From positions 2,688,001 to 2,752,000 of the forward strand of contig OZ242374.1 of the NCBI GenBank assembly GCA_965209055.1: a stretch of DNA of 64,000 bases, in the 5' to 3' direction. The notes beneath the pieces were generated by a model. The model had not been told where the DNA came from and did not search any database. It was given only the letters and a program-made list of their open reading frames with translations. The position numbers were made by a program, and so were the translations under genes. Shown piece after piece: positions 1 through 64,000 of this stretch. This DNA comes from Acidobacteriota bacterium. Lineage in GTDB: Bacteria > Acidobacteriota > UBA6911 > RPQK01 > JAJDTT01. The first letter of the stretch is position 1; every line of letters starts with the position of its first letter.

Positions 1-386
1 TTTTCTTCGGCGATGTCGGCCTGATACCCCTTGACCACGTAGTCGGGGTGCTGCTCGCTCCGGAACTGGATCCCACTGTTTCCCCGGATCAACTTCACCG
101 AAACCCGCAATGTGAAATCGGTGAAGCTCCGGGTGGTGGAGAGAAAACTGTTGCGCTCGATCGGGTTCTCCTCCGTGGAACCGACGATCACTCCGTTTTC
201 CACCTTCCAGAGTCGGGGGTCGCCGATCCAGCCGGTCAGATCCCGGCCGTTGAAGAGAGAAACGAATCCCTCTTCGTCCTGCGACGCGCGAATTGGAATG
301 GAGCACAGGAAAAGCGAGAACAGGAATGCTGCTGCGAGTCGTGAAAGACCCTGTCCCAAGCCGGACGGGCGGCTTCTGAACTTCAT
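1..386 (-). CDS. DUF1080 (3-keto-disaccharide hydrolase-like) protein, runs off the window edge
   Basis: Manual translation from ATG at 386: signal peptide, then GFVSLFNGRDLTGW...WKVENGVIVG...GNSGIQFRS...GYQADI, typical DUF1080 motifs. Not in the ORF track because it is open-ended. Confidence 0.85.
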   Translation of the reverse strand, partial: MKFRSRPSGLGQGLSRLAAAFLFSLFLCSIPIRASQDEEGFVSLFNGRDLTGWIGDPRLWKVENGVIVGSTEENPIERNSFLSTTRSFTDFTLRVSVKLIRGNSGIQFRSEQHPDYVVKGYQADIAEE

Positions 387-565
387 TCGCCAACCCCCTT
401 CAGGTTTGTCCGAGTGTGCCATTTTGGTGTCGGAGAGAACTATTGTCACACCCGAACAGACTGTCAACCGAGGACCCGCTCCGATTGACACCGGCTCGGC
501 CGGTTACTACTTTGGTCCGGCCGATCCGGGTTTCGATAAACCCGGACAACCGGAGGAGAGCCAAG

Positions 566-1399
566 ATGATGATTTCCAAATATTTCCAGCCACAGAATCT
601 CGTTTGGTTGTGCCTGGCAATGTTTCTGGCGGTGAGCTGCAACCCGGCGGTCCAAAATGAGGCTTCCGAGGCGCCGGCGAGCGAAACAGCGGGAGAGGTC
701 ATGCACGAGTACTACGAACTTCGCGTCTACCGCATCGACAGCCTCGAAAAGCAGGAAGTCGTCAGCCGCTACCTGGAGACCGCGCTGCTTCCCGCGTTGA
801 ACCGGACGGGCATCGATCGAGTCGGAGTCTTCACATTGCAGGAAGCGGGAGACGACTTCTCCATTTTCACCCTGATCCCCTATCCGACCCTGGACCATAT
901 GACTCGGCTGAGCGACGTTCTGGATCAGGACGCGGACTACCAGACGGCGGCGTCCGAATACTTTTCCGCATCCATCGACGACCCGGCCTACGGCCGAATC
1001 GAGAGCAAGCTGATGAAGGCCTTCGACAGCATCCCGGTCATGGAGCTGCCGGAGCAGTCGTCCACCGGAGACGCGCGGATTTTCGAGCTTCGGACCTACG
1101 AGAGCCATCACGAGAACGCGGCCTATCGGAAAGTGCAGATGTTCGACGAGGGGGAGACCCAGATTATGCGGGAAGCGGGTCTCGGTCCGGTGTTCTTCGG
1201 AGAAGTCCTGGTGGGCCATGACGTGCCGAACCTGACCTACATCCTGTCGAGCACCGATCGGGAGACGCACAAGAAGAGCTGGGAAGCCTTCCTGGCTCAT
1301 CCGGACTGGGTCAGGATGAAGGCCATGGAGCGCTACAAGGACACGGTCTCCAAGATCACGAACTGGTTTCTGATTCCGACTTCCTATTCGCAGATCTGA
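566..1399 (+). CDS. NIPSNAP family protein (lipoprotein)
   Basis: Two YELRxY/FELRTY motifs, FFGEVLVG-PNLTY, LAVSC lipobox; GGAGGAG RBS before ATG 566. Confidence 0.85.
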   Translation: MMISKYFQPQNLVWLCLAMFLAVSCNPAVQNEASEAPASETAGEVMHEYYELRVYRIDSLEKQEVVSRYLETALLPALNRTGIDRVGVFTLQEAGDDFSIFTLIPYPTLDHMTRLSDVLDQDADYQTAASEYFSASIDDPAYGRIESKLMKAFDSIPVMELPEQSSTGDARIFELRTYESHHENAAYRKVQMFDEGETQIMREAGLGPVFFGEVLVGHDVPNLTYILSSTDRETHKKSWEAFLAHPDWVRMKAMERYKDTVSKITNWFLIPTSYSQI

Positions 1400-1417
1400 C
1401 CACCGATCGAACGGGCA

Positions 1418-3898
1418 GTGGCAGCCTCCGGGCAGGGTTTGAGAAAAGGACTCCGATACGCGGCGTGGGCCCTGCTGGCCGTGGCGCTCGGGTCGTTCCT
1501 GACCTTCCACCATCTGGCGCGCCGGGCATTGCCCCAACTCGACGGAGTCCGCATTGTAACGGGCCTGCAACAGCCGGTTGAAATCGTACGCGACCGTTGG
1601 GGCGTCCCCCATATTTTCGCCGGCAGTGATACGGACGCCTATTTCGCCCTGGGCTACGTCCACGCCCAGGACCGCCTCTTCCAATTGGACCTGACCCGGC
1701 ACCTCAGCCAGGGACGTCTGGCGGAGCTGGTGGGTGAACCTGGGCTGGATCTGGATCTCCTCTTTCGGACCATCGACCTGCACGGCCCAACGCGCCGGAT
1801 GCTGCAGCGGGCCAGTGCGCCGGTTCGCGCGGCGGCCGGGGCGTATGTCCTCGGCATCAACGCCGCCGTCGCCGATCTGGATGGCGCACTCCCGCTGGAG
1901 TTCGCCCTTTTGCGCCATGAGTTCGAGCGGGCCGAGCCTGACGACTTCGTCGGGTTGATCGGGCTCATGACGTGGGGACTGAACCTCTCGTGGGATATGG
2001 ACCGCCGTTTCGAGCAACTGGCGGCACGCATGGGAGAGGAACGTGCGCGGGAACTTTTCCCCTTCATTCAGGGAGGGTCACCCGCGGTTCATCCGCGGTC
2101 CGGCACGACTGCGACGAAATCGCCGGCCCCGGAAACAGCGCAGGCAGTCGCGTGGCTCGACCGTCTCGGCGAGTTGATTTCGGGCGCTTCGAGTACCCCG
2201 TTTCCTTCACGGCTGTTTCCCATGCTCCATGGAAGTGGAGCCAGCAACAGCTGGGTGGTGTCACCCCGGCGCAGCACGACCGGCCACGCCATTCTGGCCA
2301 ACGATCCTCATTTGGGTTTTACCCTCCCGCCCATTTGGTACCAGGCGCATCTGCATGCTCCCGGATTCGACGTGGCCGGAGTGACGCTGCCCGGCCTGCC
2401 CCTGGTGGTGATCGGGCGAAACCGGGACATCGCCTGGGGTCTCACCAATGTGATGCAGGACGCGGCGGATTTCTTCGTGGAGAAGCTGGACCCGGTGCGG
2501 CCCGGCCGGGTCATGTACCGCGGCGAATGGGTGAAGCTGGAAAAAAGGGTGGAAACGATCCGGATCAAGGGTGGAGAATCGCGGATGCTGGAAGTGCTGT
2601 CCACACCGCACGGCCCGTTGGTCAATCACCTGCTTCCCGAGATTCAGAAGCCCGTCTCCTACCGCTGGACCCTGCAGGCAGCGGACCACGCCAATGAGGC
2701 GGAGGGCTTGTGGCTTCTGAACCGGGCCCGGAACTGGGAGGAGTTCCGCCGGTCCATGGCGTGGTTCGGCGCCGCGGCCCAGAACGTGGTCTACGCCGAC
2801 CGGGAAGGACACATCGGCATGCAGACCGTGGGAGCTTTTCCGCGCCTTGCAGGTCGAAACGACGGGCTCCGGTTCCGCGTAGGCTGGGATGGCAGCGAGG
2901 AGTGGGACGGTTTCCATCCCTTCGAAGAGAATCCGGTCAGTTTCGACCCGCCGCAGGGTTGGCTGGCCTCGGCCAACAATCCTACGGTCGAAGCGCCGGG
3001 ACCCTTCTACATCTCCGCTTATTGGGAGCCGGTGGACCGTATCAGCCGGATCCGGGAGGTTCTGGCCTCTCGGGGAAAACTCTCGGTGGAAGACATGGAA
3101 GGCCTCCAAGGAGATCTCCTGCTGATGTCGGCCCGTGAGATCGTCCCCCTTCTGTTGGAGGCATTCGATTCTTCACCACCCGCTACGGTCCCGGTGGGGA
3201 AGGCTCTCGAACTCATGCGCGGTTGGAACCACACCATGGAGGCCGGCCAAGCCGCTCCGACCCTGTTCGCAGTCTTCCACCGGCAATTGTTCGAGGAGAT
3301 CTTTCGGGACGATCTGGGGAAGGAACTGATCCAGGCGTTTCGGTCCCGCGGCAATCTTCCGGACATCATGGTTCGAACGGTGCTGAAGCGGGGAGCCGGG
3401 CGTTGGTTGGACCGGGCCGAAACGCCACGCGTCGAGGAGCTGCCGGACATTCTCCGGTCCGCCTTTCAGAAGGCCGTTGACCGCGTTTCGACTCGTTGGG
3501 GGCCGGAACCCAAGGATTGGGTCTGGGGAGATGTCCACACCCTGACTCTGCCCCATCCGGTGGGTGCGACCTCCTGGCTGTTGGGTGAGTACTTCAACCT
3601 GGGTCCCTTCCCGGTTCCCGGCTCCAACGCCACAGTCCGGAAGATGGAGTACCGGTCAGACGACTTCCGGGTCGTGTCCGGCGCCTCAGTGCGGCAGATC
3701 ACCGACTTTTCGAAGCCGGACCGAATTCTGTCGACGATCCCCGGCGGCCAGTCGGGAATCCCGGCCTCGCCCCACTACGACGACCTGCCGGACCTCTGGC
3801 TGACCGGGCAGTACCACACGATCCCCATGAACCGGGAAGCGATCCAGGTGAAGCACCGCCTGATCCTTCGTCCCGCGCCGCCGGATGCCCGTGAGTAG
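1418..3898 (+). CDS. Penicillin acylase family Ntn-hydrolase
   Basis: RDRWGVPHI, GYVHAQDRLFQ, catalytic SNSWVV, ANDPHL, GQSG...SPHYDD. Confidence 0.95.
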   Translation: MAASGQGLRKGLRYAAWALLAVALGSFLTFHHLARRALPQLDGVRIVTGLQQPVEIVRDRWGVPHIFAGSDTDAYFALGYVHAQDRLFQLDLTRHLSQGRLAELVGEPGLDLDLLFRTIDLHGPTRRMLQRASAPVRAAAGAYVLGINAAVADLDGALPLEFALLRHEFERAEPDDFVGLIGLMTWGLNLSWDMDRRFEQLAARMGEERARELFPFIQGGSPAVHPRSGTTATKSPAPETAQAVAWLDRLGELISGASSTPFPSRLFPMLHGSGASNSWVVSPRRSTTGHAILANDPHLGFTLPPIWYQAHLHAPGFDVAGVTLPGLPLVVIGRNRDIAWGLTNVMQDAADFFVEKLDPVRPGRVMYRGEWVKLEKRVETIRIKGGESRMLEVLSTPHGPLVNHLLPEIQKPVSYRWTLQAADHANEAEGLWLLNRARNWEEFRRSMAWFGAAAQNVVYADREGHIGMQTVGAFPRLAGRNDGLRFRVGWDGSEEWDGFHPFEENPVSFDPPQGWLASANNPTVEAPGPFYISAYWEPVDRISRIREVLASRGKLSVEDMEGLQGDLLLMSAREIVPLLLEAFDSSPPATVPVGKALELMRGWNHTMEAGQAAPTLFAVFHRQLFEEIFRDDLGKELIQAFRSRGNLPDIMVRTVLKRGAGRWLDRAETPRVEELPDILRSAFQKAVDRVSTRWGPEPKDWVWGDVHTLTLPHPVGATSWLLGEYFNLGPFPVPGSNATVRKMEYRSDDFRVVSGASVRQITDFSKPDRILSTIPGGQSGIPASPHYDDLPDLWLTGQYHTIPMNREAIQVKHRLILRPAPPDARE

Positions 3899-4066
3899 AT
3901 TCCACCAGTTTCCCCAGAAACTTGAACTTGCCCTGGACGCCATTGCCGCGTTGAATGAATACGCCTATCCTCCGTCGTTGGAAAAGAGGGAAGTTCTGTG
4001 GCAGGGGCACCCCCTTGCGGGTGCCCTCTCTTGTGGGTGTCCACCATCGCTGAAGGCAGCAAAGAC

Positions 4067-4882
4067 ATGAACTTTTCATTTCGATCGTTTGCGTTGGTTT
4101 TCGTTGTGGGATTGGCAATGTCGTCGATCATGGGGAAGAAGCGGGACTACCGGAGCAGTCCGTTTCGGGTAGCGGTGGCATTGGGCGAGAGCACGACCGC
4201 CGGCGGCACGGCGACGACGCCCGAATTGAGCTGGGTCAGCCTGTTGGCCGAACTGATCAACGAGAACCAGATGGAGCCGGTTCGAATGATCAACAACGGC
4301 ATCGGAGCCAACCTGATCTCTCCGCGCAGCCCCACCTATCAGGCGTCCCGACACCCGAGTGCCCTGGAGCGTTACCAGGAGCATGTCATCGCGTACGATC
4401 CCGACTTGGTTCTCGTCTCGTACGGTTTCAACGACGCCCGGGGAGGGACGCCGTTGGGTCAGTTCCTGGAGGACCTTCGCCACATCGTTCTGGAAATCAA
4501 ACGGCAAACCGGGGCGGTCGTAGTGCTGTTGAATGCCTATTTCCTGACCGAGTTCGACGGGCACGCGCCCTACGATCAGGCCGATGTCGCCGTTCTCCAG
4601 GGCTACAACAGCGCTATGAAGCAGTTGGCCGCCGAATGCGACGTCCTCCTGGCCGACGTCTTTGCGGCCGAGGGGCAGGCGCCCTGGATGATCGACACCG
4701 ACGGTGTGCATCCCAACAACCTGGGGCACCGGATCATCGCCAACCGGGTCTTCGAAGTCCTGGCTCAGAATTGCAGCGCCCTCTCCGGCAAGGCCTTCCA
4801 GCAGCGGAAGTCGATGAAGCAGTGGCGTCCGGCGCGTGAGAAGCAGATCCAGCAGGAATTCTTCGAAAAGAGGAAGCCGTAG
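4067..4882 (+). CDS. SGNH/GDSL hydrolase
   Basis: Blocks LGESTT, NNGIG, YGFND and DGVHPN. Confidence 0.9.
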   Translation: MNFSFRSFALVFVVGLAMSSIMGKKRDYRSSPFRVAVALGESTTAGGTATTPELSWVSLLAELINENQMEPVRMINNGIGANLISPRSPTYQASRHPSALERYQEHVIAYDPDLVLVSYGFNDARGGTPLGQFLEDLRHIVLEIKRQTGAVVVLLNAYFLTEFDGHAPYDQADVAVLQGYNSAMKQLAAECDVLLADVFAAEGQAPWMIDTDGVHPNNLGHRIIANRVFEVLAQNCSALSGKAFQQRKSMKQWRPAREKQIQQEFFEKRKP

Positions 4883-4918
4883 TTACAGGAGTCCGCGCCG
4901 TAGGAATGATCGTAGCGG

Positions 4919-5017
4919 GAAAGTGGGGAATCGAGGACAGATTTTCCCGATTTTGAGGTGCATAGTTGTTCTATTCGCCGAGAAATTGGGGAAATAAGGA
5001 CCGGTTCTACCGCTTTC
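4919..5017. repeat. Long imperfect intergenic inverted repeat (REP-like hairpin) between convergent genes
   Basis: GAAAGTGG-GGAATCG...ATTTTCCCGATTT pairs with AAATTGGGGAAAT...CGGTTCT-A-CCGCTTTC. Confidence 0.45.
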
Positions 5018-5165
5018 ACAGTAGATCAATTTCTGCGGCGCAGGCTCCTATGCCGGCTGTGCATTCATCCAGAACTCGGGGACCTGTCTGAACGACGCGT
5101 TCAGTGCGATCGCCCCGGAGCCGCTCAAGCCGATTTTCTGGAGGCCTCCGCGGGTCACTGGCGTG

Positions 5166-6140
5166 TCAGGACGAGCAGGCGGCAGCCGAAAGCGTATCGA
5201 GTTTTTGCCGCACCGAGTCGTCCAGCGTCCAACCGACTGAACGCAGGCTGTCGTCCAGGTGATCGATCGTGTCCCCGCCGGTGATGGCCACGGTCACTTC
5301 GGGGTGTGAGAGGACCCAGGCGATGGCCAGTTGCGCCGGCGTCCTTCCCAGTTCCTTCGCGAGTTCGATGACGGTCGAGACGACTTCGCCGGAAGGCCCC
5401 TGCATGGCGGCGGAAAACCTTTTTCGGTGGCCCGGCGTCGTCCAGAGGGACCCGGAAGGAGGAGGACGGTCCGGCGAGTAGAGTCCACTGAGGAGGCCAA
5501 CCGCGAGTGGACTGTAGGCCATGACCCCCAAACCCTGGTCCCGGACCAGTCCGAACATCTCCCGCTCCAAATCCCGGTTCAGCAGGTGGTAGGGGTTCTG
5601 TATGCAAATGAAGGGGGCCGCGTTCATTCGATCGGCGAGCCACAAGGCTTTGCAGACCTGCCAGGCGGCGAAGTTGCAGCAGCCTGCGTAGCGCACCTTG
5701 CCCGAACGGACCAGGTCGTCCAGGGCGCGGACCGTCTCCTCGAGAGGCGTGGAATCGTCGAATACGTGAGCCAGGTAGACGTCGATATGATCGGTATCCA
5801 GCCGAGTCAGGGAACGCTCCACCTCGCGCAGGATGTGGTCCCTGGACAGTCCCCGGTCGTTCGGTCCATCGCCGGTGGGGGAGGCCACCTTCGAGGTGAT
5901 GATGACGGCGTCCCGTTTTCCCTTGAGCGCCTTGCCCAGGATGACCTCGGAACGGCCGGCGCTCTCGCGACGGTCCAAAGGGCCGTATACATTGGCGCAA
6001 TCGATCAGAGTGATGCCTTGGTCGATGGCGTGTTCGATGGTCCGCTGCGCCTCCGCCTCGTCCGCCTGGCCCCGGAATCCCAGCCCCAAGGCCAAGCGGC
6101 TGACCTTGATTCCGGCCTTTCCGAAGTTCACGTATTGCAT
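5166..6140 (-). CDS. Aldo/keto reductase
   Basis: IDCANVYG, SEVILGK, SLTRLDTDHIDVY, AYSPLAVGLL. Confidence 0.95.
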   Translation of the reverse strand: MQYVNFGKAGIKVSRLALGLGFRGQADEAEAQRTIEHAIDQGITLIDCANVYGPLDRRESAGRSEVILGKALKGKRDAVIITSKVASPTGDGPNDRGLSRDHILREVERSLTRLDTDHIDVYLAHVFDDSTPLEETVRALDDLVRSGKVRYAGCCNFAAWQVCKALWLADRMNAAPFICIQNPYHLLNRDLEREMFGLVRDQGLGVMAYSPLAVGLLSGLYSPDRPPPSGSLWTTPGHRKRFSAAMQGPSGEVVSTVIELAKELGRTPAQLAIAWVLSHPEVTVAITGGDTIDHLDDSLRSVGWTLDDSVRQKLDTLSAAACSS

Positions 6141-6287
6141 CAGTTCGGCCCCCCGCGCGCTGGAGGTTCAAGACGGAGCCCAAGTCGTGATTCTACGATA
6201 CTCCTGAGGACCGCTCGAAGCGGATCCGATTCGGACCTTCCCCTTTTTTCCAGCGGGATTCGACCCCTGCAAGCCATCGACGTGGTT

Positions 6288-6935
6288 TTATCCCGGACTC
6301 CCTCGCTGAGCGGTCCTGGTCCCAGATGTCGAGAAGAGGGGAGAGTCCTCCCCGACCTTCTTCTTTTTCTTGCGCCTGTCCTGATCCGGCTGGCGAAAGT
6401 AGGTTCTCGTCTGAACCGAGGCCCTGGAGTGGTTCACAGAGCGCTTGGAGTACGAGGCGGAGTTGACACGCATTCCAAGCGATCTGCCGGCTGCTCCATG
6501 GGTGTCCGTCTGTTTTTGGTCAACACCGGCCGACATGAACAAGAATTCCCACCCGGCCTTCTTTTTCCGGGAGACCAGGGCAAGGCAGCTTTCGTGTGTG
6601 TACTCACGCGAAGCGTTCTCGTAGCCGTCCGTGTCAATCATGACCATGACCCTGTCGCCATTGGAAGCGACAGACTCGGCGTGGGCGATCGACTTGCCGA
6701 TGGCGTCGTACAAGGGCGTCATCGCTCCAGGGCGGTAGTCCTTCTCCTTCATGGGCTTCCACTTCCTGACCGATCCGTGGAAAAACTCGGTCCAGCGTTC
6801 GCTGTCGAACATGAACACTGTGAGTAGAGTCTTCTTGGGCAGTTGGTTCACGTACTCGTTCAGAGAGGTCACGACCCTCCGTTCCTGACCGCTCATGGAA
6901 CCGGTCTCGTCAAGCGTTACAATTGCGTGGTTCAT
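6288..6935 (-). CDS. vWA (MIDAS) domain protein
   Basis: LDETGSM, GAMTPLYDAIG, TDGYENASREY, GWEFLF. Confidence 0.9.
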   Translation of the reverse strand: MNHAIVTLDETGSMSGQERRVVTSLNEYVNQLPKKTLLTVFMFDSERWTEFFHGSVRKWKPMKEKDYRPGAMTPLYDAIGKSIAHAESVASNGDRVMVMIDTDGYENASREYTHESCLALVSRKKKAGWEFLFMSAGVDQKQTDTHGAAGRSLGMRVNSASYSKRSVNHSRASVQTRTYFRQPDQDRRKKKKKVGEDSPLFSTSGTRTAQRGSPG

Positions 6936-6995
6936 ATTTCCTCCTTCAGTTTCTTCCTCGTTTTGGGAAAGTGGGGGACAGGAATGTCGCTCCTC

Positions 6996-7901
6996 CTAGC
7001 GGCCGTTCCTCATCCAGAAGCTGCCGTGGACGAACATTCCGTCGAGCGTCAACGCTTGGCCGATTCTTTTCTCGTCGCGGACGCGTAGCTCCGTTCCCAG
7101 CCCGACGCCGGAGGCATCCTGCGATTGCATGGCGCCGAAGCGGCGGATTACCCACAGCGCTCGTTCGACCGACGGCGCCTGGGATTCGGGGGGAAGTTCC
7201 AGCAGGTGCGAACCGATCAGGGCTTCCCAGTGCTCCGCCAGTAGATGTCGAGAACCGAAGAGTTCGACGGCCGTCACCCAATGGCCATGGGATACGGCAA
7301 TCCCGCATTGACCAGGAAGCGGCCCAAGTTCCGCCAACTCTTGGGCGGCCTCAGCGCGGCTCGGGTCTCGACGATAGACTCGCCGGTTGCTTTCGGAGGC
7401 GGCCGCCGTGGCAGAGGGCGCTCGGTGAAATCGCATCTCTCGATGGACCTCGTTCCAGACGGCTCCTTGATCTCCGCGGCGAGATCGGCCCTGCTTCATG
7501 GACGAGTGAACGCCCTCCTGACTCCTTCTGCGGACTCGCGGCGAAGAGTGGTGGATGTTGCGGCGGTAGGACCGGGGGGGGCCCCACCGTCCTTCCTCCA
7601 GGCACGACACTGGAATCGGGAGCTCGGTCCTGGGAGGAACCAGCGCAGTGATGTTGACGGCACGGTTCTGTTTGCCTCCCAGGAAGTGTTCTCCCTCCAC
7701 GATCAGAACCGGCGTGTCGGTCGGGTTGACTGCCAACAACGATCCCACCGCCGCGTCGTCCAGCTCACGGATGACCAGCTCAGAGGAGGGCCCCGTTCTG
7801 ATGGTCGGCAGTTCATTTTCCAGCAGATAGATGGGGAAGAATGAAACGCCGAGCCGCGTGATGGGTGCCCCGATCGCGGCGGTGGAAAGGTGTGGAATCA
7901 T
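6996..7901 (-). CDS. ARPP-1 (DUF6569) family protein
   Basis: EGEHFLGGKQNR, PVSCLEEGRW and QGAVW motifs. Confidence 0.8.
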   Translation of the reverse strand: MIPHLSTAAIGAPITRLGVSFFPIYLLENELPTIRTGPSSELVIRELDDAAVGSLLAVNPTDTPVLIVEGEHFLGGKQNRAVNITALVPPRTELPIPVSCLEEGRWGPPRSYRRNIHHSSPRVRRRSQEGVHSSMKQGRSRRGDQGAVWNEVHREMRFHRAPSATAAASESNRRVYRRDPSRAEAAQELAELGPLPGQCGIAVSHGHWVTAVELFGSRHLLAEHWEALIGSHLLELPPESQAPSVERALWVIRRFGAMQSQDASGVGLGTELRVRDEKRIGQALTLDGMFVHGSFWMRNGR

Positions 7902-7934
7902 ATTGGTGCCCTCCTCTTGTCCTGGTCCAAATTG

Positions 7935-7955
7935 TTATTGTTACAATTACAATAT
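7935..7955. promoter_or_regulatory. Putative NrtR operator overlapping the leftward sigma70 promoter
   Basis: TTATTGT-N7-ACAATAT matches the 21-bp NrtR box TTATnGT-N7-ACnATAA. A minus-strand TTGACA (7971-7976) with a TG-extended TATTGT -10 overlaps it. Confidence 0.7.
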
Positions 7956-8000
7956 CAGATATTGTAGATTTGTCAAGAACTGGATACAATCTTTTTTGAG

Positions 8001-8753
8001 ATGCGGCCGGGTGACCCCCCTCCGTACAACCCCGATGAATTCGACCGTGTGGCCGTCACGGTGGACGTGGTGGTGTTTACGATCCGGAACGACGAACTCC
8101 ATGTGCTCCTGGTGGAACGGGGCCAGGAACCGTTCCTTGGGGCTTGGGCGCTGCCGGGCGGCTTCGTGCGGCCGGACGAAGATCTGATGGCCGCCGCGTT
8201 CCGAGAACTACGAGAGGAGACGAACGTTTCCGTCGGTGGGTCGTATATGGAGCAACTCGGGAGCTACGGAGCGCCTGGGCGCGACCCGCGCATGCGAGTG
8301 ATCACGGTTGCGTATTGGGCTGCTTGCGCCGAGCTCGAGCAGCCGCGGGGCGGGGGTGACGCCGCATTCTCGGACCTGATGCCGGTGGCGAAGATCGAAC
8401 GTGGAGGCATCCGTCTGGCCTTCGACCACGACCGGATCGTGCGGGACGCGGTCGAGCGATTGCGAGCCAAGTTGGAGTACACTGCGCTTGCGACGAAATT
8501 TTGCCGGCCGCAATTCACCATCAGTCAGCTCCGCAGGGTGTACGAGACGATCTGGGGCAGCCGCCTCGATCCGGGTAATTTCCAGCGCAAGATTCGCCAG
8601 AACCCCGCGTTCAGGAGCCTGAAATCAATGCGGTCCCCGCGCGGACTTCGGGGAGGGAGGCCTGCTTCACTCTGGTCCGCGTCCGATGAAGTTCCAAAGG
8701 CCATGTCTCCGATCGCTCGACGCCGCATGCCGCCCGACGACGATCCGGAGTAG
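8001..8753 (+). CDS. nrtR: NrtR family Nudix/wHTH transcriptional regulator
   Basis: VTVDVV, WALPGGFV, Nudix box RELREET, RDPRMRV, LAFDH, and C-terminal wHTH FTISQLRRVYE...NFQRK...GGRPA. Confidence 0.9.
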   Translation: MRPGDPPPYNPDEFDRVAVTVDVVVFTIRNDELHVLLVERGQEPFLGAWALPGGFVRPDEDLMAAAFRELREETNVSVGGSYMEQLGSYGAPGRDPRMRVITVAYWAACAELEQPRGGGDAAFSDLMPVAKIERGGIRLAFDHDRIVRDAVERLRAKLEYTALATKFCRPQFTISQLRRVYETIWGSRLDPGNFQRKIRQNPAFRSLKSMRSPRGLRGGRPASLWSASDEVPKAMSPIARRRMPPDDDPE

Positions 8754-8816
8754 GGCCGATCCGCCGGCGGTTTCCGCCCCGGTTTGGTCGTTTTGCGGGA
8801 CGTTCACCATGGACCG

Positions 8817-9710
8817 TCAGCCGTGAACGTCACCGCTCCCGGTTGGCGGCTCTGGCTGGTTCCAGGGCATCGTGATCGTCGGTTTGGGGTCGTGGTGGTC
8901 GCCCCTGGGCGGCTTCGGCGTCGACCCGAATTCCTGGATCCAGCGAACCAGTTGCCGGGCCGATTCCATCACCGCCCGCCGGCCCTTCTCCTTGGTCGCC
9001 AGCGTAGCGTGACCCAGCACGCCGGTGTCGGAATAGCTGGCTGTCCAAGAAGTCACGGGCGCCGGTCCGCCAGCGAGAAGATCGGTCCAGAAGAAGTCGG
9101 ACTCCGCCTTGTTGTATTCGATGTCTCCATCGGCAATCTTGTCGTGCCGGACGTTCCCTTCGTCGAGATACATGTAGGCCGAGGTTTCCAGCTCTCCCGC
9201 GTGAGAGCAGCCGCCCGGAAACTTGCTCTCCCTCCAGGATTTGTAGAACTCCTGGTCGATGGTGATCAGACTCCACCAGGAGAGGGCGCTGCACTCCGCA
9301 TCGGTCTCCAGGTTGATCCGCCGGGACGCCAGATCCAGGTTGGGCCAATTGGAGCCGTGTCCGTTGAGCAGGATGATCTTCTTGAATCCGTGATAGGCGA
9401 GGCTCTTTCCCACGTCCATGACCATGCTGATGAAATGCTCGTAGTGAATGTTGATGGTTCCGGGAAAGTCCATCACGTGCGCCGTGTAGCCGTGGACGAT
9501 GGGCGGCATCACGAGGACCTGGTCGGGAATGAGCCGGGCCGCGTGGTGGGCCACCCCGAGGGGACAGACCACGTCCACATCCAGCGGCAGATGGGGGCCG
9601 TGCTGTTCGATCGATCCGATCGGCACCACGACAACCTTCCTGTCCTTTACGGCCTGGTTGATCTCCGGCCAGGTCCGCTTTTCGTATCGCCAAGGTTCTC
9701 TTGTGGACAT
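8817..9710 (-). CDS. Creatininase family amidohydrolase
   Basis: PIGSIEQHGPHLPLDVD, FPGT, NGHGSN, HAGELETS. Confidence 0.92.
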   Translation of the reverse strand: MSTREPWRYEKRTWPEINQAVKDRKVVVVPIGSIEQHGPHLPLDVDVVCPLGVAHHAARLIPDQVLVMPPIVHGYTAHVMDFPGTINIHYEHFISMVMDVGKSLAYHGFKKIILLNGHGSNWPNLDLASRRINLETDAECSALSWWSLITIDQEFYKSWRESKFPGGCSHAGELETSAYMYLDEGNVRHDKIADGDIEYNKAESDFFWTDLLAGGPAPVTSWTASYSDTGVLGHATLATKEKGRRAVMESARQLVRWIQEFGSTPKPPRGDHHDPKPTITMPWNQPEPPTGSGDVHG

Positions 9711-9818
9711 GGGACGACCTCCTTGCTCTTTCAGATAATTCGGGTTCGAAAAACAGTCACGTCGACTCGGAGTCGAGCACACCGGGCATGTCGACGCTCA
9801 CCCGCTCCATCGGCCTCG

Positions 9819-12497
9819 TCAGGGACAGCCGGATTCGTCAATGACACAGGCCCGGGTCGGTCGTCCGGCCTCCTCTCCGGGGAGCCAGATGAACAGTGGC
9901 GCATGCGGTTCCGGGGGAGGCCAAGGTACGGGAATCCTGAGGGTCTGCTCGTGGGATCCGTCCGGAGAGGGGGTGGCGGTACCGGAGACCGGGCAGCCTT
10001 CCCTCTCATTCCAGCCGACTCTGACGATCCGATACAGACGTTCGCCGCTGAGGATACCTTCGTACAGGTTCGTGTCTTCGTTCTCCAATTGACAATCCTG
10101 CTGATCACCCGGACTCTCCCGCGTCATGACGAAACGCTCAATCCGAGGGAGCTGGATGACCTTGCCCAAACTATAGGTGTTCGACATTCCTCGGCTCCCG
10201 TCACTCAATCTCACGGACAGCGAGCAGTTGGGGACCTGCAAGTCTCCGGAGTCGATTGAGAGAAACAATGCATCGTTGTTGGCGAGGTCGAGTGAGGCTG
10301 TCCCTTGACGCTGGCCGGGGCGAAGGGTGAACCGGGCCTGAAACGACTCACCGGCCGGGCCACACCCCAACTCGAGGGATGTTGAGGAGCCCAGGTTCTT
10401 TACTTCGATAGTAAAACTGACAAACACACCCGTCGGGACCTCATCCTCTCCCATCCCCAGCTCGGCACCAGGTGGGAGCAATCGTTCATGACCCTCTATG
10501 CTCGGACGGGGCCCCACGACTTCGATGCATCCTCCCGGGACACTTCGGGGGCCCGTACGGCTTAACAGTTGCAATTGGAATGGCAGACAGTCGCCCTCCT
10601 CGGCGTCGGAGTTTTCGTGCCACGAGACCGTGGCGGTCCTCTTGGACACCGTTCCCGAGGGCCAGCTCTCCAAATCGCAACTTGTCGGGTCTTCGTGGAG
10701 TTTCCAGGTCAACTTGTCGTTGCTGATCCCACAGATCCACTCCAGTCCGGCACCCTCCAGGCTGAGTGTTTCCTCTGCTCCGGATTCGGCGCCAATTCTC
10801 AATGATGGGTCATTGATCTTGGGGGCCGCAGGATAAACGGTCAGGTCGGTGTTGGCAGTTGCCTTGCCGGACGAGGTCATCCTTAGTTGATAGAAACCTG
10901 GGGAAAGCTCGCTGGAATCCAGATCGAAGGCCAATCCTGGTCGCTTGCCGGAGTCCGTATCCCTATCGGACAACTGAAAATGGCGCACTCCGTCTGCCGT
11001 CGATCGCGACTGCCGGGCGGATGAGCCCGGTGATCGTTTCCACGAAACAAGCGGAACTGCCGCTTTCTCCCAACCCATGTCAGGGATCTTGAAGAGCTCC
11101 AGCGAGTCGACGAACTGAAAATCGCTGGCCTCCAACTCAACGCGGACGGGTCCCCACCCTGCAATCAGTGGGTTCTCCGGTTTCAGGCGGACCCTTGCTT
11201 CCCCTGGTTCTGGAGAATGGAGCCGGAACTCGTCCGTCTTCAGATTTTCGGCGTCCCAGTCCCAGGCAGCTTCAAGAACGTAACGTCCATCTTTCGGAAG
11301 CTCCGCAACCCCCGGTTCTCGCTCCCAGTCCAGTTGCAATGAATCCAGCGACGGACGTGAAACCGTAATCTGGTTGAAGGTCTGGTCCGTTTCGACGTTG
11401 ACGAGCTCCCAGCCCTGAGCCCTGTGCAGTTGAGGGACGCTGCGTTCCAAATGCAACATGCCGCCCTGGCCAATCGGAAGGTTCTGGTCGGGTTCAATCT
11501 TCACGGTCTGGGGTTTCTCCACCCGGGTGAGCAATGCCCCGAGATAGACAGTATCGTGAGGTTTGCTGGGAGGGGACAGAGAGTGCAGTGTGATGTTGTC
11601 GGGGTCCTCCTTCCGGAGAAGGACAGGTTCGATGTCGTAGATTTTCTTGAACGGCACCGAAATGTTGGTGGCGAGAGTCGTCAGTCCCTTGATCAACCCG
11701 GCGAAGGGCACACCAACTGATGCCGCGGATCCGGCAATGTTTCCGACGGAACGCGCCACTCTTCGTAAATTGCCGCTTGACTGCGGGTCACGCGGGTCGC
11801 TGGACATCAAAGCCGGGGTCACGGCGCGCATCAACTGGTGCAACCGCAGTATGGCCGGATCTCCCCTGTCGAGACGGCTCGCGTCAAACCGGTACCGGGA
11901 GGCAAATTCGTCCAACAGGGCGACCAGGGGTTCGTCATCTTGAGACTCTTCCCAATGGGCCGCCGCTTTCTTGATGACATCCTCCTCCGCATTCAGATCA
12001 GAGTAGTTGGCAAGTTGAGTGATGAAATGCAGATAATCCGGGTCGTTGAGCGCACTCCTGATTTTATTTTCAAGATCGTCACTCCATTTCTTGTGGCTGA
12101 AAACCAGTCCCAAGATCCGTGCGTCGCCGCTATCGGGAATCTGCCACTCAGGATGAGTGGGCGCTGCGTCAGTGTCATAGACGCCGTTGTGGCCCAGTTC
12201 CACGATCGTGGGGGACACGACGTAGAACGCGAGCCAAGCGTCTTTTCGGTCTTCCTTTTTCTGGTCAATATAACTTTCCAACCTGGCCAGAACGATTTTC
12301 TGGCCTCCCGCCAGTCGATTCACCCTGGTCAGGGGAATCGTTCTCGCGCCGTCCGCGCCCTGCCGATTCTCTGTTTCCACCCTGAGCCGGATTCTGCCGA
12401 GCAGGTTGCTCGCTTGCATTTCCTCTGCGATCGCCTGCTGCCACACGAGCAAAGCCAGAGCCAGGCCTATCCCCAGTGTTTTCTGGCTTCCTGTCAT
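9819..12497 (-). CDS. Large secreted hypothetical protein with beta-rich (Ig-like?) C-terminal part
   Basis: 892-aa ORF with signal peptide and GGAGG RBS; no recognisable catalytic motif. Confidence 0.7.
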   Translation of the reverse strand: MTGSQKTLGIGLALALLVWQQAIAEEMQASNLLGRIRLRVETENRQGADGARTIPLTRVNRLAGGQKIVLARLESYIDQKKEDRKDAWLAFYVVSPTIVELGHNGVYDTDAAPTHPEWQIPDSGDARILGLVFSHKKWSDDLENKIRSALNDPDYLHFITQLANYSDLNAEEDVIKKAAAHWEESQDDEPLVALLDEFASRYRFDASRLDRGDPAILRLHQLMRAVTPALMSSDPRDPQSSGNLRRVARSVGNIAGSAASVGVPFAGLIKGLTTLATNISVPFKKIYDIEPVLLRKEDPDNITLHSLSPPSKPHDTVYLGALLTRVEKPQTVKIEPDQNLPIGQGGMLHLERSVPQLHRAQGWELVNVETDQTFNQITVSRPSLDSLQLDWEREPGVAELPKDGRYVLEAAWDWDAENLKTDEFRLHSPEPGEARVRLKPENPLIAGWGPVRVELEASDFQFVDSLELFKIPDMGWEKAAVPLVSWKRSPGSSARQSRSTADGVRHFQLSDRDTDSGKRPGLAFDLDSSELSPGFYQLRMTSSGKATANTDLTVYPAAPKINDPSLRIGAESGAEETLSLEGAGLEWICGISNDKLTWKLHEDPTSCDLESWPSGTVSKRTATVSWHENSDAEEGDCLPFQLQLLSRTGPRSVPGGCIEVVGPRPSIEGHERLLPPGAELGMGEDEVPTGVFVSFTIEVKNLGSSTSLELGCGPAGESFQARFTLRPGQRQGTASLDLANNDALFLSIDSGDLQVPNCSLSVRLSDGSRGMSNTYSLGKVIQLPRIERFVMTRESPGDQQDCQLENEDTNLYEGILSGERLYRIVRVGWNEREGCPVSGTATPSPDGSHEQTLRIPVPWPPPEPHAPLFIWLPGEEAGRPTRACVIDESGCP

Positions 12498-12776
12498 TTC
12501 AACCTCCAGAAATATTCGCCGCTGACGGTCCCGGCTTCGATTCCCCTTTGGGGGCGCGGGTCATGAGCTTCCTCGCGTCGTCCTTCGACTCCGCAGTTTA
12601 CCCCATCGCTGGAGTCCTGTTTGTTGCGGAGAACTGCTATCTTCGGTGACAGGACTCAGACACCGGGGAACGGGTGATCCCATCCTCCCGCAGGGAGCGC
12701 TCGACGAAATTCAGACGTGAAGCAGCGTGCCGCTCCGGTTTTCGTCACGCTCGCGGGACTGAGAAAGAAGATAACC

Positions 12777-14744
12777 GTGTCCGAAACAAGGTTGCTGATC
12801 GACCTGACTCTGCTCGTCGGTATTGCGATCCCCATCGTGGCGCTGGCGCACCGGTTGTCGGCTCCATCCCTGGTGGGTTTCCTGGTGGCCGGAGTCCTGG
12901 TGGGTCCCAGCGGATTCGGACTGATCAGCGCCACACACGAGGTGGAGCTTCTGGCCGAGATCGGCGTCGCCCTCCTGCTCTTCGAAGTGGGACTCGAGCT
13001 TTCCCTCTCCCATGTGCGTCAATGGGCGCGGTCGGTATTCATGGGCGGCGGATTGCAGGTCGGCTGCACGCTGCTTGTAGTGGCGGGCTCGGCCATCGCC
13101 TTCGGCATTCCGCCCGGCCAGGCGATCTTCTACGGCGCCTTGGTCGCGTTGTCTTCCACCGCCATCGTCACCAAGATCTACTCGGAACGGGCCGAACTGG
13201 ACACGGCGCACGGGCGTTCCGTGATCTCCATCCTGCTCTTCCAGGATCTGTGCGTATTGCCGCTCATTCTCGTTCTGCCGCTGCTCACAGGACTGGGAAC
13301 CGCCGATAAGGCTGCAATGGGCGTCGAGTTCCTGCGCGGGCTCGTCATCATCACCGCGCTGCTGATCGGTGGCCGGTTCATCGTCCGCCGGACGCTGGAC
13401 CGAATCGTGGTGTTTCGCGACCGCGACCTGTTTACCTTGTGCGTCGCTTTTTTCTGTATTGGTACCGCCGTGGTCACTGCCTGGGCGGGTTTTTCCATCG
13501 CCATCGGCGCCTTCATCGCCGGCCTGGTCATCTCCGAATCGGAATACGGGTTGCAGGCGCTATCGGACGTCCTCCCCTTTCGGGCCGTGTTCAGCGGAAT
13601 ATTCTTCATCTCGGTCGGAATGCTGCTCGATATTTCCGCCGTGATGACGCAGCTTGGCGTGCTCGTTCCCCTGCTGGCGTTCCTGTTTGCGCTCAAGGTC
13701 GCGCTGGTGGCGGTATCGGTCCTTGCGGTCGGCGGAATGCTCACGACCGCTCTGATCAGTGGCCTCACCCTGGCTCAGGTCGGCGAATTCTCAATACTAC
13801 TCGCCGCGGAGGGGTTGCGCCTGGGGCTCTTTCGGGAAGGCGACTACCAGTTGTTCCTCAGTGCGGCAGTGCTGTCCATGATGGCCACGCCGTTTCTGAT
13901 TCGCTATGCGCGGCGCATCGCCGAACGTATCACGCCGTCCGGCGGGGGATTGCGGGGTGTCGCCGAAACGGCCTCGGGCGGCGCCATGTCCGACCACACC
14001 ATCATCGTCGGCTACGGCGTCGCCGGACGATATCTGGCACGGGTGCTCAATGCGGCGGGGATCACTTGCATCGTCGTCGAGCACGACGCGGATCTCGTCC
14101 GGCGCGCACGCAGGGACGGGATCCCGGCGGCTTTCGGGGACGGTTCCCAACCCGCCGTCCTGGCGCACGTCGGCGCCCGTCACGCCCGGGTCGTCGTCTT
14201 GGCCATATCCTCACCGACCGAGGAAAGCCGCGGGGTCGCGGCGGCGCGCGACCTGAATTCGGAGGCCCGGATCATCGTGCGCACCCGATACACCCGCTCC
14301 ATCGACGAATTGATGTCGCTCGGGGCCACGGACGTGGTGGTCGAGGAGTTTGAAGCCTCCATCGAATTGTTCGCGAAGGCCCTTGAAAGCTACCGGATTC
14401 CCATCAACCGGATCTGGCAGGAAGCCGAGACGGTGCGTACGGAACACTATGGATTGTTGCGGGGTACGGCGCAGCCCGACCTGCGACTCGATTCACTGAA
14501 GCATCTCGGCATTCACGATGCGCTGGAACTGATGGAAATCAGGGATGGCGCGAGGGTCATCGGAACGAGTGCGACGTCATTGAATTTGAGGCGACGCACC
14601 GGCGTCGTGCAGATCGCCGTGGTGAGGGAGGGTCAGCCCATCTACCAGCGCGATTCGGATTTCCACTACAGGGCCGGGGACACGGTTGTCCTGGTGGGCG
14701 ACCGGGAGAGCCTGGATCGGGCCATCGAGTTGTTCCAAGAATAG
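12777..14744 (+). CDS. CPA2 cation:proton antiporter with TrkA-N and TrkA-C (RCK) domains (KefB/KefC-like)
   Basis: LLFEVGLE, LSSTAIV, LLFQD, QVGEFS, IIVGYG Rossmann motif, C-terminal RCK-C. Confidence 0.92.
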   Translation: MSETRLLIDLTLLVGIAIPIVALAHRLSAPSLVGFLVAGVLVGPSGFGLISATHEVELLAEIGVALLLFEVGLELSLSHVRQWARSVFMGGGLQVGCTLLVVAGSAIAFGIPPGQAIFYGALVALSSTAIVTKIYSERAELDTAHGRSVISILLFQDLCVLPLILVLPLLTGLGTADKAAMGVEFLRGLVIITALLIGGRFIVRRTLDRIVVFRDRDLFTLCVAFFCIGTAVVTAWAGFSIAIGAFIAGLVISESEYGLQALSDVLPFRAVFSGIFFISVGMLLDISAVMTQLGVLVPLLAFLFALKVALVAVSVLAVGGMLTTALISGLTLAQVGEFSILLAAEGLRLGLFREGDYQLFLSAAVLSMMATPFLIRYARRIAERITPSGGGLRGVAETASGGAMSDHTIIVGYGVAGRYLARVLNAAGITCIVVEHDADLVRRARRDGIPAAFGDGSQPAVLAHVGARHARVVVLAISSPTEESRGVAAARDLNSEARIIVRTRYTRSIDELMSLGATDVVVEEFEASIELFAKALESYRIPINRIWQEAETVRTEHYGLLRGTAQPDLRLDSLKHLGIHDALELMEIRDGARVIGTSATSLNLRRRTGVVQIAVVREGQPIYQRDSDFHYRAGDTVVLVGDRESLDRAIELFQE

Positions 14745-14815
14745 GAGTCTGCGCCGTAGGCTCCCAGGCGGGGTCCGGCCCGTCAACGTCTCGCCAACGC
14801 GCGGAGAAATAACCG

Positions 14816-15940
14816 ATGAAAATTACCCAAGTCATCTGTCAGGTTCTGCGGATCGAAGCCGTCGAGGCCAAGACGGCCGGCACTCAGGACACGGTGATTA
14901 TCCGTATCCGCACCGACGAGGGCTTGGAGGGGATCGGGGAAGCGGACGCCAGCCCCGAAGTCGTGAAGTCGATCATCGACGCTCCGTTCAGCCACACCAT
15001 CGCCTGTGGCCTGCGGGAGATCCTGATCGGGGAAGATCCCCTCGAGACGGACCGGATCTGGTCCAAAATGTACCGGCGCACCATGTACTACGGCCGCCGA
15101 GGGGTCGTCATCGCCGCCATGGCCGGAGTCGACCTGGCTCTCTGGGACCTCAAGGGAAAGCTCTTCAACCAGCCGGTCTGGCGTCTGCTGGGAGGGCGTC
15201 ACCGCGATCGCATCCCGGCATATGCGTCGATCCTGTTCGGCCGGGACGGATCCGAAACCCGCGAAATCGCCCAACGCTGGCGCGAAGCCGGTTACGGGGC
15301 CATCAAGTTCGGCTGGGAGCCCATGGGAGAGAGCGAGGTCCTGGACATTGAGCTGGTCCGGGGCGGACGGGAGGGGATCGGTGGCGACAACACGCTCCTG
15401 ATCGACGCCGGCTGTGTTTGGGATGCGCGGACCGCGCTGCGCCGGGCCGAGGCGTTCAATGATTACGGGATCGGTTGGCTGGAAGAGCCCCTGGAACAGG
15501 ACGACATCGACGGATACGTCTGGCTTCGGGACCGATCGCCGGTGCTGATCGCGGCGGGAGAAGGGGAGTGCGGCCGAGCCGCCTTCCGGCCCTGGATCGA
15601 CCGGCATGCGCTGGACATCTACCAGGTCGACCTGGCGCGCAACGGGTTCACCGAAGCCGCCTACATTCGACAGCGGGTGGAGGAGATCGGAGCCCGCGTC
15701 TGCAACCACTGTTACAAGACGCCCATCAGCGTGGCGGCCTGCCTGCACTGGATCAGCACCAGCAAGAGCGCCTTCATTTTCGAGGACTGCGTCGAGGATT
15801 CGCCCCTGCGCCACGAGCTGACGCGCGAGAAACTGCAGGCGGTCGACGGCCGAATCGCCGTGCCGGACGGCCCAGGCCTGGGAATCACGCTCAACGAGTG
15901 CTTCGTCGCACGTTTCCTGGTCTCGGAGTCGGGAGGTTGA
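14816..15940 (+). CDS. Mandelate racemase/muconate lactonizing enzyme family protein
   Basis: DLALWDLKGK, IDAG, WLEEP, AAGE, PDGPGLGI. Confidence 0.92.
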   Translation: MKITQVICQVLRIEAVEAKTAGTQDTVIIRIRTDEGLEGIGEADASPEVVKSIIDAPFSHTIACGLREILIGEDPLETDRIWSKMYRRTMYYGRRGVVIAAMAGVDLALWDLKGKLFNQPVWRLLGGRHRDRIPAYASILFGRDGSETREIAQRWREAGYGAIKFGWEPMGESEVLDIELVRGGREGIGGDNTLLIDAGCVWDARTALRRAEAFNDYGIGWLEEPLEQDDIDGYVWLRDRSPVLIAAGEGECGRAAFRPWIDRHALDIYQVDLARNGFTEAAYIRQRVEEIGARVCNHCYKTPISVAACLHWISTSKSAFIFEDCVEDSPLRHELTREKLQAVDGRIAVPDGPGLGITLNECFVARFLVSESGG

Positions 15941-16060
15941 ACTTCGGCATGTCAGCCGGTTGCCGGCGATCTCGCAGGCGGCGGCAACCGCTGTCCAACG
16001 GCATCGATCACGGAGCCCGCATGGCCAGGTTCTATCTGAAGCGGGCGTTTCTGTACGGTT

Positions 16061-17422
16061 TCAGATCAGCTCGTGAACCGGCTGGCCCGTGGTGTCGTCG
16101 ATGGAATTGGCGATCTTGACGGGACGGCCGATGGGGCTCATGTACTCCTTGGTCCAGTCGATGCCGAAGGCCTTGTAGACGGTGGCGTGCACGTCTCCCA
16201 TGGACACCATTCGTTCGGCCACGAAGGCGCCGCGATCGTCGCTGGCTCCCACCACCTTGCCTCCCTCGACACCGCCTCCGCCCAGGATCATGGACCAGCA
16301 ATGGGGCCAGTGGTCCCGTCCCCCCTTGGAGTTGAAGCGAGGCGTCCGTCCGAACTCGCCCATGACCAGAACGAGAGTCGACTCCAGCAGGCCCCGTTCT
16401 TCCAGATCGTCCAGCAGCACGGGAAGGGATCGCTCCAGGCCGGGGACCAGGTTGTCCCGGTGTTTCTTGTCGTTGTCGGCGTGCGTGTCCCAGCCGTTGA
16501 GATCGTGGCCGGCCGCGGTGACGAATCGGCTTCCCGCCTCCACCAGCCGGCGCGACAGCAGCAGGCTCTGTCCGAATCCGGTGCGGCCGTAGGCGTCGCG
16601 GGTCTTCTCCGACTCCTTGGAGAGGTCGAACGCCTCCCGCACCTCGGAGGAGAGGACCATGTTCACGGCCTGCTCGGTGAAGCTGTCCATCTTGAACGCT
16701 TCAGCCATCTCCATCTTCCGGCGGTAGGTGTCGTCCATCAGGGTCAGGAGCGAACGGCGGTCCTCCAGCCGTTGCGGCGAAATGGCCTTGGGCAGGCTCA
16801 GATCCTGCACCTGAAAACCGTCGCTGTTGGGATCGGTGCCCACCACCATGGGATCGTACTTGGCGTCCAGAAACGCCCCCTTGAGGTAGGTTCCCTTGGC
16901 CCCCTGCGTGTAACCAGGGACCGCAATATGTGCCGGCACGTAATTTCTGGGGCCCCGTTCCCGGGTGACGATGGAACCGAAGGAGGGGAACTGCATGGCC
17001 GCCGTGGGCCGGTGTCCGGTGAGGGCGTAGTAGGTCCCCTGTCCGTGGTTGTTCTCCTCGGTGTGCATGGACCGGATGATGGAGACCTTGTCCATGCGCT
17101 TGGCCATGCGGGGAAGGAGCTCGGAGATCTGGATTCCGGGAACGTTGGTGGAGATGGGGTTGAAGCTGCTGCCGGCCTTGGGGTCCCACATGTCGACGTG
17201 GCTCGGTCCCCCGTCCAGCCAGACCAGGATGCACGACTTGGCGGTGGCGTTCGCTTCCACGTCGATGCCGGCTTCCGCGAAAACGCTCTTGGCCTGGAGA
17301 TAGCGGCTGAGGCTGATGCCGAACAGGCTGAGGGCCCCCGTCCGGATGAACTCGCGCCGCTGCAGCAGCGACTCGGTGCAGGTCAGACAGCCGTTCCTTT
17401 GGCCGGGCTTGGGTACGCTCAT
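16061..17422 (-). CDS. DUF1501 domain protein (Tat signal)
   Basis: RREFI, GGPSHVDMWDPK, RRLVEAGSRFV, WDTH, MGEFGRTP, GRDHWP. Confidence 0.95.
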   Translation of the reverse strand: MSVPKPGQRNGCLTCTESLLQRREFIRTGALSLFGISLSRYLQAKSVFAEAGIDVEANATAKSCILVWLDGGPSHVDMWDPKAGSSFNPISTNVPGIQISELLPRMAKRMDKVSIIRSMHTEENNHGQGTYYALTGHRPTAAMQFPSFGSIVTRERGPRNYVPAHIAVPGYTQGAKGTYLKGAFLDAKYDPMVVGTDPNSDGFQVQDLSLPKAISPQRLEDRRSLLTLMDDTYRRKMEMAEAFKMDSFTEQAVNMVLSSEVREAFDLSKESEKTRDAYGRTGFGQSLLLSRRLVEAGSRFVTAAGHDLNGWDTHADNDKKHRDNLVPGLERSLPVLLDDLEERGLLESTLVLVMGEFGRTPRFNSKGGRDHWPHCWSMILGGGGVEGGKVVGASDDRGAFVAERMVSMGDVHATVYKAFGIDWTKEYMSPIGRPVKIANSIDDTTGQPVHELI

Positions 17423-17472
17423 GAACGGATTTCCTTTTCAGATCTATACCAGATAGTCCCGTCCTTCGGCCA

Positions 17473-20034
17473 TCAATTCGAAGCGAACTCCCGGGACGTG
17501 ATCATGGCCCACATGATGTCCTGCAAGGCCTCTTTCCGTGACTCACCGGTAGCAACCACGCGCTCCAGCCGGGATTGCTCCGTCTCGCCGGGCAATCGGC
17601 TGAACGCCCTCAGGTACAGTTCTTCGATGATCTCCCCATCCGTCCTGCCGGCCTTTACGAGTTGATCGAGCCGGTTGCCGGGATGCGTGATCTTCTCCTG
17701 ATAGGTGGAGCCGACCATGATGTGGAGCGCCTTCTTCAGGCTGGCGTCGTTCTTGCGCTCGGGGATGCTGGCGCGGTTGGGACGGTCGTGGATCTCCAGG
17801 AATGTGGACGAGTAGAGGTCGGGGACCCGGAGGTCAATGGCGCGGGTCCCGGCGGGAGCGACGCCCATCCAGTTGTTCTTGAAGTTCTCGGGGACGCCCG
17901 TGACATTGGAGATGGAGTCCAGGAGAATCTCGGCATCCATGTCCCGGCGCACCCGGCGGGAGTAGTTGGCCACATCGTTCCGGTTGGTGGCGTTGGGAAT
18001 GGCCGAGAGCTGATAGGTGCGGGACTTGGCGATGAGCCGCAGGAGGCGCTTGAGGTCGTAGCCGTTTTCGGCGAAATCCCGGGCCAGCTCGTCCAGCAAC
18101 TCGGGATGCGTCGGAGGATTGGTGGAACGGAAGTCGTCCACCGGGTCGACGATCCCCCGGCCGAACATGTGTCCCCACATCCGGTTCACGATGGTCCGGG
18201 AGAAGTTGGGATGGTCCGTGATCCACTCGGCCAGGGCCAGTCGTGGATCGAATGACTTCTCCTCGGACAACGGCGTCCCGTCGGGAAACACCGGGGAGGC
18301 TTCCTGGCCGGTCCGGGGATGGAGGACCTTGACCGTGTCCTCCGACTCCTCGTAGTCGGGGACGCGGCCGGCCGGGTCCTCGAAGACCACGATGGCGCCC
18401 TCCGAGGTCCACTCGGTCCGGCTCAGCCGCCCGAAGAATGCCGCCAGACCCCAGAACTGGTCCTGAGACCATTCTTCGAAGGGATGATGGTGGCACTGGG
18501 CGCAGTCGAGCCGGTAGCCCAGGAAGACCCGCATCTCCTCGGGCATGCCGTCCTCGGGTTTTGTAACCTCTCCGTTCTGCAGGAAGTGCCGGGAGGGTCC
18601 GTCGTTGCCCTGTGCCGAAATCCGCTCGAAGGCCATCTGGTCGTAGGGCTTGTTCTCGGTCAGGCTGTTGCGGATCCAGGCCCAGTAGACCAGGGAATGG
18701 GCCGGGGTTCCCGTGGAGGAATAGGAAACCCGGTAAAGGTCGCTGAAGCGGAAGGTCCAATAGTCGATGTACTCGGGAGTCTCCAGCAAGGTGTCGATGA
18801 GACGGTCCCGTTTCGCGGGATCGGTGCTGCTCAGAAACTCACGAGTTCGCTCCGGCGGCGGAAGGGTGCCGGTCAGGTCCAGACAGATCCGCCGCAGGAA
18901 CTCTTCGTCGGAAGAGGGGCTCGAGGGGGCGATCCGCAGTTTCCGCAGCTTGGCGAACACGTGCCGGTCGATGAGGTTGTTGTCGGCTACCTGCGGGACC
19001 ATGTGCACTGCATCGGCGATGACGCCGATCCGGGAGTTGGCCACCCTGCCCGGCGCCCGCACCAGCAGGGCCGTTTCTCCCGTGGCGACGGCCTCCACCC
19101 GGCCGGTGGGGGAGATCCGAACCAGTTCGGGGTTGACCGTCTCATAGCGCACCTGGTCTGTCAGGTCCTCGGTTCTCCCATTTCCCAAATGTCCGGTGAC
19201 CAGCAACTGCCGTTGCTGGCCCTTCTCCAGGACCAGATAGGAGGGAAAGATTTCGATTCTCTCGATCCGGAGCTGTTCTTCTTCCCGAACCGGAGCGCCT
19301 TCCCGGACCCAGTCTCGAAGCGCCGCGTAATCGGCGGACTCAGCCGAGAAGCGGCTGCCTCCGCCATGGGGAATCTGGAACGTCGGCTTCTGCAGCAGCA
19401 GGCTCTCTTCCGGATTCTTCGGGTCCACTCGCGGCCGGATCGGTTCGGCGCTCTCGGGCGACAGGACCTGGTAGGTGCCGCCCTCCACGATCCAGCGGTG
19501 GTCTTCCTGGGGATGCCTGGCATCCAGCGAGAGCTTGAAGCCGCCGCGCCCCTTGACTCCGCCGTGACAGGCCGAATCGTTGCAGCCCCGCCGGGTGAGT
19601 ATGCCGCCGATTTCTCTGGAGAAACTGAACGGTCTTGATGCCTGGCTCTCACGCACCTGGATCGAGGCCTGGGAAACCTGACCCTGAAATTCCGCCCTGA
19701 TCGCCGTACCCCCGTTGTTGCGGGGGACGAGCTTCCCTTCGGCGCTCAAATCGGCGACGTCGCGGTCTTTCACCTCCAGGCGGGTGTCGGCGGTGACGTC
19801 CCGCTCCGTTCCGTCGGCGAATGCCGCCACCACCACCAGCCGCTGAGAGGCGCCGGCGCCCCACATTCGGATCTCCTGGGGCATCAGGCGCAACGACAGA
19901 GCTTGAGGCGAGTGAGACGGAGCGGGAGCAGGCGTTCCCGAAAAAAGCAGCGAACCGGTAAGAACCAGGATGATGGCCATCGATGCCCCGGCCGGAGCCC
20001 GGGTCCAGGGTTTCCGCTCGGTCGGCGCCGTCAT
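17473..20034 (-). CDS. DUF1549/DUF1553 (PSCyt2/PSD1) protein with Ig-like domains
   Basis: GCNDSACHG, EFLRRICLDLTGTLP, CAQCHHHPF, NRMWGHMFGRGIVDPVDD. Confidence 0.95.
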   Translation of the reverse strand: MTAPTERKPWTRAPAGASMAIILVLTGSLLFSGTPAPAPSHSPQALSLRLMPQEIRMWGAGASQRLVVVAAFADGTERDVTADTRLEVKDRDVADLSAEGKLVPRNNGGTAIRAEFQGQVSQASIQVRESQASRPFSFSREIGGILTRRGCNDSACHGGVKGRGGFKLSLDARHPQEDHRWIVEGGTYQVLSPESAEPIRPRVDPKNPEESLLLQKPTFQIPHGGGSRFSAESADYAALRDWVREGAPVREEEQLRIERIEIFPSYLVLEKGQQRQLLVTGHLGNGRTEDLTDQVRYETVNPELVRISPTGRVEAVATGETALLVRAPGRVANSRIGVIADAVHMVPQVADNNLIDRHVFAKLRKLRIAPSSPSSDEEFLRRICLDLTGTLPPPERTREFLSSTDPAKRDRLIDTLLETPEYIDYWTFRFSDLYRVSYSSTGTPAHSLVYWAWIRNSLTENKPYDQMAFERISAQGNDGPSRHFLQNGEVTKPEDGMPEEMRVFLGYRLDCAQCHHHPFEEWSQDQFWGLAAFFGRLSRTEWTSEGAIVVFEDPAGRVPDYEESEDTVKVLHPRTGQEASPVFPDGTPLSEEKSFDPRLALAEWITDHPNFSRTIVNRMWGHMFGRGIVDPVDDFRSTNPPTHPELLDELARDFAENGYDLKRLLRLIAKSRTYQLSAIPNATNRNDVANYSRRVRRDMDAEILLDSISNVTGVPENFKNNWMGVAPAGTRAIDLRVPDLYSSTFLEIHDRPNRASIPERKNDASLKKALHIMVGSTYQEKITHPGNRLDQLVKAGRTDGEIIEELYLRAFSRLPGETEQSRLERVVATGESRKEALQDIMWAMITSREFASN

Positions 20035-22013
20035 TGCTCGTACTCCTTCTTGCCTTCGGCCGCCGCCGTACTCTGACCCGTGGCCAGCGTCATGATGGGG
20101 ACCTGTCCCAGCGGAAGCCGGGCGCCGGTCCGGTCGCCCGACGTGGGTTGGGCCCAGAGACGAACGAGCTGAGGCATTTCGGTGGCCGTGGCGTCCGCGT
20201 CCGCCACGAAGGCCATCGTCACTCCCTTTCGAACCGGACGGAATCGAGTGATGTCGCCGATATTGCCGCTTTCCAGGCCCATGGGGAAATAATAGGCGCC
20301 CAGGAGCAGAGAGTCGGTGTAAGGGGCCGGGGTTGCCGGCAGGACCCGGACGCCGCTGGGGAGGTTTTCCGCCGAAACGGCGACGCCTCCCTCGAAACCT
20401 TCCTCCATGTCGCAGACCACGGTGAAGGTCTTGCTCTGTCCCGGCTCCAGGTTCACCCGGTCGGTGGTGGGTCCCAACCTTCGCCCCTTGACTCCCAGGA
20501 CGTATTCCACCCGTCCCACGTGGGGGATCATGGGACGAATCATCAACCGGTAGGCCAGGTCGGATCCTCCCCTTCGGGAGGTCAGGTCCCGGATCTGGAG
20601 CCGGTAGATCCCGTCTTGCTGGAAGGTGAAGACCGTCTTTCGCTCCGTCGATTTGCTGACGTCGTCGCCGTCCCCGCCATATTCGAAGTGGATATTGTTG
20701 AAGACTTCCTCACCCTCCGGGTTCCAGACCCGGATCCAGGGATTGAATTGGGGAGGCGCGGCCTGTGGAGTTTCGACCTCGAAGACCAGGCCCTCTCCGG
20801 CCTTCGCCCGGAATCGATAGCTGTCCACGTCTCCCGGCGGGTCGATGGTCCCCTCCAGGAGCACGGCGGTGGGGACTTCCGGACCCTTCGAGTCGTTGGG
20901 TTCCTGCTCCTGCAATTGGGAGACGACCCGGTCCTGGGCCGCTTCTCGCCGGGACTCCGGCTCCGCCCCGGCGGCTCCTGTCCCAGAGGCAGGCTCGACA
21001 CTTCGAGCCGCCAGCACCTTCAGCCGGTCGGGCTCCAGGGGCTTATGGAACGCACCATGTTGAGCGTACGCCCCCGAGTCCCGCTCCAGCCAGTCGGCCG
21101 GATCGGGATGGGCCGGCTTGCCCATGATCGTGGAAGAGTCGGGAGGTTCGGTGGCGATCCGGAGCAGGTAGACGAAGTCGGGATTTCCCTCACCCAGAAA
21201 GGAACCCATGGACACCACATAGCGGCCGGCCTCTCGGAAGCGGTGCGTCGGCATGGGAAAGACGGCGAACTGAGCGCCCCAGCCCTGCCGCCGCGACTGG
21301 AGCACCGGAACCCAAGAGAGCGGCCTGGATTCCCAGGGCAGCCTGAGGAGTCGGTCCGGGTCGAACCAGCTTCCGGTGGGAGCGTAGAGATTCAACTCCG
21401 CCTCCGCGCTGTAGGGGATATAGATGGGAAAGGAGGTGAAGGTCTGGAAATAGAACTGCTCGCCCTCTTCCGCTTGGAACGAGTACAGGTCGAGCTCCCC
21501 GTTGGCCTTGGTGGTGCCGGCGATGACGACCGGTGGCTGAATCGCCTGCCGATCCTCCGCGTCCCGCTCCAGCACCACGGGCTCGCGGACCACCTGGAAG
21601 TTCAAGGCATTGGACATGCCGCGGGGAGTGACGATCCGAAACCGGTGAAGCCCGACTGCGGCGTCCTCGCTGATCCGGAATTGCAGCCGGGCCCGATGTC
21701 CGGCCAACTCGGTCTGCTTGGCCTGCGCGTCGCGTTCCACCAATTCGTCGGGCGCGGCTTCCTGGATCTCCTCCAGCTTCAGAAACCGGACTTCCACGTC
21801 GTCGCACTCGCACTCGAACCAGGCGGCGTAGGTTCCCTCCATGTGCTGGCCCCGGACCGACACCTCCATCGTGGTGCCCCGTTCTCCCCCCAGCGGGAAG
21901 ACGGAAAGGGTCTTTGGCTCCTTGGGCGCGGCCTTCCCGGAGTCGTCCGCGGCCCGGGAATCAGCCAGGAAAAGCAGCAAACTTGAGGCGATCAGAAGAC
22001 GGATCTTGATCAT
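20031..22013 (-). CDS. PPC (pre-peptidase C-terminal) domain protein of the DUF1501/DUF1553 cassette
   Basis: SVFPLGGERG, EQEPND, GDVDSYRF, YRLQIRD; coupled to the downstream gene. Confidence 0.8.
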   Translation of the reverse strand: MIKIRLLIASSLLLFLADSRAADDSGKAAPKEPKTLSVFPLGGERGTTMEVSVRGQHMEGTYAAWFECECDDVEVRFLKLEEIQEAAPDELVERDAQAKQTELAGHRARLQFRISEDAAVGLHRFRIVTPRGMSNALNFQVVREPVVLERDAEDRQAIQPPVVIAGTTKANGELDLYSFQAEEGEQFYFQTFTSFPIYIPYSAEAELNLYAPTGSWFDPDRLLRLPWESRPLSWVPVLQSRRQGWGAQFAVFPMPTHRFREAGRYVVSMGSFLGEGNPDFVYLLRIATEPPDSSTIMGKPAHPDPADWLERDSGAYAQHGAFHKPLEPDRLKVLAARSVEPASGTGAAGAEPESRREAAQDRVVSQLQEQEPNDSKGPEVPTAVLLEGTIDPPGDVDSYRFRAKAGEGLVFEVETPQAAPPQFNPWIRVWNPEGEEVFNNIHFEYGGDGDDVSKSTERKTVFTFQQDGIYRLQIRDLTSRRGGSDLAYRLMIRPMIPHVGRVEYVLGVKGRRLGPTTDRVNLEPGQSKTFTVVCDMEEGFEGGVAVSAENLPSGVRVLPATPAPYTDSLLLGAYYFPMGLESGNIGDITRFRPVRKGVTMAFVADADATATEMPQLVRLWAQPTSGDRTGARLPLGQVPIMTLATGQSTAAAEGKKEYEQ

Positions 22014-22172
22014 GGCTTCGGGTCTGCAATCGCCAGTCATGCTACCACACGGCACGGCCAGTTTCCGGCGTCCCGCGCCCGGTTTCTGCCGACAGCAAGT
22101 CTCGTAGTAGACTGACGGGGCGGCGAAGTCCGGCAATGCCGAACCCTGGCGCCGCTCGGTTGGAAAGATCCG

Positions 22173-23396
22173 GTGTCCGCATCAGCAGACGGGAGGAATA
22201 AGGCATTGAATTGTCCATCAAGTCCAAGGTTCGCATCTCGATTTCGGTTCGTCCGTATATCGCTACTCGCACTGTTTCCACTCTGGCTCCAGTTCTCCTG
22301 CAGTGAATCGGTCCCGCCCCAAGAGGAGACGAAGCGGAGCCTGGTGGTTCCGCCGCCCGATTTCAAGGTGGCCTTCGTCGGAGACTCGGGCTACGGTCCG
22401 CGGACCGACCGGGTATTGGAGCTGATCCGGCAGGAAGGGGCGCATTTGGTTCTCCACCAGGGAGACCTCGGTTACGACGAGGGCAACCTGGAGGCGCCGG
22501 TCAACTGGCACTCGGGGGTCGAGCGGATTCTGGACGCGGCCGTCGAGGGAGGCCGGTTTCCCTATCTCTACAGCGTCGGCAACCACGACGTGCGGCACTG
22601 GCGCCAGCGGACCCCTCCGGGGTACAGCCGCATTCTCCAGGAACGGGTCGAGGGAACTCCCGGCCTGGAGTGCACGGGGGATCTGGGGGTGAAGTCCACC
22701 TGCACCTACCAGGGACTCTTCCTGGTGCTCTCGGGAGTGGGCTCCATGGGTCAGGGGCACCGGCAGTACCTTTCCGAGGCTCTGGAAGAGGGAGAGGACT
22801 TCCTCTGGAAAATCGCCTCCTGGCACAAGAACCAGCAGGACATGCAGGCGGGCGGAAAACGGGACGACACCGGCTGGGGGGTCTACCGGGACTGCCAGGA
22901 AGCCGGAGCCATCATCGCCACCGGTCACGAGCACTCCTATTCCCGGAGCTACACGCTGACCGATCTGGGCAACGAGGCGGCGGGCCACGGCGCCACCGGT
23001 TCCCCCGAGCGGATGTTTCTGGGAATGGGGAAGACCTTCGTCCTGGTCAGCGGACTCGGGGGCAAGAGCGGACGGGACTACCACTGCGAACAGCACGAGG
23101 ACGACACCTGGTGGGCCTCCATCTTCACCCGGAACTACTGGCTCAGAAACGGTGAAGTCAAGGAGAAGAACTGCTCGACCATGGACCCCGAGAGCAAGCA
23201 ATACGCCCGGACGGTCCAGGAGTACGCGGACGGCGCCCTGTTCATCACCTTCAACCCGGGCGGCCAGACTCATCTGGCCCGCGGCGAGTTCCTGACGGTG
23301 GAGGGAGACCGGATCGACGAGTTCGAGATCGTGAATGAACTGGGTGCGGAGGAGGCCGCAGTCAGCGCGGCCGGCGGCGCCGGAGAGGGCGGATGA
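22173..23396 (+). CDS. Calcineurin-like metallophosphoesterase (start uncertain)
   Basis: GDSG, HQGDLGY, GNHD, TGHEHSYSR. Confidence 0.88.
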   Translation: MSASADGRNKALNCPSSPRFASRFRFVRISLLALFPLWLQFSCSESVPPQEETKRSLVVPPPDFKVAFVGDSGYGPRTDRVLELIRQEGAHLVLHQGDLGYDEGNLEAPVNWHSGVERILDAAVEGGRFPYLYSVGNHDVRHWRQRTPPGYSRILQERVEGTPGLECTGDLGVKSTCTYQGLFLVLSGVGSMGQGHRQYLSEALEEGEDFLWKIASWHKNQQDMQAGGKRDDTGWGVYRDCQEAGAIIATGHEHSYSRSYTLTDLGNEAAGHGATGSPERMFLGMGKTFVLVSGLGGKSGRDYHCEQHEDDTWWASIFTRNYWLRNGEVKEKNCSTMDPESKQYARTVQEYADGALFITFNPGGQTHLARGEFLTVEGDRIDEFEIVNELGAEEAAVSAAGGAGEGG

Positions 23397-24322
23397 AAAG
23401 GCGCGACGCCCTGAAAGTGATGGCGGGTGGCCTGATGGCCGGGGACCTCTGGGGCCGGTCCGGAAGCGGGCGGCTTCAGGCCGCTCCGGACTTCCGACTC
23501 CGTTACATCCTGGCGTCCAGCCTCTATGGAACGTTGAAGCTGAAGGAGATCCTTCCCGAGGTGGCGCGGACAGGTTGCCGCTTCATCGACATCTGGCCCC
23601 GGGGCCATGCCGATCAGCGGGAGCAGATCGAGGAAATGGGTCATGAAGCCTTCGCCCGGCTCCTGCGGCAGCACGGCGTCCAGGTGGGGATCCTGACCCA
23701 CTACGACCTGGGCCCTTTCGGGCTTCAGGAGGAAATGAAGGTCGGCCGCCAGTGGGGGACCCGCATCCTGATCTGCGGCAGCGTCAAGCGGACCGGCGAG
23801 GGTCCGGAATCGCTCGAAGCCGAAATCGACGCGTTCATCGAAAAGATGAAGCCGCACGTGGCTGCCGCCGAGGAGGCCGGGGTGACCATCGGCATCGAGA
23901 ATCACGGCTCGGCCCTGATCCGGAGCCCGGAATCCATTCGCTATCTGGCCGAAAAGTCTCCTTCACCTCGTCTGGGGATCGCTCTCGCTCCGTACCACCT
24001 GCCCCAGGACCCGGAACTCATCGCCGGACTCATCCGGGATCTGGGCCCGAAGATGGTCCACTTCTACGCCTGGGAACATGGCAAGGGCGCCATGAAGAAG
24101 CTCCCCAAGGCAGAGGAAATGGAGCAGTTGCCCGGTTTCGGCAGTCTCGACTTCGTCCCCGTCGTCCGGGCCCTCAAGGAGACCCGTTATGAGGGTTGGA
24201 CCTCCATCTTCATGCACCCGGTCCCCCGGGGGATTCCCATCCTGCCCACCGCCCGGGAGGTCACGGAAGCCGTGAACCGGTCCCGCCGCTATCTGGAGGA
24301 TTGTCTGAAGGCGGTTTCGTGA
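23393..24322 (+). CDS. Sugar phosphate isomerase/epimerase (AP-endonuclease-2 TIM barrel), Tat signal
   Basis: RRDALK, IGIENH, PGFGSLDF. Confidence 0.85.
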   Translation: MKRRDALKVMAGGLMAGDLWGRSGSGRLQAAPDFRLRYILASSLYGTLKLKEILPEVARTGCRFIDIWPRGHADQREQIEEMGHEAFARLLRQHGVQVGILTHYDLGPFGLQEEMKVGRQWGTRILICGSVKRTGEGPESLEAEIDAFIEKMKPHVAAAEEAGVTIGIENHGSALIRSPESIRYLAEKSPSPRLGIALAPYHLPQDPELIAGLIRDLGPKMVHFYAWEHGKGAMKKLPKAEEMEQLPGFGSLDFVPVVRALKETRYEGWTSIFMHPVPRGIPILPTAREVTEAVNRSRRYLEDCLKAVS

Positions 24323-24388
24323 GGGGGGGAGCCGATGCCAGCGGGCGTAGGGACGATCCATGGTTGAACTGAAGATTCGAAGATTTAG

Positions 24389-25578
24389 GGAAGGTCTGAT
24401 TAAGTCCTCATATGGGGCGAAACAGACCTTGTATCCCTCCCTTTTTCGGATCCAGACGCTCTAACCTGGGATTTGCAACCCTGAATTGGTCTTGACCAAG
24501 CGATTGCGAGACGGTTTCCCCAGCCTCAAACACAGCCGTGCCGCATTCCGATCAGGCGGTCACACCGGAGCGCTCGGCGATCATCAGATTGGCGAATCCC
24601 ACCAGCAGATAGATCCGTTGGGTGTTTTTCGCCAGCCCGCGGTAGCGCACCTTGGCGTAGCCGAAATGCCGTTTCAGGTACCCGAACACATGTTCTGCCT
24701 TCGCCCGTACCGATGCCTTACGCCGCTCGGCCAACGCCGCCTCACTCTCCGGCGACAGCTGCCAACGCTTCCCGGGCTTCATCATCACCTGCCAATCCAC
24801 CGGCCGATCTCGATTCTCCGACCGCTTCTGCACTCCCTGGTATCCGGAATCCCCCCAAACTTGCGACTCCGAGCCGTGCAGCAATTCGGAGGCCCGCGTC
24901 ACGTCATGCTCGTTGGCCGGAGCCGTCACCACCGTGTGCGCCACCCCCGTCTGGGCGTCCACCCCCAGGTGGGCCTTCATTCCGAAATACCACTGTTTTC
25001 CCTTTTTCGTCTGGTGCATCTCCGGATCCCGCGCCCGATCCTTGTTTTTCGTCGAGGAAGGCGCCGCCAGGATACTCGCGTCCACGATCGTCCCCCGGCT
25101 CAGCCGCAGGCCTTGACGCTGCAGGTGAGAACCGATCTCCTCGAACAGCGCCTCCCCCAGACCATGCTCCTCCAGCCGATGACGGAACTTCAGAATCGTC
25201 GTCTCGTCCGGCAGCGGCCCTGTGAGCTTCAGACCCACGAACCGCCGCACCGACTCCACCTCGTAAAGCAGATCCTCCATCCCCGGATCGCTCAGGTTGT
25301 AAAACAACTGCACGCAGTGGATCCGCAGCATCGCCGAGAGCGGGTAGGGACGCCGGCCCCGTCCCGCTTTCGGGTAAAACGGCTCAATCCGGGCTTCCAA
25401 CTGCTCCCACGGAATCAACCCGTCCATGCGGACCAGAAACTTCTCCCGACGGGTCACCCGCTTCTTGGCGTCGTATTCCAGATCTGCGAACGTCCGTTGC
25501 GACATCGTCTTTCCCCCCACGCAGTGATGATGAAGGGATTATCGTGCAGAACGCTGACTCGACTTAATCAGACCTTCC
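24389..25578 (-). mobile_element. IS5-family insertion sequence (1190 bp)
   Basis: Perfect 18-bp TIRs GGAAGGTCTGATTAAGTC (24389-24406 / 25561-25578); 4-bp TSD TTAG (24385-88 / 25579-82). Confidence 0.97.
24552..25505 (-). CDS. IS5 family transposase
   Basis: TRREKFL, GRRPY, PDETTILKFR, IVDAS, WYFGMKAH, WGDSGYQG, RAKAEHVF. Confidence 0.97.
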   Translation of the reverse strand: MSQRTFADLEYDAKKRVTRREKFLVRMDGLIPWEQLEARIEPFYPKAGRGRRPYPLSAMLRIHCVQLFYNLSDPGMEDLLYEVESVRRFVGLKLTGPLPDETTILKFRHRLEEHGLGEALFEEIGSHLQRQGLRLSRGTIVDASILAAPSSTKNKDRARDPEMHQTKKGKQWYFGMKAHLGVDAQTGVAHTVVTAPANEHDVTRASELLHGSESQVWGDSGYQGVQKRSENRDRPVDWQVMMKPGKRWQLSPESEAALAERRKASVRAKAEHVFGYLKRHFGYAKVRYRGLAKNTQRIYLLVGFANLMIAERSGVTA

Positions 25579-25820
25579 TTAGCAATCTGCTTGGTGTCAT
25601 CCTCCCCAAAGAGGTCATTGATCGACTGCGGGTGAAAGAAGGGGAGACACTGTTTCTGACCGAAGCTCCTGACGGAGGCTACCAACTGACGTCCGGCGAT
25701 CCCCCGTGCGAAGAGAAATTGGTGAAAGCGGAAGACATCATCAATCGCTATTGCGGCACGTTGCGGGAATTGGCCAAGTGACAGTAATGCAAGAAGGGGA
25801 CAGTCCGGTGTTCTTCCGAA

Positions 25821-27035
25821 TCACAAAAGCCGGGTGACATTTACTCTGCGTGCGACCGCCCTGACTGCGGACTCATCGAGTTCGACGCCCAGGCCCGGTC
25901 CCGCGGGCACGATGTACTCGGCGCCGTCGACCTGGAGGGGCCGGCGGAGATAGTGGTTGGCAACCGAGAAGACGGCCGGGTTGTACTCGGCGAGCCCGAC
26001 GTTGCTCGCCGCGGCAGCGAACTGCAGGGCCGCGGCAATCTGGGGTCCCATGGCGATGCTGATGTGGGGGACGATCCGGGCGCTGGCGCCGACGTCCCGG
26101 GCAAGGCCGGCCGCTTCGGTGATGCCGCAACGGCCGATGTCAGGCTGCAACCACTGGGCGCAGCCGGATGCCAGGAACGGCGCCAGTTCGTACCGCGTAC
26201 GATAGCACTCGCCCAATGCGATCGGGGTGCGGATTTCAGCCGCCAGATCGGCGTGGTCCTCCGGGAATTCCGGAGCCAGCGGGCACTCGAGCCACAGGGC
26301 TCCGCGATCGTCAAGCTTTCTGCAAAAGCCGCCCGCCGAGTCCCCGTCAAGCCGCCAGAGAGCGTCCACCGCGATGGACACCTCCGGCCCCAAGGCTGCG
26401 CGCAGGCGGTCGATGAGATCGAAGAGTTCTTCTTCCGTGCGGTCGTAGAACAGTTTGAAGATTCGAAATCCCGCGTCCCAGGCTTCCCGGGCCCGCTCGA
26501 CTCGATCCGCGTTCGTTGCGCCCGGGAGCCCCGAGAGGTAGCACGGAATCCTGCTCTTGGGGGCGGAAGACGACAGCAGGTCCGCGACCGAAGTCCCGCG
26601 AGCCTTGCCGGCCAGGTCCCACAGGGCGATGTCGACTCCCGCAATCGCATCGACCATGAAGCCGCCCGTCTGACCGCGAACGCGCATGGTCGAGTACATC
26701 CGATTTCGCAACGATCTCACCGTATCGGGAGAACCGTCGAAATCCTGGCCCTCGACGGCCGGGCGCAGCAATTGATCCATGATCAGGCACACTACATCCG
26801 GAGCGAGCGGGGCCTGGGCGTCTCCCCATCCGGCCAGGCCCGACTCCAGGGTCACCTTGACCAGGGCGGCTTCGAAATTCACCGAATAGAGCGTGCTGCT
26901 GGTTTCCGACCAGCGGTAGTCAAACCCGCTGGCAGCCAGCGCGGCCGGGCTGCCGGCGGTTCCTGTCACCTCCGCGGCGTCACGCGGCAGCCTGACCGAA
27001 AACGCCTCGATTGAAGCGATTCGATCTACCGGCAT
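25821..27035 (-). CDS. Mandelate racemase/muconate lactonizing enzyme family protein
   Basis: DIALWDLAGK, FKL, VDALW, WLECP, QPDIGR, GPGLGVE. Confidence 0.9.
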   Translation of the reverse strand: MPVDRIASIEAFSVRLPRDAAEVTGTAGSPAALAASGFDYRWSETSSTLYSVNFEAALVKVTLESGLAGWGDAQAPLAPDVVCLIMDQLLRPAVEGQDFDGSPDTVRSLRNRMYSTMRVRGQTGGFMVDAIAGVDIALWDLAGKARGTSVADLLSSSAPKSRIPCYLSGLPGATNADRVERAREAWDAGFRIFKLFYDRTEEELFDLIDRLRAALGPEVSIAVDALWRLDGDSAGGFCRKLDDRGALWLECPLAPEFPEDHADLAAEIRTPIALGECYRTRYELAPFLASGCAQWLQPDIGRCGITEAAGLARDVGASARIVPHISIAMGPQIAAALQFAAAASNVGLAEYNPAVFSVANHYLRRPLQVDGAEYIVPAGPGLGVELDESAVRAVARRVNVTRLL

Positions 27036-27937
27036 GGCTGACTGTTCGTCCCAACCAATTTTCGCAGAGCCTCAAGCTCGCTCAACCCGTGTTCATCGAG
27101 CGAGCGGGTTGGATGGCGAACCATGGCGTTCTCGACAACACCCGCATGCACGAGATTGTGCTTCATTGCCGAAATGCCCAGTCCGGGCTGCAGTTCATAC
27201 CGGATCAAGGGCAGCGCCCGCTGGAACGCTCTCCATGCCGATTCGAGCTCACCGTTCTCAAGCGCGCTCCAGATCGAGCAGAAGACCGAAATCAGGTCGC
27301 TGCCCGGCATGGTTCCCTGGGATCCCCGCTGCCACTCCTCGATCATGAACTGCCCGTTCAGTCCTCCCAACAACCTCAGCGTGTCACCGGCGGCTTCGAG
27401 CGTCATGGTGATCTTGGGGGCGGTCGGCGGAGCTTCGATCTTCGCGTAGTCCACATGCTCGATTTCGCGCGCCAGGCGTGCGAGCAGCGCCGGAGGCATA
27501 ACGACCTGCGTGAGCAGGGGCGCATCCTGCACCATGATCGGAATCCCCACCGCGTCGCTGATCTCCGAATAGAAGAACATCAGGCCGTCCGCATCCGGGC
27601 GCAAGTAGTACGGCGGCAAGACCATCAAGCCGGCCGCACCGAGCCCCTCCGCTTCTTTGCAGGTTTCCACGGCGGCTTCCGTGCCGGTGGCTCCGACGCC
27701 GGCGATAACCGGGGCCCTGCCGTCCAAATGACGCACCAACGCATCGAGCACCAGCCGCTTCTCTGAAGGGAGGAGAGCGTAGCCCTCGCCGGCGTTGCCG
27801 AAGGCGCCGAAGCCGTCGCGGGCTCCGTGCGCCTGCAGATGGTCAACAAGCCGCAGCAGGCTGGCCACGTCGACCTTGCCGTCGCCCTTGAACGGCGTTA
27901 CGAGGATGGGGATGACCCCTTGGAAATCGTGCTGCAC
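27026..27937 (-). CDS. Dihydrodipicolinate synthase family lyase/aldolase (start uncertain)
   Basis: GVIPILVTPF, GNAGE, MVLPPYY, YAKIE. Confidence 0.9.
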   Translation of the reverse strand: MQHDFQGVIPILVTPFKGDGKVDVASLLRLVDHLQAHGARDGFGAFGNAGEGYALLPSEKRLVLDALVRHLDGRAPVIAGVGATGTEAAVETCKEAEGLGAAGLMVLPPYYLRPDADGLMFFYSEISDAVGIPIMVQDAPLLTQVVMPPALLARLAREIEHVDYAKIEAPPTAPKITMTLEAAGDTLRLLGGLNGQFMIEEWQRGSQGTMPGSDLISVFCSIWSALENGELESAWRAFQRALPLIRYELQPGLGISAMKHNLVHAGVVENAMVRHPTRSLDEHGLSELEALRKLVGTNSQPCR

Positions 27938-27975
27938 TTTAGACTTCTTCTTACCGGAAGCTGCCCGCCGCTCCT

Positions 27976-29163
27976 CTACCACATCGACTTCTTGTCCCCC
28001 CACGGGTGACGGAGAAGCTCCTCCTCAACGAGCTCGGTCCCCCATCCGGGACCGGTGGGAATCTTCATGTGGCCGTTGACGACTTCGGGCGCATGGGTCG
28101 TCACATCGTCCCTCCACGGCACGTCGTCGATGTCGGCCTCCATGATGCGGACGTTGGGGAGAACCCCGCAGAGGCTGGCGCTCATGAAAGTGGCCAGATG
28201 GCTGTAGTAGTTGTGAGGAGCGACGTTCAGTTGGTAGGTCTCCGCCAGGTCTCCGATCTTCTTGGCCTGGGAGAATCCGTTCCAGGGCACGTCCACCATG
28301 AATACGTCGGCCGCCCGCAACTCGAAGTAGGGAATGAACTCCCGCATGTAGATCAGGTTCTCCCCGGTGCAGATGGGCGTCGAGGTCGATTCCCTGATGT
28401 CCCGAATGGATTGGGGATCGTACATGTCGATCTCCAGCCAGAGCAGGTCGTAGGGCTCCAGGGCGCGGGCGATCCGGCGGCAGGCTTCCGGTTTGAAGTT
28501 GAAATTGAGGTCCAGGTTGATGTCGATGTGGGGTCCGACGGCCTCTCGAAAAGTCGCGATGATGCTCACGATGTGATCCAGCAACTGTGGAGTGATGGCT
28601 TGGTCCGTAGTGCCGGGACCGCTCGCGAATCCGGGAAAGTAGGCGAACGGATCTTCTCCCGGGAAGATGATGTTCGTTTTCAATGCGGTGTAGCCCTTGG
28701 CCAACACCTCACGGCCCAGGGCGCCCACGTCCGACAGGTTCCGGAGAGGCTCGCACCGAACGTGGCGGTAGTGCGCGGTCCGGGTGGTTCCGCAATGCGA
28801 CCAGTAGAGGCGGACCTCCTCCCTCAAGGGTCCGCCGAAGAGCTCCACCACTGAAATGCCCAAGGCCCGCGCCTTGATGTCCAGGAGCGCCAGCTCGATT
28901 CCGGCGATCCCCTTGGCCGCGATGCCGCCCGGACTCTGGCGGCTGCCTCGGATCATGTCCCAGAACCGCATCTCGAAGGCCCGCGGATCCTGTCCCATGA
29001 GCACCGGCTTCAGGTCGTTGACGACACCCACCACGCCCCACGGATTCTTGCCGTCGCTGCACTCGCCGTAGCCGGTCACCCCCTCGTCGGTCTCGATCTT
29101 GACGAAGACCCAGGGTCTCCAACCGGCGTCCACGACGAAGGTCTTGATCTCGGTGATTTTCAT
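27976..29163 (-). CDS. Mandelate racemase family dehydratase (DgoD-like)
   Basis: WVFVKIETDEGVTGYGE, ALKT, DLN, WLE, TGE, GPGWG. Confidence 0.9.
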   Translation of the reverse strand: MKITEIKTFVVDAGWRPWVFVKIETDEGVTGYGECSDGKNPWGVVGVVNDLKPVLMGQDPRAFEMRFWDMIRGSRQSPGGIAAKGIAGIELALLDIKARALGISVVELFGGPLREEVRLYWSHCGTTRTAHYRHVRCEPLRNLSDVGALGREVLAKGYTALKTNIIFPGEDPFAYFPGFASGPGTTDQAITPQLLDHIVSIIATFREAVGPHIDINLDLNFNFKPEACRRIARALEPYDLLWLEIDMYDPQSIRDIRESTSTPICTGENLIYMREFIPYFELRAADVFMVDVPWNGFSQAKKIGDLAETYQLNVAPHNYYSHLATFMSASLCGVLPNVRIMEADIDDVPWRDDVTTHAPEVVNGHMKIPTGPGWGTELVEEELLRHPWGDKKSMW

Positions 29164-29304
29164 GGCGCTGCTGCCTCGTCTCTGAAAAGGTTCCGAGAGA
29201 GTATGCCTGAGAATGCTACCCGTGCAAGCCTTACCGAATGGCCCGGCGCGGAGCTGGCACCGTCATATCGACTGCCAACGCCGTGAGTATGAGACCATGG
29301 AGTC

Positions 29305-29559
29305 ATGAAAGCGGCTGTCGAACTTGATGACGCTACCTTCCGAGAAGCCAGTACCCTGGCCGCCGGTCGCGGGATGACGTTGGAGCAGTTTGTCGCTGAC
29401 GCAGTCCAAGAGCAGCTCCGTCGGTACGCCCGTGACGCCAATATTCGAGACAAAGAGTCACCTTGGATGGCCGGTTTCGGCGGGCTGGCCGACCTCAAGA
29501 ACGAAAATCGGTGTGTTCTACGTATGATCGAGGAGGAGTTCGAGGGGCCTGACTCGTAA
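29305..29559 (+). CDS. VapB/CopG-like antitoxin (orphan)
   Basis: 84 aa with RHH-like MKAAVELDDATFREA...GMTLEQFVADAV and C-terminal IEEEFE; followed by a toxin stub. Confidence 0.65.
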   Translation: MKAAVELDDATFREASTLAAGRGMTLEQFVADAVQEQLRRYARDANIRDKESPWMAGFGGLADLKNENRCVLRMIEEEFEGPDS

Positions 29560-29566
29560 CGATTGC

Positions 29567-29590
29567 GTGATCCTCGATACGACTTCTTGA
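29567..29590 (+). pseudogene. Possible 5' stub of a vapC (PIN) toxin gene
   Basis: GTG ATC CTC GAT ACG ACT TCT TGA = MILDTTS*, the canonical PIN start, 7 bp after the antitoxin stop. Confidence 0.45.
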
Positions 29591-29660
29591 TTGTCCCCGA
29601 CGCATTTTCAGAGTCGCACCGGGCGTGCTAATCTGGTTTTCACTCATCAGGGGAGATCAC

Positions 29661-30245
29661 ATGGACAAAGTACTCGTCATTGTTGGAGATGCGACGGAGA
29701 CGGTGGATACTCTGTATCCCTATTTCCGCCTCCAGGAGGCCGGCTTCCAGCCCGTCGTCGCGGGGCCCGAGAAGCGCCGCTACAACATGGTCCTGCATGA
29801 GATCGGGCCCAACTGGGACATCACCCGGGAATTCGAGGGCTACAAGATCGACGCGGACATCGCCTTTCGCGACGTGGTGCCGGAAGAGTACCTGGGCATC
29901 TTCTTTTCGGGCGGCCGCGCTCCCGAGTACATTCGTTACGACGAGGACCTGGTGGCCATGACGCGCCACTTCTTCGACGCCAACAAGCCTGTGGGTTGCG
30001 TCTGTCACGGCGTAGAGATTCCCGCCTACGCCGGCTGCGTCAAGGGGCGGAGGATGGCCACCGTTCCCAAGTGCAAGTTCGACCTGGAGGTGTGCGGCGG
30101 CATATTCGTCGACGCCGGTTGCGTGGTGGACGGCAACCTGGTGAGCGGGCGCACGTATCACGACCACGGCCAGTACATGGGGCACTGGATCCGGCTGCTG
30201 ATCGAGGCTCGTGAGGAACAGCTTGTCCAGGCCGCGGCCGGCTGA
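29661..30245 (+). CDS. DJ-1/PfpI family protein
   Basis: SGGRAPEY, catalytic VCHG, VVDGNLVS. Confidence 0.92.
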   Translation: MDKVLVIVGDATETVDTLYPYFRLQEAGFQPVVAGPEKRRYNMVLHEIGPNWDITREFEGYKIDADIAFRDVVPEEYLGIFFSGGRAPEYIRYDEDLVAMTRHFFDANKPVGCVCHGVEIPAYAGCVKGRRMATVPKCKFDLEVCGGIFVDAGCVVDGNLVSGRTYHDHGQYMGHWIRLLIEAREEQLVQAAAG

Positions 30246-32640
30246 GTTGAGACCCCCCCGGAAATCTTTCGCAACTTTGGCGGCGGGCTTCTGCGGCTTG
30301 TTGCTGGGCGTCGCTTGCTCCCCGGTTTCCGATCCCCCGAAATCGCCGTCCTACCCTCTCGTTGTCGGCTTCGAAAGATTTCACCGGAACGGGGATGCCG
30401 AACGGCCCCACGGAGGGGAAGTCCTCCTGGGAGAGCTGGGTTGCACCCATTGCCACGTGGCCGATGAAGCAGTCGCCCAACGGGTCATTCCCCGGCAGGC
30501 TCCCATCCTGGACGGAGTTGGCGGCCGGGTCCGCCTGACTTACCTGAAGGATTTCCTGAGTCGACCCCAGGGCGCCAAACCGGGGACGCCCATGCCCCAT
30601 CCTCTGGCAGGTTGGGCGCCGGAGGATCGGGAAGCGGCGGCCGAAGCCCTGGCCCACTTTCTCGCCTCTTTGGAAAAGCCGGATCCGGCAGAGTCCGCTC
30701 CCGAAGCGAGTCCGCACGAGATCGAGCAAGGAGAGCGGCTTTACCACACGGTCGGGTGCGTCGCCTGCCACACTCCCTTCGTGCCGGCTGGAGCCATGCA
30801 TCAGGCCGGCGGTGGGGGGTTTTCACTGGAGCAAATCCAGATCCCGGCCCCTCAAGTCCCTTCGGTCCCCATCGCGGATCAGGTGTCAAGAACGACCCTT
30901 GAGCCGCTGGCCGGTTTTCTGTTGGATCCCCTGCGGACCCGGCCCGCCGGGAGAATGCCTCCGATGCGGCTCTCCGCTGCCGAGGCACGTGCCATCGCCG
31001 TCTATCTTCTGGCGCAGGGAGGAGTTCTCCCTGATCCCCAACGCACGTCCCCCGAGGCGGAAAAGATCGCAAGGGGCCGGGTCCTGTTCCGGGAACTGCG
31101 TTGCAACGCCTGCCATCGTCTCGAGGGAGAAAAGGCCGCCGCGGCCCCGCTCCCGCGGCTTGAGGAGCTGGACCCCGAAAAACCGGGCGGCTGCCTGGAT
31201 CCGTCCCCTCGCAAGGGAGTGCCCGACTACGAACTGGACCCGGTCCAGAGAGCCGCCCTGGCCGAGGCGCTGGCGGGATTGAAGGGAGAGATTGCCCGGC
31301 TGGAGCCGGAGGCCCAGGTCCGCCGCTACCTGGAGGTCTACAACTGTTTCGCCTGTCACCAGCGGGGCGAACTGGGCGGACCCGAAGCGGGCAGGGCGGC
31401 CTATTTCCTCCCGGTGGAGGAGCTGGACATGGGGAACGAGGGCCGGCTGCCTCCTCCCTTGACCGAAGTGGGCCGCAAGTTGACGCCCCCGTGGTTGAGG
31501 AAGGTCCTGGAGGGTTCGGGCATGGTGCGTCCCTACCTGATGGTCCGGATGCCGGACTACGGCCAGGCCGCCGAAACCCTGGCGGACGCCTTGATCCGGG
31601 CCGACCATGACCTGCAGTTGCCCGTTACGGATGTCTCCGGCACCTTGCACCACCACCGGAACCGCTATGGGCGCCGCCTCATGGGGGCCGACGGTCTCAA
31701 TTGCATCAACTGCCATGGCCTCCGCGGACACCCCTCGATGGGCATGCCAGCCCTGGATCTGGCCGACACCCTCGAACGCCTCCAACCCGACTGGTTCAAG
31801 CGGTATCTCCTGGACCCCGACTCCAGCCGTCCCGGGACCCTGATGCCCACCTTCTTCGAAGGAGGGAAGGGAACGCTGACGGACGTATTGGGTGGAGACG
31901 CGGACAAGCAGATCGAGGCGATTCTCACCTACCTGAAGGAACTGGACCAGACCCGCCTGCCGGTGGGCATGGAGCCGGAAAAGTTCTTCGACCTGGTCCC
32001 CGAGGACCGGCCCATCCTGTTGCGGACCTTCATGGAGGGAGTCGGCACCCATGCCATCGCCGTGGGTTTTCCCCAGGGGATCCATTTCGCCTTCGATGCC
32101 TTGGAGGTCCGGTCCAAACTCCTCTGGAGAGGGCGGTTCCTCAACGCCGAGTCCACCTGGTCCAATCGCTTTACGCCCTTCGTGCAGCCCTTGAGCGAGG
32201 ATCGGGCCAAGCTGCCTGAAACCATGCCCCTGGCGTTTCTGGAGAGCGGCCTGAGCCCCTGGCCCGGCGGGATGGGCAAACAGGCGGGTTACCGGATGCG
32301 TGGATTCCGGGTCTCGCCTTCCGGCGAACCGACGTTCCTCTACAGTTTGCGGGGGATCGCCGTCCGGGAACAGTTGATCCCGTCCCAGGACAACGTCTGG
32401 TTTAGGCGGACTCTCGATCTCACCGGCGACGGCGAATCCGTCTGGTTCCTGGCGGCGCGGGCTCCGGAGATCGAATCCCGGGGCGCGGGACTCTATTCCG
32501 CCGGCGGTCTCAAGATCCGGCTCGGTGAGCCGGAAGCCTCCATGGCCGTGCTCCGCCGGTCGGGCGGAGCCGGCGAGTTGCTGCTGCCGGTCCGGTTCCG
32601 GGATGGGCAGGCCCGGATCGAACAGGAAGTCTCATGGTGA
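30211..32640 (+). CDS. Pentaheme c-type cytochrome (PVC-type; start uncertain)
   Basis: Five CxxCH motifs (CTHCH, CVACH, CNACH, CFACH, CINCH), each followed by P-x-x-x-MP axial-Met motifs or similar. Confidence 0.88.
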   Translation: MRNSLSRPRPAELRPPRKSFATLAAGFCGLLLGVACSPVSDPPKSPSYPLVVGFERFHRNGDAERPHGGEVLLGELGCTHCHVADEAVAQRVIPRQAPILDGVGGRVRLTYLKDFLSRPQGAKPGTPMPHPLAGWAPEDREAAAEALAHFLASLEKPDPAESAPEASPHEIEQGERLYHTVGCVACHTPFVPAGAMHQAGGGGFSLEQIQIPAPQVPSVPIADQVSRTTLEPLAGFLLDPLRTRPAGRMPPMRLSAAEARAIAVYLLAQGGVLPDPQRTSPEAEKIARGRVLFRELRCNACHRLEGEKAAAAPLPRLEELDPEKPGGCLDPSPRKGVPDYELDPVQRAALAEALAGLKGEIARLEPEAQVRRYLEVYNCFACHQRGELGGPEAGRAAYFLPVEELDMGNEGRLPPPLTEVGRKLTPPWLRKVLEGSGMVRPYLMVRMPDYGQAAETLADALIRADHDLQLPVTDVSGTLHHHRNRYGRRLMGADGLNCINCHGLRGHPSMGMPALDLADTLERLQPDWFKRYLLDPDSSRPGTLMPTFFEGGKGTLTDVLGGDADKQIEAILTYLKELDQTRLPVGMEPEKFFDLVPEDRPILLRTFMEGVGTHAIAVGFPQGIHFAFDALEVRSKLLWRGRFLNAESTWSNRFTPFVQPLSEDRAKLPETMPLAFLESGLSPWPGGMGKQAGYRMRGFRVSPSGEPTFLYSLRGIAVREQLIPSQDNVWFRRTLDLTGDGESVWFLAARAPEIESRGAGLYSAGGLKIRLGEPEASMAVLRRSGGAGELLLPVRFRDGQARIEQEVSW

Positions 32641-34133
32641 AACGTATCGGCCTCCTGTCGGCATTGGTTCTGATGTTCGCCGCGGACCTGGACGCGCAGG
32701 AAGAGGACTTCTACCGCATCGTCACCCTCCCCGTCCCGGAGACCGTCCCCTTCGAGGTCAGCGGCCTGGAACGGCTGCCCGACGGACGGATAGCCGCGGC
32801 CATCCGGCGGGGAGAAGTCTGGTTGGTGGAGGGCGCCTACAAGGAGCCGGCCGAGGGGCTCCGATTTCGCAGGATTGCCCAGGCCCTCCACGAGCCTCTG
32901 GGACTGGTTCGCCACGGCGACTCCCTCTATCTGGCCCAGAGGAGCGAGCTGACCCGGCTCCGGGATCTCGACGGCGACGACGTGATCGACGAGTATCTCA
33001 CCGTCACCGACGACTGGGGCCTCACGGGCCACTACCACGAATACGCCTACGGCCCCCGGGTCGACGGGCGCGGGGATTTCTGGATCACCCTCAACGCCGC
33101 CATCGGGAATCTGACCGCCGATGCCGATGCCTGGCGGGGCTGGGCCGTGAAGGTGACTCCGCAGGGCCGCCTGGTCCCGGTGGCGACGGGTCTGCGATCG
33201 CCTTGCGGGATCGGAATGAACGGCCGCGGCGAAGTCTTCACCACGGACCAGCAGGGAGGGTGGGTCGCCACCGGCGCTCTCCATCACGTTGAGGAGGGAG
33301 ACTTCTACGGACATCCCGACGGTCTCAAGTCGTGCTCCCTGCCCGGTTCGCCCGTCGTCTGTCCGGAGCGGATCCCCACCGGCATCACCGTCGTCGACGC
33401 GGCCAAGCAGATTCCGGGGTTCAAGTTGCCGGCGGTCTGGTTCCCCTACCGGAAGATGGGCCGGAGCGCCACCGACCTGGCGTGGGACCATTCGGCAGGC
33501 CGCTTCGGTCCCTTCCAGAGACAGCTCTTCGTGGGGGATTTCACCGACGCCATGATCTCGCGGGTGTTTCTGGAACGGGTAGGTGGACAATACCAGGGCG
33601 CCTGCTTTCGTTTCCGGGACGGATTTCAGAGCGCCGTCGTCCGCCTGGTCTTCGGAGCCGACGGCTCGCTGTTCGTGGGGGAGACCAACCGCGGCTGGAA
33701 TTCCCTGGGCACCCGTTCCTACGGCTTGCAACGCCTGGTCTGGACGGGACGCACGCCCTTCGAGGTCCGGGAGATGCGGGCCCTGCCCGACGGCTTTCGG
33801 CTCACCTTCACAGGACGCCTGGATCCGGACCGGGCCGCGCAGACCGATTCCTACCGTATGATCAGCTATACGTATCTCTACCATCCCGACTACGGCAGTC
33901 CGGAGGTCGAGACCAGGGAACTGACCCTGAGAGAGGCTCGCGTGGCCGCCGGCGGTCGATCCGTGGACCTGATTGTCGAGGGTCTCCGGCCAGGCTACGT
34001 TCACGAGCTGCACCTGCCCGGCATCGTCTCCGCCGAGGGAGAGGGACTGCTCCACGCACGCGCCTACTACACGCTGAACCGGATTCCGGCCTCCGACCCC
34101 GGCTCGGAGCCGCATGCCCGAACTCGTCCCTGA
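32634..34133 (+). CDS. Secreted beta-propeller partner of the cytochrome (PVC-type dehydrogenase-like)
   Basis: DLDGDD, YHEYAYGP, GLRSPCG, TDQQGGW, YQGACF. Confidence 0.75.
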   Translation: MVKRIGLLSALVLMFAADLDAQEEDFYRIVTLPVPETVPFEVSGLERLPDGRIAAAIRRGEVWLVEGAYKEPAEGLRFRRIAQALHEPLGLVRHGDSLYLAQRSELTRLRDLDGDDVIDEYLTVTDDWGLTGHYHEYAYGPRVDGRGDFWITLNAAIGNLTADADAWRGWAVKVTPQGRLVPVATGLRSPCGIGMNGRGEVFTTDQQGGWVATGALHHVEEGDFYGHPDGLKSCSLPGSPVVCPERIPTGITVVDAAKQIPGFKLPAVWFPYRKMGRSATDLAWDHSAGRFGPFQRQLFVGDFTDAMISRVFLERVGGQYQGACFRFRDGFQSAVVRLVFGADGSLFVGETNRGWNSLGTRSYGLQRLVWTGRTPFEVREMRALPDGFRLTFTGRLDPDRAAQTDSYRMISYTYLYHPDYGSPEVETRELTLREARVAAGGRSVDLIVEGLRPGYVHELHLPGIVSAEGEGLLHARAYYTLNRIPASDPGSEPHARTRP

Positions 34134-34154
34134 ACCGGCTGGCCGCCCGCTTCC

Positions 34155-35447
34155 TCAGGCGCTCAGAAACCAGGACTCCGGCACCCGCACGAGCTTGATT
34201 CTCCGGGTCCTCTTGCCCTTCTCGACCGTGTCGTACTGGTAGGTCATGAGCACCTGGTCGCCGGAGAAGGCCAGGGAGGGATAGTGGCATCGGAAGAAGC
34301 CGCTGGGGAGTTTGCCCGCCTTCGGGTTGACCCGGATGTGGGCCACCGGCGGAGGGGAAATCCGGCCGGCCGGTTCCAGGCCGGGACTGGAGTCCACCGT
34401 CTTGAAATTCTGCCAGGTCTTCCCCTCGTCGGCGGAGGTGGCCACCGAAAGGCGTGAACGATAGTACCCGCTTCGGATTTCGTCCCCGGAGGTCTGGTTC
34501 CAGATGACCAGCAGTTGTCCGGACTTGCGCAGCCGGTCCAGATCGCAGGGAACGTCGCCGGTGGAGAGGGCGGTGGGGCTCGCCTCATGCCAGTTCTCGC
34601 CGCCATCTTCGGAGCGGGTCTGGAAAAAGCGACCCACCTTGGTCCTCATGAGCATGAGAACAGATCCGTCCTTGAGCTCGGTCACCACCGGCTCGGCGGT
34701 TCCGCCGAATCCCCCCAGGCTCCTCTCCCCGGGAAGGGGCCAGACCATGATGGACCCCTTGGACCGCTGCCAGGTCGCTCCGCGGTCGTCGGAGAAATAA
34801 GCGAAGCAGCCGCTCATCTGAGGCCGGTGGGCGTGTCCTTCCAGGCCGATGGAATACCCGTCCAGCATTCCCGTGGCCATGGCCCGGCGGGTTTCGGGGT
34901 GAAGCCCGTTGAACTGCCAGTAAACGGGCAGCAGCAACCGTCCCGTGGAGAGCTCCGTCAATCGTCCGAAGGGAACCTGCAAGAAGGCGCCCGAAGAACC
35001 CGATCCGGGTCCCGGCAGGTCGATGTCCGATCCCTTCGACCAGTTCCGTCCGCCGTCCCGGGAGGTTGCGAAACGCAGGACTCGATGGTCCGCGTGGCGC
35101 GTCGGCGCACCGCTCAGTTCCTCGGCGTAGACCATGCCCACGGTTCCGCCTCTGAGAGGAACGAGATGGTTCCGCGTGACGTTCATGGGTTTTCCCTGCT
35201 GCATCAGTGGGAAGGGCTTTCCCCAGGTCTCTCCCCCGTCTCGGGAGAATGACCCGGAATTTTCGTTCATCAGGGTGAGAATATGGCCACGTTCCGACGC
35301 GGCCAGGATCCGTCCCGAGCCCGCCGGTAACAGCCCCTCGTAGGTGTGTCCGCTCGCCGAAACGGTGCCGGACGCCCTCAAAGCCGCGGCTCCCGCCATT
35401 GAGGTTGCCAGGAATTGCCGCCGGCTCAGGTTGTTTCTCTCTTGCAT
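34155..35447 (-). CDS. Sialidase/BNR-repeat protein, Tat signal
   Basis: SRRQFL; Asp-boxes SRDGGETW, SRDGGRNW, SDDRGATW, SEDGGENW, SADEGKTW. Confidence 0.9.
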   Translation of the reverse strand: MQERNNLSRRQFLATSMAGAAALRASGTVSASGHTYEGLLPAGSGRILAASERGHILTLMNENSGSFSRDGGETWGKPFPLMQQGKPMNVTRNHLVPLRGGTVGMVYAEELSGAPTRHADHRVLRFATSRDGGRNWSKGSDIDLPGPGSGSSGAFLQVPFGRLTELSTGRLLLPVYWQFNGLHPETRRAMATGMLDGYSIGLEGHAHRPQMSGCFAYFSDDRGATWQRSKGSIMVWPLPGERSLGGFGGTAEPVVTELKDGSVLMLMRTKVGRFFQTRSEDGGENWHEASPTALSTGDVPCDLDRLRKSGQLLVIWNQTSGDEIRSGYYRSRLSVATSADEGKTWQNFKTVDSSPGLEPAGRISPPPVAHIRVNPKAGKLPSGFFRCHYPSLAFSGDQVLMTYQYDTVEKGKRTRRIKLVRVPESWFLSA

Positions 35448-35557
35448 GCCCACTCTCCTTGATTCCGCGTCGAGTTCAAGTTTCAATTCCGCGCTACGGG
35501 ACGCAGCCCGGGCATTGTAGAATGGGCGGCTTCCGAAAACGAGGAGAAGCGGCGGCG

Positions 35558-36079
35558 GTGAAGATTCAGCAGCCACGGGTTCCGGAGTCCAAGGTTCTCT
35601 CGCGAGACCAGATGGCCGCGGAGTGTGAACGGCTCCGGGACCAGAAACGGACCATCGTCTTCACCAACGGCACTTTCGACCTCCTCCACGCCGGGCATAC
35701 CACCTATCTGAACCAGGCCAGGGAATTGGGAGACGTGCTGATCGTGGGTCTCAACTCGGACGAGTCGATCCGCTCCATCAAGGGGGACAAACGGCCCATC
35801 ATCCGGGAGCCTTACCGGTCCCGAATGCTGGCGGCCCTGGAGTGTGTGGACTACGTGGTGCTTTTTGACGAGGATGAGCCCCGGAACCTGATCGCCGAAT
35901 TGCTGCCCGATGTGCTGGTCAAGGCGGAGGACTGGGCCCACTATGTGAGCGGCCGCGATGTGGTGGAGGCCAACGGGGGCCGGGTCGTTCTGGCGCCCCT
36001 GGTGCCGGGCCTCTCCAGCAGCGGGATCATTCGGCGGATTCGGGAAGTGTTCCAGGACCGGGAAGAGGAATCCCGCTGA
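35558..36079 (+). CDS. rfaE2: D-glycero-beta-D-manno-heptose 1-phosphate adenylyltransferase
   Basis: VFTNGTFDLLHAGH, GLNSDESI, KGDKRPI, PDVLVK. Confidence 0.9.
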   Translation: MKIQQPRVPESKVLSRDQMAAECERLRDQKRTIVFTNGTFDLLHAGHTTYLNQARELGDVLIVGLNSDESIRSIKGDKRPIIREPYRSRMLAALECVDYVVLFDEDEPRNLIAELLPDVLVKAEDWAHYVSGRDVVEANGGRVVLAPLVPGLSSSGIIRRIREVFQDREEESR

Positions 36080-36099
36080 AGAACCGAGGTTAGTGCAAC

Positions 36100-37086
36100 A
36101 TGCCCGTCCAGTACATCGTCACCGGCGGCGCCGGATTCATCGGCCGCAACCTGGTGGCGGCGCTCAATGCCCGGGGCCACGAGGACATCCTCATCGTGGA
36201 CCGTCTGGGCTCCGATCAGAAGTGGAAGAACCTGCTGGGCCTCTCATTCGTCGACCTGGTGGACCTGGGCGAGTTCCGGGACTTCATGGCAGACTCCACC
36301 ATCGACGAGCTGGAGACGGTCTTTCATCTGGGGGCCTGCAGTTCCACCACGGAGCGCGACGCCGACTACCTGCTGGACAACAACTACCGTTACTCCCAGG
36401 AAGTCTGCCAATGGTGCCTTTCCAGCGACGTGCGCTTCGTCTACGCTTCCAGCGCGGCCACCTACGGGGACGGATCTCTGGGCTACTCCGATGACGAGGC
36501 CCGGATTCCCCACTACCGGCCCTTGAACATGTACGGCTACTCCAAGCAGTTGTTCGACCATTGGGCTGCCAGGGAGGGACTCTTCGACCGGATCGTGGGA
36601 CTCAAGTACTTCAACGTCTTCGGCCCCTACGAGGATCACAAGGGGGAGATGAGATCCATGGTGCACAAGGCCTACGGCCAGATCGTCTCCACCGGAAGGG
36701 TCCGGCTCTTCAAGTCGCACCGGCCCGGATACGGCGACGGCGAGCAACTGCGCGACTTCGTCTACGTGAAGGACGCGGTGGACGTGACCCTCTTTTTCGA
36801 GGACCATTCCCGGGTTTCGGGACTCTTCAACTGCGGCACCGGGCGGGCCCGGAGCTGGAACGACCTGATGAACGCCTTATTTGCCGCCATGGGACGCTCG
36901 CCGGAGATCGAGTACATCGACATGCCCGAGTCCCTGCGCAACCAGTACCAGTACTTCACCCAGGCGGACGGGGCCAAGCTCCGGTCCGCCGGTTACGATC
37001 GCCCCTTCACTTCCCTGGAAGAGGCGGTCCGGGACTATGTGACGACCTACCTGGATCCGGTCCTTGGAGGGGCCGGCCCAGCCTAG
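36100..37086 (+). CDS. rfaD: ADP-L-glycero-D-manno-heptose 6-epimerase
   Basis: TGGAGFIG, HLGACSSTTE, YASSAATYG, PLNMYGYSK, YQYFTQAD. Confidence 0.96.
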   Translation: MPVQYIVTGGAGFIGRNLVAALNARGHEDILIVDRLGSDQKWKNLLGLSFVDLVDLGEFRDFMADSTIDELETVFHLGACSSTTERDADYLLDNNYRYSQEVCQWCLSSDVRFVYASSAATYGDGSLGYSDDEARIPHYRPLNMYGYSKQLFDHWAAREGLFDRIVGLKYFNVFGPYEDHKGEMRSMVHKAYGQIVSTGRVRLFKSHRPGYGDGEQLRDFVYVKDAVDVTLFFEDHSRVSGLFNCGTGRARSWNDLMNALFAAMGRSPEIEYIDMPESLRNQYQYFTQADGAKLRSAGYDRPFTSLEEAVRDYVTTYLDPVLGGAGPA

Positions 37087-37111
37087 ATCCACCAAGTTGA
37101 AAGGAGCTCAC

Positions 37112-37975
37112 GTGGCCGAACCTCTTCGCATTCTCTCCATCGGAGCGCATCCGGCGGACATCTTCGACCAGTGCGGCGGCACCATGGCCCATCACACCGC
37201 CCGGGGCGACTGGGTGGGCTGCGTCGTCCTGACCCACGGAGCCCGGGTCCACGACAAGGTCATCAGCGACTCCATGCACGGCCGGGAGACCATCCCTGAA
37301 GCCTCGGTCCTGGAGGGAATGATCGAGGAACGCTCAGACGTGAAGGCGCAGGAAGTCCGGCGCGCCTGCCGGCTGTTGGGCGTCGAAGACCTCTACTTCT
37401 TCGGGGCCGACGACTCCATCCTGCTGGTGACCGAGGAGGTGGTCCGGCGGCTGGCCCGGCTGCTGCGGAAGCTCCGCCCCAACGTGATCCTGACCCACTA
37501 CCCCAAGGAAGGGGACGGTGTGGCCCAACCCCATGCCATTACCGGCCAGATCGTCATGCACGCTATCCACTTCGCTCACTCGGTGGACCCCGGAGACCGG
37601 AATCCGCCGACAAAGGCAGCCCAGGTCTTCTTCTTCGGAACCGGAGCCGCGGCCGTCCCCAGCGACGTCTGGGCCGCCCGGGTCGGGGTCTACAACGACG
37701 TGCTGATCGAGATCACCGATGTGGTGGGCAAGAAGCTGGCGGCGCTGGACTGCCTGGAGAGCCAGGGGTACGGTGGCGCCTACGCCCGCAAGCGGATCGA
37801 AACGAGTGACGGAGCCTTCGGGGTCGGGGGCCGCGTCGCCTACGCCGAGGGTTTCATCAAGATGAACGCCGAGGTCCACACCTATCTTCCCGTGACCAGC
37901 CACGCCCTGCGGGTGGCAAAGGAGTCGGATCATGAGATGATGCGGCGCCACTCCTACCGGGTTCGGGTGGACTAA
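37112..37975 (+). CDS. PIG-L/LmbE family deacetylase-like protein
   Basis: GAHPAD, LTHG, LRPNVILTH; metal motifs deviate from HPDD/HPDH. Confidence 0.8.
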   Translation: MAEPLRILSIGAHPADIFDQCGGTMAHHTARGDWVGCVVLTHGARVHDKVISDSMHGRETIPEASVLEGMIEERSDVKAQEVRRACRLLGVEDLYFFGADDSILLVTEEVVRRLARLLRKLRPNVILTHYPKEGDGVAQPHAITGQIVMHAIHFAHSVDPGDRNPPTKAAQVFFFGTGAAAVPSDVWAARVGVYNDVLIEITDVVGKKLAALDCLESQGYGGAYARKRIETSDGAFGVGGRVAYAEGFIKMNAEVHTYLPVTSHALRVAKESDHEMMRRHSYRVRVD

Positions 37976-37989
37976 CGTAAGGAGTTTTT

Positions 37990-38745
37990 ATGACTTCCCT
38001 ATCTTTCAAACCGCGGGTGCCCGTCTTCGACGCCAACGTCAAGGTGGGCAATCACCACACCGAAGTCTCTCCCTGTGTCGACCGCGCCAGTCTGCTGGCG
38101 GAAATGGACTCCCACGGAGTGGGCCGGGCCGTGATCTACCATGCTCTGGGTGATCTGACATCCCCGGTGGACGGAAACCGGGCGCTGGAAGCGTGGCTGG
38201 GAGACGACGGCAGGCTTCACCCTCAATGGAGCGCCCATCCGCTGCCCCGTTCCCTGGATCAGTTGCAGGAGCTGCACGCCCGGGGGCGGGTGTCCAGCGT
38301 TCGCCTGGCCGGCCTGGACATCATCGATTTCCCATTTCGCCCCTGGGGTTACGACCCGCTCCTGAGCTGGCTGAGCCGGGAGGGGATTCCGTTGTGGGTT
38401 CCGCTGCCCGAGATGGACCCCGATGACATCGTGACCACGCTCCAGGCCTATCCCGACCTGGAGACGGTGCTGGTGGGGGCTCACTATATGCACGCCATGT
38501 GGGTTCAGCCCATGCTGAAGGCGCTGCCCCGGGCAAACCTGGAACTGAGCCGCTACGAACCCATCGGCCAGATCGAGGCGCTGTTTGAGGAGTTCGGAGT
38601 GAAACGTTTCGTTTATGGATCCTGGTATTGGCGCCTCGCCATGGGCCCCATGCTCTTCTATCTGCATCACGTGGGGCTGGACGACAAGGAACTTGCACTG
38701 GTTTGCGAAGGAAATCTGCTGAGAATCCTGGGAGTGAAATCATGA
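37990..38745 (+). CDS. Amidohydrolase_2-fold protein lacking the HxH motif
   Basis: FDANVKVG, MDSHGVGRAV, RFVYGS, EGNLLRILG. Confidence 0.75.
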   Translation: MTSLSFKPRVPVFDANVKVGNHHTEVSPCVDRASLLAEMDSHGVGRAVIYHALGDLTSPVDGNRALEAWLGDDGRLHPQWSAHPLPRSLDQLQELHARGRVSSVRLAGLDIIDFPFRPWGYDPLLSWLSREGIPLWVPLPEMDPDDIVTTLQAYPDLETVLVGAHYMHAMWVQPMLKALPRANLELSRYEPIGQIEALFEEFGVKRFVYGSWYWRLAMGPMLFYLHHVGLDDKELALVCEGNLLRILGVKS

Positions 38746-39494
38746 TCGACGGTGTGCGAGTGATCGATTTTCATGGGCATGTGGGGGCCAACGACATCAT
38801 GGGGATGGTGGACGATCCCGACCTGATGCTGCACACCATGGATTCCTGCGGCATCGACGTCTCCTGCGTGTTCAACATCTACTATCCGGACGGAACCACG
38901 GGCAACGACATGACGGCCCGGTTCGTAGCCCGCCACCCCGACCGCTTCGTGGGCTTCGCCTACGTCTGTCCGTTGATGCCGGCCGACAGCATGGTGGTCG
39001 AGTTGGAACGGGCCATCGACACCCTGGGGCTCATAGCTATCAAGCTCTACCCCCCATTCGTTCACTGGTCCCTGGAACATCCCATTTGGGACCCCATCTA
39101 CGAGTTTGCCAACGAGCGGGAACTGGCGCTGATCCATCACACCGGTACCGAGTGGCAGGCCTATCCCAAGTTCCTGGCCGACGTGGCGCCCCGCTTCCCC
39201 AAGGTCAAGTTCGTCTCGGGACACTCGGGGAACACCCCCGTGGAACGGGCGCAGGCCATCGCCGCGGCCCAGGCCAACGACAACGTCTACCTGGAGACCT
39301 GCTCCACTTTCCGGACGCCGGGAGTCGTCGAGCAACTGGTGGAGGAAGGGGGAGCCGACCGGGTTCTCTTCGGCTCGGACACGCCACTGATGGATCCCCG
39401 CCCTCAACTGGGGAAAATCATCACGGCCCGGATCTCCGACGAGGCCAAGCGCCTGGCCCTCGGCGGAAACGCCGCCCGAATCCTGGGGATCTGA
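38742..39494 (+). CDS. Amidohydrolase_2 family protein
   Basis: IDFHGH, IKLYP, HHTG, GHSG, RVLFGSDTP. Confidence 0.92.
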   Translation: MIDGVRVIDFHGHVGANDIMGMVDDPDLMLHTMDSCGIDVSCVFNIYYPDGTTGNDMTARFVARHPDRFVGFAYVCPLMPADSMVVELERAIDTLGLIAIKLYPPFVHWSLEHPIWDPIYEFANERELALIHHTGTEWQAYPKFLADVAPRFPKVKFVSGHSGNTPVERAQAIAAAQANDNVYLETCSTFRTPGVVEQLVEEGGADRVLFGSDTPLMDPRPQLGKIITARISDEAKRLALGGNAARILGI

Positions 39495-39560
39495 GACCCG
39501 GCTCACCGATATCCGGCCGGCCGCGACCGACACGACCCGAAACTCGCAGGAGACGAGCAA

Positions 39561-40841
39561 TTGGAGGAGGACCGCCAATCCTTGGAGACCGGAACCGCTA
39601 AGGCCGTCATGGCGACGCCGGCCATGGACCGGTACAACGGCCGGATCCTGATCCTGAAGTCGTTCCTGATCTATTTCGCCGCTCCCGTCGTCTACATCGG
39701 CATCGTCCAGGCGGCCCTCTGCGACCGCCTCGGCGCCAGCGCCACCGTGGCCAACCTGCCCGCCTCCACCTATCTCCTGGGTTCGCTGGCGCCTCTGTTC
39801 CTCTCCTGGGTCATCCCCCACCGGTGGACCCGCACCACGCTGGTCACGGCCTATCTGGTCACCATGTCGGCCTTCCTGATGGTTCTCGCCACGCTGATTC
39901 TGCCCGTTTCCAATGCCGTGCGGCTGTGGGCCGTCGTGGGGCAGGGCCTCATCCAGGGGGTGTCGGCGTCGGTGGCCCACGTCTACGGCTTCCAATGCCT
40001 GAAGCGCGGCACGACCCCCAAGGGCCGGGCCCGGGCGTTGAAGTGGGCCTACGCGGTGTCGCCGATGGCCGGGGTGGCCGGTTCCCTCTGGGCTCAGTTC
40101 GTCCTGGGAGGAGGCATCGCGGGGCTCTCCTTCCCCTATGATTTCGGCCTCCTCTACCTGACGGGCGTGCCCTGCATGGTGGCCATTTCCATCCTCTCCA
40201 GCCGGTATCGCCTGCTGGACGTGGAGGAGGAAAAGCCGCCCAACCTGCTCCCCTACCTCTGGCGGAGCCTTCGTTCCTTCTGGACCCTCCGGATTCTGCT
40301 TCTGGTGTGGCTGGCGTATTTCTTCTGGTATCTGACCATCAACACCATGCCCAACCTGTCGCTGTTCGCCCGCGAAGCCTTGAATCGGGAGCCGCAAGAG
40401 CTCTCGGGCTGGATGATGGCCCTCCGCTTCGGATTCAAGTGCGTGGGCGGATTCGTGCTGGGCGTGATCGCCATCCGGTGGGGATTTCGGGCGCCCCTGC
40501 TGACCTGCACCGGCCTGGTGGGCGCGGCCGTCCTCTGGGCCTGGTTCATCCCCGGACACCTCTACCTGCTGGCCTTCGGCATCATGGGCGCCGGAGAGTT
40601 GGGTGGCGTCTACTTCCCCAATTACGTCATCAGCATCTCGTCGGCCGCCGATTCCACCCGCAACCTGGCCATCCTCGGACTGGTGACGCCGGTGAGCAGC
40701 CTGGGCCCGGCCCTGCACGGCGGGCTCGCCGACACGCTCGGCTTTCCGGCCAGCTTCCTCTTCGGAGTGACGGCGGCACTGGTATCCCTGACGCTGATCC
40801 TGCGGCTCTCGCCCCAAGCGGCAAATGCCCCGCATCGGTAA
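39561..40841 (+). CDS. MFS transporter
   Basis: About 12 hydrophobic segments in 426 aa; last gene of the hydrolase operon. Confidence 0.8.
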   Translation: MEEDRQSLETGTAKAVMATPAMDRYNGRILILKSFLIYFAAPVVYIGIVQAALCDRLGASATVANLPASTYLLGSLAPLFLSWVIPHRWTRTTLVTAYLVTMSAFLMVLATLILPVSNAVRLWAVVGQGLIQGVSASVAHVYGFQCLKRGTTPKGRARALKWAYAVSPMAGVAGSLWAQFVLGGGIAGLSFPYDFGLLYLTGVPCMVAISILSSRYRLLDVEEEKPPNLLPYLWRSLRSFWTLRILLLVWLAYFFWYLTINTMPNLSLFAREALNREPQELSGWMMALRFGFKCVGGFVLGVIAIRWGFRAPLLTCTGLVGAAVLWAWFIPGHLYLLAFGIMGAGELGGVYFPNYVISISSAADSTRNLAILGLVTPVSSLGPALHGGLADTLGFPASFLFGVTAALVSLTLILRLSPQAANAPHR

Positions 40842-41056
40842 CGGTGCGGATGGGCCAGCCTAATGTCGATCCGGCCAACCCGCCGGGTAAACATGCAGGT
40901 TGGCAGTTCGGTCCGGCTCGACCTCGACACGCTTGGTCAGGCTGCTCCATACGGTGCAATCCTAAGCCAGGTCGGGACTCTCCGAGGTCTGCCGTTGGCA
41001 GTTGATATTCTTGAGAGAAGTAGGACTCGGCAGTGCCGAATTCTCTTGAATGGGCG

Positions 41057-41131
41057 CAAACAAAGGGGACAGTCTGTTTTTTCACGCGCTCAAACAAAGG
41101 GCAAACAAAGGGGACAGTCTGTTTCTTCACG
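41057..41131 (+). repeat. Short direct repeat CAAACAAAGGGGACAGTCTGTTT x2 (REP-like); related AAGGGGACAGTC at about 25794
   Basis: Two 23-bp copies plus a partial third CAAACAAAGGG. Confidence 0.7.
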
Positions 41132-41270
41132 TGGTTCCCGCAAAATCAGAAGCCAAGTTTCGCCGGGCGGCCCATGCCCTGGGATACGCTCTGTCCCTGC
41201 CCAGACGATCTCTTCGTTGAACTCGATGTATCCTGCGGTCGACGACCTTCGAATTCGGAGACCCTGAGCC

Positions 41271-43118
41271 ATGAGAATCGAACTGCCGTCCGCCACCGTG
41301 GAGAAAGCTCTGTCGGCACTGATGGTCCCGACCCTCAAACCCATGATGGGGTTGCTGTCGATTCCCAAGCCGCGACCGACACGGAAGGCCGGCATGGTGG
41401 AGTCCATCTTGCCCCGGCTGACTGGCAGGTCGTTGCGAGACCTGTGGAAGCGGCTCAACCGGACCCAGCAGTTGGCGGTGAAGGAAACGCTCTATGGTCT
41501 GGAGGGCCGATTCAACGCCCAACGGTTTCGCGCCAAGTACGGAGTGCTGCCGAGGGGTATCGACCGGGGCGAAACTGAGAAACCGACCCTGTTGCACTTG
41601 TTTCTCTACCCGCCGGACGGCGAACGGTATCGTCCCCCGACCACCATTCCCAGCGACCTCCGGAAGCAGCTCCGGGAGTTTGTTCCCGAGCCGGAGTTCC
41701 CGACCGTCGCCTCGGTGGAGGAAGCTCCGGATTTCGTCGATCGGCGCCGGAGCGGATTTGTTCCCAAGGGGCAGAAACCGAAGTTCGACAGAGTGCCCCT
41801 GAATTGCCGCAACATGGAGCAGGCTGCGGCGTACGACCTGCTTGCCGTGCTCCGCCTCATCGATGCCGGCAGGATCTCCGTCAGCAGGAAGACCCGGCGC
41901 GCGTCCGCGGTCTCCGTGCGGCGCGTCGCGGAGGTGCTTTACGACGGCGACTTTTACGACCCGACCGAGAAGAGGAAGCGGTGGACCCAGTTCGTCGGCC
42001 CCATCCGGTCCTTCGGCTGGCCCTGGTTGGTGCAGGCCGGCAAGCTGGCCCAGTTGCGCGGCTCCAAGCTGACGTTAACCAAGGCCGGACGCGCGGCCTT
42101 CACGGCTCTGCCCGCCGAGACCCTCCGCCGGACCTGGAAAGGCTGGCTGAAGAACACCCTGTTGGACGAGTTCAGCCGAGTGGAGGAGATCAAGGGGCAG
42201 ACCCGGGGCCGGGGCAAGCGGACGATGACCGCGCCGCGCAACCGCCGGCCCTGGGTCGACGAGGCGCTCGCGGAATGTCCGGTCGGCCGGTGGGTTCAGG
42301 TGGACGAGTTCTTTCGGTTTATGCAGGCGGCGGAACTGGACTTCAGCGTCACGCGGTATCCCTGGCACCTCTACCTCGGCGGGCCGGAGCACGGGAGCTT
42401 CGGGCTTGCCGGTGATCAGAGTTGGAACGCGCTCCAGGGGCGATATGTCCTGTGCCTGTTGTTCGAGTACGCGGCAACCCTGGGCTTGGTGGACGTGGCG
42501 TTCACCGACCCGCGCGGCGCGCGGCGCGACTACATTGACCTGTGGGGCGGCGATGATCTGGAGTTCCTCAGCCGGTACGATGGTCTGGAGTATTTTCGAC
42601 TCAATCCGCTCGGCGCCTATTGCCTCGATCAGGCCGACAGTTACGAGCCGGCCGCGCCTCCGGTCCGAACGGCGCTGACCCTGTTTACCGACCTTCGCGT
42701 GCAGTCGACGGCGCCGCTGCGGCCAGAAGAACGTGTGCTGCTGGAGACCTATGCCAAGACCGTGTCGGACGGCGTCTGGCGTCTGGATCTCTCTCGAGCC
42801 ATGTCGGCCGTGGAAAGCGGCCAGGATGTGGCGCAATTGAGGGAGTTTCTCACCGCGCGCGAAGATCAGCCCCTGCCGGACCGGGTGGAAGGGTTTTTCC
42901 GCCGTGTCGAGCAGGGATCGCGAGCCCTGACCGCGAAGGGACAGGCCCTGATCATCGAATGCGCGGACAAGGCGATCGCCGACCGTATCGTGGCCGATCC
43001 GCGGGCTACCAAGCACTGCATCCGTGCCGGCCCGCGCCGGCTCGTCGTTGCCACAAGATCCGAGGCGGCGTTTCGGAAGGCGGCGCATGCCTTGGGGTAC
43101 GCGTTTTCCGTACGGTGA
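41271..43118 (+). CDS. Protein with C-terminal helicase-associated (XPB/Helicase_C_3-like) domain
   Basis: 615 aa; LFEYAATLGLVDV, LSRYDGL, WRLD...AVESG...LREFL...PLP. Confidence 0.7.
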   Translation: MRIELPSATVEKALSALMVPTLKPMMGLLSIPKPRPTRKAGMVESILPRLTGRSLRDLWKRLNRTQQLAVKETLYGLEGRFNAQRFRAKYGVLPRGIDRGETEKPTLLHLFLYPPDGERYRPPTTIPSDLRKQLREFVPEPEFPTVASVEEAPDFVDRRRSGFVPKGQKPKFDRVPLNCRNMEQAAAYDLLAVLRLIDAGRISVSRKTRRASAVSVRRVAEVLYDGDFYDPTEKRKRWTQFVGPIRSFGWPWLVQAGKLAQLRGSKLTLTKAGRAAFTALPAETLRRTWKGWLKNTLLDEFSRVEEIKGQTRGRGKRTMTAPRNRRPWVDEALAECPVGRWVQVDEFFRFMQAAELDFSVTRYPWHLYLGGPEHGSFGLAGDQSWNALQGRYVLCLLFEYAATLGLVDVAFTDPRGARRDYIDLWGGDDLEFLSRYDGLEYFRLNPLGAYCLDQADSYEPAAPPVRTALTLFTDLRVQSTAPLRPEERVLLETYAKTVSDGVWRLDLSRAMSAVESGQDVAQLREFLTAREDQPLPDRVEGFFRRVEQGSRALTAKGQALIIECADKAIADRIVADPRATKHCIRAGPRRLVVATRSEAAFRKAAHALGYAFSVR

Positions 43119-43133
43119 CGGCTGCACCGGAGT

Positions 43134-43547
43134 TTATCTGAGCACTTCAAACGCGAACGTGCGGCCGCGACCGTAACGGTAAATTGCGAAATCGCTGTCG
43201 AAGGTGATCACACGGGAGATGCCGAGTCGCTCCATGAGCGCGAAGGAGGTGCGGTCGACCACGGAAAAGTCCTGGTCCGGAAACCGTTCTCCGATCGCCC
43301 ATGCGGCTTCAAGGTCAGCGCTGCTGGTCAGCTCGACCTTTGCCACTCCGCTTCTCAGGCCATCCCAGAAGGTTTCCGCCGCATTGGTGGAAATGAAATG
43401 GTGGATGAGGCGCCAGGTTTCAACCAGAACGTGGTCACTCGTGACGAGCGGTTCTTCCGTCGACAGCAGTCGCTTCGCACGGCCATTGTATAGATCGCTC
43501 CGATCGGCGGCCGCATACCAGGCTGAGCTGTCCACAAAGATACTCAT
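43134..43547 (-). CDS. vapC: VapC PIN-domain toxin
   Basis: IFVDSSAWYA, VLVETW, FSVVDRTSF, TFDSDF. Confidence 0.92.
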   Translation of the reverse strand: MSIFVDSSAWYAAADRSDLYNGRAKRLLSTEEPLVTSDHVLVETWRLIHHFISTNAAETFWDGLRSGVAKVELTSSADLEAAWAIGERFPDQDFSVVDRTSFALMERLGISRVITFDSDFAIYRYGRGRTFAFEVLR

Positions 43548-43804
43548 GACGAGTCAGCCCCTCGGCGTTTGCGCGCGGCAATCGCTGCCGCGATCATACG
43601 GGACTTTTCTGATGCGATGTCCGTCCGCCCGGAGGAGCCGAGATCGAAGACTTTGGATCGATCGGTATTCCTGGGGGGCTGGGACAAGTCCCGGTCCACC
43701 AACCGGCGTATGTATTCCGCAAGTGAGATGCCCAGATCGGCTGCCCTTACACGAACCATGGTGTGAACCTCGGAACTAAGAGAAATCTGCGTTCGAACCA
43801 TCAT
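43544..43804 (-). CDS. vapB: RHH antitoxin
   Basis: MVRTQISL...GISLAEYIRRLV; ATGA overlap with vapC. Confidence 0.88.
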   Translation of the reverse strand: MMVRTQISLSSEVHTMVRVRAADLGISLAEYIRRLVDRDLSQPPRNTDRSKVFDLGSSGRTDIASEKSRMIAAAIAARKRRGADSS

Positions 43805-43811
43805 TATAGTG

Positions 43812-43842
43812 ACATCATAACATCACCATAATGATGTATCAA
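43812..43842 (-). promoter_or_regulatory. vapBC promoter with overlapping inverted-repeat operator
   Basis: TTGATA-17-TATGAT on the minus strand; ACATCAT...ATGATGT palindrome. Confidence 0.7.
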
Positions 43843-44388
43843 TCCGGGCTTTGCCGTCTGGGAAAAGCCCGAATTCCAATGGTCTGACATCGGCATCCCG
43901 CTTGTCTTGTCGGGTTGTGCACATACACTACAAACGAAATATGCAAGGAAAACGCGACCCGGATCCCAAAATGAACTTCCACCCCGGGCTGAGCTTCAGC
44001 CGGGACGAGTATTTGCGCCGGTACCGGCTGGTGATGGACGGAATCCGGAAGGCGGGCGTCGACGCCCTGCTGGTTCGGGGACCCGAGAACATCACCTACC
44101 TCACCGGCTACGAAACCCCCGGCTACTACGGTTACCACTGCCTGATCCTGGTTCCGGGAGAGTCTCCGGTCCTGGTCGGCCGGAGGTTGGAGGTCGGGAC
44201 CAACGTCCCCGAGTTCTCCTGGTTGACCGAGGTCGCTCCGGTGGAGGACGACGAGGTGCCGGTGGAGGTCACCATCCGGACTCTTTCCCGGATGGGCCTG
44301 GCGCGGAAGCGTCTGGGGATCGAATCGGAAGGGGATTATATACTGAATTTGATAGCCCTTGACCCTGCCTCAGCGCTGAGATAGGGTG

Positions 44389-44481
44389 GAGAAAACGTGG
44401 CCCGCAACCGTCGCCTGTTCCTACGGGGAAACGCTCTATCCAGCGCAGGAGTTAACGTACATCGAGGCGCCACGTTTTCTC
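44389..44481. ncRNA. Structured RNA hairpin family 1, copy A
   Basis: 13-bp closing stem GAGAAAACGTGGC/GCCACGTTTTCTC; shares CCGCAACCGTCGCC and GGAGTTAACGTAnATCGAGGC with 51302-51394. Confidence 0.55.
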
Positions 44482-44727
44482 GCTTTGTCCCCTCCTATTT
44501 GACCGCAAGGGCCAAAATCCGATAGGGTGGGAAGGACGGGACAGGCTGCAACACGATTGACGACCCTGCCCCTTCCGTATTGGGGAGGCGAGATCGTACT
44601 CGAAACCTGTGCCCGTCCTTCAAGCGACGGGGCGTGACATTCGAAACCCTGTCTGCCGACGTATCCAGCTCGTCGGCCCTATCCAGGGCAGAGTCGATAA
44701 ACACCGTAGCCCCGTCCCCTCAGGAAT

Positions 44728-44796
44728 GGGGAGCACAAACACCAAGGCTCACACTAACGCAATTAGGCTTGGAGCATCAGTCATTTAAGGCTCCCC
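44728..44796. ncRNA. Structured RNA hairpin family 2, copy A
   Basis: GGGGAG...CTCCCC closing stem; near-identical to 46526-46595 except in the apical region. Confidence 0.55.
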
Positions 44797-45064
44797 GTCC
44801 CTTCCCCGTGAGAACCTGAGCACGACCGAACCAGACCCCACACCTCGCGGGAACACTGGCGAGGACGACAATGACAACGACGAATCAGATTCTCACCACA
44901 GTTCTATAATACGCCCGCCACCTCAAACTTGTCACCCTTCCTCGCTATGCTACCGGACGAAGGGGTCGGGGTGCCTCATGGTGAGGCTGCAGTATTACAC
45001 TCGAAGTCAATCTTGAGGGATAGGATTTCGTGACTTGATGGCCTCGACCCCCTTCTGACTCGTC

Positions 45065-45268
45065 ATGCAAAAGGTCTACGACGAATCGGTCGGTTCGATG
45101 AGTGGGGAGAGATGCGACGTGCCGGGCCGTTATGAGTCGTGCTGTGCTCACCGGGAAGTCAAGTTGATTCGTCGGGGAGAGTTGTTTCCGATCTGTCATC
45201 GTTGTCGTCGGTCGCTGTTCTGGCGTCTCATTCAGAGGATCGACGATGGTCAGCGCAGCGAGAGTTAA
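45065..45268 (+). CDS. Small YjzC-like zinc-ribbon protein (start 45065 or 45098)
   Basis: SGERCDVPGRY-x-CC...RGELFPICHRC...W pattern. Confidence 0.55.
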   Translation: MQKVYDESVGSMSGERCDVPGRYESCCAHREVKLIRRGELFPICHRCRRSLFWRLIQRIDDGQRSES

Positions 45269-45296
45269 AATTGAATTTACTAAGGAGAAGTTAAAC

Positions 45297-45506
45297 ATGA
45301 AGGAAAATCCTGTTCGTCAGTATATTATTGTTCATGACTATGACATTAAGACTCAAGTTATAGCGGATGATCTGACTTATATTACCGATGATAATGATAT
45401 GATGACAGTAACACTCAAATTGAAAGGTGAAACGGTAGGGCATTTTACTAATGTTAAGAATTGGGTCCGGCAAGACCTGACGACCAATGTAGAAGACGAT
45501 ACTTAG
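45297..45506 (+). CDS. Small AT-rich hypothetical protein
   Basis: TAAGGAG RBS; 69 aa; beta-strand-like pattern. Confidence 0.6.
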   Translation: MKENPVRQYIIVHDYDIKTQVIADDLTYITDDNDMMTVTLKLKGETVGHFTNVKNWVRQDLTTNVEDDT

Positions 45507-45548
45507 TACTTGCCTTATCGTCCCTTGCTCAAATAGAATAAACGGCAA

Positions 45549-46109
45549 ATGATGAGCGAGGAATTTCACGAAGAGGATTTCCCTTCCATTGACGATGCTT
45601 ACAAGCTCGCTATGGAGTTCTACGCTTTCGCAATTCAACGGGCTGATGCACTAGACGCGAGAATTCAGTCTGTCATGTCCTTTTCTAGTGCAGTTACGTT
45701 TGCGCTTCCCTTAGCAATCCACAACCTCAGTTTGGACATAAATTCCAACTGGACCCTCGTCTTGGCCGCCTTGATTCTCATAGAGTTAGGTGTCTACTTG
45801 GCGGGCCGTTTCTTTGTGGGTTGGGGGAAATTGGAGGTACTGAGTCCTCTGAAGATTTACAATCAGCATCTACGAAAGGCCCCGGCCGAGTTCAAGAAGG
45901 ACATGATCTACTACGCCGGGCAGTCCTGGGACGAGAACAACCGAAAGATACTGACGCCACGCTGGCGACTAACAGTTACTCTTTCTTTGGTCTTGGCGAC
46001 GAAGGTACTGTTGTTCTTCGCGTGGGTGTTCTATCACTTCTCGTCTCCTCTGTCGGCCGGGGAGCCTGCGGAGGTGGCGGTGGTGGGGCTGAGTCTCCTT
46101 TTTTCATAG
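45549..46109 (+). CDS. 3-TM membrane protein with PycTM/DUF5706-like architecture
   Basis: N-terminal helix RADALDARIQ, TM1-TM2, soluble loop ending ENNRK...RWR, TM3. Confidence 0.6.
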   Translation: MMSEEFHEEDFPSIDDAYKLAMEFYAFAIQRADALDARIQSVMSFSSAVTFALPLAIHNLSLDINSNWTLVLAALILIELGVYLAGRFFVGWGKLEVLSPLKIYNQHLRKAPAEFKKDMIYYAGQSWDENNRKILTPRWRLTVTLSLVLATKVLLFFAWVFYHFSSPLSAGEPAEVAVVGLSLLFS

Positions 46110-46161
46110 CGACAAACCTAGCAGACTTCTGAGTAGTACGCAAGACAGTCTCTTACTTCCC

Positions 46162-46416
46162 TCATTGCTTCTTGACCACCTCAAATCCGAGTCGTTTGAT
46201 CAGAGGAACAGCCTCGTCTGGCGAGAAGTCGCGAGGATGTAGGCTCACTCTAGGGGCGCGTTTTATGGCCTCCGTCACGACATATTTCAACGGGTAGAGC
46301 CTGCGGCCTGATTTGATCCACCAAGCCTTGGCACCACGTATACGGGGCCAGGGCTCGTCTATCGCCTTCAACGCCTTTTCTACGTGATTCCTCTCGATCC
46401 CATCGAATTTGGCCAT
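46162..46416 (-). CDS. Stand-alone ScoMcrA-type N-terminal domain protein
   Basis: IERNHVEKAL...RLYPLKYVV..A...FSPDEA..L..LGFEV; GAGGAG RBS. Confidence 0.65.
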   Translation of the reverse strand: MAKFDGIERNHVEKALKAIDEPWPRIRGAKAWWIKSGRRLYPLKYVVTEAIKRAPRVSLHPRDFSPDEAVPLIKRLGFEVVKKQ

Positions 46417-46525
46417 CTTCAGCTCCTCTCAATTGGTAAGGCTACGCAGACCTCCGGCTAAGTCCATTTTCGAATGCTCAAAAATTAGTCGGAGTTTCTG
46501 CTAAGGTGGGGGGTGAGAAGAAGAC

Positions 46526-46595
46526 GGGGAGTACAAAAACCAAGGCTCACACTAACCACAATTAGACATGGAGCATCAGTCATTTAAGGCTCCCC
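46526..46595. ncRNA. Structured RNA hairpin family 2, copy B
   Basis: Shares ACCAAGGCTCACACTAAC and TGGAGCATCAGTCATTTAAGGCTCCCCG with copy A. Confidence 0.55.
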
Positions 46596-46736
46596 GCCTC
46601 TCAGAGAGCGCGCCCGATAACCATGCCAGCCCACAATCCAAAGCAAAGCTGGTGAGTGCTATTGAGGGGCGACGCCTCATCAACAACTTCATACTACGCC
46701 ACAGCACAACGAAAAAGCGACCCTTCGGCCATGGCC

Positions 46737-48029
46737 TCAAGGCTCTCGACAGGGACAATCTGACGGCGATACGACTTCAGATTCCCCGTTGTTGACTTCA
46801 ACCCAAGTACTCTCGTTCCCAACAAGATTCGGTTGGGCTGGGATCCTGCCGGTAAATCCTTCCTTACGTCTGTACCAGACATGATGGCGCCACCAGAGCG
46901 GAGTGTAAGAGACGTGCAATTCAACGCCCCGTTCCATGAGCGCATGGACGACAGACGCCGATTTTGCTTTGATAGTCTCCCCCGTCCAATCGCTACGGGA
47001 ATCCCGTTTGTAGTCGAGCTCGACGACCGCGACACAACCGAGTGGGCCTCCAGACTCGACATAATGCGTCTGGTGACTCATATAGTAGTCACTCTCTGAA
47101 TGAGAACCCACGGACATATCAGCAATATGCATGCCGTCTTCGACCCATGCGGGATTGCCATTCAGTTTTTGCTGAATGGCCATTTCCCAACCCTTCTCAG
47201 GTGTCGCTGGCGTGCCCCCGAAATAACAACCGTCGGTGCCATTGATCCCAGCTTTCAGACAAATGTCACGCCAATCGGCAGGAGGGCAGTTGCCTTCGCT
47301 AAGACTGGGCGGTCCGTCCCAGAATCGGGGCTCGGACGCCGCATGCCAACGGGCGTTCCCATGCTCAGGGGCAAACGCCTCGACGACTGCGACCTTATAT
47401 CCCCAGTGATGCTCGTCATCGTGCAGTTTGACCACCCATCGTCTGAACTGAGAGACGACCCGTTGTTGTCCATCTAATGGTGGAAGACTGCCCCCACGAA
47501 CGCCGAACAATGTCTCGACCTGGCCTATGAACCCGTAGAAGATTCTGGCGCAGTTCTCTGTCTTCACTACGTCATGGGGGGCAGCGATTGGCGCTTTCGT
47601 AGTCGTAACGTCTTCACACTCGACCTTTGTACGCCAGCCTCCCATGCCAGCTTGTACAACGTGTCTGCCAGGGTCCCAGGTCGTAACGAGTGGATCGGGG
47701 AATGGGATGTTTACAACCGCGAAAAAATGACCGTCGTCAGTACGCATGACACGCCACTGCTCGATCCCTGCGCAACGTTCCGTGCCATTCCTCAGAGTGC
47801 CAATCATGCCCTCCTCGAAGTAGTCGGGCAGTGCGAGAAAGCCCTCGCATTGGTACACGCCATGAGGCAACGGGCCGTAAGCCGTCTCGAAGGCAAACCC
47901 GTTTCCAATAAGACGATTGCCTTGCTGTTCCGTAGTCGTGGCGAGGGAAACGAACGATATGCCGGACGACTCACCCCCTATTCCCATCAATATCAGGAGC
48001 GAAATAAACGACACTCTCACGAATTTCAT
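46737..48029 (-). CDS. Secreted Cys/Trp-rich hypothetical protein
   Basis: Signal peptide, GGAGGAGG RBS, ATGA overlap with the upstream gene. Confidence 0.75.
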   Translation of the reverse strand: MKFVRVSFISLLILMGIGGESSGISFVSLATTTEQQGNRLIGNGFAFETAYGPLPHGVYQCEGFLALPDYFEEGMIGTLRNGTERCAGIEQWRVMRTDDGHFFAVVNIPFPDPLVTTWDPGRHVVQAGMGGWRTKVECEDVTTTKAPIAAPHDVVKTENCARIFYGFIGQVETLFGVRGGSLPPLDGQQRVVSQFRRWVVKLHDDEHHWGYKVAVVEAFAPEHGNARWHAASEPRFWDGPPSLSEGNCPPADWRDICLKAGINGTDGCYFGGTPATPEKGWEMAIQQKLNGNPAWVEDGMHIADMSVGSHSESDYYMSHQTHYVESGGPLGCVAVVELDYKRDSRSDWTGETIKAKSASVVHALMERGVELHVSYTPLWWRHHVWYRRKEGFTGRIPAQPNLVGNESTWVEVNNGESEVVSPSDCPCREP

Positions 48030-48505
48030 TCCCTCCTCCACTCCAACTCGTCAACCTGAGTCTCTAGGTTATTGATTTGCGATTTCAAACGGCGCATTCG
48101 CGCTTGTAATATCGAATTCTGAGCGCGGAGAAACTGCGCCGACTCGAACCCCGTCAGGAACTCCCGGAATTGATAATGACGCACGTCTTTGCCTGAGAAG
48201 TACGCTTTGACTGTGCGTAGGGTGTTTGCAGAGACGGCAAGGGCCGAGCCGTAGGCAATTCCGATTTCCTTGTCGTCAGAATCGAGAATCGTGAAGACAA
48301 CGGCGACAAGCGGCTGATTCCGTCCCCAGCGCCCGTTCTTTATCGTTCCTGTGATCGTGATTCCCGATTCATGGCGTTCGGGTTGATGGGCAATCAACTC
48401 CAAGTGATTTGGGCCACGGAATCCGAGGAAGACAAGCAAAAAGACAACGCCAAATCCAACTACGCTCGCCGAGATGAAAAGTGAGTGTAGTTTCAGCTTC
48501 TTCAT
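48026..48505 (-). CDS. Membrane-anchored FxLYD-like domain protein
   Basis: N-terminal TM, ITGTIKN...VVFTILDSDDKEIG, C-terminal coiled coil. Confidence 0.65.
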   Translation of the reverse strand: MKKLKLHSLFISASVVGFGVVFLLVFLGFRGPNHLELIAHQPERHESGITITGTIKNGRWGRNQPLVAVVFTILDSDDKEIGIAYGSALAVSANTLRTVKAYFSGKDVRHYQFREFLTGFESAQFLRAQNSILQARMRRLKSQINNLETQVDELEWRRE

Positions 48506-48704
48506 AGCGTCTCTTGAATAGGATTCGATTTTCTGGCAGGCTCAAAGAGTTGGGGGTGGGAAGAGGCCAGCCCCCCGAATTGTAACGGGACTGGCCGTAC
48601 CAGAACCCCCTTTCGTCCGGGCATCCGTAACGCTCGACGAATGGGGGCAGTCATTACCTGCTTCCCACAATTGAAATTACGATACGCCACACACCTTGAT
48701 TTTG

Positions 48705-49718
48705 TCATCCTGTCGTCAACGCCAGTAACTCTCTGAGCAATTCGACCAACCGACGAAGGCGCTTGGCGTCCTCTTGATCCTGAGTGTCGGGAATCTGTGC
48801 GATGCCATCCTCTGACGGTCTGTGCGTCTCGAACCAGCCCTGAAACTCGCGAAATAGAGAGACCGTCGTCTCGCCACAAGACGTGACTGCCGAGTCCCAC
48901 GCTGTTTGAAACGTATTTTCCTGCGTGAGAAGTACGTCCTTGTAGAAATTCTCGCCACACCGCTCTTCAACGAAGACCAGGAACAGCCAAGGCTGCCGAT
49001 ACACGCCCCCGAATGAGACCATGGGCGTCGTGCCGACTCCCCAGCAACAGGCGTAGGACTGGGGACGCTCCCCGTCGATTTTGTCCAAGAGCAATTCGAA
49101 CATCTCGTCCCTGTCCGGGCTGTCTCTCCAGCCGTACAGTTCAGCGCCTCCATCTAAGAACCAACTTGGAAATTGGTACGATTGAATGGTCTGCCCCCAT
49201 CCCAGCCGATCCACCATGATTCTGTCCCTCAATGTGTACTGAAGATGGTGGAAGGTTTCGTGCACCACGTTTTTGGCAACGACCGAGTCTGTGTCTTGGG
49301 CCTGTCCAAGTGCTGTCGGCAGGGTGTCGTTAGTCTCAATATGCTCGGTGATCGAACCTGTCGCCGGAAGTCCGATCCACGGGGCGTTGCCGCTGTAATG
49401 AATGGCCTCTCCGATGAGCGCGGTCCACACCGCGCCTGTTTCGTGTCGAAACGTCTCCCCAACGGGTACCAGGTAGATATCGAGTTGCGGCAAAATAATG
49501 GCGTACTCGTCTTCGGCCACTTCGAAGGTGTAGTCGGCCCATTCATGGACGAGTTCGAGGTCGGCCTCATACCGGTCCCGATAGAAGATCGTGTAGGCGT
49601 GCTCGTCGCTTGACGACTCAGACCATCCATCATCGAGTGACGACTGTGAAAATCCTGGAGAGGCGACGAGAATCGAGAGAAAAAGGATGCAGGTCAGGCG
49701 CTGTGCGAATTGAGTCAT
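48705..49718 (-). CDS. Secreted HExxH zinc metallopeptidase (MA/gluzincin-like)
   Basis: Signal peptide from MTQF; VVHETFHHLQ and PSWFLDGGAE. Confidence 0.8.
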   Translation of the reverse strand: MTQFAQRLTCILFLSILVASPGFSQSSLDDGWSESSSDEHAYTIFYRDRYEADLELVHEWADYTFEVAEDEYAIILPQLDIYLVPVGETFRHETGAVWTALIGEAIHYSGNAPWIGLPATGSITEHIETNDTLPTALGQAQDTDSVVAKNVVHETFHHLQYTLRDRIMVDRLGWGQTIQSYQFPSWFLDGGAELYGWRDSPDRDEMFELLLDKIDGERPQSYACCWGVGTTPMVSFGGVYRQPWLFLVFVEERCGENFYKDVLLTQENTFQTAWDSAVTSCGETTVSLFREFQGWFETHRPSEDGIAQIPDTQDQEDAKRLRRLVELLRELLALTTG

Positions 49719-49731
49719 GACAAATCCCCTC

Positions 49732-49800
49732 ATTGTGGTCGAGACGCGGGGGCTTGTCAACGTGGAATTTCTAATACGAAGTAATTCCTTCGTATTAGAA
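49732..49800 (-). promoter_or_regulatory. Sigma70 promoter of the peptidase gene plus upstream 13-bp perfect inverted repeat
   Basis: TTGACA(49755-60)-17-CACAAT(49732-37); TTCTAATACGAAG-6-CTTCGTATTAGAA (49769-49800). Confidence 0.65.
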
Positions 49801-49868
49801 TTCTCATGTGTTAGAATCTCCAACGATGCGCTCGGCTGATAGACTGTCGTACGTGATTGAAGAGAAGG

Positions 49869-49942
49869 CGGCCCCGGCCAGATTCGAACTGACGACCTCC
49901 GTGTTCGGCAAACCGGCGCTCTTTCCACTGAGCTACGGGGAC
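49869..49942 (-). tRNA. Atypical tRNA: Arg-like body, 18-nt anticodon arm (GCC with a bulged A, or 8-nt loop GCCG)
   Basis: GTCCCCG TA GCTC AGTGGAAA GAGC G CCGGT TTGCCGA AC(A)CGG AGGTC GTCAG TTCGAAT CTGGC CGGGGCC G; A20, G73; no encoded CCA. Confidence 0.75.
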
Positions 49943-49983
49943 CACCCCTATTCTATCACCGGTTGGGCGTAGAGTAAGAAAGG

Positions 49984-50069
49984 TGCCCGAGGCGGGATTC
50001 GAACCCGCAAACTCTTGGGGAGTCGCCGGTTTTCTAAACCGGAGCGTATACCAGTTCCGCCACTCGGGC
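49984..50069 (-). tRNA. tRNA with Leu body and Ser anticodon AGA (copy 2)
   Basis: GCCCGAG TG GCG GAACTGGTATA CGC T CCGGT TTAGAAA ACCGG [17-nt variable arm] GCGGG TTCGAAT CCCGC CTCGGGC A; anticodon at 50033-35. Confidence 0.93.
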
Positions 50070-50089
50070 ACTCGACAAGGAGTTTATGA

Positions 50090-50173
50090 TGCCCGAGGCG
50101 GGGATCGAACCCGCACGGCCATTCGGCCGGCAGATTTCTAGTCTGCTGTGTCTGCCGGTTTCACCACTCGGGC
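50090..50173 (-). tRNA. tRNA with Leu body and Ser anticodon AGA (copy 1)
   Basis: GCCCGAG TG GTG AAACCGGCAGA CAC A GCAGA CTAGAAA TCTGC CGGCCGAATGGCCGT GCGGG TTCGATC CCCGC CTCGGGC A; anticodon at 50137-39. Confidence 0.93.
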
Positions 50174-50186
50174 ATCTACTCCTGGG

Positions 50187-50195
50187 AGTCTAGCA
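50187..50195 (-). promoter_or_regulatory. Candidate extended -10 promoter for the tRNA array
   Basis: TG-C-TAGACT, 13 nt upstream of the first tRNA. Confidence 0.5.
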
Positions 50196-50196
50196 C

Positions 50197-50418
50197 ATGC
50201 CGAAACCCGTTGCTCTTCCACCACTTCCGCCTGGAACGACGATGGAGGATATCGCCCGATCGTTGTTTCGGAAATCTACGGGATCAGGACCTCGCGCCAG
50301 CGTCGAGCCCGTTATCGGCCGTCAAGTCTCGATACATGAGGCGACGTCCGACAACGGCCATAACGAGGAGTCTCATCTGATCGAGGGTGTCGAGATTACG
50401 GACGTTGTGCCGACTTGA
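50197..50418 (+). CDS. Small ORF antisense to and overlapping the transposase 3' end
   Basis: GGGAG RBS; Pro-rich N-terminus, then amphipathic TMEDIARSLF helix. Confidence 0.4.
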   Translation: MPKPVALPPLPPGTTMEDIARSLFRKSTGSGPRASVEPVIGRQVSIHEATSDNGHNEESHLIEGVEITDVVPT

Positions 50419-51279
50419 GAACTCCCTCACGTACCGTTCCAAGTGCTTCGGACTCATCTTGTGGAAGGTCCCCGTGTAGGACCGTTTCAGCATGGACCAG
50501 AAGGACTCGATCCCGTTGGTGTGAGCCTGCCCCCGGACATACTCCCCGACCGAATGTCTGACTGCCTCATGGTCGGGCAGCTTGAGGTAGATTCGAGAGT
50601 CGTCTGTGTAAGACTTCGCCCCGGGCTTCACGTGCTCCATAATGAACCGGGACAAGGTTTCACTCGTCACGTTCGAGACTCTCGTTGCCCGGACCTGATT
50701 TGAGGCACGATCCTTGATGCCAACGACCGCCGTCTTGCCGGTCGCTCCCCGTCCGTGCAGTTTGTCACGTTGCTTCTTGTGCATGTTGCGGCGCTTCCCT
50801 CCCAGGTAGACCTCGTCGATTTCGACTGGTCCTGAGAAGGGATCGGGATCACCAGAAAACGCCTCACGGAGCCGATGGGCGAGATGCCACGCCGATTTTT
50901 GAGTGATTCCCAGGTCTCGGTGCAGCTTCATTGACGAGACGCCCTTGAGGCTCGTCATCCACAGATACATGGCGTATGCCCATTTACGGAGGGGTAGTCG
51001 GGAACTCTCCAGAACGGACCCGACTCGGACGGAGAAGTACTTTTTGCAGCCACGACAGCGGTAGGGTTGAGGCTTGCCCGACTTGACCACGTAGGTGTCG
51101 CAGTCTCCGCATCGGGGGCAGGGACGATCCTCGGATTCCTGGCCGGGCACAGCATCGGGCCAGCGGACCGTCTCGAACCACTCGACGGCGGCTTGCTCGT
51201 CGGGGAACAGTTCGGAGAGTTGTAGCAGTGTGATTCCCTTACGATGCGATTTTCCAGGGGCTTTCTTCTTTGTACTCAT
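50284..51279 (-). CDS. IS1595 family DDE transposase
   Basis: Zn ribbon CPRC...CRGC, HTH KGVSSMKLHRDLGITQKSAW, VEIDE, YTDD, HTNGIESFWS. Confidence 0.97.
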   Translation of the reverse strand: MSTKKKAPGKSHRKGITLLQLSELFPDEQAAVEWFETVRWPDAVPGQESEDRPCPRCGDCDTYVVKSGKPQPYRCRGCKKYFSVRVGSVLESSRLPLRKWAYAMYLWMTSLKGVSSMKLHRDLGITQKSAWHLAHRLREAFSGDPDPFSGPVEIDEVYLGGKRRNMHKKQRDKLHGRGATGKTAVVGIKDRASNQVRATRVSNVTSETLSRFIMEHVKPGAKSYTDDSRIYLKLPDHEAVRHSVGEYVRGQAHTNGIESFWSMLKRSYTGTFHKMSPKHLERYVREFSSRHNVRNLDTLDQMRLLVMAVVGRRLMYRDLTADNGLDAGARS

Positions 51280-51301
51280 GACAGGAATTTGCTAAGGTGA
51301 G

Positions 51302-51394
51302 GAGAAGACGTGGGCCGCAACCGTCGCCCGTCTGGTTTCTTTCCAGCTGAGCTACAGACGGGAGTTAACGTAGATCGAGGCACCACGTCCTCTC
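51302..51394. ncRNA. Structured RNA hairpin family 1, copy B, in the transposase 5' leader
   Basis: 12-bp closing stem, internal CCCGTCTG/CAGACGGG stem, core conserved with copy A. Confidence 0.55.
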
Positions 51395-51670
51395 GATTCA
51401 TTGTACTCCAAAATGCGCTTGTGGTATAAGGAGAAACGGGAGGGCGTTCAATCCACCCTGCCCAGCCGCCCCGAGAGGGACGGCCCGGCGTGAGGGACAG
51501 GGTGAAACTTGGCGGCTCGCCGTTCAAGCCCTGGTCCTTGCTACGTGAACGTGCTCTACCACGGGGCCAGGGATCAAACTTGGCGCCCAGCCCTGTTCTG
51601 ACCAGACTGTCGAGGACTCTCGACTCGGGCCGGGACTGAAATGCGAACTCCCTGTATTTTCCCGGAAGTC

Positions 51671-51730
51671 TTGCTGGAACGTCAACCCCTCACGATGCGA
51701 CTTTCCAGGGGCTATCTTCTTTTTCTTCAT
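51671..51730 (-). pseudogene. Truncated second transposase N-terminus
   Basis: MKKKKIAPGKSHREGLTFQQ versus MSTKKKAPGKSHRKGITLLQ of the intact transposase. Confidence 0.75.
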
Positions 51731-51733
51731 GAC

Positions 51734-51777
51734 TTTCCTCACACCGGGAGTATACTAGGTTGTGAGGAAATTGTCAA
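51734..51777 (-). promoter_or_regulatory. Inward near-consensus sigma70 promoter in the right TIR with an RBS-occluding inverted repeat
   Basis: TTGACA(51772-77)-17-TATACT(51749-54); TTTCCTCACA/TGTGAGGAAA arms enclose the -10 and include the GAGGA RBS. Confidence 0.8.
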
Positions 51778-52630
51778 ATTCAGTATATAATCCCCAATCG
51801 GAAAGCTGGTTCCTGACGGTCAACGAGCACCAGGCCCTGGCCGGCGCGCTGCCTCATGCCACGCTGGTCGACTGCTCCAGCGTCATCGAGGAGGCGCGGA
51901 TGATCAAGTCGGCCGAGGAGGTGGATGTGATTCGCCAGGCGGTGGCCATCGCCGACCGGGCGTGTCTGGCTGGGATCCGGGCGACTCGACCGGGGACCAC
52001 CGAGGACCGGATCGCGGCGGCCGTCTACAAGGAATGGTGCGAGGCGGGAGCCGAGTACACCGGACTGCCCAACTTCATTGTTTCGGGGCCCCGGTCAGGC
52101 GCGTGCCATGCCACCTGGCGGGGCCGCCGGCTGGAGGACGACGACCACTGCTGCTTTGAAATCGCGGCCTCCAAGCATCGTTATTGCGGGGCCGTTTTCC
52201 GCATGGCCACGGTGGGCCGGGTGAATCCCCGGCTGCGCCGGCTTTCTGACGCGCAGAACCGGGCCATCCAGGAAGTGATCGACGCCATCCGGCCGGGGGC
52301 CGTTTCGGAAGAGGTGGACCAGGTCGGCCGGGACGTCATCGCCAAGGCGGGGTTCGGCAAGTGGCACGTGAGCCGGCTGGGCTATTCCATCGGCATCAAC
52401 TATCCCCCCGACTGGGGTGAGGGCCAGATCATCAGCATCCGGCAGGGGGAGAAGCGGCGCCTCCACGAGAACATGACCTTCCACCTGGTGGCCGGCGTCC
52501 TCATTCCCGGCGAGTTCGGCAGCGGGTCCAGCGCCTCGGTGCGCGTCACCGCCACCGGCTGCGAGGTGTTGACCTCGCTTCCACTCCAGCTTTACGAGAA
52601 CTGACCGGGGACGGAAATCTACGGCCGCCG

Positions 52631-53914
52631 TCACCGGCTTCGAATGGTCTTGTCCGCGGGTTGGTACCGGTTGCCCAGGTTCCGCCACTCCAACTGTAAG
52701 AACTTGAAGGGTTCGTCTCCCAGCACCTTGTAGCCGTGCTTGGCGTAGCGGGGGCAGAAGATCACGTCCCCGGGGCCCACCTCCCGCTCGAATTCGCCGA
52801 CCTCCCAGATTGCCCGGCCCGAGACCACGATCTCCGCCTGCTCCATGTCGGGATGGTAGTGCACCGGCGTGTAGCCGCCCGGCTCGTACTGGACCAGGGC
52901 GATGATGGCGGCCTCCGAGTTCTTACCCGGAAGCACCAGCCCCACCTGGGAGATCCCGTAGTGGCCTCCCGCCCGCTCCGGGCTCAGCTTGATCAGGGGA
53001 GTCTGTTTCTCCGAGAGGACGTAGCCCACGGTCCGGGCCAGGACCAGATCGGTTGCGCCCTTCCCGTCCAGGTCGATGCCCCCATTGGGCCTCGCCCTCC
53101 AGTTGAAGTCGACCGTTTCGAATCCGAAGCGGAGCACACCGTCCAATCCGGGTCCCGCGTTGGCTACCAGGAGTTCTCCGTCCCGGGTGAACTCCAGTCC
53201 GCGGGGAACGCGGAGGCCGGGGTGGGCCAATGTCCCGTTGGCAATCAGCGCGCCGTCCTGAAGCCGAAGCCGGTGAATCGTGGGTTGGGACTCGTCGGAG
53301 ACGAAGACCTCTCCCCAGGGACTTACCGCGGCCGCCGTCAGCCGGCTGCCCGGCATGGCCAGTGCTTCCTTGGCCTCCAGGGCGCCCGCGTCGTCGCCGG
53401 AAAGCAGGTCGATCCGGTCCGCAGCCACTCCGAAAGCGGCGTAGTCCAGAACGAAGAGGTCCCGATAGCGGTCTCCGGTGGTCCCTTGCAGCCGGGCGAG
53501 ACGCTGACGGTCGCGGTAGTGACCCCCGCCGCTCTCGGAGTAGAGACGGCTGCCACTGCGGAAATTCTGCGCCGTATCGGTCTTCTCCAGCCGCCGGCCG
53601 GCGAGGTCGGAGGCCTGTCCCGGGTTGCCGTCGTACTTCGTCAGGCCGTGTGAACGGCGATACAGCAACCGGGCCGTGGGGCGCTTCTGTCCGTCGTAGG
53701 TGACCAGGATGTTGCCGTCCCGCATTTCCAGCGACTGCGCCGGAAAGACGCCGGGCAGGTCGCGTTCCCGGTAGGCTCGAACCTGCCGGGCGTTTCCTTC
53801 GTCGTCGATGTCGACCTCCAGGATGGCTTCCTCACCCTGGAGGACGAAGAGGCGGTTCTCGGCCCGGCCGGTCAGGGGAAAGAGCAGCAATAGGCAGACG
53901 AAGACACTTCGCAT
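52631..53914 (-). CDS. Secreted protein: beta-propeller-like N-terminus plus C-terminal cupin
   Basis: Signal peptide; PVHYHPDMEQ...G.A...PGDVIFCP...HG cupin motifs. Confidence 0.78.
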   Translation of the reverse strand: MRSVFVCLLLLFPLTGRAENRLFVLQGEEAILEVDIDDEGNARQVRAYRERDLPGVFPAQSLEMRDGNILVTYDGQKRPTARLLYRRSHGLTKYDGNPGQASDLAGRRLEKTDTAQNFRSGSRLYSESGGGHYRDRQRLARLQGTTGDRYRDLFVLDYAAFGVAADRIDLLSGDDAGALEAKEALAMPGSRLTAAAVSPWGEVFVSDESQPTIHRLRLQDGALIANGTLAHPGLRVPRGLEFTRDGELLVANAGPGLDGVLRFGFETVDFNWRARPNGGIDLDGKGATDLVLARTVGYVLSEKQTPLIKLSPERAGGHYGISQVGLVLPGKNSEAAIIALVQYEPGGYTPVHYHPDMEQAEIVVSGRAIWEVGEFEREVGPGDVIFCPRYAKHGYKVLGDEPFKFLQLEWRNLGNRYQPADKTIRSR

Positions 53915-53947
53915 GAGTTCCTCCTGAATTGGGGGGCCGCAGGCCGG

Positions 53948-55306
53948 TTAGCCCAGGACCTCGCCCACGGACTCGGTCATGATCTCGACGACACGATCGA
54001 TTTGCGACCGGCTGATGATGACGGGCGGAGCCAGGCAGAAGACGTCCTGCCGCAGGCGGCTGAAGAGCCCCCGCTCCTGGGCCGCCTGGTGGACCCGGAT
54101 CCCCACCTTCTCGGCGGCGGGGAACTCCGCCTTGGTCGCCTTGTCCTGGACCAGCTCGATTCCGGCCATGAGGCCCAGACCGCGGACCTCGCCCACGTGG
54201 GGATGGCCTCCCAGCGCCGACTGCAGACCGTCCAGCAGGTAGCGCCCCTTCTCGGCAGCCTGGGAGGGGAAGTCCTCTCCCTCGATGATGTCCAGGTTGG
54301 CCAGCGCGACGGCGCAGCCGACGGGGTGGGCGCTGTAGGTGTAGGCGTGCATCCAGGTCGACTTTCCTTCGTCCATGACCTCGGCGATCCGCTCGCTGAC
54401 GCCGATTCCGCCCAGCGGAAAGTATCCGGAGGTCAACGCCTTGGCATACTGGATCATGTCCGGCTCGATGTCCCAGTGCTCCAGGCCGAACATGCGCCCG
54501 GTCCGCCCGAAACCGGTGATGACCTCGTCGGAGACCAGGAGCACGTCGTACCGGTCGCAGATTTCCCGGATGCGCTGAAAATAGCCATCGGGCGGAACGA
54601 TGACGCCGCCGGCGCCCTGGACCGGTTCGGCCAGGAACATGGCCACCGTGTCGGGACCCTCCCGCAGGATGGCCTTCTCCAACTCGTCGGCCGCGGCCAC
54701 GGCGGGGTCGGTGCCCTCCGGGGCCTCGTAGCGGTAGGGGTAGGGGGACGGAACGTGAATGAAACCGGGCACCCGGGGCTCGAACATGGGCCAGTAGGCG
54801 GTGATCCCGGTGGCGCTCATGGCGGCCAGCGTGACCCCGTGGTACCCCCACTGCCTGGAGATCACCTTGGTCTTGTGCGGATAGCCCAGGAGCTTCCAGT
54901 AGTACCGGGCCGTCTTGACGCAGCTTTCGGTGGACTCGCCGCCGCCTGAGGTGAAGAAGAACCTGGAGATGCTCGGGTAGGTGATATCCGAAATCCGCTG
55001 GGCCAGCCGGATGGCGGGCGGGTTGGAGCTTCCGGCGTAACCGGAACAGTATCCCAGTTGCTCCATCTGTCCGGAGGCGGCCCGGGCCAGCTCCCGCCGT
55101 CCGTGGCCGGCCACCACGTTCCAGAGGCCTGCCAGACCGTCGATGTATTCGCGTCCGTCGGCGTCCGTAAGGACGGCGCCTTCCCCTTTGACCCAGACGT
55201 GCCCCCGCTCCTGCAGATTGCGGTCGTGCAGGGGATGGATCAGATGGGCCCGGTCCTGGGTCAGCAGTTCGGTCTTGTTGCTGGTCATGGTTTGGGTGCT
55301 CGTCAT
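53948..55306 (-). CDS. Class III PLP aminotransferase
   Basis: YIDGLAGLW, GYHG, AEPVQGAGG, DEVITGFGRTG, YAKALTSGY. Confidence 0.95.
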   Translation of the reverse strand: MTSTQTMTSNKTELLTQDRAHLIHPLHDRNLQERGHVWVKGEGAVLTDADGREYIDGLAGLWNVVAGHGRRELARAASGQMEQLGYCSGYAGSSNPPAIRLAQRISDITYPSISRFFFTSGGGESTESCVKTARYYWKLLGYPHKTKVISRQWGYHGVTLAAMSATGITAYWPMFEPRVPGFIHVPSPYPYRYEAPEGTDPAVAAADELEKAILREGPDTVAMFLAEPVQGAGGVIVPPDGYFQRIREICDRYDVLLVSDEVITGFGRTGRMFGLEHWDIEPDMIQYAKALTSGYFPLGGIGVSERIAEVMDEGKSTWMHAYTYSAHPVGCAVALANLDIIEGEDFPSQAAEKGRYLLDGLQSALGGHPHVGEVRGLGLMAGIELVQDKATKAEFPAAEKVGIRVHQAAQERGLFSRLRQDVFCLAPPVIISRSQIDRVVEIMTESVGEVLG

Positions 55307-55332
55307 GAAAGGTCCTCCAGAATCGGTTCGCC

Positions 55333-56469
55333 TCAACCGGCGGCTCCGCACCATTGGCGGATCGTCTGTGTGAAGAGTTGGGTGCCCTTCTCGATCTGGT
55401 CCAGAAGGATCCACTCGTCGTGGGTATGGGCTTGGGCGATGTCCCCGGGTCCCAGCACCACCAACCGCTCCAACTCCGTCAGCATGGCGCCGTCAGTGCC
55501 GAAGGCGACGGTCCGGGGGACCCGCCGTCCCGTCAGGTCCAGCGCTTCCTGGACGAAGTCCGAGTCGGGATCCATGTAAATGGGCTTGCCCGTCCAGAGC
55601 GGGTTGAACTCGATTCCGCACTCCTCGGCCTTCTCCTGCGCCCGCCGCATCAGGCCGTCGGCGTCCATGCCGGCCATGGGACGGTAGTAGACGGTGCAGA
55701 TGCTCTGGGCCGCCTTCATGTTCACCACCCGGGTGTGGTCGTTGATCCCGATGTTCCAGCTGATTCCCGGCGGATCAAATTCATCGTTCTGCCACTCGGG
55801 GTCGGCCTCCGTCTCGTCGTGGATGCGCTTCATCTCCGAGAGGAAGGGAATCATGGCCAGGTTGGCGTTGAGGCCCTCGCGGCTGCTGGAGTGGGCCGCC
55901 TTTCCGTGCGAGGTGGCGATGAACCCGTAGGTTCCCTTGTGGGCATAGACCACTTCCAGCATGGTGGGCTCGCCAATGACTCCCCGGGTTCCTCCCTCGA
56001 CCATCTCGCGGAAGAACCGGGATTCGCGGGCCACCGCGGCCGCGCCCCCGTAGCCGATCTCTTCGTCCGAGGTCAGGGTGATGTAGAGGGGCTCCCGGAA
56101 GCGGGCGTCCGAGAACCGGCCCGCGGCCGCAAGCATGCAGGAGATGGACCCCTTCATGTCGCAGGAGCCGCGCCCGAAGAGGCGGTCCCCCTTGATGGTG
56201 GGCTCGAAGGGTCCGTGCTCGTCGGTGAACCAGGTGTCGGCAGGGACCGTGTCGGTGTGGCCGAAGTAGGCCATGCCGCCCTGGCCCTCTCCCCGCTTGC
56301 CCACGATGCTGGCTTTGCGGACTCCGTTGGCGTCGTCGTACTCGATCCGCTCCGTCTCGAAATCCAGGCGTTTCAACGCCTCTTCCACGTAGTCGGCCGC
56401 CGGCAGGTTGGAACGGCTGCTGGTGGTGTTCATGGGAACCAGGTCGTGCAGATAGTCGAGGGCTTCCAT
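55333..56469 (-). CDS. M20 metallopeptidase, acetylornithine deacetylase (ArgE)-like
   Basis: GHTDTV, GRGSCDMKG, DEEIG, GEPT, GPGDIAQAH. Confidence 0.9.
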   Translation of the reverse strand: MEALDYLHDLVPMNTTSSRSNLPAADYVEEALKRLDFETERIEYDDANGVRKASIVGKRGEGQGGMAYFGHTDTVPADTWFTDEHGPFEPTIKGDRLFGRGSCDMKGSISCMLAAAGRFSDARFREPLYITLTSDEEIGYGGAAAVARESRFFREMVEGGTRGVIGEPTMLEVVYAHKGTYGFIATSHGKAAHSSSREGLNANLAMIPFLSEMKRIHDETEADPEWQNDEFDPPGISWNIGINDHTRVVNMKAAQSICTVYYRPMAGMDADGLMRRAQEKAEECGIEFNPLWTGKPIYMDPDSDFVQEALDLTGRRVPRTVAFGTDGAMLTELERLVVLGPGDIAQAHTHDEWILLDQIEKGTQLFTQTIRQWCGAAG

Positions 56470-56596
56470 GGGCTCGCTTCTCCTGATTATTTCGACCCGT
56501 TTATATCACCCGCGCCGGAGCCGGGGGAATCGGCCACCGTGTGTTATTTTCCCTCGTCCGGTGATTTAATCGGCGCAACCCGATAGAGGAGGGATC

Positions 56597-58141
56597 GTGA
56601 AGAAGCTGATTTTGTACACACTGATGACGATCTGGCTGGCGGGACCGCTCTCGCTTTCCTTGTCTGCCGGATCCCACGGCGTTGTCCGGGATGTCGGGTC
56701 GCGTCTGGAACTCTTCGTTGACGACTGGCTGATCGCACGCATGGACAATTTGCGGTTGGCAATGCACCGCCCGCAACCGGCCGAGGTGGCCATCGAATTC
56801 GACCGGCCCTGGGAAGGAGAGTACTCGGCCTACGTGACCGTGTTCCAGGACGGCGACCGGTTCCGGATGTACTACCGGGGCGTGGGGACGGCCGAAGATG
56901 CCAAGCAGGTCTACTGCTATGCCGAGAGCCGCGACGGCGTCCACTGGACGCGGCCCTCGCTGGGTCTGCATTCCCACAACGGCTCCAAGGACAACAACAT
57001 CATCTTGACGGACAAGGGGTCGCACAACTTCGCCCCGTTCAAGGATTCGAACCCCGAAGCTCCGGCCGACCAGCGATACAAGGCGCTGGGAGGAGGTCCG
57101 CTCCTGGTCTTCGCCTCGGCCGACGGCCTGAACTGGAGGCAGGTCCAGGAGGAGCCGGTCATCAGCGACGGCGCCTTCGATTCCCAGAACCTGGCGTTCT
57201 GGGATCCGGAAAGAAAAAAGTACGTGGCCTTCTACCGGGATTTCATCCGCCCCGTTGGAGCCACGTGGAAATATTCGGGTGTGCGAGCCATCAAGACGGC
57301 GACCTCAGCCGATTTCTTCACCTGGACCGAGGGCAAGTACCTGGACTATGAGGACGCGCCCCTGGAGCACTTCTACACCAACGCCATCACGCCCTATCCC
57401 CGGGCGCCGCACATCTATCTGGGTTTTCCCAAGCGCTTCATGCCCACCCGGATCGTCCAGGAATCGGACGAAGCTCTGTTTCAGACCTATTGGAAGGAAC
57501 TGCACGAGCCTGGAAGAGAGGACCGGCTCGAACGGAACCGCAAGCGAGCCGCGGCGGCGGGTCAATCTCTGGAGGAATGGTACCGGATCGCCCTCTTTGG
57601 CGGGGTCTCGGACGCGGTTCTCATCAGCAGCCGTGACGGATATCGTTTCCAGCGGACTTTTCGGGAGGGTTTCGTCCGCGCCGGCCTGGACCAGGGGAAC
57701 TGGGGGCACCGGAACAACATGACGGCCTGGGGAATCCTCCAGACCGGCCCCGAAGAGGTCTCAATCTATCTGGGTGAGCACTATGAGCTGCCCACCTGCC
57801 GGCTGCGCCGCCACACCCTGAGAGTCGACGGCTTCGCCTCCGTCCACGCCGATTTCGGGGGCGGTAGACTCCTGACTCACCCACTCATTTTCGACGGGAA
57901 GGAACTGGTCCTCAACTACTCGACGTCCGCCGTCGGCTACGTGAAGGTGGGCCTGCAGGATGAGTTGGGGCGACCCGTCCCGGGCCTGAGCCTGAACGAA
58001 AGTCCCGAAATCTACGGGGACGAAATCGAGCGCGTGGTCCGTTGGAACGGCGACGGCGACCTGGGCGACTGGTCCGGCAAGAAGGTCCGCCTGGTGTTCG
58101 AGATGAAGGACGCCGACCTCTATTCGATTCGCTTCCGTTAA
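56597..58141 (+). CDS. Five-bladed beta-propeller glycosidase-like secreted protein
   Basis: ELFVDD, YAESRDGVHW, DSQNLAFWD, LRVDGF, DADLYS. Confidence 0.75.
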   Translation: MKKLILYTLMTIWLAGPLSLSLSAGSHGVVRDVGSRLELFVDDWLIARMDNLRLAMHRPQPAEVAIEFDRPWEGEYSAYVTVFQDGDRFRMYYRGVGTAEDAKQVYCYAESRDGVHWTRPSLGLHSHNGSKDNNIILTDKGSHNFAPFKDSNPEAPADQRYKALGGGPLLVFASADGLNWRQVQEEPVISDGAFDSQNLAFWDPERKKYVAFYRDFIRPVGATWKYSGVRAIKTATSADFFTWTEGKYLDYEDAPLEHFYTNAITPYPRAPHIYLGFPKRFMPTRIVQESDEALFQTYWKELHEPGREDRLERNRKRAAAAGQSLEEWYRIALFGGVSDAVLISSRDGYRFQRTFREGFVRAGLDQGNWGHRNNMTAWGILQTGPEEVSIYLGEHYELPTCRLRRHTLRVDGFASVHADFGGGRLLTHPLIFDGKELVLNYSTSAVGYVKVGLQDELGRPVPGLSLNESPEIYGDEIERVVRWNGDGDLGDWSGKKVRLVFEMKDADLYSIRFR

Positions 58142-58169
58142 CAAGACGGGCGGGAGGATTGCATCCGGG

Positions 58170-59768
58170 ATGAGATTTCGTCGAGCAGCCTGGGGTCTTG
58201 CGGGCATGGCGTTTGTCCTGCTGCGCGCCCTCGCGGCGCCGGCCTCGGACGAGCCGGTCGCGGTGGGCGGCGAGAAGCAACTATTCGTCGGACCCTGGAC
58301 CGAAGACGGCCGGGACGAGCATCTCGTCGCGTCCATGCGCAACGTCGCCATGCGGACCGGCGAGGCCATCGCCACCGGTAGGAGGGTGCCGCTGCCGGCG
58401 CCCGGATTCGTGGTTCGCGACGGATCCCTATACCGTCTCTATTACGGCGCGCCGGGCGTCGAATGCGACTATTGGAACCAGAAGCTCCACTGCAACCTCC
58501 TGCGTTACGCCGAGTCGGACGACGGCGTCGAGTGGCGGAAGCCGTCCCTGGGCCTGGTGGAGTGGGAGGGCTCGCGCGACAACAACATCCTGTTCCCCAA
58601 CGACGATTTTCCCTACGCCGTGGCCTCCGTCGGCGTCAACACCGTGTTCGTGGATCCCAATGCTTCCGGTCCCGCGGACCGGCTCAAAGCCAGCTACAAG
58701 CTCACTCCGCCCCGCGAACCCGATCCGGATGATGAAATGGAACCGCTTCCCGACGGAAAGGGGAAATACGGGTTCGTTTCCGACGACGGCATTCGCTGGA
58801 AGCGGATCACGGGCAAGCTGGGGACCTCGGGGGATGGGGGCTTCGAACCCTTCTGGGACGGGCGCATCGGCAAGTACGTGGCCTACAGCCGGGTCAAGAC
58901 CTTCGACGACCCGCGGCAGTTGGCCTACTACCACCGGGTCTACGGCGAGCGGGATATGGGCTGGCGGGCCCGGCTCCTCCGCATGGGCCGATCGGTGTCG
59001 GACGATTTCATTCACTGGACTCCGGAGGAGATCGTGCTGGCCCCCGACGACGTGGACGACGCCAATTCCGACGCTCCGAACCGCGTCGACTTCTACAGCC
59101 TGCCCGTGATCCAGTATACGAGCCGGGTCTACGTCGCCTTCGTATCCATCTACAGCCATTGGGAAGCCAAGATCAAAGAGGACGGATCGCTGAGCCAGTT
59201 CCCGGGGCGAGCCGACATCCAGTTGGCCACCAGCCGCGACGGGATCCGTTGGAGCCGGTCCCCGGGGCGGACCCCGTTCATTCGGCTGGGTCCGGAGGGG
59301 AGCTTCTGGGCCGGAATGCTCTTCGTGAAACGTCCGCTCCCGTCGGCGTCGGACCCGCGGATGGAGATCTACTTTGACGGTTGGCAGAAGGTCCACAACG
59401 ATCCGACCCGGACGGGAAAGCCGGTGCGGGGCGTGGCCGTCGCCCGGACCGACGGATTCATCGCGGCCGAAGCCGCGTATACCGGAGGGGAGCTGACGAC
59501 GAAGCCTCTGGTTTTCGAGGGGACAACGCTGCAGTTGAATGCGGACACCGGCGCCGGAGGGATCGTTCAGGTGGAGATTCAGGACGAGTCGGGACGACCG
59601 TTGGATGGCTTCACGGCGGCCGATGCCGACGAGGTCAACGGGAATTATCTCAGGGTCGCGGCGAGCTGGAGAGGCCGGTCCGACGTGGGCGGGTTGGAGG
59701 GACAACCGGTCCGGCTCCGTTTCATCATGCGGGACGCCCGGCTCTACTCCTTCCAGTTTGTCCGGTGA
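58170..59768 (+). CDS. Five-bladed beta-propeller glycosidase-like secreted protein (paralog)
   Basis: [36 protein letters not shown]. Confidence 0.75.
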
Positions 59769-59848
59769 GGAGGGGCGATTTCCTAATCGCCCGTTCTTCG
59801 TTACTAGATTGTCACTTTGGAGATCGGCGGTTAGGAAACCGCCGCCCC
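59769..59848. repeat. REP-like inverted doublet
   Basis: GGCGATTTCCTAATCGCC ... GGCGGTTAGGAAACCGCC; each is a hairpin and the two are mutually inverted. Confidence 0.6.
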
Positions 59849-59919
59849 AGCAAGGATGCCGCCGCCCCAGCCTTGCGGCTTGTCCTGTACTCTCAGTATC
59901 TTACCGTCAGGAGGACGTC

Positions 59920-61782
59920 ATGCATCAGAGGGGATTCCGCAGCAGCATCACCACCCAGGGGCGGCGCATGGCCGGAGCCCGGGCTCTCTGGAGAGCCACC
60001 GGCATGAAGACGGAGGACTTCCGGAAACCCATCATCGCCATCGCCAACTCCTTTGCCCAGTTCGTCCCCGGCCACGTTCACCTGCATCCCATCGGCCAGA
60101 GGGTCAAACAGGTCATCGACGCCAGCGGCGGGTACGGAGTGGAGTTCAACACCATCGCCCTGGACGACGGCATCGCCATGGGGCACGACGGCATGCTCTA
60201 CTCCCTCCCCAGCCGCGAGCTGATTGCCGACAGCGTGGAGTACATGGTGAATGGCCACAAGGCCGACGCCCTGGTCTGCATCTCCAACTGCGACAAGATC
60301 ACTCCAGGCATGCTCCTGGGAGCCCTGCGGCTGAACCTGCCCACGATTTTCGTTTCGGGAGGTCCCATGGAGGCGGGCCGCGCCCTGCTGGCTTCGGGAC
60401 CGGCCAAGCTGGATCTGGTGGATTCCATGGTGGCCGCCGGTGACAGCCGGATCAGCGACGCCCAGGTGCTGAAAATGGAGGAAGAGGCCTGTCCCACCTG
60501 CGGGTCCTGCTCGGGCATGTTCACGGCCAACAGCATGAACTGTCTCAACGAAGCCATCGGCTTGGCGTTGCCCGGAAATGGGACCATCCTGGCGACCCAC
60601 GCGCTGCGCTGGCAGCTCTTCGAGCGGGCCGCCAAGCGCATCGTCCGGATGGCCCGGGCCTATTACCTGGAGGGGGACGAGTCGGTGCTGCCCCGGAATA
60701 TCGCCACCTTCGACGCCTTCGAGAACGCCATGAGTCTGGATATCGCCATGGGCGGGTCCACCAATACGGTGCTGCACATCCTGGCCATGGCGCGGGAGGC
60801 GGAAGTGGATTTCACCATGGCCGACATCGACCGCCTGTCCCGCCAGGTCCCCTGCATCTGCAAGGTGGCGCCGGCCACGGGCAAGTTTCACCTGGAGGAT
60901 GTGGCCCGCGCCGGCGGGATTCCGACCATTCTGGGAGAGCTCCAGCGCGCCGGGAAGATTCACTCCGGAGTGGGGACTGTCTCCGGGGACGACATGGAGA
61001 ACATGATTCGCAGGAACGACTTGCGGGACGGCAACGGCTCGCTTTGTGATTTCGCGCGCCGCCGGGCGCTGGCGGCTCCCGGAGGGGTTCGCACCCGGGA
61101 AGCGTTTTCTCAGGAGAGCTACTACCAGGCGTCCGACCTGGACTCGAGGGAAGGGTGCATCCGGTCGGCCGAGCACGCCTATTCCCAGGACGGAGGGCTG
61201 GCCGTCCTCTACGGCAATCTGGCCGAGGACGGGTGCATCGTGAAGACCGCCGGGGTGGACGAGTCGATCTGGGTCTTCGAGGGACCGGCCCGAGTCTTCG
61301 AGTCCCAGGAGGAAGCCTGCGACGGGATTCTGGGAGGAGGGGTCCAGGCCGGGGACGTGGTGGTGATCCGGTACGAAGGACCCAAAGGCGGTCCGGGGAT
61401 GCAGGAGATGCTCTATCCGACCTCCTACATCAAGGCCCGGCAACTGGGCGCCAAGTGCGCGCTGCTGACGGATGGGCGCTTCAGCGGTGGGACCAGCGGA
61501 TTGTCCATCGGACACGTCTCCCCCGAGGCGGCCGAGGGTGGAGCCATCGCCCTGGTGGAAGAGGGAGACCTGATCCGGATCGACATTCCCAACCGGACGC
61601 TGGAATTGGCGGTCTCGGACGAAGAGCTGACACGCCGCCGCCGGCAAACGGAAGCTCGGGGCCGGGACGCCTACCGTCCGAGCGACCGCCACCGTCCCAT
61701 CTCCCAGGCCCTGGCCGCCTATGCCGCTCTGACCACCAGCGCCGCCCAGGGCGCCGTCCGCGATATTTCCCAACTCGGTTAG
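59920..61782 (+). CDS. ilvD: Dihydroxy-acid dehydratase
   Basis: [56 protein letters not shown]. Confidence 0.98.
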
Positions 61783-62025
61783 AGGACGGCCCGAAACTCC
61801 CGGCGAAGTAAGACAGGCGTCTTTCAGGCGCCAACTGGGTAGAGGACGGTCCGAATTTGGTGACGAAATCAGAATTAATGACGGCTTGAAGCAAATTTTT
61901 TTGACACTGTTGTTTTCATTTCAGCGGTGGTATAACTCACCCAATCTTGCGCCATTGTCTTCTATATCCACAGCGGAGCCGATGTTGCGTACCACCACAA
62001 CTTTCTATTGGGGGGAGGATTATCC

Positions 62026-62346
62026 ATGGGTAGAATCATCGTTGCGTTGACCGTCCTGGTGGCCATCATCGAGGGTGTGGGCAACCTGGACACGGGAGGC
62101 ATACTCGCCTTGGCCCTGGTCGTCCTGGGTATCATCTACGCGATAACCCAGATCGATCCCGAAGATGCGACTGGCGTGTTGGTCGTTGTCATCGCCTCCG
62201 GTGCTGCCGTGAGTTCGGGCGCGTTGGAAAACATCCCCGCGATTGGCGGGCCCGTGAACGCTATTCTCGGACAGATCGTCATGTCGCTGCATGCGGTTGC
62301 CGCCACCGTTCTCGTGTTGAGAATCATCAACCGGCTCAAGGGCTGA
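62026..62346 (+). CDS. Small 4-TM hypothetical membrane protein, copy 1
   Basis: GGAGG RBS; 106 aa; hydrophobic. Confidence 0.85.
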   Translation: MGRIIVALTVLVAIIEGVGNLDTGGILALALVVLGIIYAITQIDPEDATGVLVVVIASGAAVSSGALENIPAIGGPVNAILGQIVMSLHAVAATVLVLRIINRLKG

Positions 62347-62594
62347 ACTACGTGAAGAGGGGCGGTTTCCAGCCGCTCCTCTCCCTTCTCACCTCATCAT
62401 CGCACGTCCGACGGGAAGCTCGGCTGAGCCTGTGACAAGTGAGGCGACTCCGGGTTTTTTTGCTTGACCCTGTTGTTTTCATTTCAGCCGTGGTATAAAT
62501 CTCGCAACCTTGCGCTATTGTCTTCCATATCCACAGCGAAAACGAAGCCGACGTAGCGTGTCACCACAACTTTCTTTTGGGGGGAGGAACATCC

Positions 62595-62924
62595 ATGGGT
62601 AGAATCATCGTCGCGTTGACCGTCTTGGTGGCAATCATCGAGGGTGTGGCCAAACCGGAGACAGGAGGCATACTCGCCTTGGCCTTGGTCGTCCTGGGTA
62701 TTGTCTATGCCATAACCGAGGTCGATGCTGAAAATGCGACTGGCGAGCTAGCCGTTGTCATCGCCTCCGGTGCTGCCGTGAGTTCGGGCGCGTTGGGCGG
62801 GTTGGACATTATCGCGGGGATTGGCGGACACATCAACGCCATTCTCGGACAGATTGTCGTGGCGCTTTATGCTGGAGCGGCCACTGTGCTCGTGGTGAGG
62901 ATCATCAACCGGCTCAAGGGCTAA
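62595..62924 (+). CDS. Small 4-TM hypothetical membrane protein, copy 2
   Basis: GGAGG RBS; 109 aa; same N- and C-termini as copy 1. Confidence 0.85.
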   Translation: MGRIIVALTVLVAIIEGVAKPETGGILALALVVLGIVYAITEVDAENATGELAVVIASGAAVSSGALGGLDIIAGIGGHINAILGQIVVALYAGAATVLVVRIINRLKG

Positions 62925-63171
62925 GTTTTATGGTGAGGAGCGGCGTCCTGCCGCTCCTCACCCCCTCACACCTCTTTCGTAATACGCAAGGCGGAAAAGC
63001 TCGGCGCTGGGGACAAGGGCTGAGCAATTCCTCTCAATCGCCGGACCTCCTTCGTCCATCCGGTTCGGCGCACCGTCGGCATACGTCCGCCTTCATCGCC
63101 TTCCTGCGTCCCTATGCCGGGGTTTCCGGCCGTCTCTTCGCTTTGTTTCTCCAGCCTCTTTCGCGCTTTTT

Positions 63172-64000
63172 CTAGAAGTAGAACTTGAGCGCCCCCTGTA
63201 GCTGCCGGGCCGGTTGGGCTTTCCCCAGAGCCCCGAACTCGGAGGTTCCGAACTCACCGGTCTTGGACTGGCCCGTCAACACGAAGTTGGGATGGTTGGT
63301 GGCGTTGAAGGCCTCCAGGCGCAGCTCCAGCCGCCGGCTTTCCTGGAACTGAAAGGTGCGCCGGAGTGAAAGGTCCAGATTGATGACGCCCGGTCCCTCC
63401 ACCGAGCTCCGTCCGGCGTTCCCGTATTGGAACATCTCCGGACGCCGGAACGCCCCGGTGTCGAACCACCGGGAGGGAGTCCGCTCCGAGTCGGCAAGGT
63501 TGGGATTCCGAATCCGGTCCGGCCATTGAGAATGGTAGGAGCCGGTGTCCAGCGTGTCGCCGGGCAGGTAGACGGTAAACCAGCCGCCGTCCTGGAAGCT
63601 GGCGATGGCCCGAATCGACCAGCCGCCGAGAATCTTCGCCATGGCCCCCTTGGAAAGAAAGGCGCGTCCGGCGCCGAAGGGCAGATCGTAGCCGGCGGTC
63701 ACCATCACTCGTCTGGGCGCATGAGATTCGGAAAGGGCCCGGTTGGCGGCATGCGGCATGTTGCGGGATCGGAATCGGCGGCGCGAGGGCGGGCCCTGGT
63801 ATCCGCCCCCGTTGTCGATCTGCCGGGACCAGTCGAAAACCAACAGGGCCGAGAGTCCGTAGCGGTCCGGCCGCTTCTCCACCTGCAACTGCATGCCGTG
63901 AAACCAGGCGTCCGCGTCGGCAAAGGGCATCTCGACGTTTTGCAGTTCGGGGTAAGGACGGCGCCGGCTCCGGTCCCCCGGACCGGGGACCGCATCGTTC
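63172..64000 (-). CDS. TonB-dependent receptor (acidobacterial Oar-like), C-terminal part; 5' end outside the window
   Basis: RPYP, YDLPFG, LGGW, WFDTGAF, GNAGR, RLEAFNATNHPNF, terminal KFYF. Confidence 0.92.
   Translation of the reverse strand, partial: NDAVPGPGDRSRRRPYPELQNVEMPFADADAWFHGMQLQVEKRPDRYGLSALLVFDWSRQIDNGGGYQGPPSRRRFRSRNMPHAANRALSESHAPRRVMVTAGYDLPFGAGRAFLSKGAMAKILGGWSIRAIASFQDGGWFTVYLPGDTLDTGSYHSQWPDRIRNPNLADSERTPSRWFDTGAFRRPEMFQYGNAGRSSVEGPGVINLDLSLRRTFQFQESRRLELRLEAFNATNHPNFVLTGQSKTGEFGTSEFGALGKAQPARQLQGALKFYF

Follow-up and report, generated by a model that had tools for sequence, protein, structure and literature searches.

Transposon-borne tRNA genes with leucine-type bodies and the serine anticodon AGA in an acidobacterial genome

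Introduction

Can an insertion sequence alter the way in which the cell that it enters reads a codon? The question is raised by a locus of an Acidobacteriota genome, which we analyzed within a window of 64,000 nucleotides (contig OZ242374.1; all coordinates are those of the window). Two neighboring tRNA genes, here called tRNA-A and tRNA-B, combine the serine anticodon AGA with bodies of the leucine type. Natural tRNAs in which body and anticodon disagree are known from a few lineages.

Results

The AGA tRNA genes and the host tRNA set

A first-pass annotation of the window had proposed two adjacent, fully paired cloverleaves. ARAGORN called tRNA(aga) at 49982-50069(-) and 50088-50174(-), and Rfam family RF00005 (gathering score 29) matched tRNA-A with 55.4 bits and tRNA-B with 51.3 bits, so that both genes can be regarded as real. 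In the cmscan alignment each anticodon arm consists of a 5-bp stem and a 7-nt loop, and the two tRNAs have in common the acceptor GCCCGAG/CUCGGGC, the discriminator A and a long variable arm. The description as fully paired was nearly right: the fourth position of the D stem is G.A or A.A, which leaves a 3-bp D stem, as in the leucine tRNAs of the host, and the other stems are intact. Identity between tRNA-A and tRNA-B is 68% in the model alignment. An assembly error behind the AGA calls was ruled out by Logan contigs from three runs of one sample, which had 0 differences over positions 44301-50472, although the genome may stem from the same sample and the comparison is then not independent. 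Run X5, a small share, contributed two short pieces of 157 and 40 nt.

On the minus strand, tRNA-B and tRNA-A are followed by a third, irregular tRNA gene with the anticodon GCC, and all three lie within the transposon described below. The RF00005 alignment of the third gene contains a U2.C71 mismatch, a bulged A in the anticodon stem and G at the discriminator position. The host itself encodes complete sets of leucine and serine tRNAs, including Ser(GGA) and Ser(UGA), and all four of its serine tRNAs have GGAG.. acceptors and G73. CCA is encoded in the canonical tRNAs of the host and is missing from the AGA genes. Elsewhere in the host genome there is an allo-like tRNA gene (L004), and there are Leu(UAA) genes in a repeat of about 4.2 kb that also holds an integrase gene.

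An IS1595-family transposon that moved recently

The annotation had described the tRNAs as transposon-borne, and this was fully supported. The surrounding element has perfect 22-nt terminal inverted repeats and is flanked by the 8-bp target-site duplication AATCGGAA. An 8-bp duplication is typical of the IS1595 family, and the transposase combines a DDE_Tnp_IS1595 domain with an N-terminal zinc ribbon and matches the NCBIfam model transpos_IS1595 with 190.2 bits (cut-off 75). An empty-site allele is present in the same sample: contigs of runs X1 and X3 contain the joint 44322->51796, where 8 letters can be placed on either side. The ends, the target duplication and the insertion polymorphism of a recently moved transposon are thereby demonstrated. 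The only full-length match to the element in the genome was the element itself, and its insertion has split a gene for an M24 peptidase (Table 1).

The transposase gene ends 110 nt before tRNA-B on the same strand, and no consensus promoter was found in these 110 nt. The cargo ORFs had no convincing match to a Pfam, NCBIfam or PADLOC family. For the 342-aa ORF with an HExxH motif, a promoter scan returned a promoter-like site at 49760-49732, and 19 homologues with a conserved VHExxHHxQ block were found; it matched no Pfam, NCBIfam or PADLOC family. A search of 5.8 billion proteins with the 434-aa ORF retrieved only the ORF itself in the "near" length class, and the ORF had no family match. By the right end, the remnant of a second transposase N terminus is accompanied by a direct repeat (51236-51282 and 51687-51733, 87% identical). 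A direct repeat of about 100 nt by both transposon ends looked tRNA-like by eye and was dropped as a tRNA candidate, Rfam returning nothing at E up to 5.

Table 1. Features of the transposon and of the split host gene
Feature	Position	Strand	Evidence or remark
Target-site duplication, left copy, 8 bp	44323..44330	.	read from sequence
Transposon, whole, 7,465 bp	44331..51795	.	GC 53-59%, host flanks 61-66%
Left terminal inverted repeat, 22 nt	44331..44352	.	100% complementary to 51774-51795
M24 peptidase gene, 5' part	43851..44384	+	Pfam Creatinase_N 5.8e-10
Cargo ORF, 186 aa, hydrophobic	45549..46109	+	no family match
Cargo ORF, 434 aa	46737..48041	-	translation
Cargo ORF, 159 aa	48026..48505	-	weak FxLYD-domain match below cut-off
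Cargo ORF, 342 aa, HExxH motif	48705..49733	-	translation; signal-peptide-like N terminus (by eye)
Third tRNA, irregular, anticodon GCC	49869..49942	-	RF00005 47.8 bits; ARAGORN tRNA-Gly(gcc) at 49867-49942(-)
tRNA-A, class II, anticodon AGA	49984..50069	-	loop UUAGAAA; acceptor GCCCGAG; A73; ARAGORN, RF00005
tRNA-B, class II, anticodon AGA, no encoded CCA	50090..50173	-	loop CUAGAAA; acceptor GCCCGAG; A73; ARAGORN, RF00005
Transposase of the IS1595 family, 331 aa, immediately 5' of the tRNAs	50284..51279	-	Pfam DDE_Tnp_IS1595 3.9e-39, Zn_ribbon_IS1595 1.2e-06
Remnant of second transposase N terminus	51524..51742	-	ORF translation, direct repeat
M24 peptidase gene, 3' part	51762..52604	+	Pfam Peptidase_M24 1.1e-34
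Right terminal inverted repeat, 22 nt	51774..51795	.	pairs with 44331-44352
Target-site duplication, right copy, 8 bp	51796..51803	.	sequence, empty-site joint

Leucine or serine identity of the pair

The bodies had been called leucine-type, and both the identity elements and covariance models agree. With models built from host genes only (9 Leu, 4 Ser), tRNA-B scored 83.8 bits as Leu and 49.9 bits as Ser, and tRNA-A 73.7 and 56.2 bits, respectively. In cross-scoring, the Leu model gave host serine tRNAs only 33-51 bits, and the Ser model gave host leucine tRNAs 38-58 bits. A73 is the main determinant for leucyl-tRNA synthetase (LeuRS), and both tRNAs possess it as part of a Leu-type core together with A14, A15 with U48, G18G19 and the short D stem. 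The D arm and U48 of both match the host leucine alignment. Serine tRNAs are marked by G73, a GG-start acceptor, a G15:C48 pair and one unpaired base after the variable stem; the AGA tRNAs instead have A73, a GC start and A15 with U48, just as the annotation had them lacking G73 and the GG start.

The variable arm is less clear-cut. A long variable arm, itself a trait of serine tRNAs, is present in both, and recognition by SerRS depends mainly on it. The annotation had assigned a Leu-type arm to both tRNAs. This holds for tRNA-B, in which two unpaired bases precede the T stem (by eye). For tRNA-A the variable arm is ambiguous, and by eye the anticodon arm of this tRNA (CCGGU/ACCGG) is similar to that of the host tRNA-Ser(UGA). 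Since AGA is not a leucine anticodon (NAG or YAA), neither tRNA is an ordinary leucine isoacceptor, though both are predicted to be leucine-like for charging.

A family of leucine-scaffold tRNAs with switched anticodons

Pattern scans of genomes recovered 22 AGA relatives across phyla. The Leu score exceeded the Ser score in 20 of 21 (host-derived models), and 20 of 21 had A73. In metagenomes, at least 120 leucine-scaffold tRNAs carried non-leucine anticodons, 28 different ones in all, the commonest being UUA (ochre), UGG and CGC. UUA has no cognate synthetase, so that the scaffold must set the amino acid. Among the 120 scorable matches, 103 had A73. Ten matches had G73, all with asparagine or serine anticodons, which indicates that genuine serine tRNAs caught by the pattern do carry G73. 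Because the D arm, U33, A37-A38 and the T loop were fixed in the search patterns, these features are not independent evidence.

In an alignment of family members from 100 sources, which we chose ourselves and from which most G73 cases were left out, 93.9% of cells were paired, compared with 67.4% in shuffles, and changes on both sides were seen in 22 of 26 pairs, indicating strong compensatory change. The anticodon stem was 95% paired, also with compensatory change, and U48 was present in 102 of 103 sequences. The AGA pair thus belongs to a large switched-anticodon family which is kept by compensatory change and, as set out below, is tied to IS1595 and IS1-like elements.

Against a meaningful anticodon, the annotation had set the possibility that anticodons on homologous elements are random. 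This was partly borne out, in that 28 other non-leucine anticodons occur on the same scaffold and AGA makes up only 2 of 122 metagenome matches. The distribution is nevertheless strongly skewed (UUA, 31 of 122) and not random. Tandem pairs elsewhere have near-identical bodies and different anticodons.

We give hardly any credence to the idea that the AGA genes are decaying pseudogenes or hitch-hiking copies of leucine tRNAs, functionless and with mutated anticodons. Decay could account for the lack of encoded CCA and for the visibly irregular third tRNA, and decayed family members do exist (L040, the one truncated fragment from the first viral scan, L059 and L369). Yet all stems of tRNA-A and tRNA-B are intact, compensatory change runs across the family, the same anticodon stands on two bodies as far apart as these, and the element moved recently.

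Linkage to insertion sequences

An IS1595 or IS1-like transposase was present within 1.5 kb of 40 of the 120 switched-anticodon loci, compared with 0 of 30 ordinary leucine tRNA loci. The spacing between tRNA and transposase was often 30-300 nt, in arrangements fixed for each IS family: upstream and on the same strand for IS1-like elements, convergent or flanking for IS1595. In four further elements the tRNA lies inside the IS ends. One small family member, the IS1595-type element of L306, is 2.3 kb long. On the other hand, no AGA tRNA was found within ±1.5 kb of 28 loci with related IS1595 copies in relatives, and most IS1595 and IS1-like copies have no tRNA at all (0/28 and 14/20 loci, respectively); for the related IS1595 copies, this weakens the interpretation given in the annotation. 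Some tallies of this analysis count one unpublished genome, which supports no claim made here.

Linkage of this kind could also mean that the tRNA shape serves the insertion sequence and not decoding, be it as an RNase P/Z site, terminator, stabilizer or promoter-bearing module for the transposase transcript, or as a charged tRNA used off the ribosome. In that case the anticodon would be of little consequence and free to switch. The tight and recurrent association with transposases of two IS families, the tRNAs within IS ends, the 28 anticodons, including several expected to be toxic, and the tandem bodies differing in anticodon all suit this explanation, as do irregular acidobacterial tRNAs that are charged without use in translation, at least in the part of the report considered here (Mukai et al., Nucleic Acids Res 2017, PMC5389517). 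It nonetheless appears rather doubtful. The near-invariant A73 and U48 and the compensated anticodon stem exceed the needs of processing, searches that started from the transposase also gave canonical 7-nt loops, the anticodon distribution is skewed, and most copies of both IS families do without a tRNA.

Codon use, recoding and defense

UCU had been expected to be rare in the host, and it is, with 3.4 per 1000 codons and 5.9% of serine codons. In the transposon ORFs TCT makes up 10-25% of serine codons, 2-4 times the host use. This bias, seen together with the serine-like anticodon arm of tRNA-A and a variable arm that could leave one unpaired base, as in serine tRNAs, may suggest that the AGA tRNAs are charged with serine, or with serine and leucine, and act as extra UCU decoders for AT-richer cargo in a GC-rich host, as supposed for phage tRNAs. 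The weight of the long variable arm in SerRS recognition is compatible with this, and transposases next to UGG tRNAs show that codon use of transposase and tRNA can match: 71 of their 91 proline codons are CCR, compared with 20 of 38 for the UUA type and 129 of 298 in copies without a tRNA. An enrichment of threonine ACR in two UGU-type transposases was discarded as a reflection of general A-ending bias. Even so, we consider charging with serine unlikely. A73 is found in both tRNAs and nearly all AGA relatives while serine tRNAs from the same scans have G73, the AGA pair, at 50-56 bits on the Ser model, does not outscore true leucine tRNAs, and Ser(GGA) and Ser(UGA) are already present in the host. 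Moreover, AGA-linked transposases show no enrichment of TCT (5 of 42 serine codons, compared with 60 of 534) and lack it at their conserved serine positions.

Of 14 TCT codons in AGA-adjacent transposases, 0 fall on conserved-serine columns, compared with 24 of 97 TCT codons in control transposases, a weak statistic (about p 0.02) from sequences related to one another. It would fit UCU being an unsafe codon near AGA tRNAs. The annotation had also raised self-recoding, with TCT read as leucine in the genes of the element itself. We rejected this: in the transposase, TCT codons fall opposite T/S/A, V/I and A, and the four of the 342-aa HExxH protein, the only cargo protein with homologues, fall opposite EVVQ, VYIEL, ASITSSLS and SSDEEEEE, not opposite leucine. 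One hydrophobic TCT-aligned position in each protein was taken as chance.

For stop anticodons, no in-frame stop that the neighboring putative suppressor could read was found inside 21 of 23 transposases adjoining UUA or CUA tRNAs; in the other two (L205, L264) stops occur near the end of partial transposase matches. In all seven IS1595 transposases adjoining UUA tRNAs, the reading frame stops at TAA and continues beyond it to a TGA, and the read-through peptides were not clearly conserved.

A further proposal had been codon-biased defense, in which leucine at UCU would poison AT-rich invaders more than the GC-rich host. The rarity of UCU in the host is in line with it, and engineered Ser-to-Leu swapped codes do block phages and plasmids, as stated in the part of the study considered here (PMC12269064). 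We nevertheless find this role very improbable. PADLOC matched none of 7 window ORFs convincingly, the one hit being a weak LmuA match (E 0.005, 14 bits). The element's own ORFs, richest in TCT, would be hit hardest by leucine at UCU, the family anticodons are mostly not serine anticodons, and the carriers are insertion sequences and not defense islands.

Discussion

Comparison with known systems

The closest parallels are the allo-tRNAs, described with irregular tRNA polycistrons of Acidobacteria by Mukai et al. (PMC5389517). As far as the part of that paper considered here goes, allo-tRNAs, too, are bacterial, combine mismatched bodies and many anticodons, including stop anticodons, with the scaffold of an anticodon-ignoring synthetase, and occur in soil bacteria, with toxin-antitoxin or transposon-related genes close by; their expression in E. 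coli is toxic. They differ in having a 12-bp acceptor branch (8/4 or 9/3 acceptor/T) and serine (or alanine) identity, whereas the window tRNAs have the canonical 7-bp acceptor and 5-bp T stem (cmscan) and leucine elements. Unlike allo-tRNAs as portrayed there, the leucine-scaffold tRNAs lie inside defined IS1595 or IS1-like elements.

Several other systems share some features, again judged from the parts of the respective reports considered here. The nematode nev-tRNAs are class II with a long variable arm, carry foreign anticodons (Gly CCC, Ile UAU) and are charged with leucine in vitro, but are eukaryotic nuclear, lineage-restricted, few in anticodons and located off mobile elements (PMC3333845, PMC4300185). 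The Streptomycetaceae tRNAProX are bacterial and naturally mistranslating, with A34 and non-cognate anticodons, but have proline identity, a dedicated ProRSx, A33 and an A15:A48 pair, and that part of the report mentions no transposon link (PMC10404621). The precedent cited in the annotation, tRNA-ProA with AGU, was mislabeled; AGU (Thr) belongs to tRNAProT (PMC10404621). In engineered, recoded E. coli, tRNA-Leu(CGA/UGA) inserts leucine at serine codons because LeuRS ignores the anticodon (PMC12269064). That system is synthetic, uses UCA/UCG and a host cleared of such codons, whereas here the tRNAs are natural, the anticodon is AGA and the host still uses UCU. Finally, tRNAs of phages and integrative elements are likewise cargo of mobile DNA, but their anticodon and identity match.

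Our literature searches found no body/anticodon-mismatched tRNA on a bacterial leucine scaffold, with the reservation that supplementary figures S5-S7 of Mukai et al. 2017 may hold similar sequences, and no DDE insertion sequences carrying tRNAs. Leucine-scaffold tRNAs with switched anticodons are apparently an undescribed large group that travels on insertion sequences in environmental bacteria.

A tentative model

The genes, the cloverleaves and the leucine identity set are established. The explanation that we favor, tentatively and with somewhat less than even confidence, is that LeuRS charges the pair, which would act as missense suppressors carried by an insertion sequence, here Ser(UCU) to Leu, alongside nonsense suppressors in the family. 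In this reading, two functional tRNA genes travel, along with the irregular third one, on an IS1595-family transposon that is active. Transcription of the AGA tRNAs would proceed from or behind the transposase gene, and they would be processed, given CCA and aminoacylated by the LeuRS of the host, an enzyme that ignores the anticodon. They may then compete with tRNA-Ser(GGA) and tRNA-Ser(UGA) for UCU, and possibly for UCC if unmodified A34 wobbles, which would result in low-level Ser-to-Leu substitution. Elsewhere in the family, this scaffold would place leucine at UAA, UAG and various sense codons and so provide mobile nonsense and missense suppressors.

Several points speak against this model. 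The anticodon arm of tRNA-A is serine-like and its variable arm ambiguous, and long variable arms are recognized by SerRS. The enriched, not depleted, CCA/CCG codons of UGG-linked transposases sit at proline-like and not leucine positions, which suggests that correct proline insertion or no decoding fits better there than leucine insertion. Anticodons such as CGC and GCC would read codons that abound in GC-rich hosts, and high toxicity is expected if tRNAs carrying them decode while charged with leucine.

A broader and more speculative version, possible in our view but less probable, is that IS1595 and IS1-like elements of soil and sediment bacteria are vehicles for diversifying code-altering tRNAs, both leucine-scaffold tRNAs whose anticodons read stop or sense codons and irregular class-I tRNAs bearing serine anticodons. 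Charged according to body and not anticodon, they might alter the reading of UAA, UCU and other codons in the entered cell, a mobile ambiguity of the genetic code serving element-host conflict or control of the element.

The suppressor role is a prediction. If the tRNAs proved not to be used in translation, two IS families would contain a novel type of structured RNA. If instead the tRNAs do accept an amino acid and take part in decoding, nonsense and missense suppressors can pass from phylum to phylum on transposons, and the reading of codons in a cell would depend on its insertion sequences. This would bear on the start of codon reassignment, on how faithful proteins predicted from metagenomes are, and on naturally occurring equivalents of engineered genetic firewalls with swapped Ser and Leu codons.

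Two tRNA genes with a leucine-type body and the anticodon AGA

ARAGORN predicted three neighboring tRNA genes in the window, all on the minus strand. Their scores with the Rfam tRNA model, which has a gathering score of 29 bits, are listed in the table. According to the model alignments, tRNA-B and tRNA-A share a 7-bp acceptor stem (GCCCGAG/CUCGGGC), a discriminator A, a 5-bp anticodon stem and a long variable arm, and present AGA in 7-nt anticodon loops (CUAGAAA and UUAGAAA, respectively); the two genes are 68% identical. The third tRNA is irregular: U2 and C71 are mismatched (U2.C71), its anticodon stem contains a bulged base, and its discriminator base is G. In three runs from one sample, which may be the genome's own source, Logan contigs showed 0 differences from the window over positions 44301-50472, indicating that the AGA calls are not an assembly slip.

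Features of the transposon and of the interrupted gene (positions in the window)
Feature	Position	tRNA gene span	Strand	Rfam tRNA model (bits)	Context
Creatinase_N fragment	43851-44384				one half of the interrupted gene
Whole transposon (7,465 bp)	44331-51795				between the Creatinase_N and Peptidase_M24 halves
Third tRNA, tRNA-Gly(gcc)	49867-49942 (ARAGORN)	49869-49942	-	47.8	
tRNA-A, tRNA(aga)	49982-50069 (ARAGORN)	50069-49984	-	55.4	
tRNA-B, tRNA(aga)	50088-50174 (ARAGORN)	50173-50090	-	51.3	
IS1595-family transposase	50284-51279				within the transposon
Peptidase_M24 fragment	51762-52604				other half of the same gene

Two other genomes have counterparts of the third tRNA, located some 43 nt downstream from an AGA tRNA (L056, 595-671; L064, 4600-4676). 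These have a (G/C)UCCCCG-type acceptor in common and carry the anticodons AGC and ACC. The third tRNA and its counterparts may represent a second scaffold with shifting, A34-containing anticodons.

The canonical leucine (taa, caa, tag, cag, gag) and serine (gct, tga, cga, gga) anticodon sets of the host are both complete. Covariance models were built from its 9 Leu and 4 Ser genes. tRNA-B scored 83.8 bits with the Leu model and 49.9 bits with the Ser model, and tRNA-A 73.7 and 56.2 bits. By comparison, host Ser tRNAs (the Ser training set) reached 33-51 bits with the Leu model, host Leu tRNAs (the Leu training set) 38-58 bits with the Ser model, and host tRNA-Tyr 57.4 bits (Leu) and 70.3 bits (Ser). 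Both bodies are Leu-type, as the first-pass annotation had claimed, judging from these scores together with A73, A14, A15 with U48, and the layout of the D arm. The same four features are elements read by LeuRS. tRNA-A is the less clean case: its anticodon arm (CCGGU/ACCGG) is similar to that of host Ser(UGA), and its variable arm is compatible with either a Leu- or a Ser-type drawing. Charging with serine, or with both amino acids, would make the genes a codon supplement, a reading that we consider rather unlikely.

The tRNAs are cargo of a recently mobile IS1595-family transposon

The placement of the tRNAs on a transposon, also claimed earlier, was borne out. The element has perfect 22-nt terminal inverted repeats, is flanked at both ends by the direct duplication AATCGGAA, and has a GC content of 53-59%, compared with 61-66% in the flanks. 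In runs X1 and X3, contigs pass directly from 44322 to 51796, the two sides sharing exactly 8 letters; the depth of this empty-site joint versus the transposon was 9 versus 11 in X1 and 13 versus 45 in X3. Both the interrupted and the intact allele are therefore present, and the transposition was recent. The 6.08-Mb genome contains a single copy of the element. The tRNAs begin 110 nt past the transposase stop on the same strand; in the interval, a promoter scan detected no consensus promoter. Family searches gave no convincing match for the other cargo ORFs. The product of one is an HExxH protein that looks secreted and has 19 distant homologues; for another, a protein search in the near length class found no homologue.

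Direct repeats within the transposon, 87-94% identical (44388-44485 and 51301-51398; 51236-51282 and 51687-51733; 44728-44802 and 46526-46601), include a second transposase start adjoining the right end, which suggests that the element is the product of a rearrangement involving two or more IS copies. Run X1 also contains a second contig at 43958-44144, of roughly half the depth and with 11 differences in 187 nt, which points to a related strain in the same sample.

Anticodons switch often on the leucine scaffold

One genome for each of 185,579 species was scanned for YUAGAAA at the proper distance downstream of a D arm of Leu type. Of the 33 loci found, ARAGORN placed a tRNA(aga) over the match in 22; the other 11 were not tRNAs. 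Record titles named Acidobacteriota-type MAGs, Alpha- and Gammaproteobacteria, Actinomycetota, Patescibacteria, Nitrospirota, Dehalococcoidia, Palauibacter, Planctomycetaceae, Bdellovibrionales and one Niallia isolate. A 36-tRNA array (L073) was left out of the tallies, and 21 loci were kept. A73 was present in 20/21, and the Leu model outscored the Ser model in 20/21, the exception being L059, a 75-nt form without the long arm. A transposase lay within 3.5 kb of the tRNA in 6/21, of the IS1595 family in L065, L066 and L072 and IS1-like in L042, L048 and L058. At IS1595-homologue loci of host relatives (homologues ≤66% identical), a Leu-type AGA tRNA was found in 0/28.

A metagenome scan accepted any anticodon on the same scaffold with a middle base other than A, so that no true Leu anticodon could pass. 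It returned at least 120 loci with at least 122 matches. Among the matches listed, anticodons (as DNA) were TTA in 31, TGG in 22, CGC in 15, GCC in 8, GTT in 6 and CTA in 4; GTC, CGA, TGA and CTC in 3 each; GTA, TCA, TGT, TTC, AGA and GCT in 2 each; and 12 others once each. The discriminator was A in 103, G in 10, U in 4 and C in 3 of the matches listed, two contigs being too short to score. G73 was confined to GTT (5) and Ser anticodons (5), so that tRNAs whose cognate enzymes want G73 have it. A viral-contig scan without anticodon constraint found 99 loci; the 80 of these that were read had chiefly ordinary Leu tRNAs, with TTA (7), TGA (3), GCT (3), CTA (1) and AGA (1) as the non-Leu anticodons. 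In the host's phylum, 5/401 sampled genomes had a switched-anticodon tRNA on this scaffold: the host and a second genome with AGA, and three others with TGC, TGA and TTA, respectively. Tandem pairs elsewhere carry unlike anticodons (L294, CGA and TGG; L259, GAC and CGC on near-identical bodies). Taken together, these samples and pairs indicate that anticodons switch often on the Leu scaffold.

The nearest relatives of tRNA-B carry TTA, TCA or TGG, and those of tRNA-A carry AGA. The shared anticodon on two diverged bodies had been taken as a sign of selection. The divergence stands, but AGA is one of many anticodons on this scaffold, and two UCU-reading lineages happen to be joined in the window.

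Fold conservation was assessed by aligning 103 members, hand-chosen with most G73 cases omitted, to the Leu model. In this model-fitted alignment, standard pairs filled 93.9% of pair cells, versus 67.4% after shuffling and about 40% when partners were slid. Both-sided changes occurred in 22/26 pairs, the paired fraction was 99.6% in the acceptor, 99.2% in the T and 95.1% in the anticodon stem, and U48 was present in 102/103. The D arm and both loops were imposed by the scan; the acceptor stem, anticodon stem, U48 and A73 were not. Decay of the genes is the least probable explanation that we considered.

Association with insertion sequences

An IS transposase was found in 42 of the at least 120 metagenome loci (median length 3 kb; IS1595 in 25, IS1-like in 18), and a small basic ORF family in 10. 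Within ±1.5 kb, a transposase was present in 40/120 metagenome loci listed versus 0/30 ordinary Leu tRNAs of host relatives, a rough comparison because the sets come from different collections. Inverted repeats enclose tRNA and transposase in L213, L220 and L253 (IS1-like) and in L306, whose ends are similar to those of the window transposon; L220 also carries a PemK/MazF toxin. The reverse search from the IS1-like transposase found a tRNA in 6/20 loci, 5 of these 6 with Ser anticodons on short class-I bodies (GGA 4, GCU 1).

The GCU case is the host's L361 (G000:C1:1814276-1818043), in which a 73-nt class-I tRNA with discriminator C (2998-3070(-)) lies about 0.7 kb from the host's only IS1-like transposase homologue. 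In other members of the phylum, the tRNAs at four IS1-like loci are 75-76 nt long, with GGA and U73. In the 3.5-kb element of L220 (4056-7595), a UUA tRNA is closely followed by a coiled-coil ORF, and the element also contains a small basic ORF and the PemK/MazF-type toxin; similar coiled-coil ORFs likewise follow the AGA tRNAs of L041, L043 and L066.

Beside the host's second IS1595 transposase (58% identical; L004, G000:C1:1718380-1722330) lie two odd tRNA-like genes (203-292(+) and 1295-1366(-)). One looks 8/4 or 9/3, with a long arm, anticodon GAA and encoded CCA, and scored 35.8 bits as tRNA-Sec, 62.9 with the Ser and 51.9 with the Leu model. The other (72 nt, 48 bits) has a shortened anticodon loop and is directly downstream of the transposase. 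In L009 (G000:C1:4895441-4898785), four weak CRISPR repeat model matches (1239-1473; 23.7-26.9 bits, below gathering) lie next to tRNA-Ala(GGC) and a truncated fragment of an IS1595 transposase. Three relatives carry an IS1595 transposase homologue in many identical copies, each with two in-frame TGA codons, in at least 10 (G002), 5 (G005) and 5 (G007) places; this could be read-through, recoding, or a defect common to the copies of an element that is still spreading. Three of the six host tRNA-Leu(UAA) genes lie in an approximately 4.2-kb repeat, 89-92% identical (G000:C1 ~477k, 1991k (L193) and 2524k), whose genes for a tyrosine integrase and an ArdC/MPTase-PolyVal protein make it look like part of integrative elements. 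Of the host's Leu codons, TTA is the rarest (0.36 per 1000).

Codon usage and possible roles

Self-recoding, one role proposed at first, was rejected, as the TCT codons of the window transposase and HExxH protein fall outside Leu positions. TCT occupied conserved-Ser columns in 0/14 cases in AGA-adjacent transposases versus 24/97 in controls (sequences not independent); the direction is that expected if UCU were misread, a weak indication. CCA/CCG made up 71/91 Pro codons in UGG-adjacent transposases, 20/38 in UUA-type elements, whose background usage is similar, and 129/298 in tRNA-less copies. The codons beside UGG tRNAs stand at Pro-like, not Leu, positions. Insertion of proline, or no decoding, would fit this enrichment better than insertion of leucine, and the signal may be lineage inertia, given the relatedness of the ten elements. 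That the tRNAs serve the insertion sequence in cis, or in some other way that involves no decoding, is a possible but minority reading, slightly ahead of codon supplementation.

No cognate in-frame stops were found within transposases beside UUA or CUA tRNAs. The IS1595 transposases beside UUA tRNAs end in TAA in 7/7 cases (L282, L240, L200, L251, L238, L205, L289), with TGA as the next in-frame stop 12-60 codons on; beside other anticodons, 7 TAA and 9 TGA ends were counted. Codon-biased defence, likewise proposed at first, found no support in a defence-family search of the ORFs, and we regard a defence role as very improbable.

Related kinds appear in the part of the literature covered, namely allo-tRNAs, irregular acidobacterial tRNAs, nev-tRNAs, tRNAProX and engineered Leu(CGA/UGA) tRNAs. 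The literature searched contained no description of bacterial Leu-scaffold tRNAs with switched anticodons or of tRNA cargo on IS1595 or IS1 elements.

Among the main doubts about charging by LeuRS are the codon enrichment beside UGG tRNAs and the implausible toxicity of some family members. Charging by LeuRS is the mechanism that we tentatively rank first. Host LeuRS would charge the window tRNAs through the body, and the leucine-charged tRNAs would compete with host Ser tRNAs for UCU. The outcome would be Ser-to-Leu substitution, at a level set by the element's transcription of the tRNAs.

Follow-up and report, generated by a model that had tools for sequence, protein, structure and literature searches.

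An IS1595-family transposon with tRNA genes splits a peptidase gene

The window, by which we mean the whole 64,000-nucleotide stretch of DNA that was analysed, holds an IS1595-family transposon of 7,465 bp (44331-51795), which is single-copy in the 6.08-Mb genome that is its source. It is inserted in a Creatinase_N/Peptidase_M24 gene, which it splits. Along one strand, a promoter-like site at the inverted repeat (IR) is followed by the transposase gene, two tRNA genes with the anticodon AGA, a Gly-like tRNA gene and orphan cargo ORFs. The features are:

44323..44330, no strand: left copy of the 8-bp target-site duplication, AATCGGAA (direct reading)
44331..44352, plus strand: left terminal IR, 22 bp, GGGGATTATATACTGAATTTGA, 100% complementary to 51774-51795
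44388..44485, minus strand: structured repeat copy 1 (R), 98 nt, a long hairpin adjoining the left IR
44945..49718, span without strand: seven cargo ORFs (ORF lists)
44945-45298, minus strand: cargo ORF
45246-45506, plus strand: cargo ORF
45549-46109, plus strand: cargo ORF
46162-46416, minus strand: cargo ORF
46737-48041, minus strand: cargo ORF
48026-48505, minus strand: cargo ORF
48705-49718, minus strand: cargo ORF orf337, with a HETFH motif
49867..49942, minus strand: Gly-like tRNA, anticodon GCC (ARAGORN; Rfam 47.8 bits)
49982..50069, minus strand: tRNA A, class II Leu-type body, anticodon AGA, loop UUAGAAA (ARAGORN; Rfam 55.4 bits)
50088..50174, minus strand: tRNA B, second Leu-type tRNA, anticodon AGA, loop CUAGAAA (ARAGORN)
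50284..51279, minus strand: IS1595-family transposase, 331 aa, intact ORF (PF12762, PF12760)
51301..51398, minus strand: structured repeat copy 2 (R'), immediately upstream of the transposase start
51524..51742, minus strand: 72-codon ORF (ORF list)
51749..51777, minus strand: promoter-like site TTGACA-17-TATACT (11/12; consensus match only)
51774..51795, minus strand: right terminal IR, 22 bp
51796..51803, no strand: right copy of the 8-bp target-site duplication, AATCGGAA

The element has the DDE domain, zinc ribbon, IRs and 8-bp target-site duplication of the IS1595 family, for which the family description gives terminal IRs and an 8-bp duplication as the rule and a zinc ribbon in all groups except IS1016; the IRs starting with GG and the single transposase gene are further points of likeness (PMC8101967). 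In the transposase, PF12762 (DDE_Tnp_IS1595) matches residues 149-292 with 134.6 bits (cut-off 27) and PF12760 (Zn_ribbon_IS1595) scores 28.8 bits (cut-off 25.4). D155, D226, E258 and K265 fall on columns that are at least 90% conserved, as does the zinc-ribbon cysteine C75, and C54, C57 and C78 are invariant. A fold search of the PDB gave only weak matches, to retroviral integrases (best E 2.5e-4, TM 0.24-0.48), which fit an enzyme made of a Zn domain and an RNase-H fold and are uninformative on residue 223.

The IR motif is GGGGATTATATAC; of 167 related loci, 111 show the same terminal motif flanking their transposase. Most relatives that share this IR terminus are 2-5 kb long, a size from which we conclude that they also carry cargo. 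Within the 6.08-Mb genome, the 22-bp IR has no further occurrence beyond its two copies (at up to 4 mismatches). The insertion site is empty in all eight same-genus genomes, with one AATCGGAA between identical flanks in the empty sites of G001 and G004, and the insertion into the M24-peptidase gene is recent. Contigs from four sequencing runs of one sample match 44301-51825 with 0 differences; an empty-site joint occurs in contigs of three of these four runs, and is weak because one of its sides has only 22 bases, under the recommended 30. The absence of the insertion from the eight congeners and this weak joint are indirect indications that the element may be mobile.

The 5' region of the transposase gene is rearranged. 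In its first ~16 codons, the 72-codon ORF repeats the 5' end of the transposase gene (51687-51733 against 51236-51282, 87%), and this ORF occupies the place that the transposase start has in relatives, about 50-90 bp off the IR; alongside this 47-nt duplicate of the gene start, the transposase is displaced by 451 bp from the IR promoter. The promoter-like site overlaps the right IR and is directed at the transposase and the tRNAs; four such sites were found, against 0.7 expected from shuffles. R and R' are direct repeats in two blocks of 87-90% identity, with folds of -45.5 kcal/mol (z -4.84) and -47.3 kcal/mol (z -5.58), respectively.

The GC content is 46-58% in the cargo region as opposed to 65-68% in the flanks. 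None of the seven cargo ORFs has a Pfam match, and hence none was recognized as a synthetase gene. The search for homologs of orf434 found none other than orf434 itself; orf337 has one homolog (47% identity), in which Ser is found opposite 4 of 4 TCT codons and 6 of 17 other Ser codons of orf337. Neighbour hydropathy in the element's ORFs was 0.13 for TCT-encoded Ser, -0.29 for other Ser and -0.15 for Leu (p 0.21 and 0.32), and this test has no power to discriminate among the three.

Two element tRNAs combine a Leu-type body with a serine anticodon

The AGA anticodon of tRNAs A and B has UCU as its cognate codon. Both exceed the Rfam tRNA threshold of 29 bits (tRNA B with 51.3 bits at 50090-50173), as does the Gly-like tRNA, in which the acceptor stem has a U-C mismatch and the anticodon stem is irregular. 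tRNAs A and B are identical at 61 of 86 aligned positions (69% identity in the comparison), and both form full cloverleaves, the pairs 11-24, 27-43, 29-41 and 31-39 being changed on both sides. Both anticodon loops contain U33 and A36-A37-A38, and the class II bodies, of 87-88 nt, have variable-arm stems of 5 bp. Neither gene encodes the CCA end, for which the host has a PolyA_pol/CCA-type enzyme.

The bodies were compared with the host's own tRNAs. Over nucleotides 1-27, tRNA A matches host tRNA-Leu at a mean of 20.2/27 positions (n=10) versus 12.2 for host tRNA-Ser (n=4), and tRNA B at 20.1/27 versus 10.2. The discriminator is A73 in tRNAs A and B and in 10/10 host tRNA-Leu, and G73 in 4/4 host tRNA-Ser; A73 is the major Leu determinant in work on E. 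coli. The acceptor stem is GCCCGAG, the host Ser type being GGAG..., and the D-arm is Leu-type. Among relatives, the genes best matching tRNAs A and B were tRNA-Leu in 7/7 loci. Thus neither tRNA has the G73, acceptor stem or D-arm of a tRNA-Ser, and what they share with Ser is limited to a long arm and an anticodon of the UCN box; neither has a Leu anticodon (NAG or YAA), AGA standing in both. Judged by these features, tRNAs A and B look functional and Leu-type, and are apparently of hybrid identity, with the body elements of leucine and the anticodon of another amino acid.

LeuRS, SerRS and AlaRS choose their tRNAs without the anticodon, so that anticodon variants can mistranslate (PMC11415595), and in E. 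coli engineered tRNA-Leu(CGA/UGA) reassign TCG/TCA to Leu (PMC12269064). As LeuRS recognition is anticodon-independent, we infer by analogy that tRNAs A and B would be charged by LeuRS with leucine; as LeuRS substrates they would need no dedicated synthetase. As a separate matter, the host has six tRNA-Leu(TAA) genes, three of which belong to 4-kb repeats that also contain an integrase gene and one resembling ArdC.

A UCU codon occupies a hydrophobic column near a catalytic aspartate

On the minus strand, 50619..50596 reads GCG AAG TCT TAC ACA GAC GAC TCT, that is A-K-S223-Y-T-D226-D-S228, with S223 three residues N-terminal of the catalytic D226. The earlier note had singled out 50596-50613, which spans S223 to S228. 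The transposase has 29 Ser codons (TCT 3, TCC 10, TCG 6, TCA 4, AGT 5, AGC 1), and the three TCT codons are:

50611..50613, minus strand: codon 223, TCT, on a V/I/L column; exact cognate of anticodon AGA
50596..50598, minus strand: codon 228, TCT, on a column shared by Ala and Ser (A94 S18 of 120)
50854..50856, minus strand: codon 142, TCT, in the linker, on a polar column that varies (A26 S23 D18 T16 and others)

In 120 close homologs, column 223 holds V61 I35 L11 S5 H4 A3 F1, so that 107 have V, I or L. Among 150 sequences representing clusters at 50% identity, the same column has 5 gaps and reads V87 I26 L22 K4 A2 T1 N1 S1 M1; in related DNA loci (175 places) it is free of Ser and reads V119 I27 L21 K2 A2 F2 H1 G1. 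Non-hydrophobic residues other than Ser are found in 8/120 homologs and 8/175 DNA places. An AlphaFold2 model (pLDDT 91.8) places residues 223-225 in a beta strand. S223 alone among the transposase serines falls on a column of at least 85% hydrophobic residues; at the columns of the other two TCT codons, Leu occurs in 0/120 and 1/120 homologs. These results bear out what the earlier note had stated: that TCT is confined to S142, S223 and S228, that the serines of the conserved motifs it listed all use other codons, that the residue before YTD is a conserved V/I/L strand position, and that, under the genetic code, no V, I or L codon can become TCT with fewer than two substitutions.

Ser223 recurs in P0001-P0003 (82-90% identical, full-length ORFs), in the mosaic P0010 and in P0107, and is found on two branches of a FastTree tree, P0010 being mosaic. 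No interchange of S and L was seen among the four closest sequences, nor any further Ser on a hydrophobic column in the query or its closest homologs. DNA encoding these five proteins was not found in genome contigs (best 59% identity), in 60 relatives (best 66%), in metagenome contigs (best 59%) or in plasmids (best 41.5% identity), and was absent from four sequencing runs, which came from one sample and study and all gave the window's own sequence.

Related transposons carry further Leu-type tRNAs with foreign anticodons

Leu-type tRNAs with G35 lie inside two further related IS1595 transposons, the three tRNA-bearing transposons coming from different metagenome-derived genomes or contigs:

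L029, element 2633-5650: Leu-type tRNA with anticodon CGA (Ser); 8-bp direct repeat
L140, element 771-4044: Leu-type tRNA with anticodon AGG (Pro); perfect 25-bp IRs, 8-bp target-site duplication

The diagnostic tRNA pattern was found in 0/75 other genomes of the host's order and in 0/400 genomes of another class (0/475 overall). A pattern scan of viral contigs gave two matches, neither of which ARAGORN recognizes as a complete tRNA bearing an NGR anticodon. Several candidates were set aside. The 'tRNA-Ala(AGC)' of L080 scored below the Rfam threshold; the Leu-type tRNA(UGG) of L076 lies 42 bp beyond the IR and is missing from two sister copies; L198, matching the pattern with one mismatch, is without an ARAGORN tRNA and without a transposase; and the tRNAs of L069, L028 and L091 lie beyond the IRs and are of the ordinary host kind. 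A literature search, for the most part at abstract level, returned no paper on bacterial Leu-type tRNAs with Ser or Pro anticodons.

On columns of at least 85% hydrophobic residues, the transposases of the window, L029 and L140 have exactly one Ser or Pro codon each. In L029 this is the exact cognate TCG, at q108 (column 87-88% hydrophobic); the match is weak, as Ser is a common alternative there, found in 11/110 background loci and encoded by five different codons. TCG of L029 also stands on a conserved Ser column (S 72%). The lone odd Pro of L140, on an L/I column (q299), is encoded by CCA, not by the exact cognate CCT, and would be readable by the AGG tRNA only with inosine-type wobble.

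For the window alone, the odd Ser falls on one of the three TCT codons with p 0.115 (26 scorable Ser codons); by itself, therefore, the window gene does not place its odd TCT beyond chance. Across the elements, an exact cognate on a hydrophobic column in 2/3 (window TCT q223, L029 TCG q108) has a conditional p of 0.052, and 3/3 with wobble allowed a p of 0.069. Among 110 non-redundant tRNA-less relatives, a codon on such a column is TCT in 4, TCG in 7 and CCT in 2; by our own arithmetic, these background rates give an unconditional chance of ~0.004 for at least 2/3 exact matches. A 'rare column' criterion applied to five Rfam-confirmed odd-tRNA elements gave p 0.085, or 0.038 with L080 included, the lower value needing L080, whose tRNA fails Rfam. 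The placement statistics rest on three elements, with tests devised after the data had been seen, and the recurrence of cognate codons on hydrophobic columns across these elements is only suggestive.

UCU may be read as both serine and leucine

Our leading explanation, held tentatively at a probability of about 0.45, is a tRNA-coupled Ser/Leu reading of UCU, by which the element, on the evidence of its sequence, may bring about a partial change of the genetic code for its own use. LeuRS, blind to the anticodon, would charge tRNAs A and B with leucine, and the charged AGA tRNAs would pair perfectly with UCU and compete with host tRNA-Ser(GGA), a wobble reader of this codon, so that UCU would become ambiguous (Ser/Leu) in cells expressing the element. 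The transposase pool would then be mixed, some molecules having the family-typical Leu223 and the rest Ser223, and transposase quality would be tied to expression of the tRNA cargo. The reading as Leu would have to remain incomplete, since the element has further UCU codons at true Ser positions. Such a coupling might be a selected throttle or lock, or a drifted-in dependency in which the linked tRNA masks Leu-to-Ser(UCU) changes. Against a clean lock stand the TCT codons of S142 and S228 on non-Leu columns and those of orf337, 4/4 on conserved Ser, since efficient Leu insertion at cognate codons on true Ser positions would damage the element's own proteins; position 223, moreover, tolerates change, given that H, A, K, F and G occur there in intact homologs.

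These results divide the proposals of the earlier note. That the tRNAs are cargo of the transposase's own element is confirmed by the 22-bp IRs, the 8-bp duplication and the site empty in 8/8 congeners, and their Leu-type bodies with a Ser anticodon by A73, the identity over nucleotides 1-27 and Rfam. It had expected ambiguous decoding rather than full reassignment, as S142, S228 and orf337 also indicate. Its central idea, a transposase gated by the tRNAs, is supported in part: the premises held and a cognate codon recurs in L029, but S142, S228, orf337 and the use of TCG in L029 on a conserved Ser column speak against a clean lock. Of its suggested check, co-occurrence of codon and tRNA, the part run on the two further transposons gave the exact cognate in L029 (TCG) and a codon readable only by wobble in L140 (CCA).

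A broader version, in which an IS1595 lineage has its own sense-codon-reassigning, Leu-accepting tRNAs (AGA, CGA, AGG) and keeps an essential hydrophobic transposase residue in a private codon, full activity requiring expression of the tRNA, appears unlikely. Were it true, it would amount to a natural genetic-code lock, with one host codon ambiguous across the proteome.

The main rival to the tRNA-coupled reading, quite possible though in our view somewhat doubtful, is coincidence: Ser223 would be an ordinary, rare tolerated replacement in a small subclade, and the hybrid tRNAs, irrelevant to the transposase, would serve proteome-wide mistranslation or a non-translational use, or have no role. 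It agrees with the window-only p of 0.115, with Ser at column 223 in 5/120 homologs on two branches (one sequence being mosaic) and with the other non-hydrophobic residues there (8/120, 8/175). S or T occupies at least one of 54 strongly hydrophobic columns in 28/121 family members, and Ser such a column in 25/110 of the wider DNA set. Furthermore, TCT acts as Ser at 4/4 positions of orf337, S142 and S228 occupy ordinary positions for polar or small residues, and the perfect IRs and intact duplication make it evident that the S223-encoding gene has transposed. Coincidence leaves unexplained, however, why three related IS1595 transposons have Leu-type tRNAs with Ser or Pro anticodons when 0/475 genomes do, and why, in 2/3 elements (3/3 with wobble), the tRNA reads precisely the odd codon that stands on a hydrophobic column; any decoding by the element's tRNAs would, besides, include codon 223.

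A reading in which the transposase is losing function and S223 is a harmful lesion, with the element stranded and the tRNAs irrelevant, is very unlikely. The single genomic copy, the 5' rearrangement (the 47-nt duplicate and the 451-bp displacement) and the stem mismatches of the Gly-like tRNA would suit such decay, but the 331-codon ORF is intact, its D155, D226, E258 and K265 falling on columns with 90% or higher conservation, the IRs match perfectly, the duplication is intact, the insertion is missing from 8/8 congeners, and S223 is retained in homologs 82-90% identical with full-length ORFs; the empty-site joint (3/4 runs of one sample) points the same way, weakly, with its 22 bases on one side.

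Still less probable is a supply of serine tRNA for TCT-rich cargo, in which the AGA tRNAs would accept serine and serve UCU decoding. TCT makes up 17/88 Ser codons of the cargo ORFs compared with 5.5% in the host (3,144 long ORFs), and SerRS, likewise anticodon-blind, needs a long variable arm (PMC11415595), present here. The tRNAs have A73 rather than G73, however, with a GCCCGAG acceptor stem, a Leu-type D-arm and 20/27 identities to Leu as opposed to 10-12 to Ser, and a need for Ser cannot account for the proline anticodon on a like body in L140.

A full reassignment of TCT to Leu throughout the element's genes, for which the placement of S223 and the two AGA tRNA genes speak and nothing else, is hardly credible and was rejected, as 2/3 transposase TCT codons (S142 and S228) lie on non-Leu columns, the query and its closest homologs show no other Ser on hydrophobic columns and no S/L swaps, and TCT in orf337 falls 4/4 on conserved Ser.

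Relation to known systems and to other cargo tRNAs

Few natural tRNAs are known in which identity and anticodon are mismatched (tRNAProX, CUG-clade yeasts, tRNA-Sec/Cys hybrids), and we know of none that is carried by a transposon. Programmed -1 frameshifting controls the output of IS1 and IS3 transposases, and the bldA tRNA-Leu(UAA) of Streptomyces offers a similar dependence of regulatory protein output on an unusual translation event; both control the amount or frame of a protein, not the amino acid at a sense codon, and the element's transposase has no frameshift site.

The tRNAProX/ProRSx system of Streptomyces and Kitasatospora likewise joins the identity elements of one amino acid to the anticodon of another, and its tRNAs all have A34, as do AGA and AGG here; it differs in having a Pro body, Ala, Thr or Asn anticodons and A33, where the present tRNAs have a Leu body, Ser or Pro anticodons and U33, and in the dedicated synthetase gene adjoining it, whereas here the genes lie on a transposon and the element has no synthetase (PMC11415595). 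In CUG-clade yeasts, tRNA-Ser(CAG) also creates Ser/Leu ambiguity at one sense codon through a mismatched anticodon, and the ambiguity is tolerated proteome-wide; that system is chromosomal, ancient and eukaryotic and reads a Leu codon as Ser (PMC11415595), while here, conversely, Leu would be inserted at a Ser codon by a tRNA newly arrived on a mobile element. The engineered tRNA-Leu(CGA/UGA) of E. coli Syn61-delta-3 share the presumed chemistry, Leu at UCN codons, and Leu tRNAs with Ser anticodons mixed with seryl-tRNA give ambiguous decoding; there the system is synthetic and a firewall against mobile elements, and here a natural mobile element bears such tRNAs (PMC12269064).

If the tRNAs work, a mobile element could render a sense codon ambiguous in any cell that it enters, which would be relevant to horizontal gene transfer and to the stability of the genetic code, and would concern engineered code firewalls, based as they are on the same Leu-for-Ser swap. 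A real dependence of the transposase on its own tRNA would represent a new form of transposon self-regulation or of linkage between cargo and transposase.

The mismatch between body and anticodon sets the tRNA genes of this cargo apart from the usual passengers of IS1595 elements, and a literature search at abstract level found no paper on tRNA genes as IS1595 passengers. A second type of cargo tRNA, with a short Ser-like body and U73, is present in L035 and L132, with the anticodons GGA and UGC.

The tRNA genes lie within an IS1595-family transposon

In eight of eight same-genus genomes the insertion site is empty, 44000-44330 being directly joined to 51796-58000. The element itself spans 44331-51795 (7,465 bp) of the window, which is part of a complete 6.08-Mb genome of 62.8% GC, and is bounded by perfect 22-bp inverted repeats (IRs; GGGGATTATATACTGAATTTGA) with no further occurrence elsewhere in the host genome. 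The insertion interrupts a Creatinase_N/Peptidase_M24 gene and is flanked on both sides by the 8-bp duplication AATCGGAA, present in one copy in the empty sites; GC is 46-59% within the element and 65-68% outside. An 8-bp target duplication and a single transposase gene with Zn finger and DDE domain are characters of the IS1595 family, according to PMC8101967, and the element shares them. As the tRNA genes and the transposase gene are enclosed by the same IRs and target duplication, they are parts of one transposon. Contigs from four runs of one sample cover 44301-51825 without difference, and the empty-site joint 44322/51796 is found in contigs of three of these four runs, with just 22 bases on one side; this may mean that the population is polymorphic for the insertion or that the sample also contains a close relative whose site is empty.

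Features of the element, in minus-strand order from the right IR
Overlapping the right IR, minus: promoter-like TTGACA-17-TATACT, the first feature inward
Right of R', minus: 72-codon ORF with a duplicate of the transposase gene's initial 47 nt
51301-51398, minus: hairpin repeat R' (98 nt, z -5.6), directly upstream of the transposase start
50284-51279, minus: IS1595-family transposase, 331 aa (PF12762 DDE_Tnp_IS1595, 134.6 bits; PF12760 Zn_ribbon_IS1595, 28.8 bits)
50088-50174, minus: tRNA B
49982-50069, minus: tRNA A
49867-49942, minus: Gly-like tRNA
Cargo ORFs, including orf337 (48705-49718, minus)
44388-44485, minus: hairpin repeat R (98 nt, z -4.8), adjoining the left IR

The outer parts of R and R' are 87-90% identical, the inner parts differ, and both copies fold as a long hairpin; the inner part of R' resembles a tRNA acceptor stem and D-arm. 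Within 51283-51742, the duplicate of the transposase start (47 nt, 87%) lies 451 bp upstream of the gene, at the start codon-to-IR distance of relatives, so that an inserted or rearranged segment separates the full gene from the IR promoter. None of the seven cargo ORFs has a Pfam match. Judged from its signal-peptide-like N-terminus and HETFH (HExxH) motif, orf337 may be a secreted zincin-like protein, and its sole homolog in 5.8 billion proteins is 47% identical. Between orf337 and the Gly-like tRNA, a 25+25-nt palindrome (49760-49809, 80% complementary) overlaps a promoter-like site, TTGACA-17-CACAAT.

Leu-type tRNAs with an AGA anticodon

ARAGORN calls tRNA A and tRNA B 'Ser(AGA)' from their anticodon, and under Rfam both qualify as tRNAs, with 55.4 and 51.3 bits, respectively (threshold 29). 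By sequence, however, their bodies are those of tRNA-Leu: (i) they measure 87-88 nt, compared to 86-89 nt for host tRNA-Leu and 90-96 nt for the four canonical host tRNA-Ser; (ii) the discriminator is A, as in 10/10 host tRNA-Leu, versus G in 4/4 host tRNA-Ser; (iii) nt 1-27 are on average identical to Leu at 20/27 positions and to Ser at 10-12/27; (iv) the closest genes in relatives are tRNA-Leu at 7/7 loci. The anticodon loops read UUAGAAA and CUAGAAA (U33, A34-G35-A36, A37, A38). Close copies of either gene are absent from 40 relatives. The two genes have diverged to 69% identity, yet both retain a complete cloverleaf with several stem pairs altered on both sides, which argues that selection maintains both with the AGA anticodon. 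Neither gene encodes CCA, and the host has a PolyA_pol-family enzyme. Since LeuRS chooses tRNAs independently of the anticodon (PMC11415595) and, in E. coli, engineered tRNA-Leu(CGA/UGA) cause TCG/TCA to be read as Leu (PMC12269064), it is reasonable to suppose that tRNA A and tRNA B would insert Leu at UCU.

A cognate codon on a hydrophobic column of the transposase

The minus strand at 50619..50596 reads GCG AAG TCT TAC ACA GAC GAC TCT (A-K-S223-Y-T-D226-D-S228). TCT is confined to positions 142, 223 and 228 (3/29 Ser codons), and every conserved-motif serine uses another codon, both as the earlier note had it. The family pattern it cites, a hydrophobic residue before YTD, is borne out by three data sets: column 223 holds V61 I35 L11 S5 H4 A3 F1 in 120 close homologs, V87 I26 L22 (another 10 residues and 5 gaps making up the rest) in 150 cluster representatives, and V119 I27 L21, with Ser absent, in 175 places in related DNA loci. 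Residues 223-225 form a strand in an AlphaFold2 model (pLDDT 91.8), and S223 alone among the transposase serines falls on any of the 54 columns with a V/I/L/M/F share of 85% or more. Ser223 is common to the homologs P0001-P0003, P0010 and P0107, a distribution that takes two changes on a FastTree tree; P0010 is a mosaic, 88% identical to P0003 at residues 195-260 and 59-65% in two N-terminal segments (residues 50-194).

Odd tRNAs are repeated cargo of related elements

Among 171 related loci from genome, metagenome and relatives collections, 10/80 and 4/91 have any tRNA nearby; among these are several odd tRNAs located within IRs whose terminal type matches that of the window element. One element, L140 (771-4044), has perfect 25-bp IRs (771-795 and 4020-4044) and the 8-bp target duplication ATCTCGTC; 300 nt upstream of its transposase it carries an 87-nt Leu-type tRNA whose discriminator is A73 and whose anticodon is AGG (Pro CCU; 51.8 bits). 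In another, L029 (2633-5650; 22-nt IRs; 8-bp direct repeat AAATTTTC), the Leu-type tRNA has 88 nt, A73-CCA and the anticodon CGA (Ser UCG; 43.5 bits). The window, L140 and L029 transposases are pairwise 49-58% identical, and a Leu-type D-arm is common to the four element tRNAs when aligned with two ordinary tRNA-Leu. This D-arm followed by G35-R36-A37-A38 served as a diagnostic pattern, which matched only the window's two genes in 76 genomes of the host's order and only L029's gene in 401 genomes of another class; it occurs in 0/475 other genomes, versus three elements in 113 non-redundant loci (0.71 Mb in total). A similar pattern with one mismatch in L029's genome (G076:C273:1328-1359) was discarded, as ARAGORN calls no tRNA there.

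A second recurrent cargo type (75-76 nt, U73-CCA) has a Ser-like D-arm but lacks the long variable arm; its anticodon is GGA at L035:3788-3863 and L036:3581-3656, two copies in one MAG, and UGC at L132:5384-5458 and L133:5758-5832. Gly(GCC)-like tRNAs likewise recur inside elements, at window 49867-49942 (acceptor-stem U-C mismatch, irregular anticodon stem) and L085:5058-5131 (A73, C at position 33). This IS1595 lineage thus carries odd tRNAs repeatedly as cargo.

Three further observations concern such loci. One of just two GCA codons in the L132 transposase lies on an I89/V21 column. At L076:6693-6790 (G077:C5:3372865...), an IS1595 copy has a Leu-type tRNA of 98 nt, anticodon UGG (Pro), 42 bp beyond its IR. 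In the host, ARAGORN calls a candidate 'tRNA-Phe(GAA)' of 88 nt with long variable arm, poor acceptor stem and encoded CCA (L188:2088-2175; G000:C1:1718587-1718674), 1.2 kb from an IS1595 paralog (1719880-1720830, 56% identical).

Codon placement and the coupling of transposase to cargo

The window, L029 and L140 transposases each place exactly one Ser/Pro codon on a column with 85% or more hydrophobic residues. It is the exact cognate of the linked tRNA in the window (q223, TCT; 3/26 scorable Ser codons) and in L029 (q108, TCG; 5/21). In L140 it is CCA (q299, an L61/I43 column) where the exact cognate would be CCT (1/12), and CCA is decodable only if A34 acts like inosine. In these post hoc tests on three elements, p is 0.052 for 2/3 exact cognates and 0.069 for 3/3 under inosine-type wobble. 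Among 110 non-redundant tRNA-less relatives, such a codon stands on such a column in 4 (TCT), 7 (TCG) and 2 (CCT); by our own unconditional arithmetic, these rates give at least 2/3 matches a chance of ~0.004. In the background, rare codons as such show no excess on odd columns (TCT 0.25, other Ser codons 0.17-0.29). Pooling five Rfam-confirmed odd-tRNA elements, counting columns in which the standard amino acid makes up less than 5%, gives p 0.085; the L080 tRNA, which would lower this to 0.038, was rejected because it fails Rfam. Gly-like tRNAs give p 0.59.

We tentatively favour, at a probability of roughly 0.45, a reading in which the element's tRNAs, charged with Leu, would decode UCU and make it ambiguous; codon 223 would be read in part as Leu, the family-typical residue, and transposase quality would be linked to the tRNA cargo. 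Selection might have shaped such coupling as a throttle or lock, or the dependency might have arisen by drift, shielded by a linked suppressor-like tRNA. Support for the tRNA gating suggested earlier is partial. Plain coincidence is a strong rival and quite possible: for the window transposase alone the codon match is weak (p 0.115), and column 223 holds Ser, H, A, K, F or G in some intact homologs. Two results from the related elements also count against coupling, namely that Ser is a frequent alternative at q108 (11/110 background loci, five different codons) and that L140 fails the exact-cognate test.

Further cognate codons stand on true Ser positions. In orf337, each of the four TCT codons faces Ser in the single homolog (other Ser codons, 6/17), L029 has another TCG on a 72%-Ser column, and at the columns of S142 and S228, both TCT, Leu occurs 0 and 1 times among 120 homologs. 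Within the Ser223 clade there are neither S/L swaps nor additional Ser on hydrophobic columns. Together with the tolerant column 223, these placements imply that any Leu insertion must be partial, which would fit ambiguity rather than full reassignment, as first proposed. A decaying transposase is an improbable smaller rival. Still less probable are Ser-accepting helper tRNAs, given the A discriminator and Leu-like nt 1-27, while the Ser-aligned TCT codons of orf337 and the lack of S/L swaps practically rule out a full private code.

Known parallels and other mobile tRNA genes

Hybrid-identity tRNAs are known, among them tRNAProX, CUG-clade tRNA-Ser and Sec/Cys hybrids (PMC11415595), and engineering has produced Leu tRNAs with Ser anticodons (PMC12269064); the window tRNAs would be a natural counterpart in a transposon. 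Our literature search listed no account of recurrent Leu-type Ser/Pro-anticodon tRNAs in IS1595 transposons. A possible code lock on a transposase would be a categorically new reading.

Although TTA makes up 0.4% of Leu codons in the host, its genome has six tRNA-Leu(TAA) genes. Three lie in ~4-kb repeats, 90-93% identical (G000:C1 477237 (L187), 1991443 and 2524782), which code for an ArdC/zincin-like protein and for a tyrosine integrase that has an Arm DNA-binding domain; the repeats are integrative elements bringing or rebuilding the tRNA. In three relatives of the same genus (G002, G005 and G007), an IS1595 homolog present in many copies, with 56-57% identity to the query, shows the same '2 TGA' within the matched region in 20 or more of them; readthrough, a frameshift or a two-ORF arrangement might explain these conserved in-frame TGA codons in an apparently active element.
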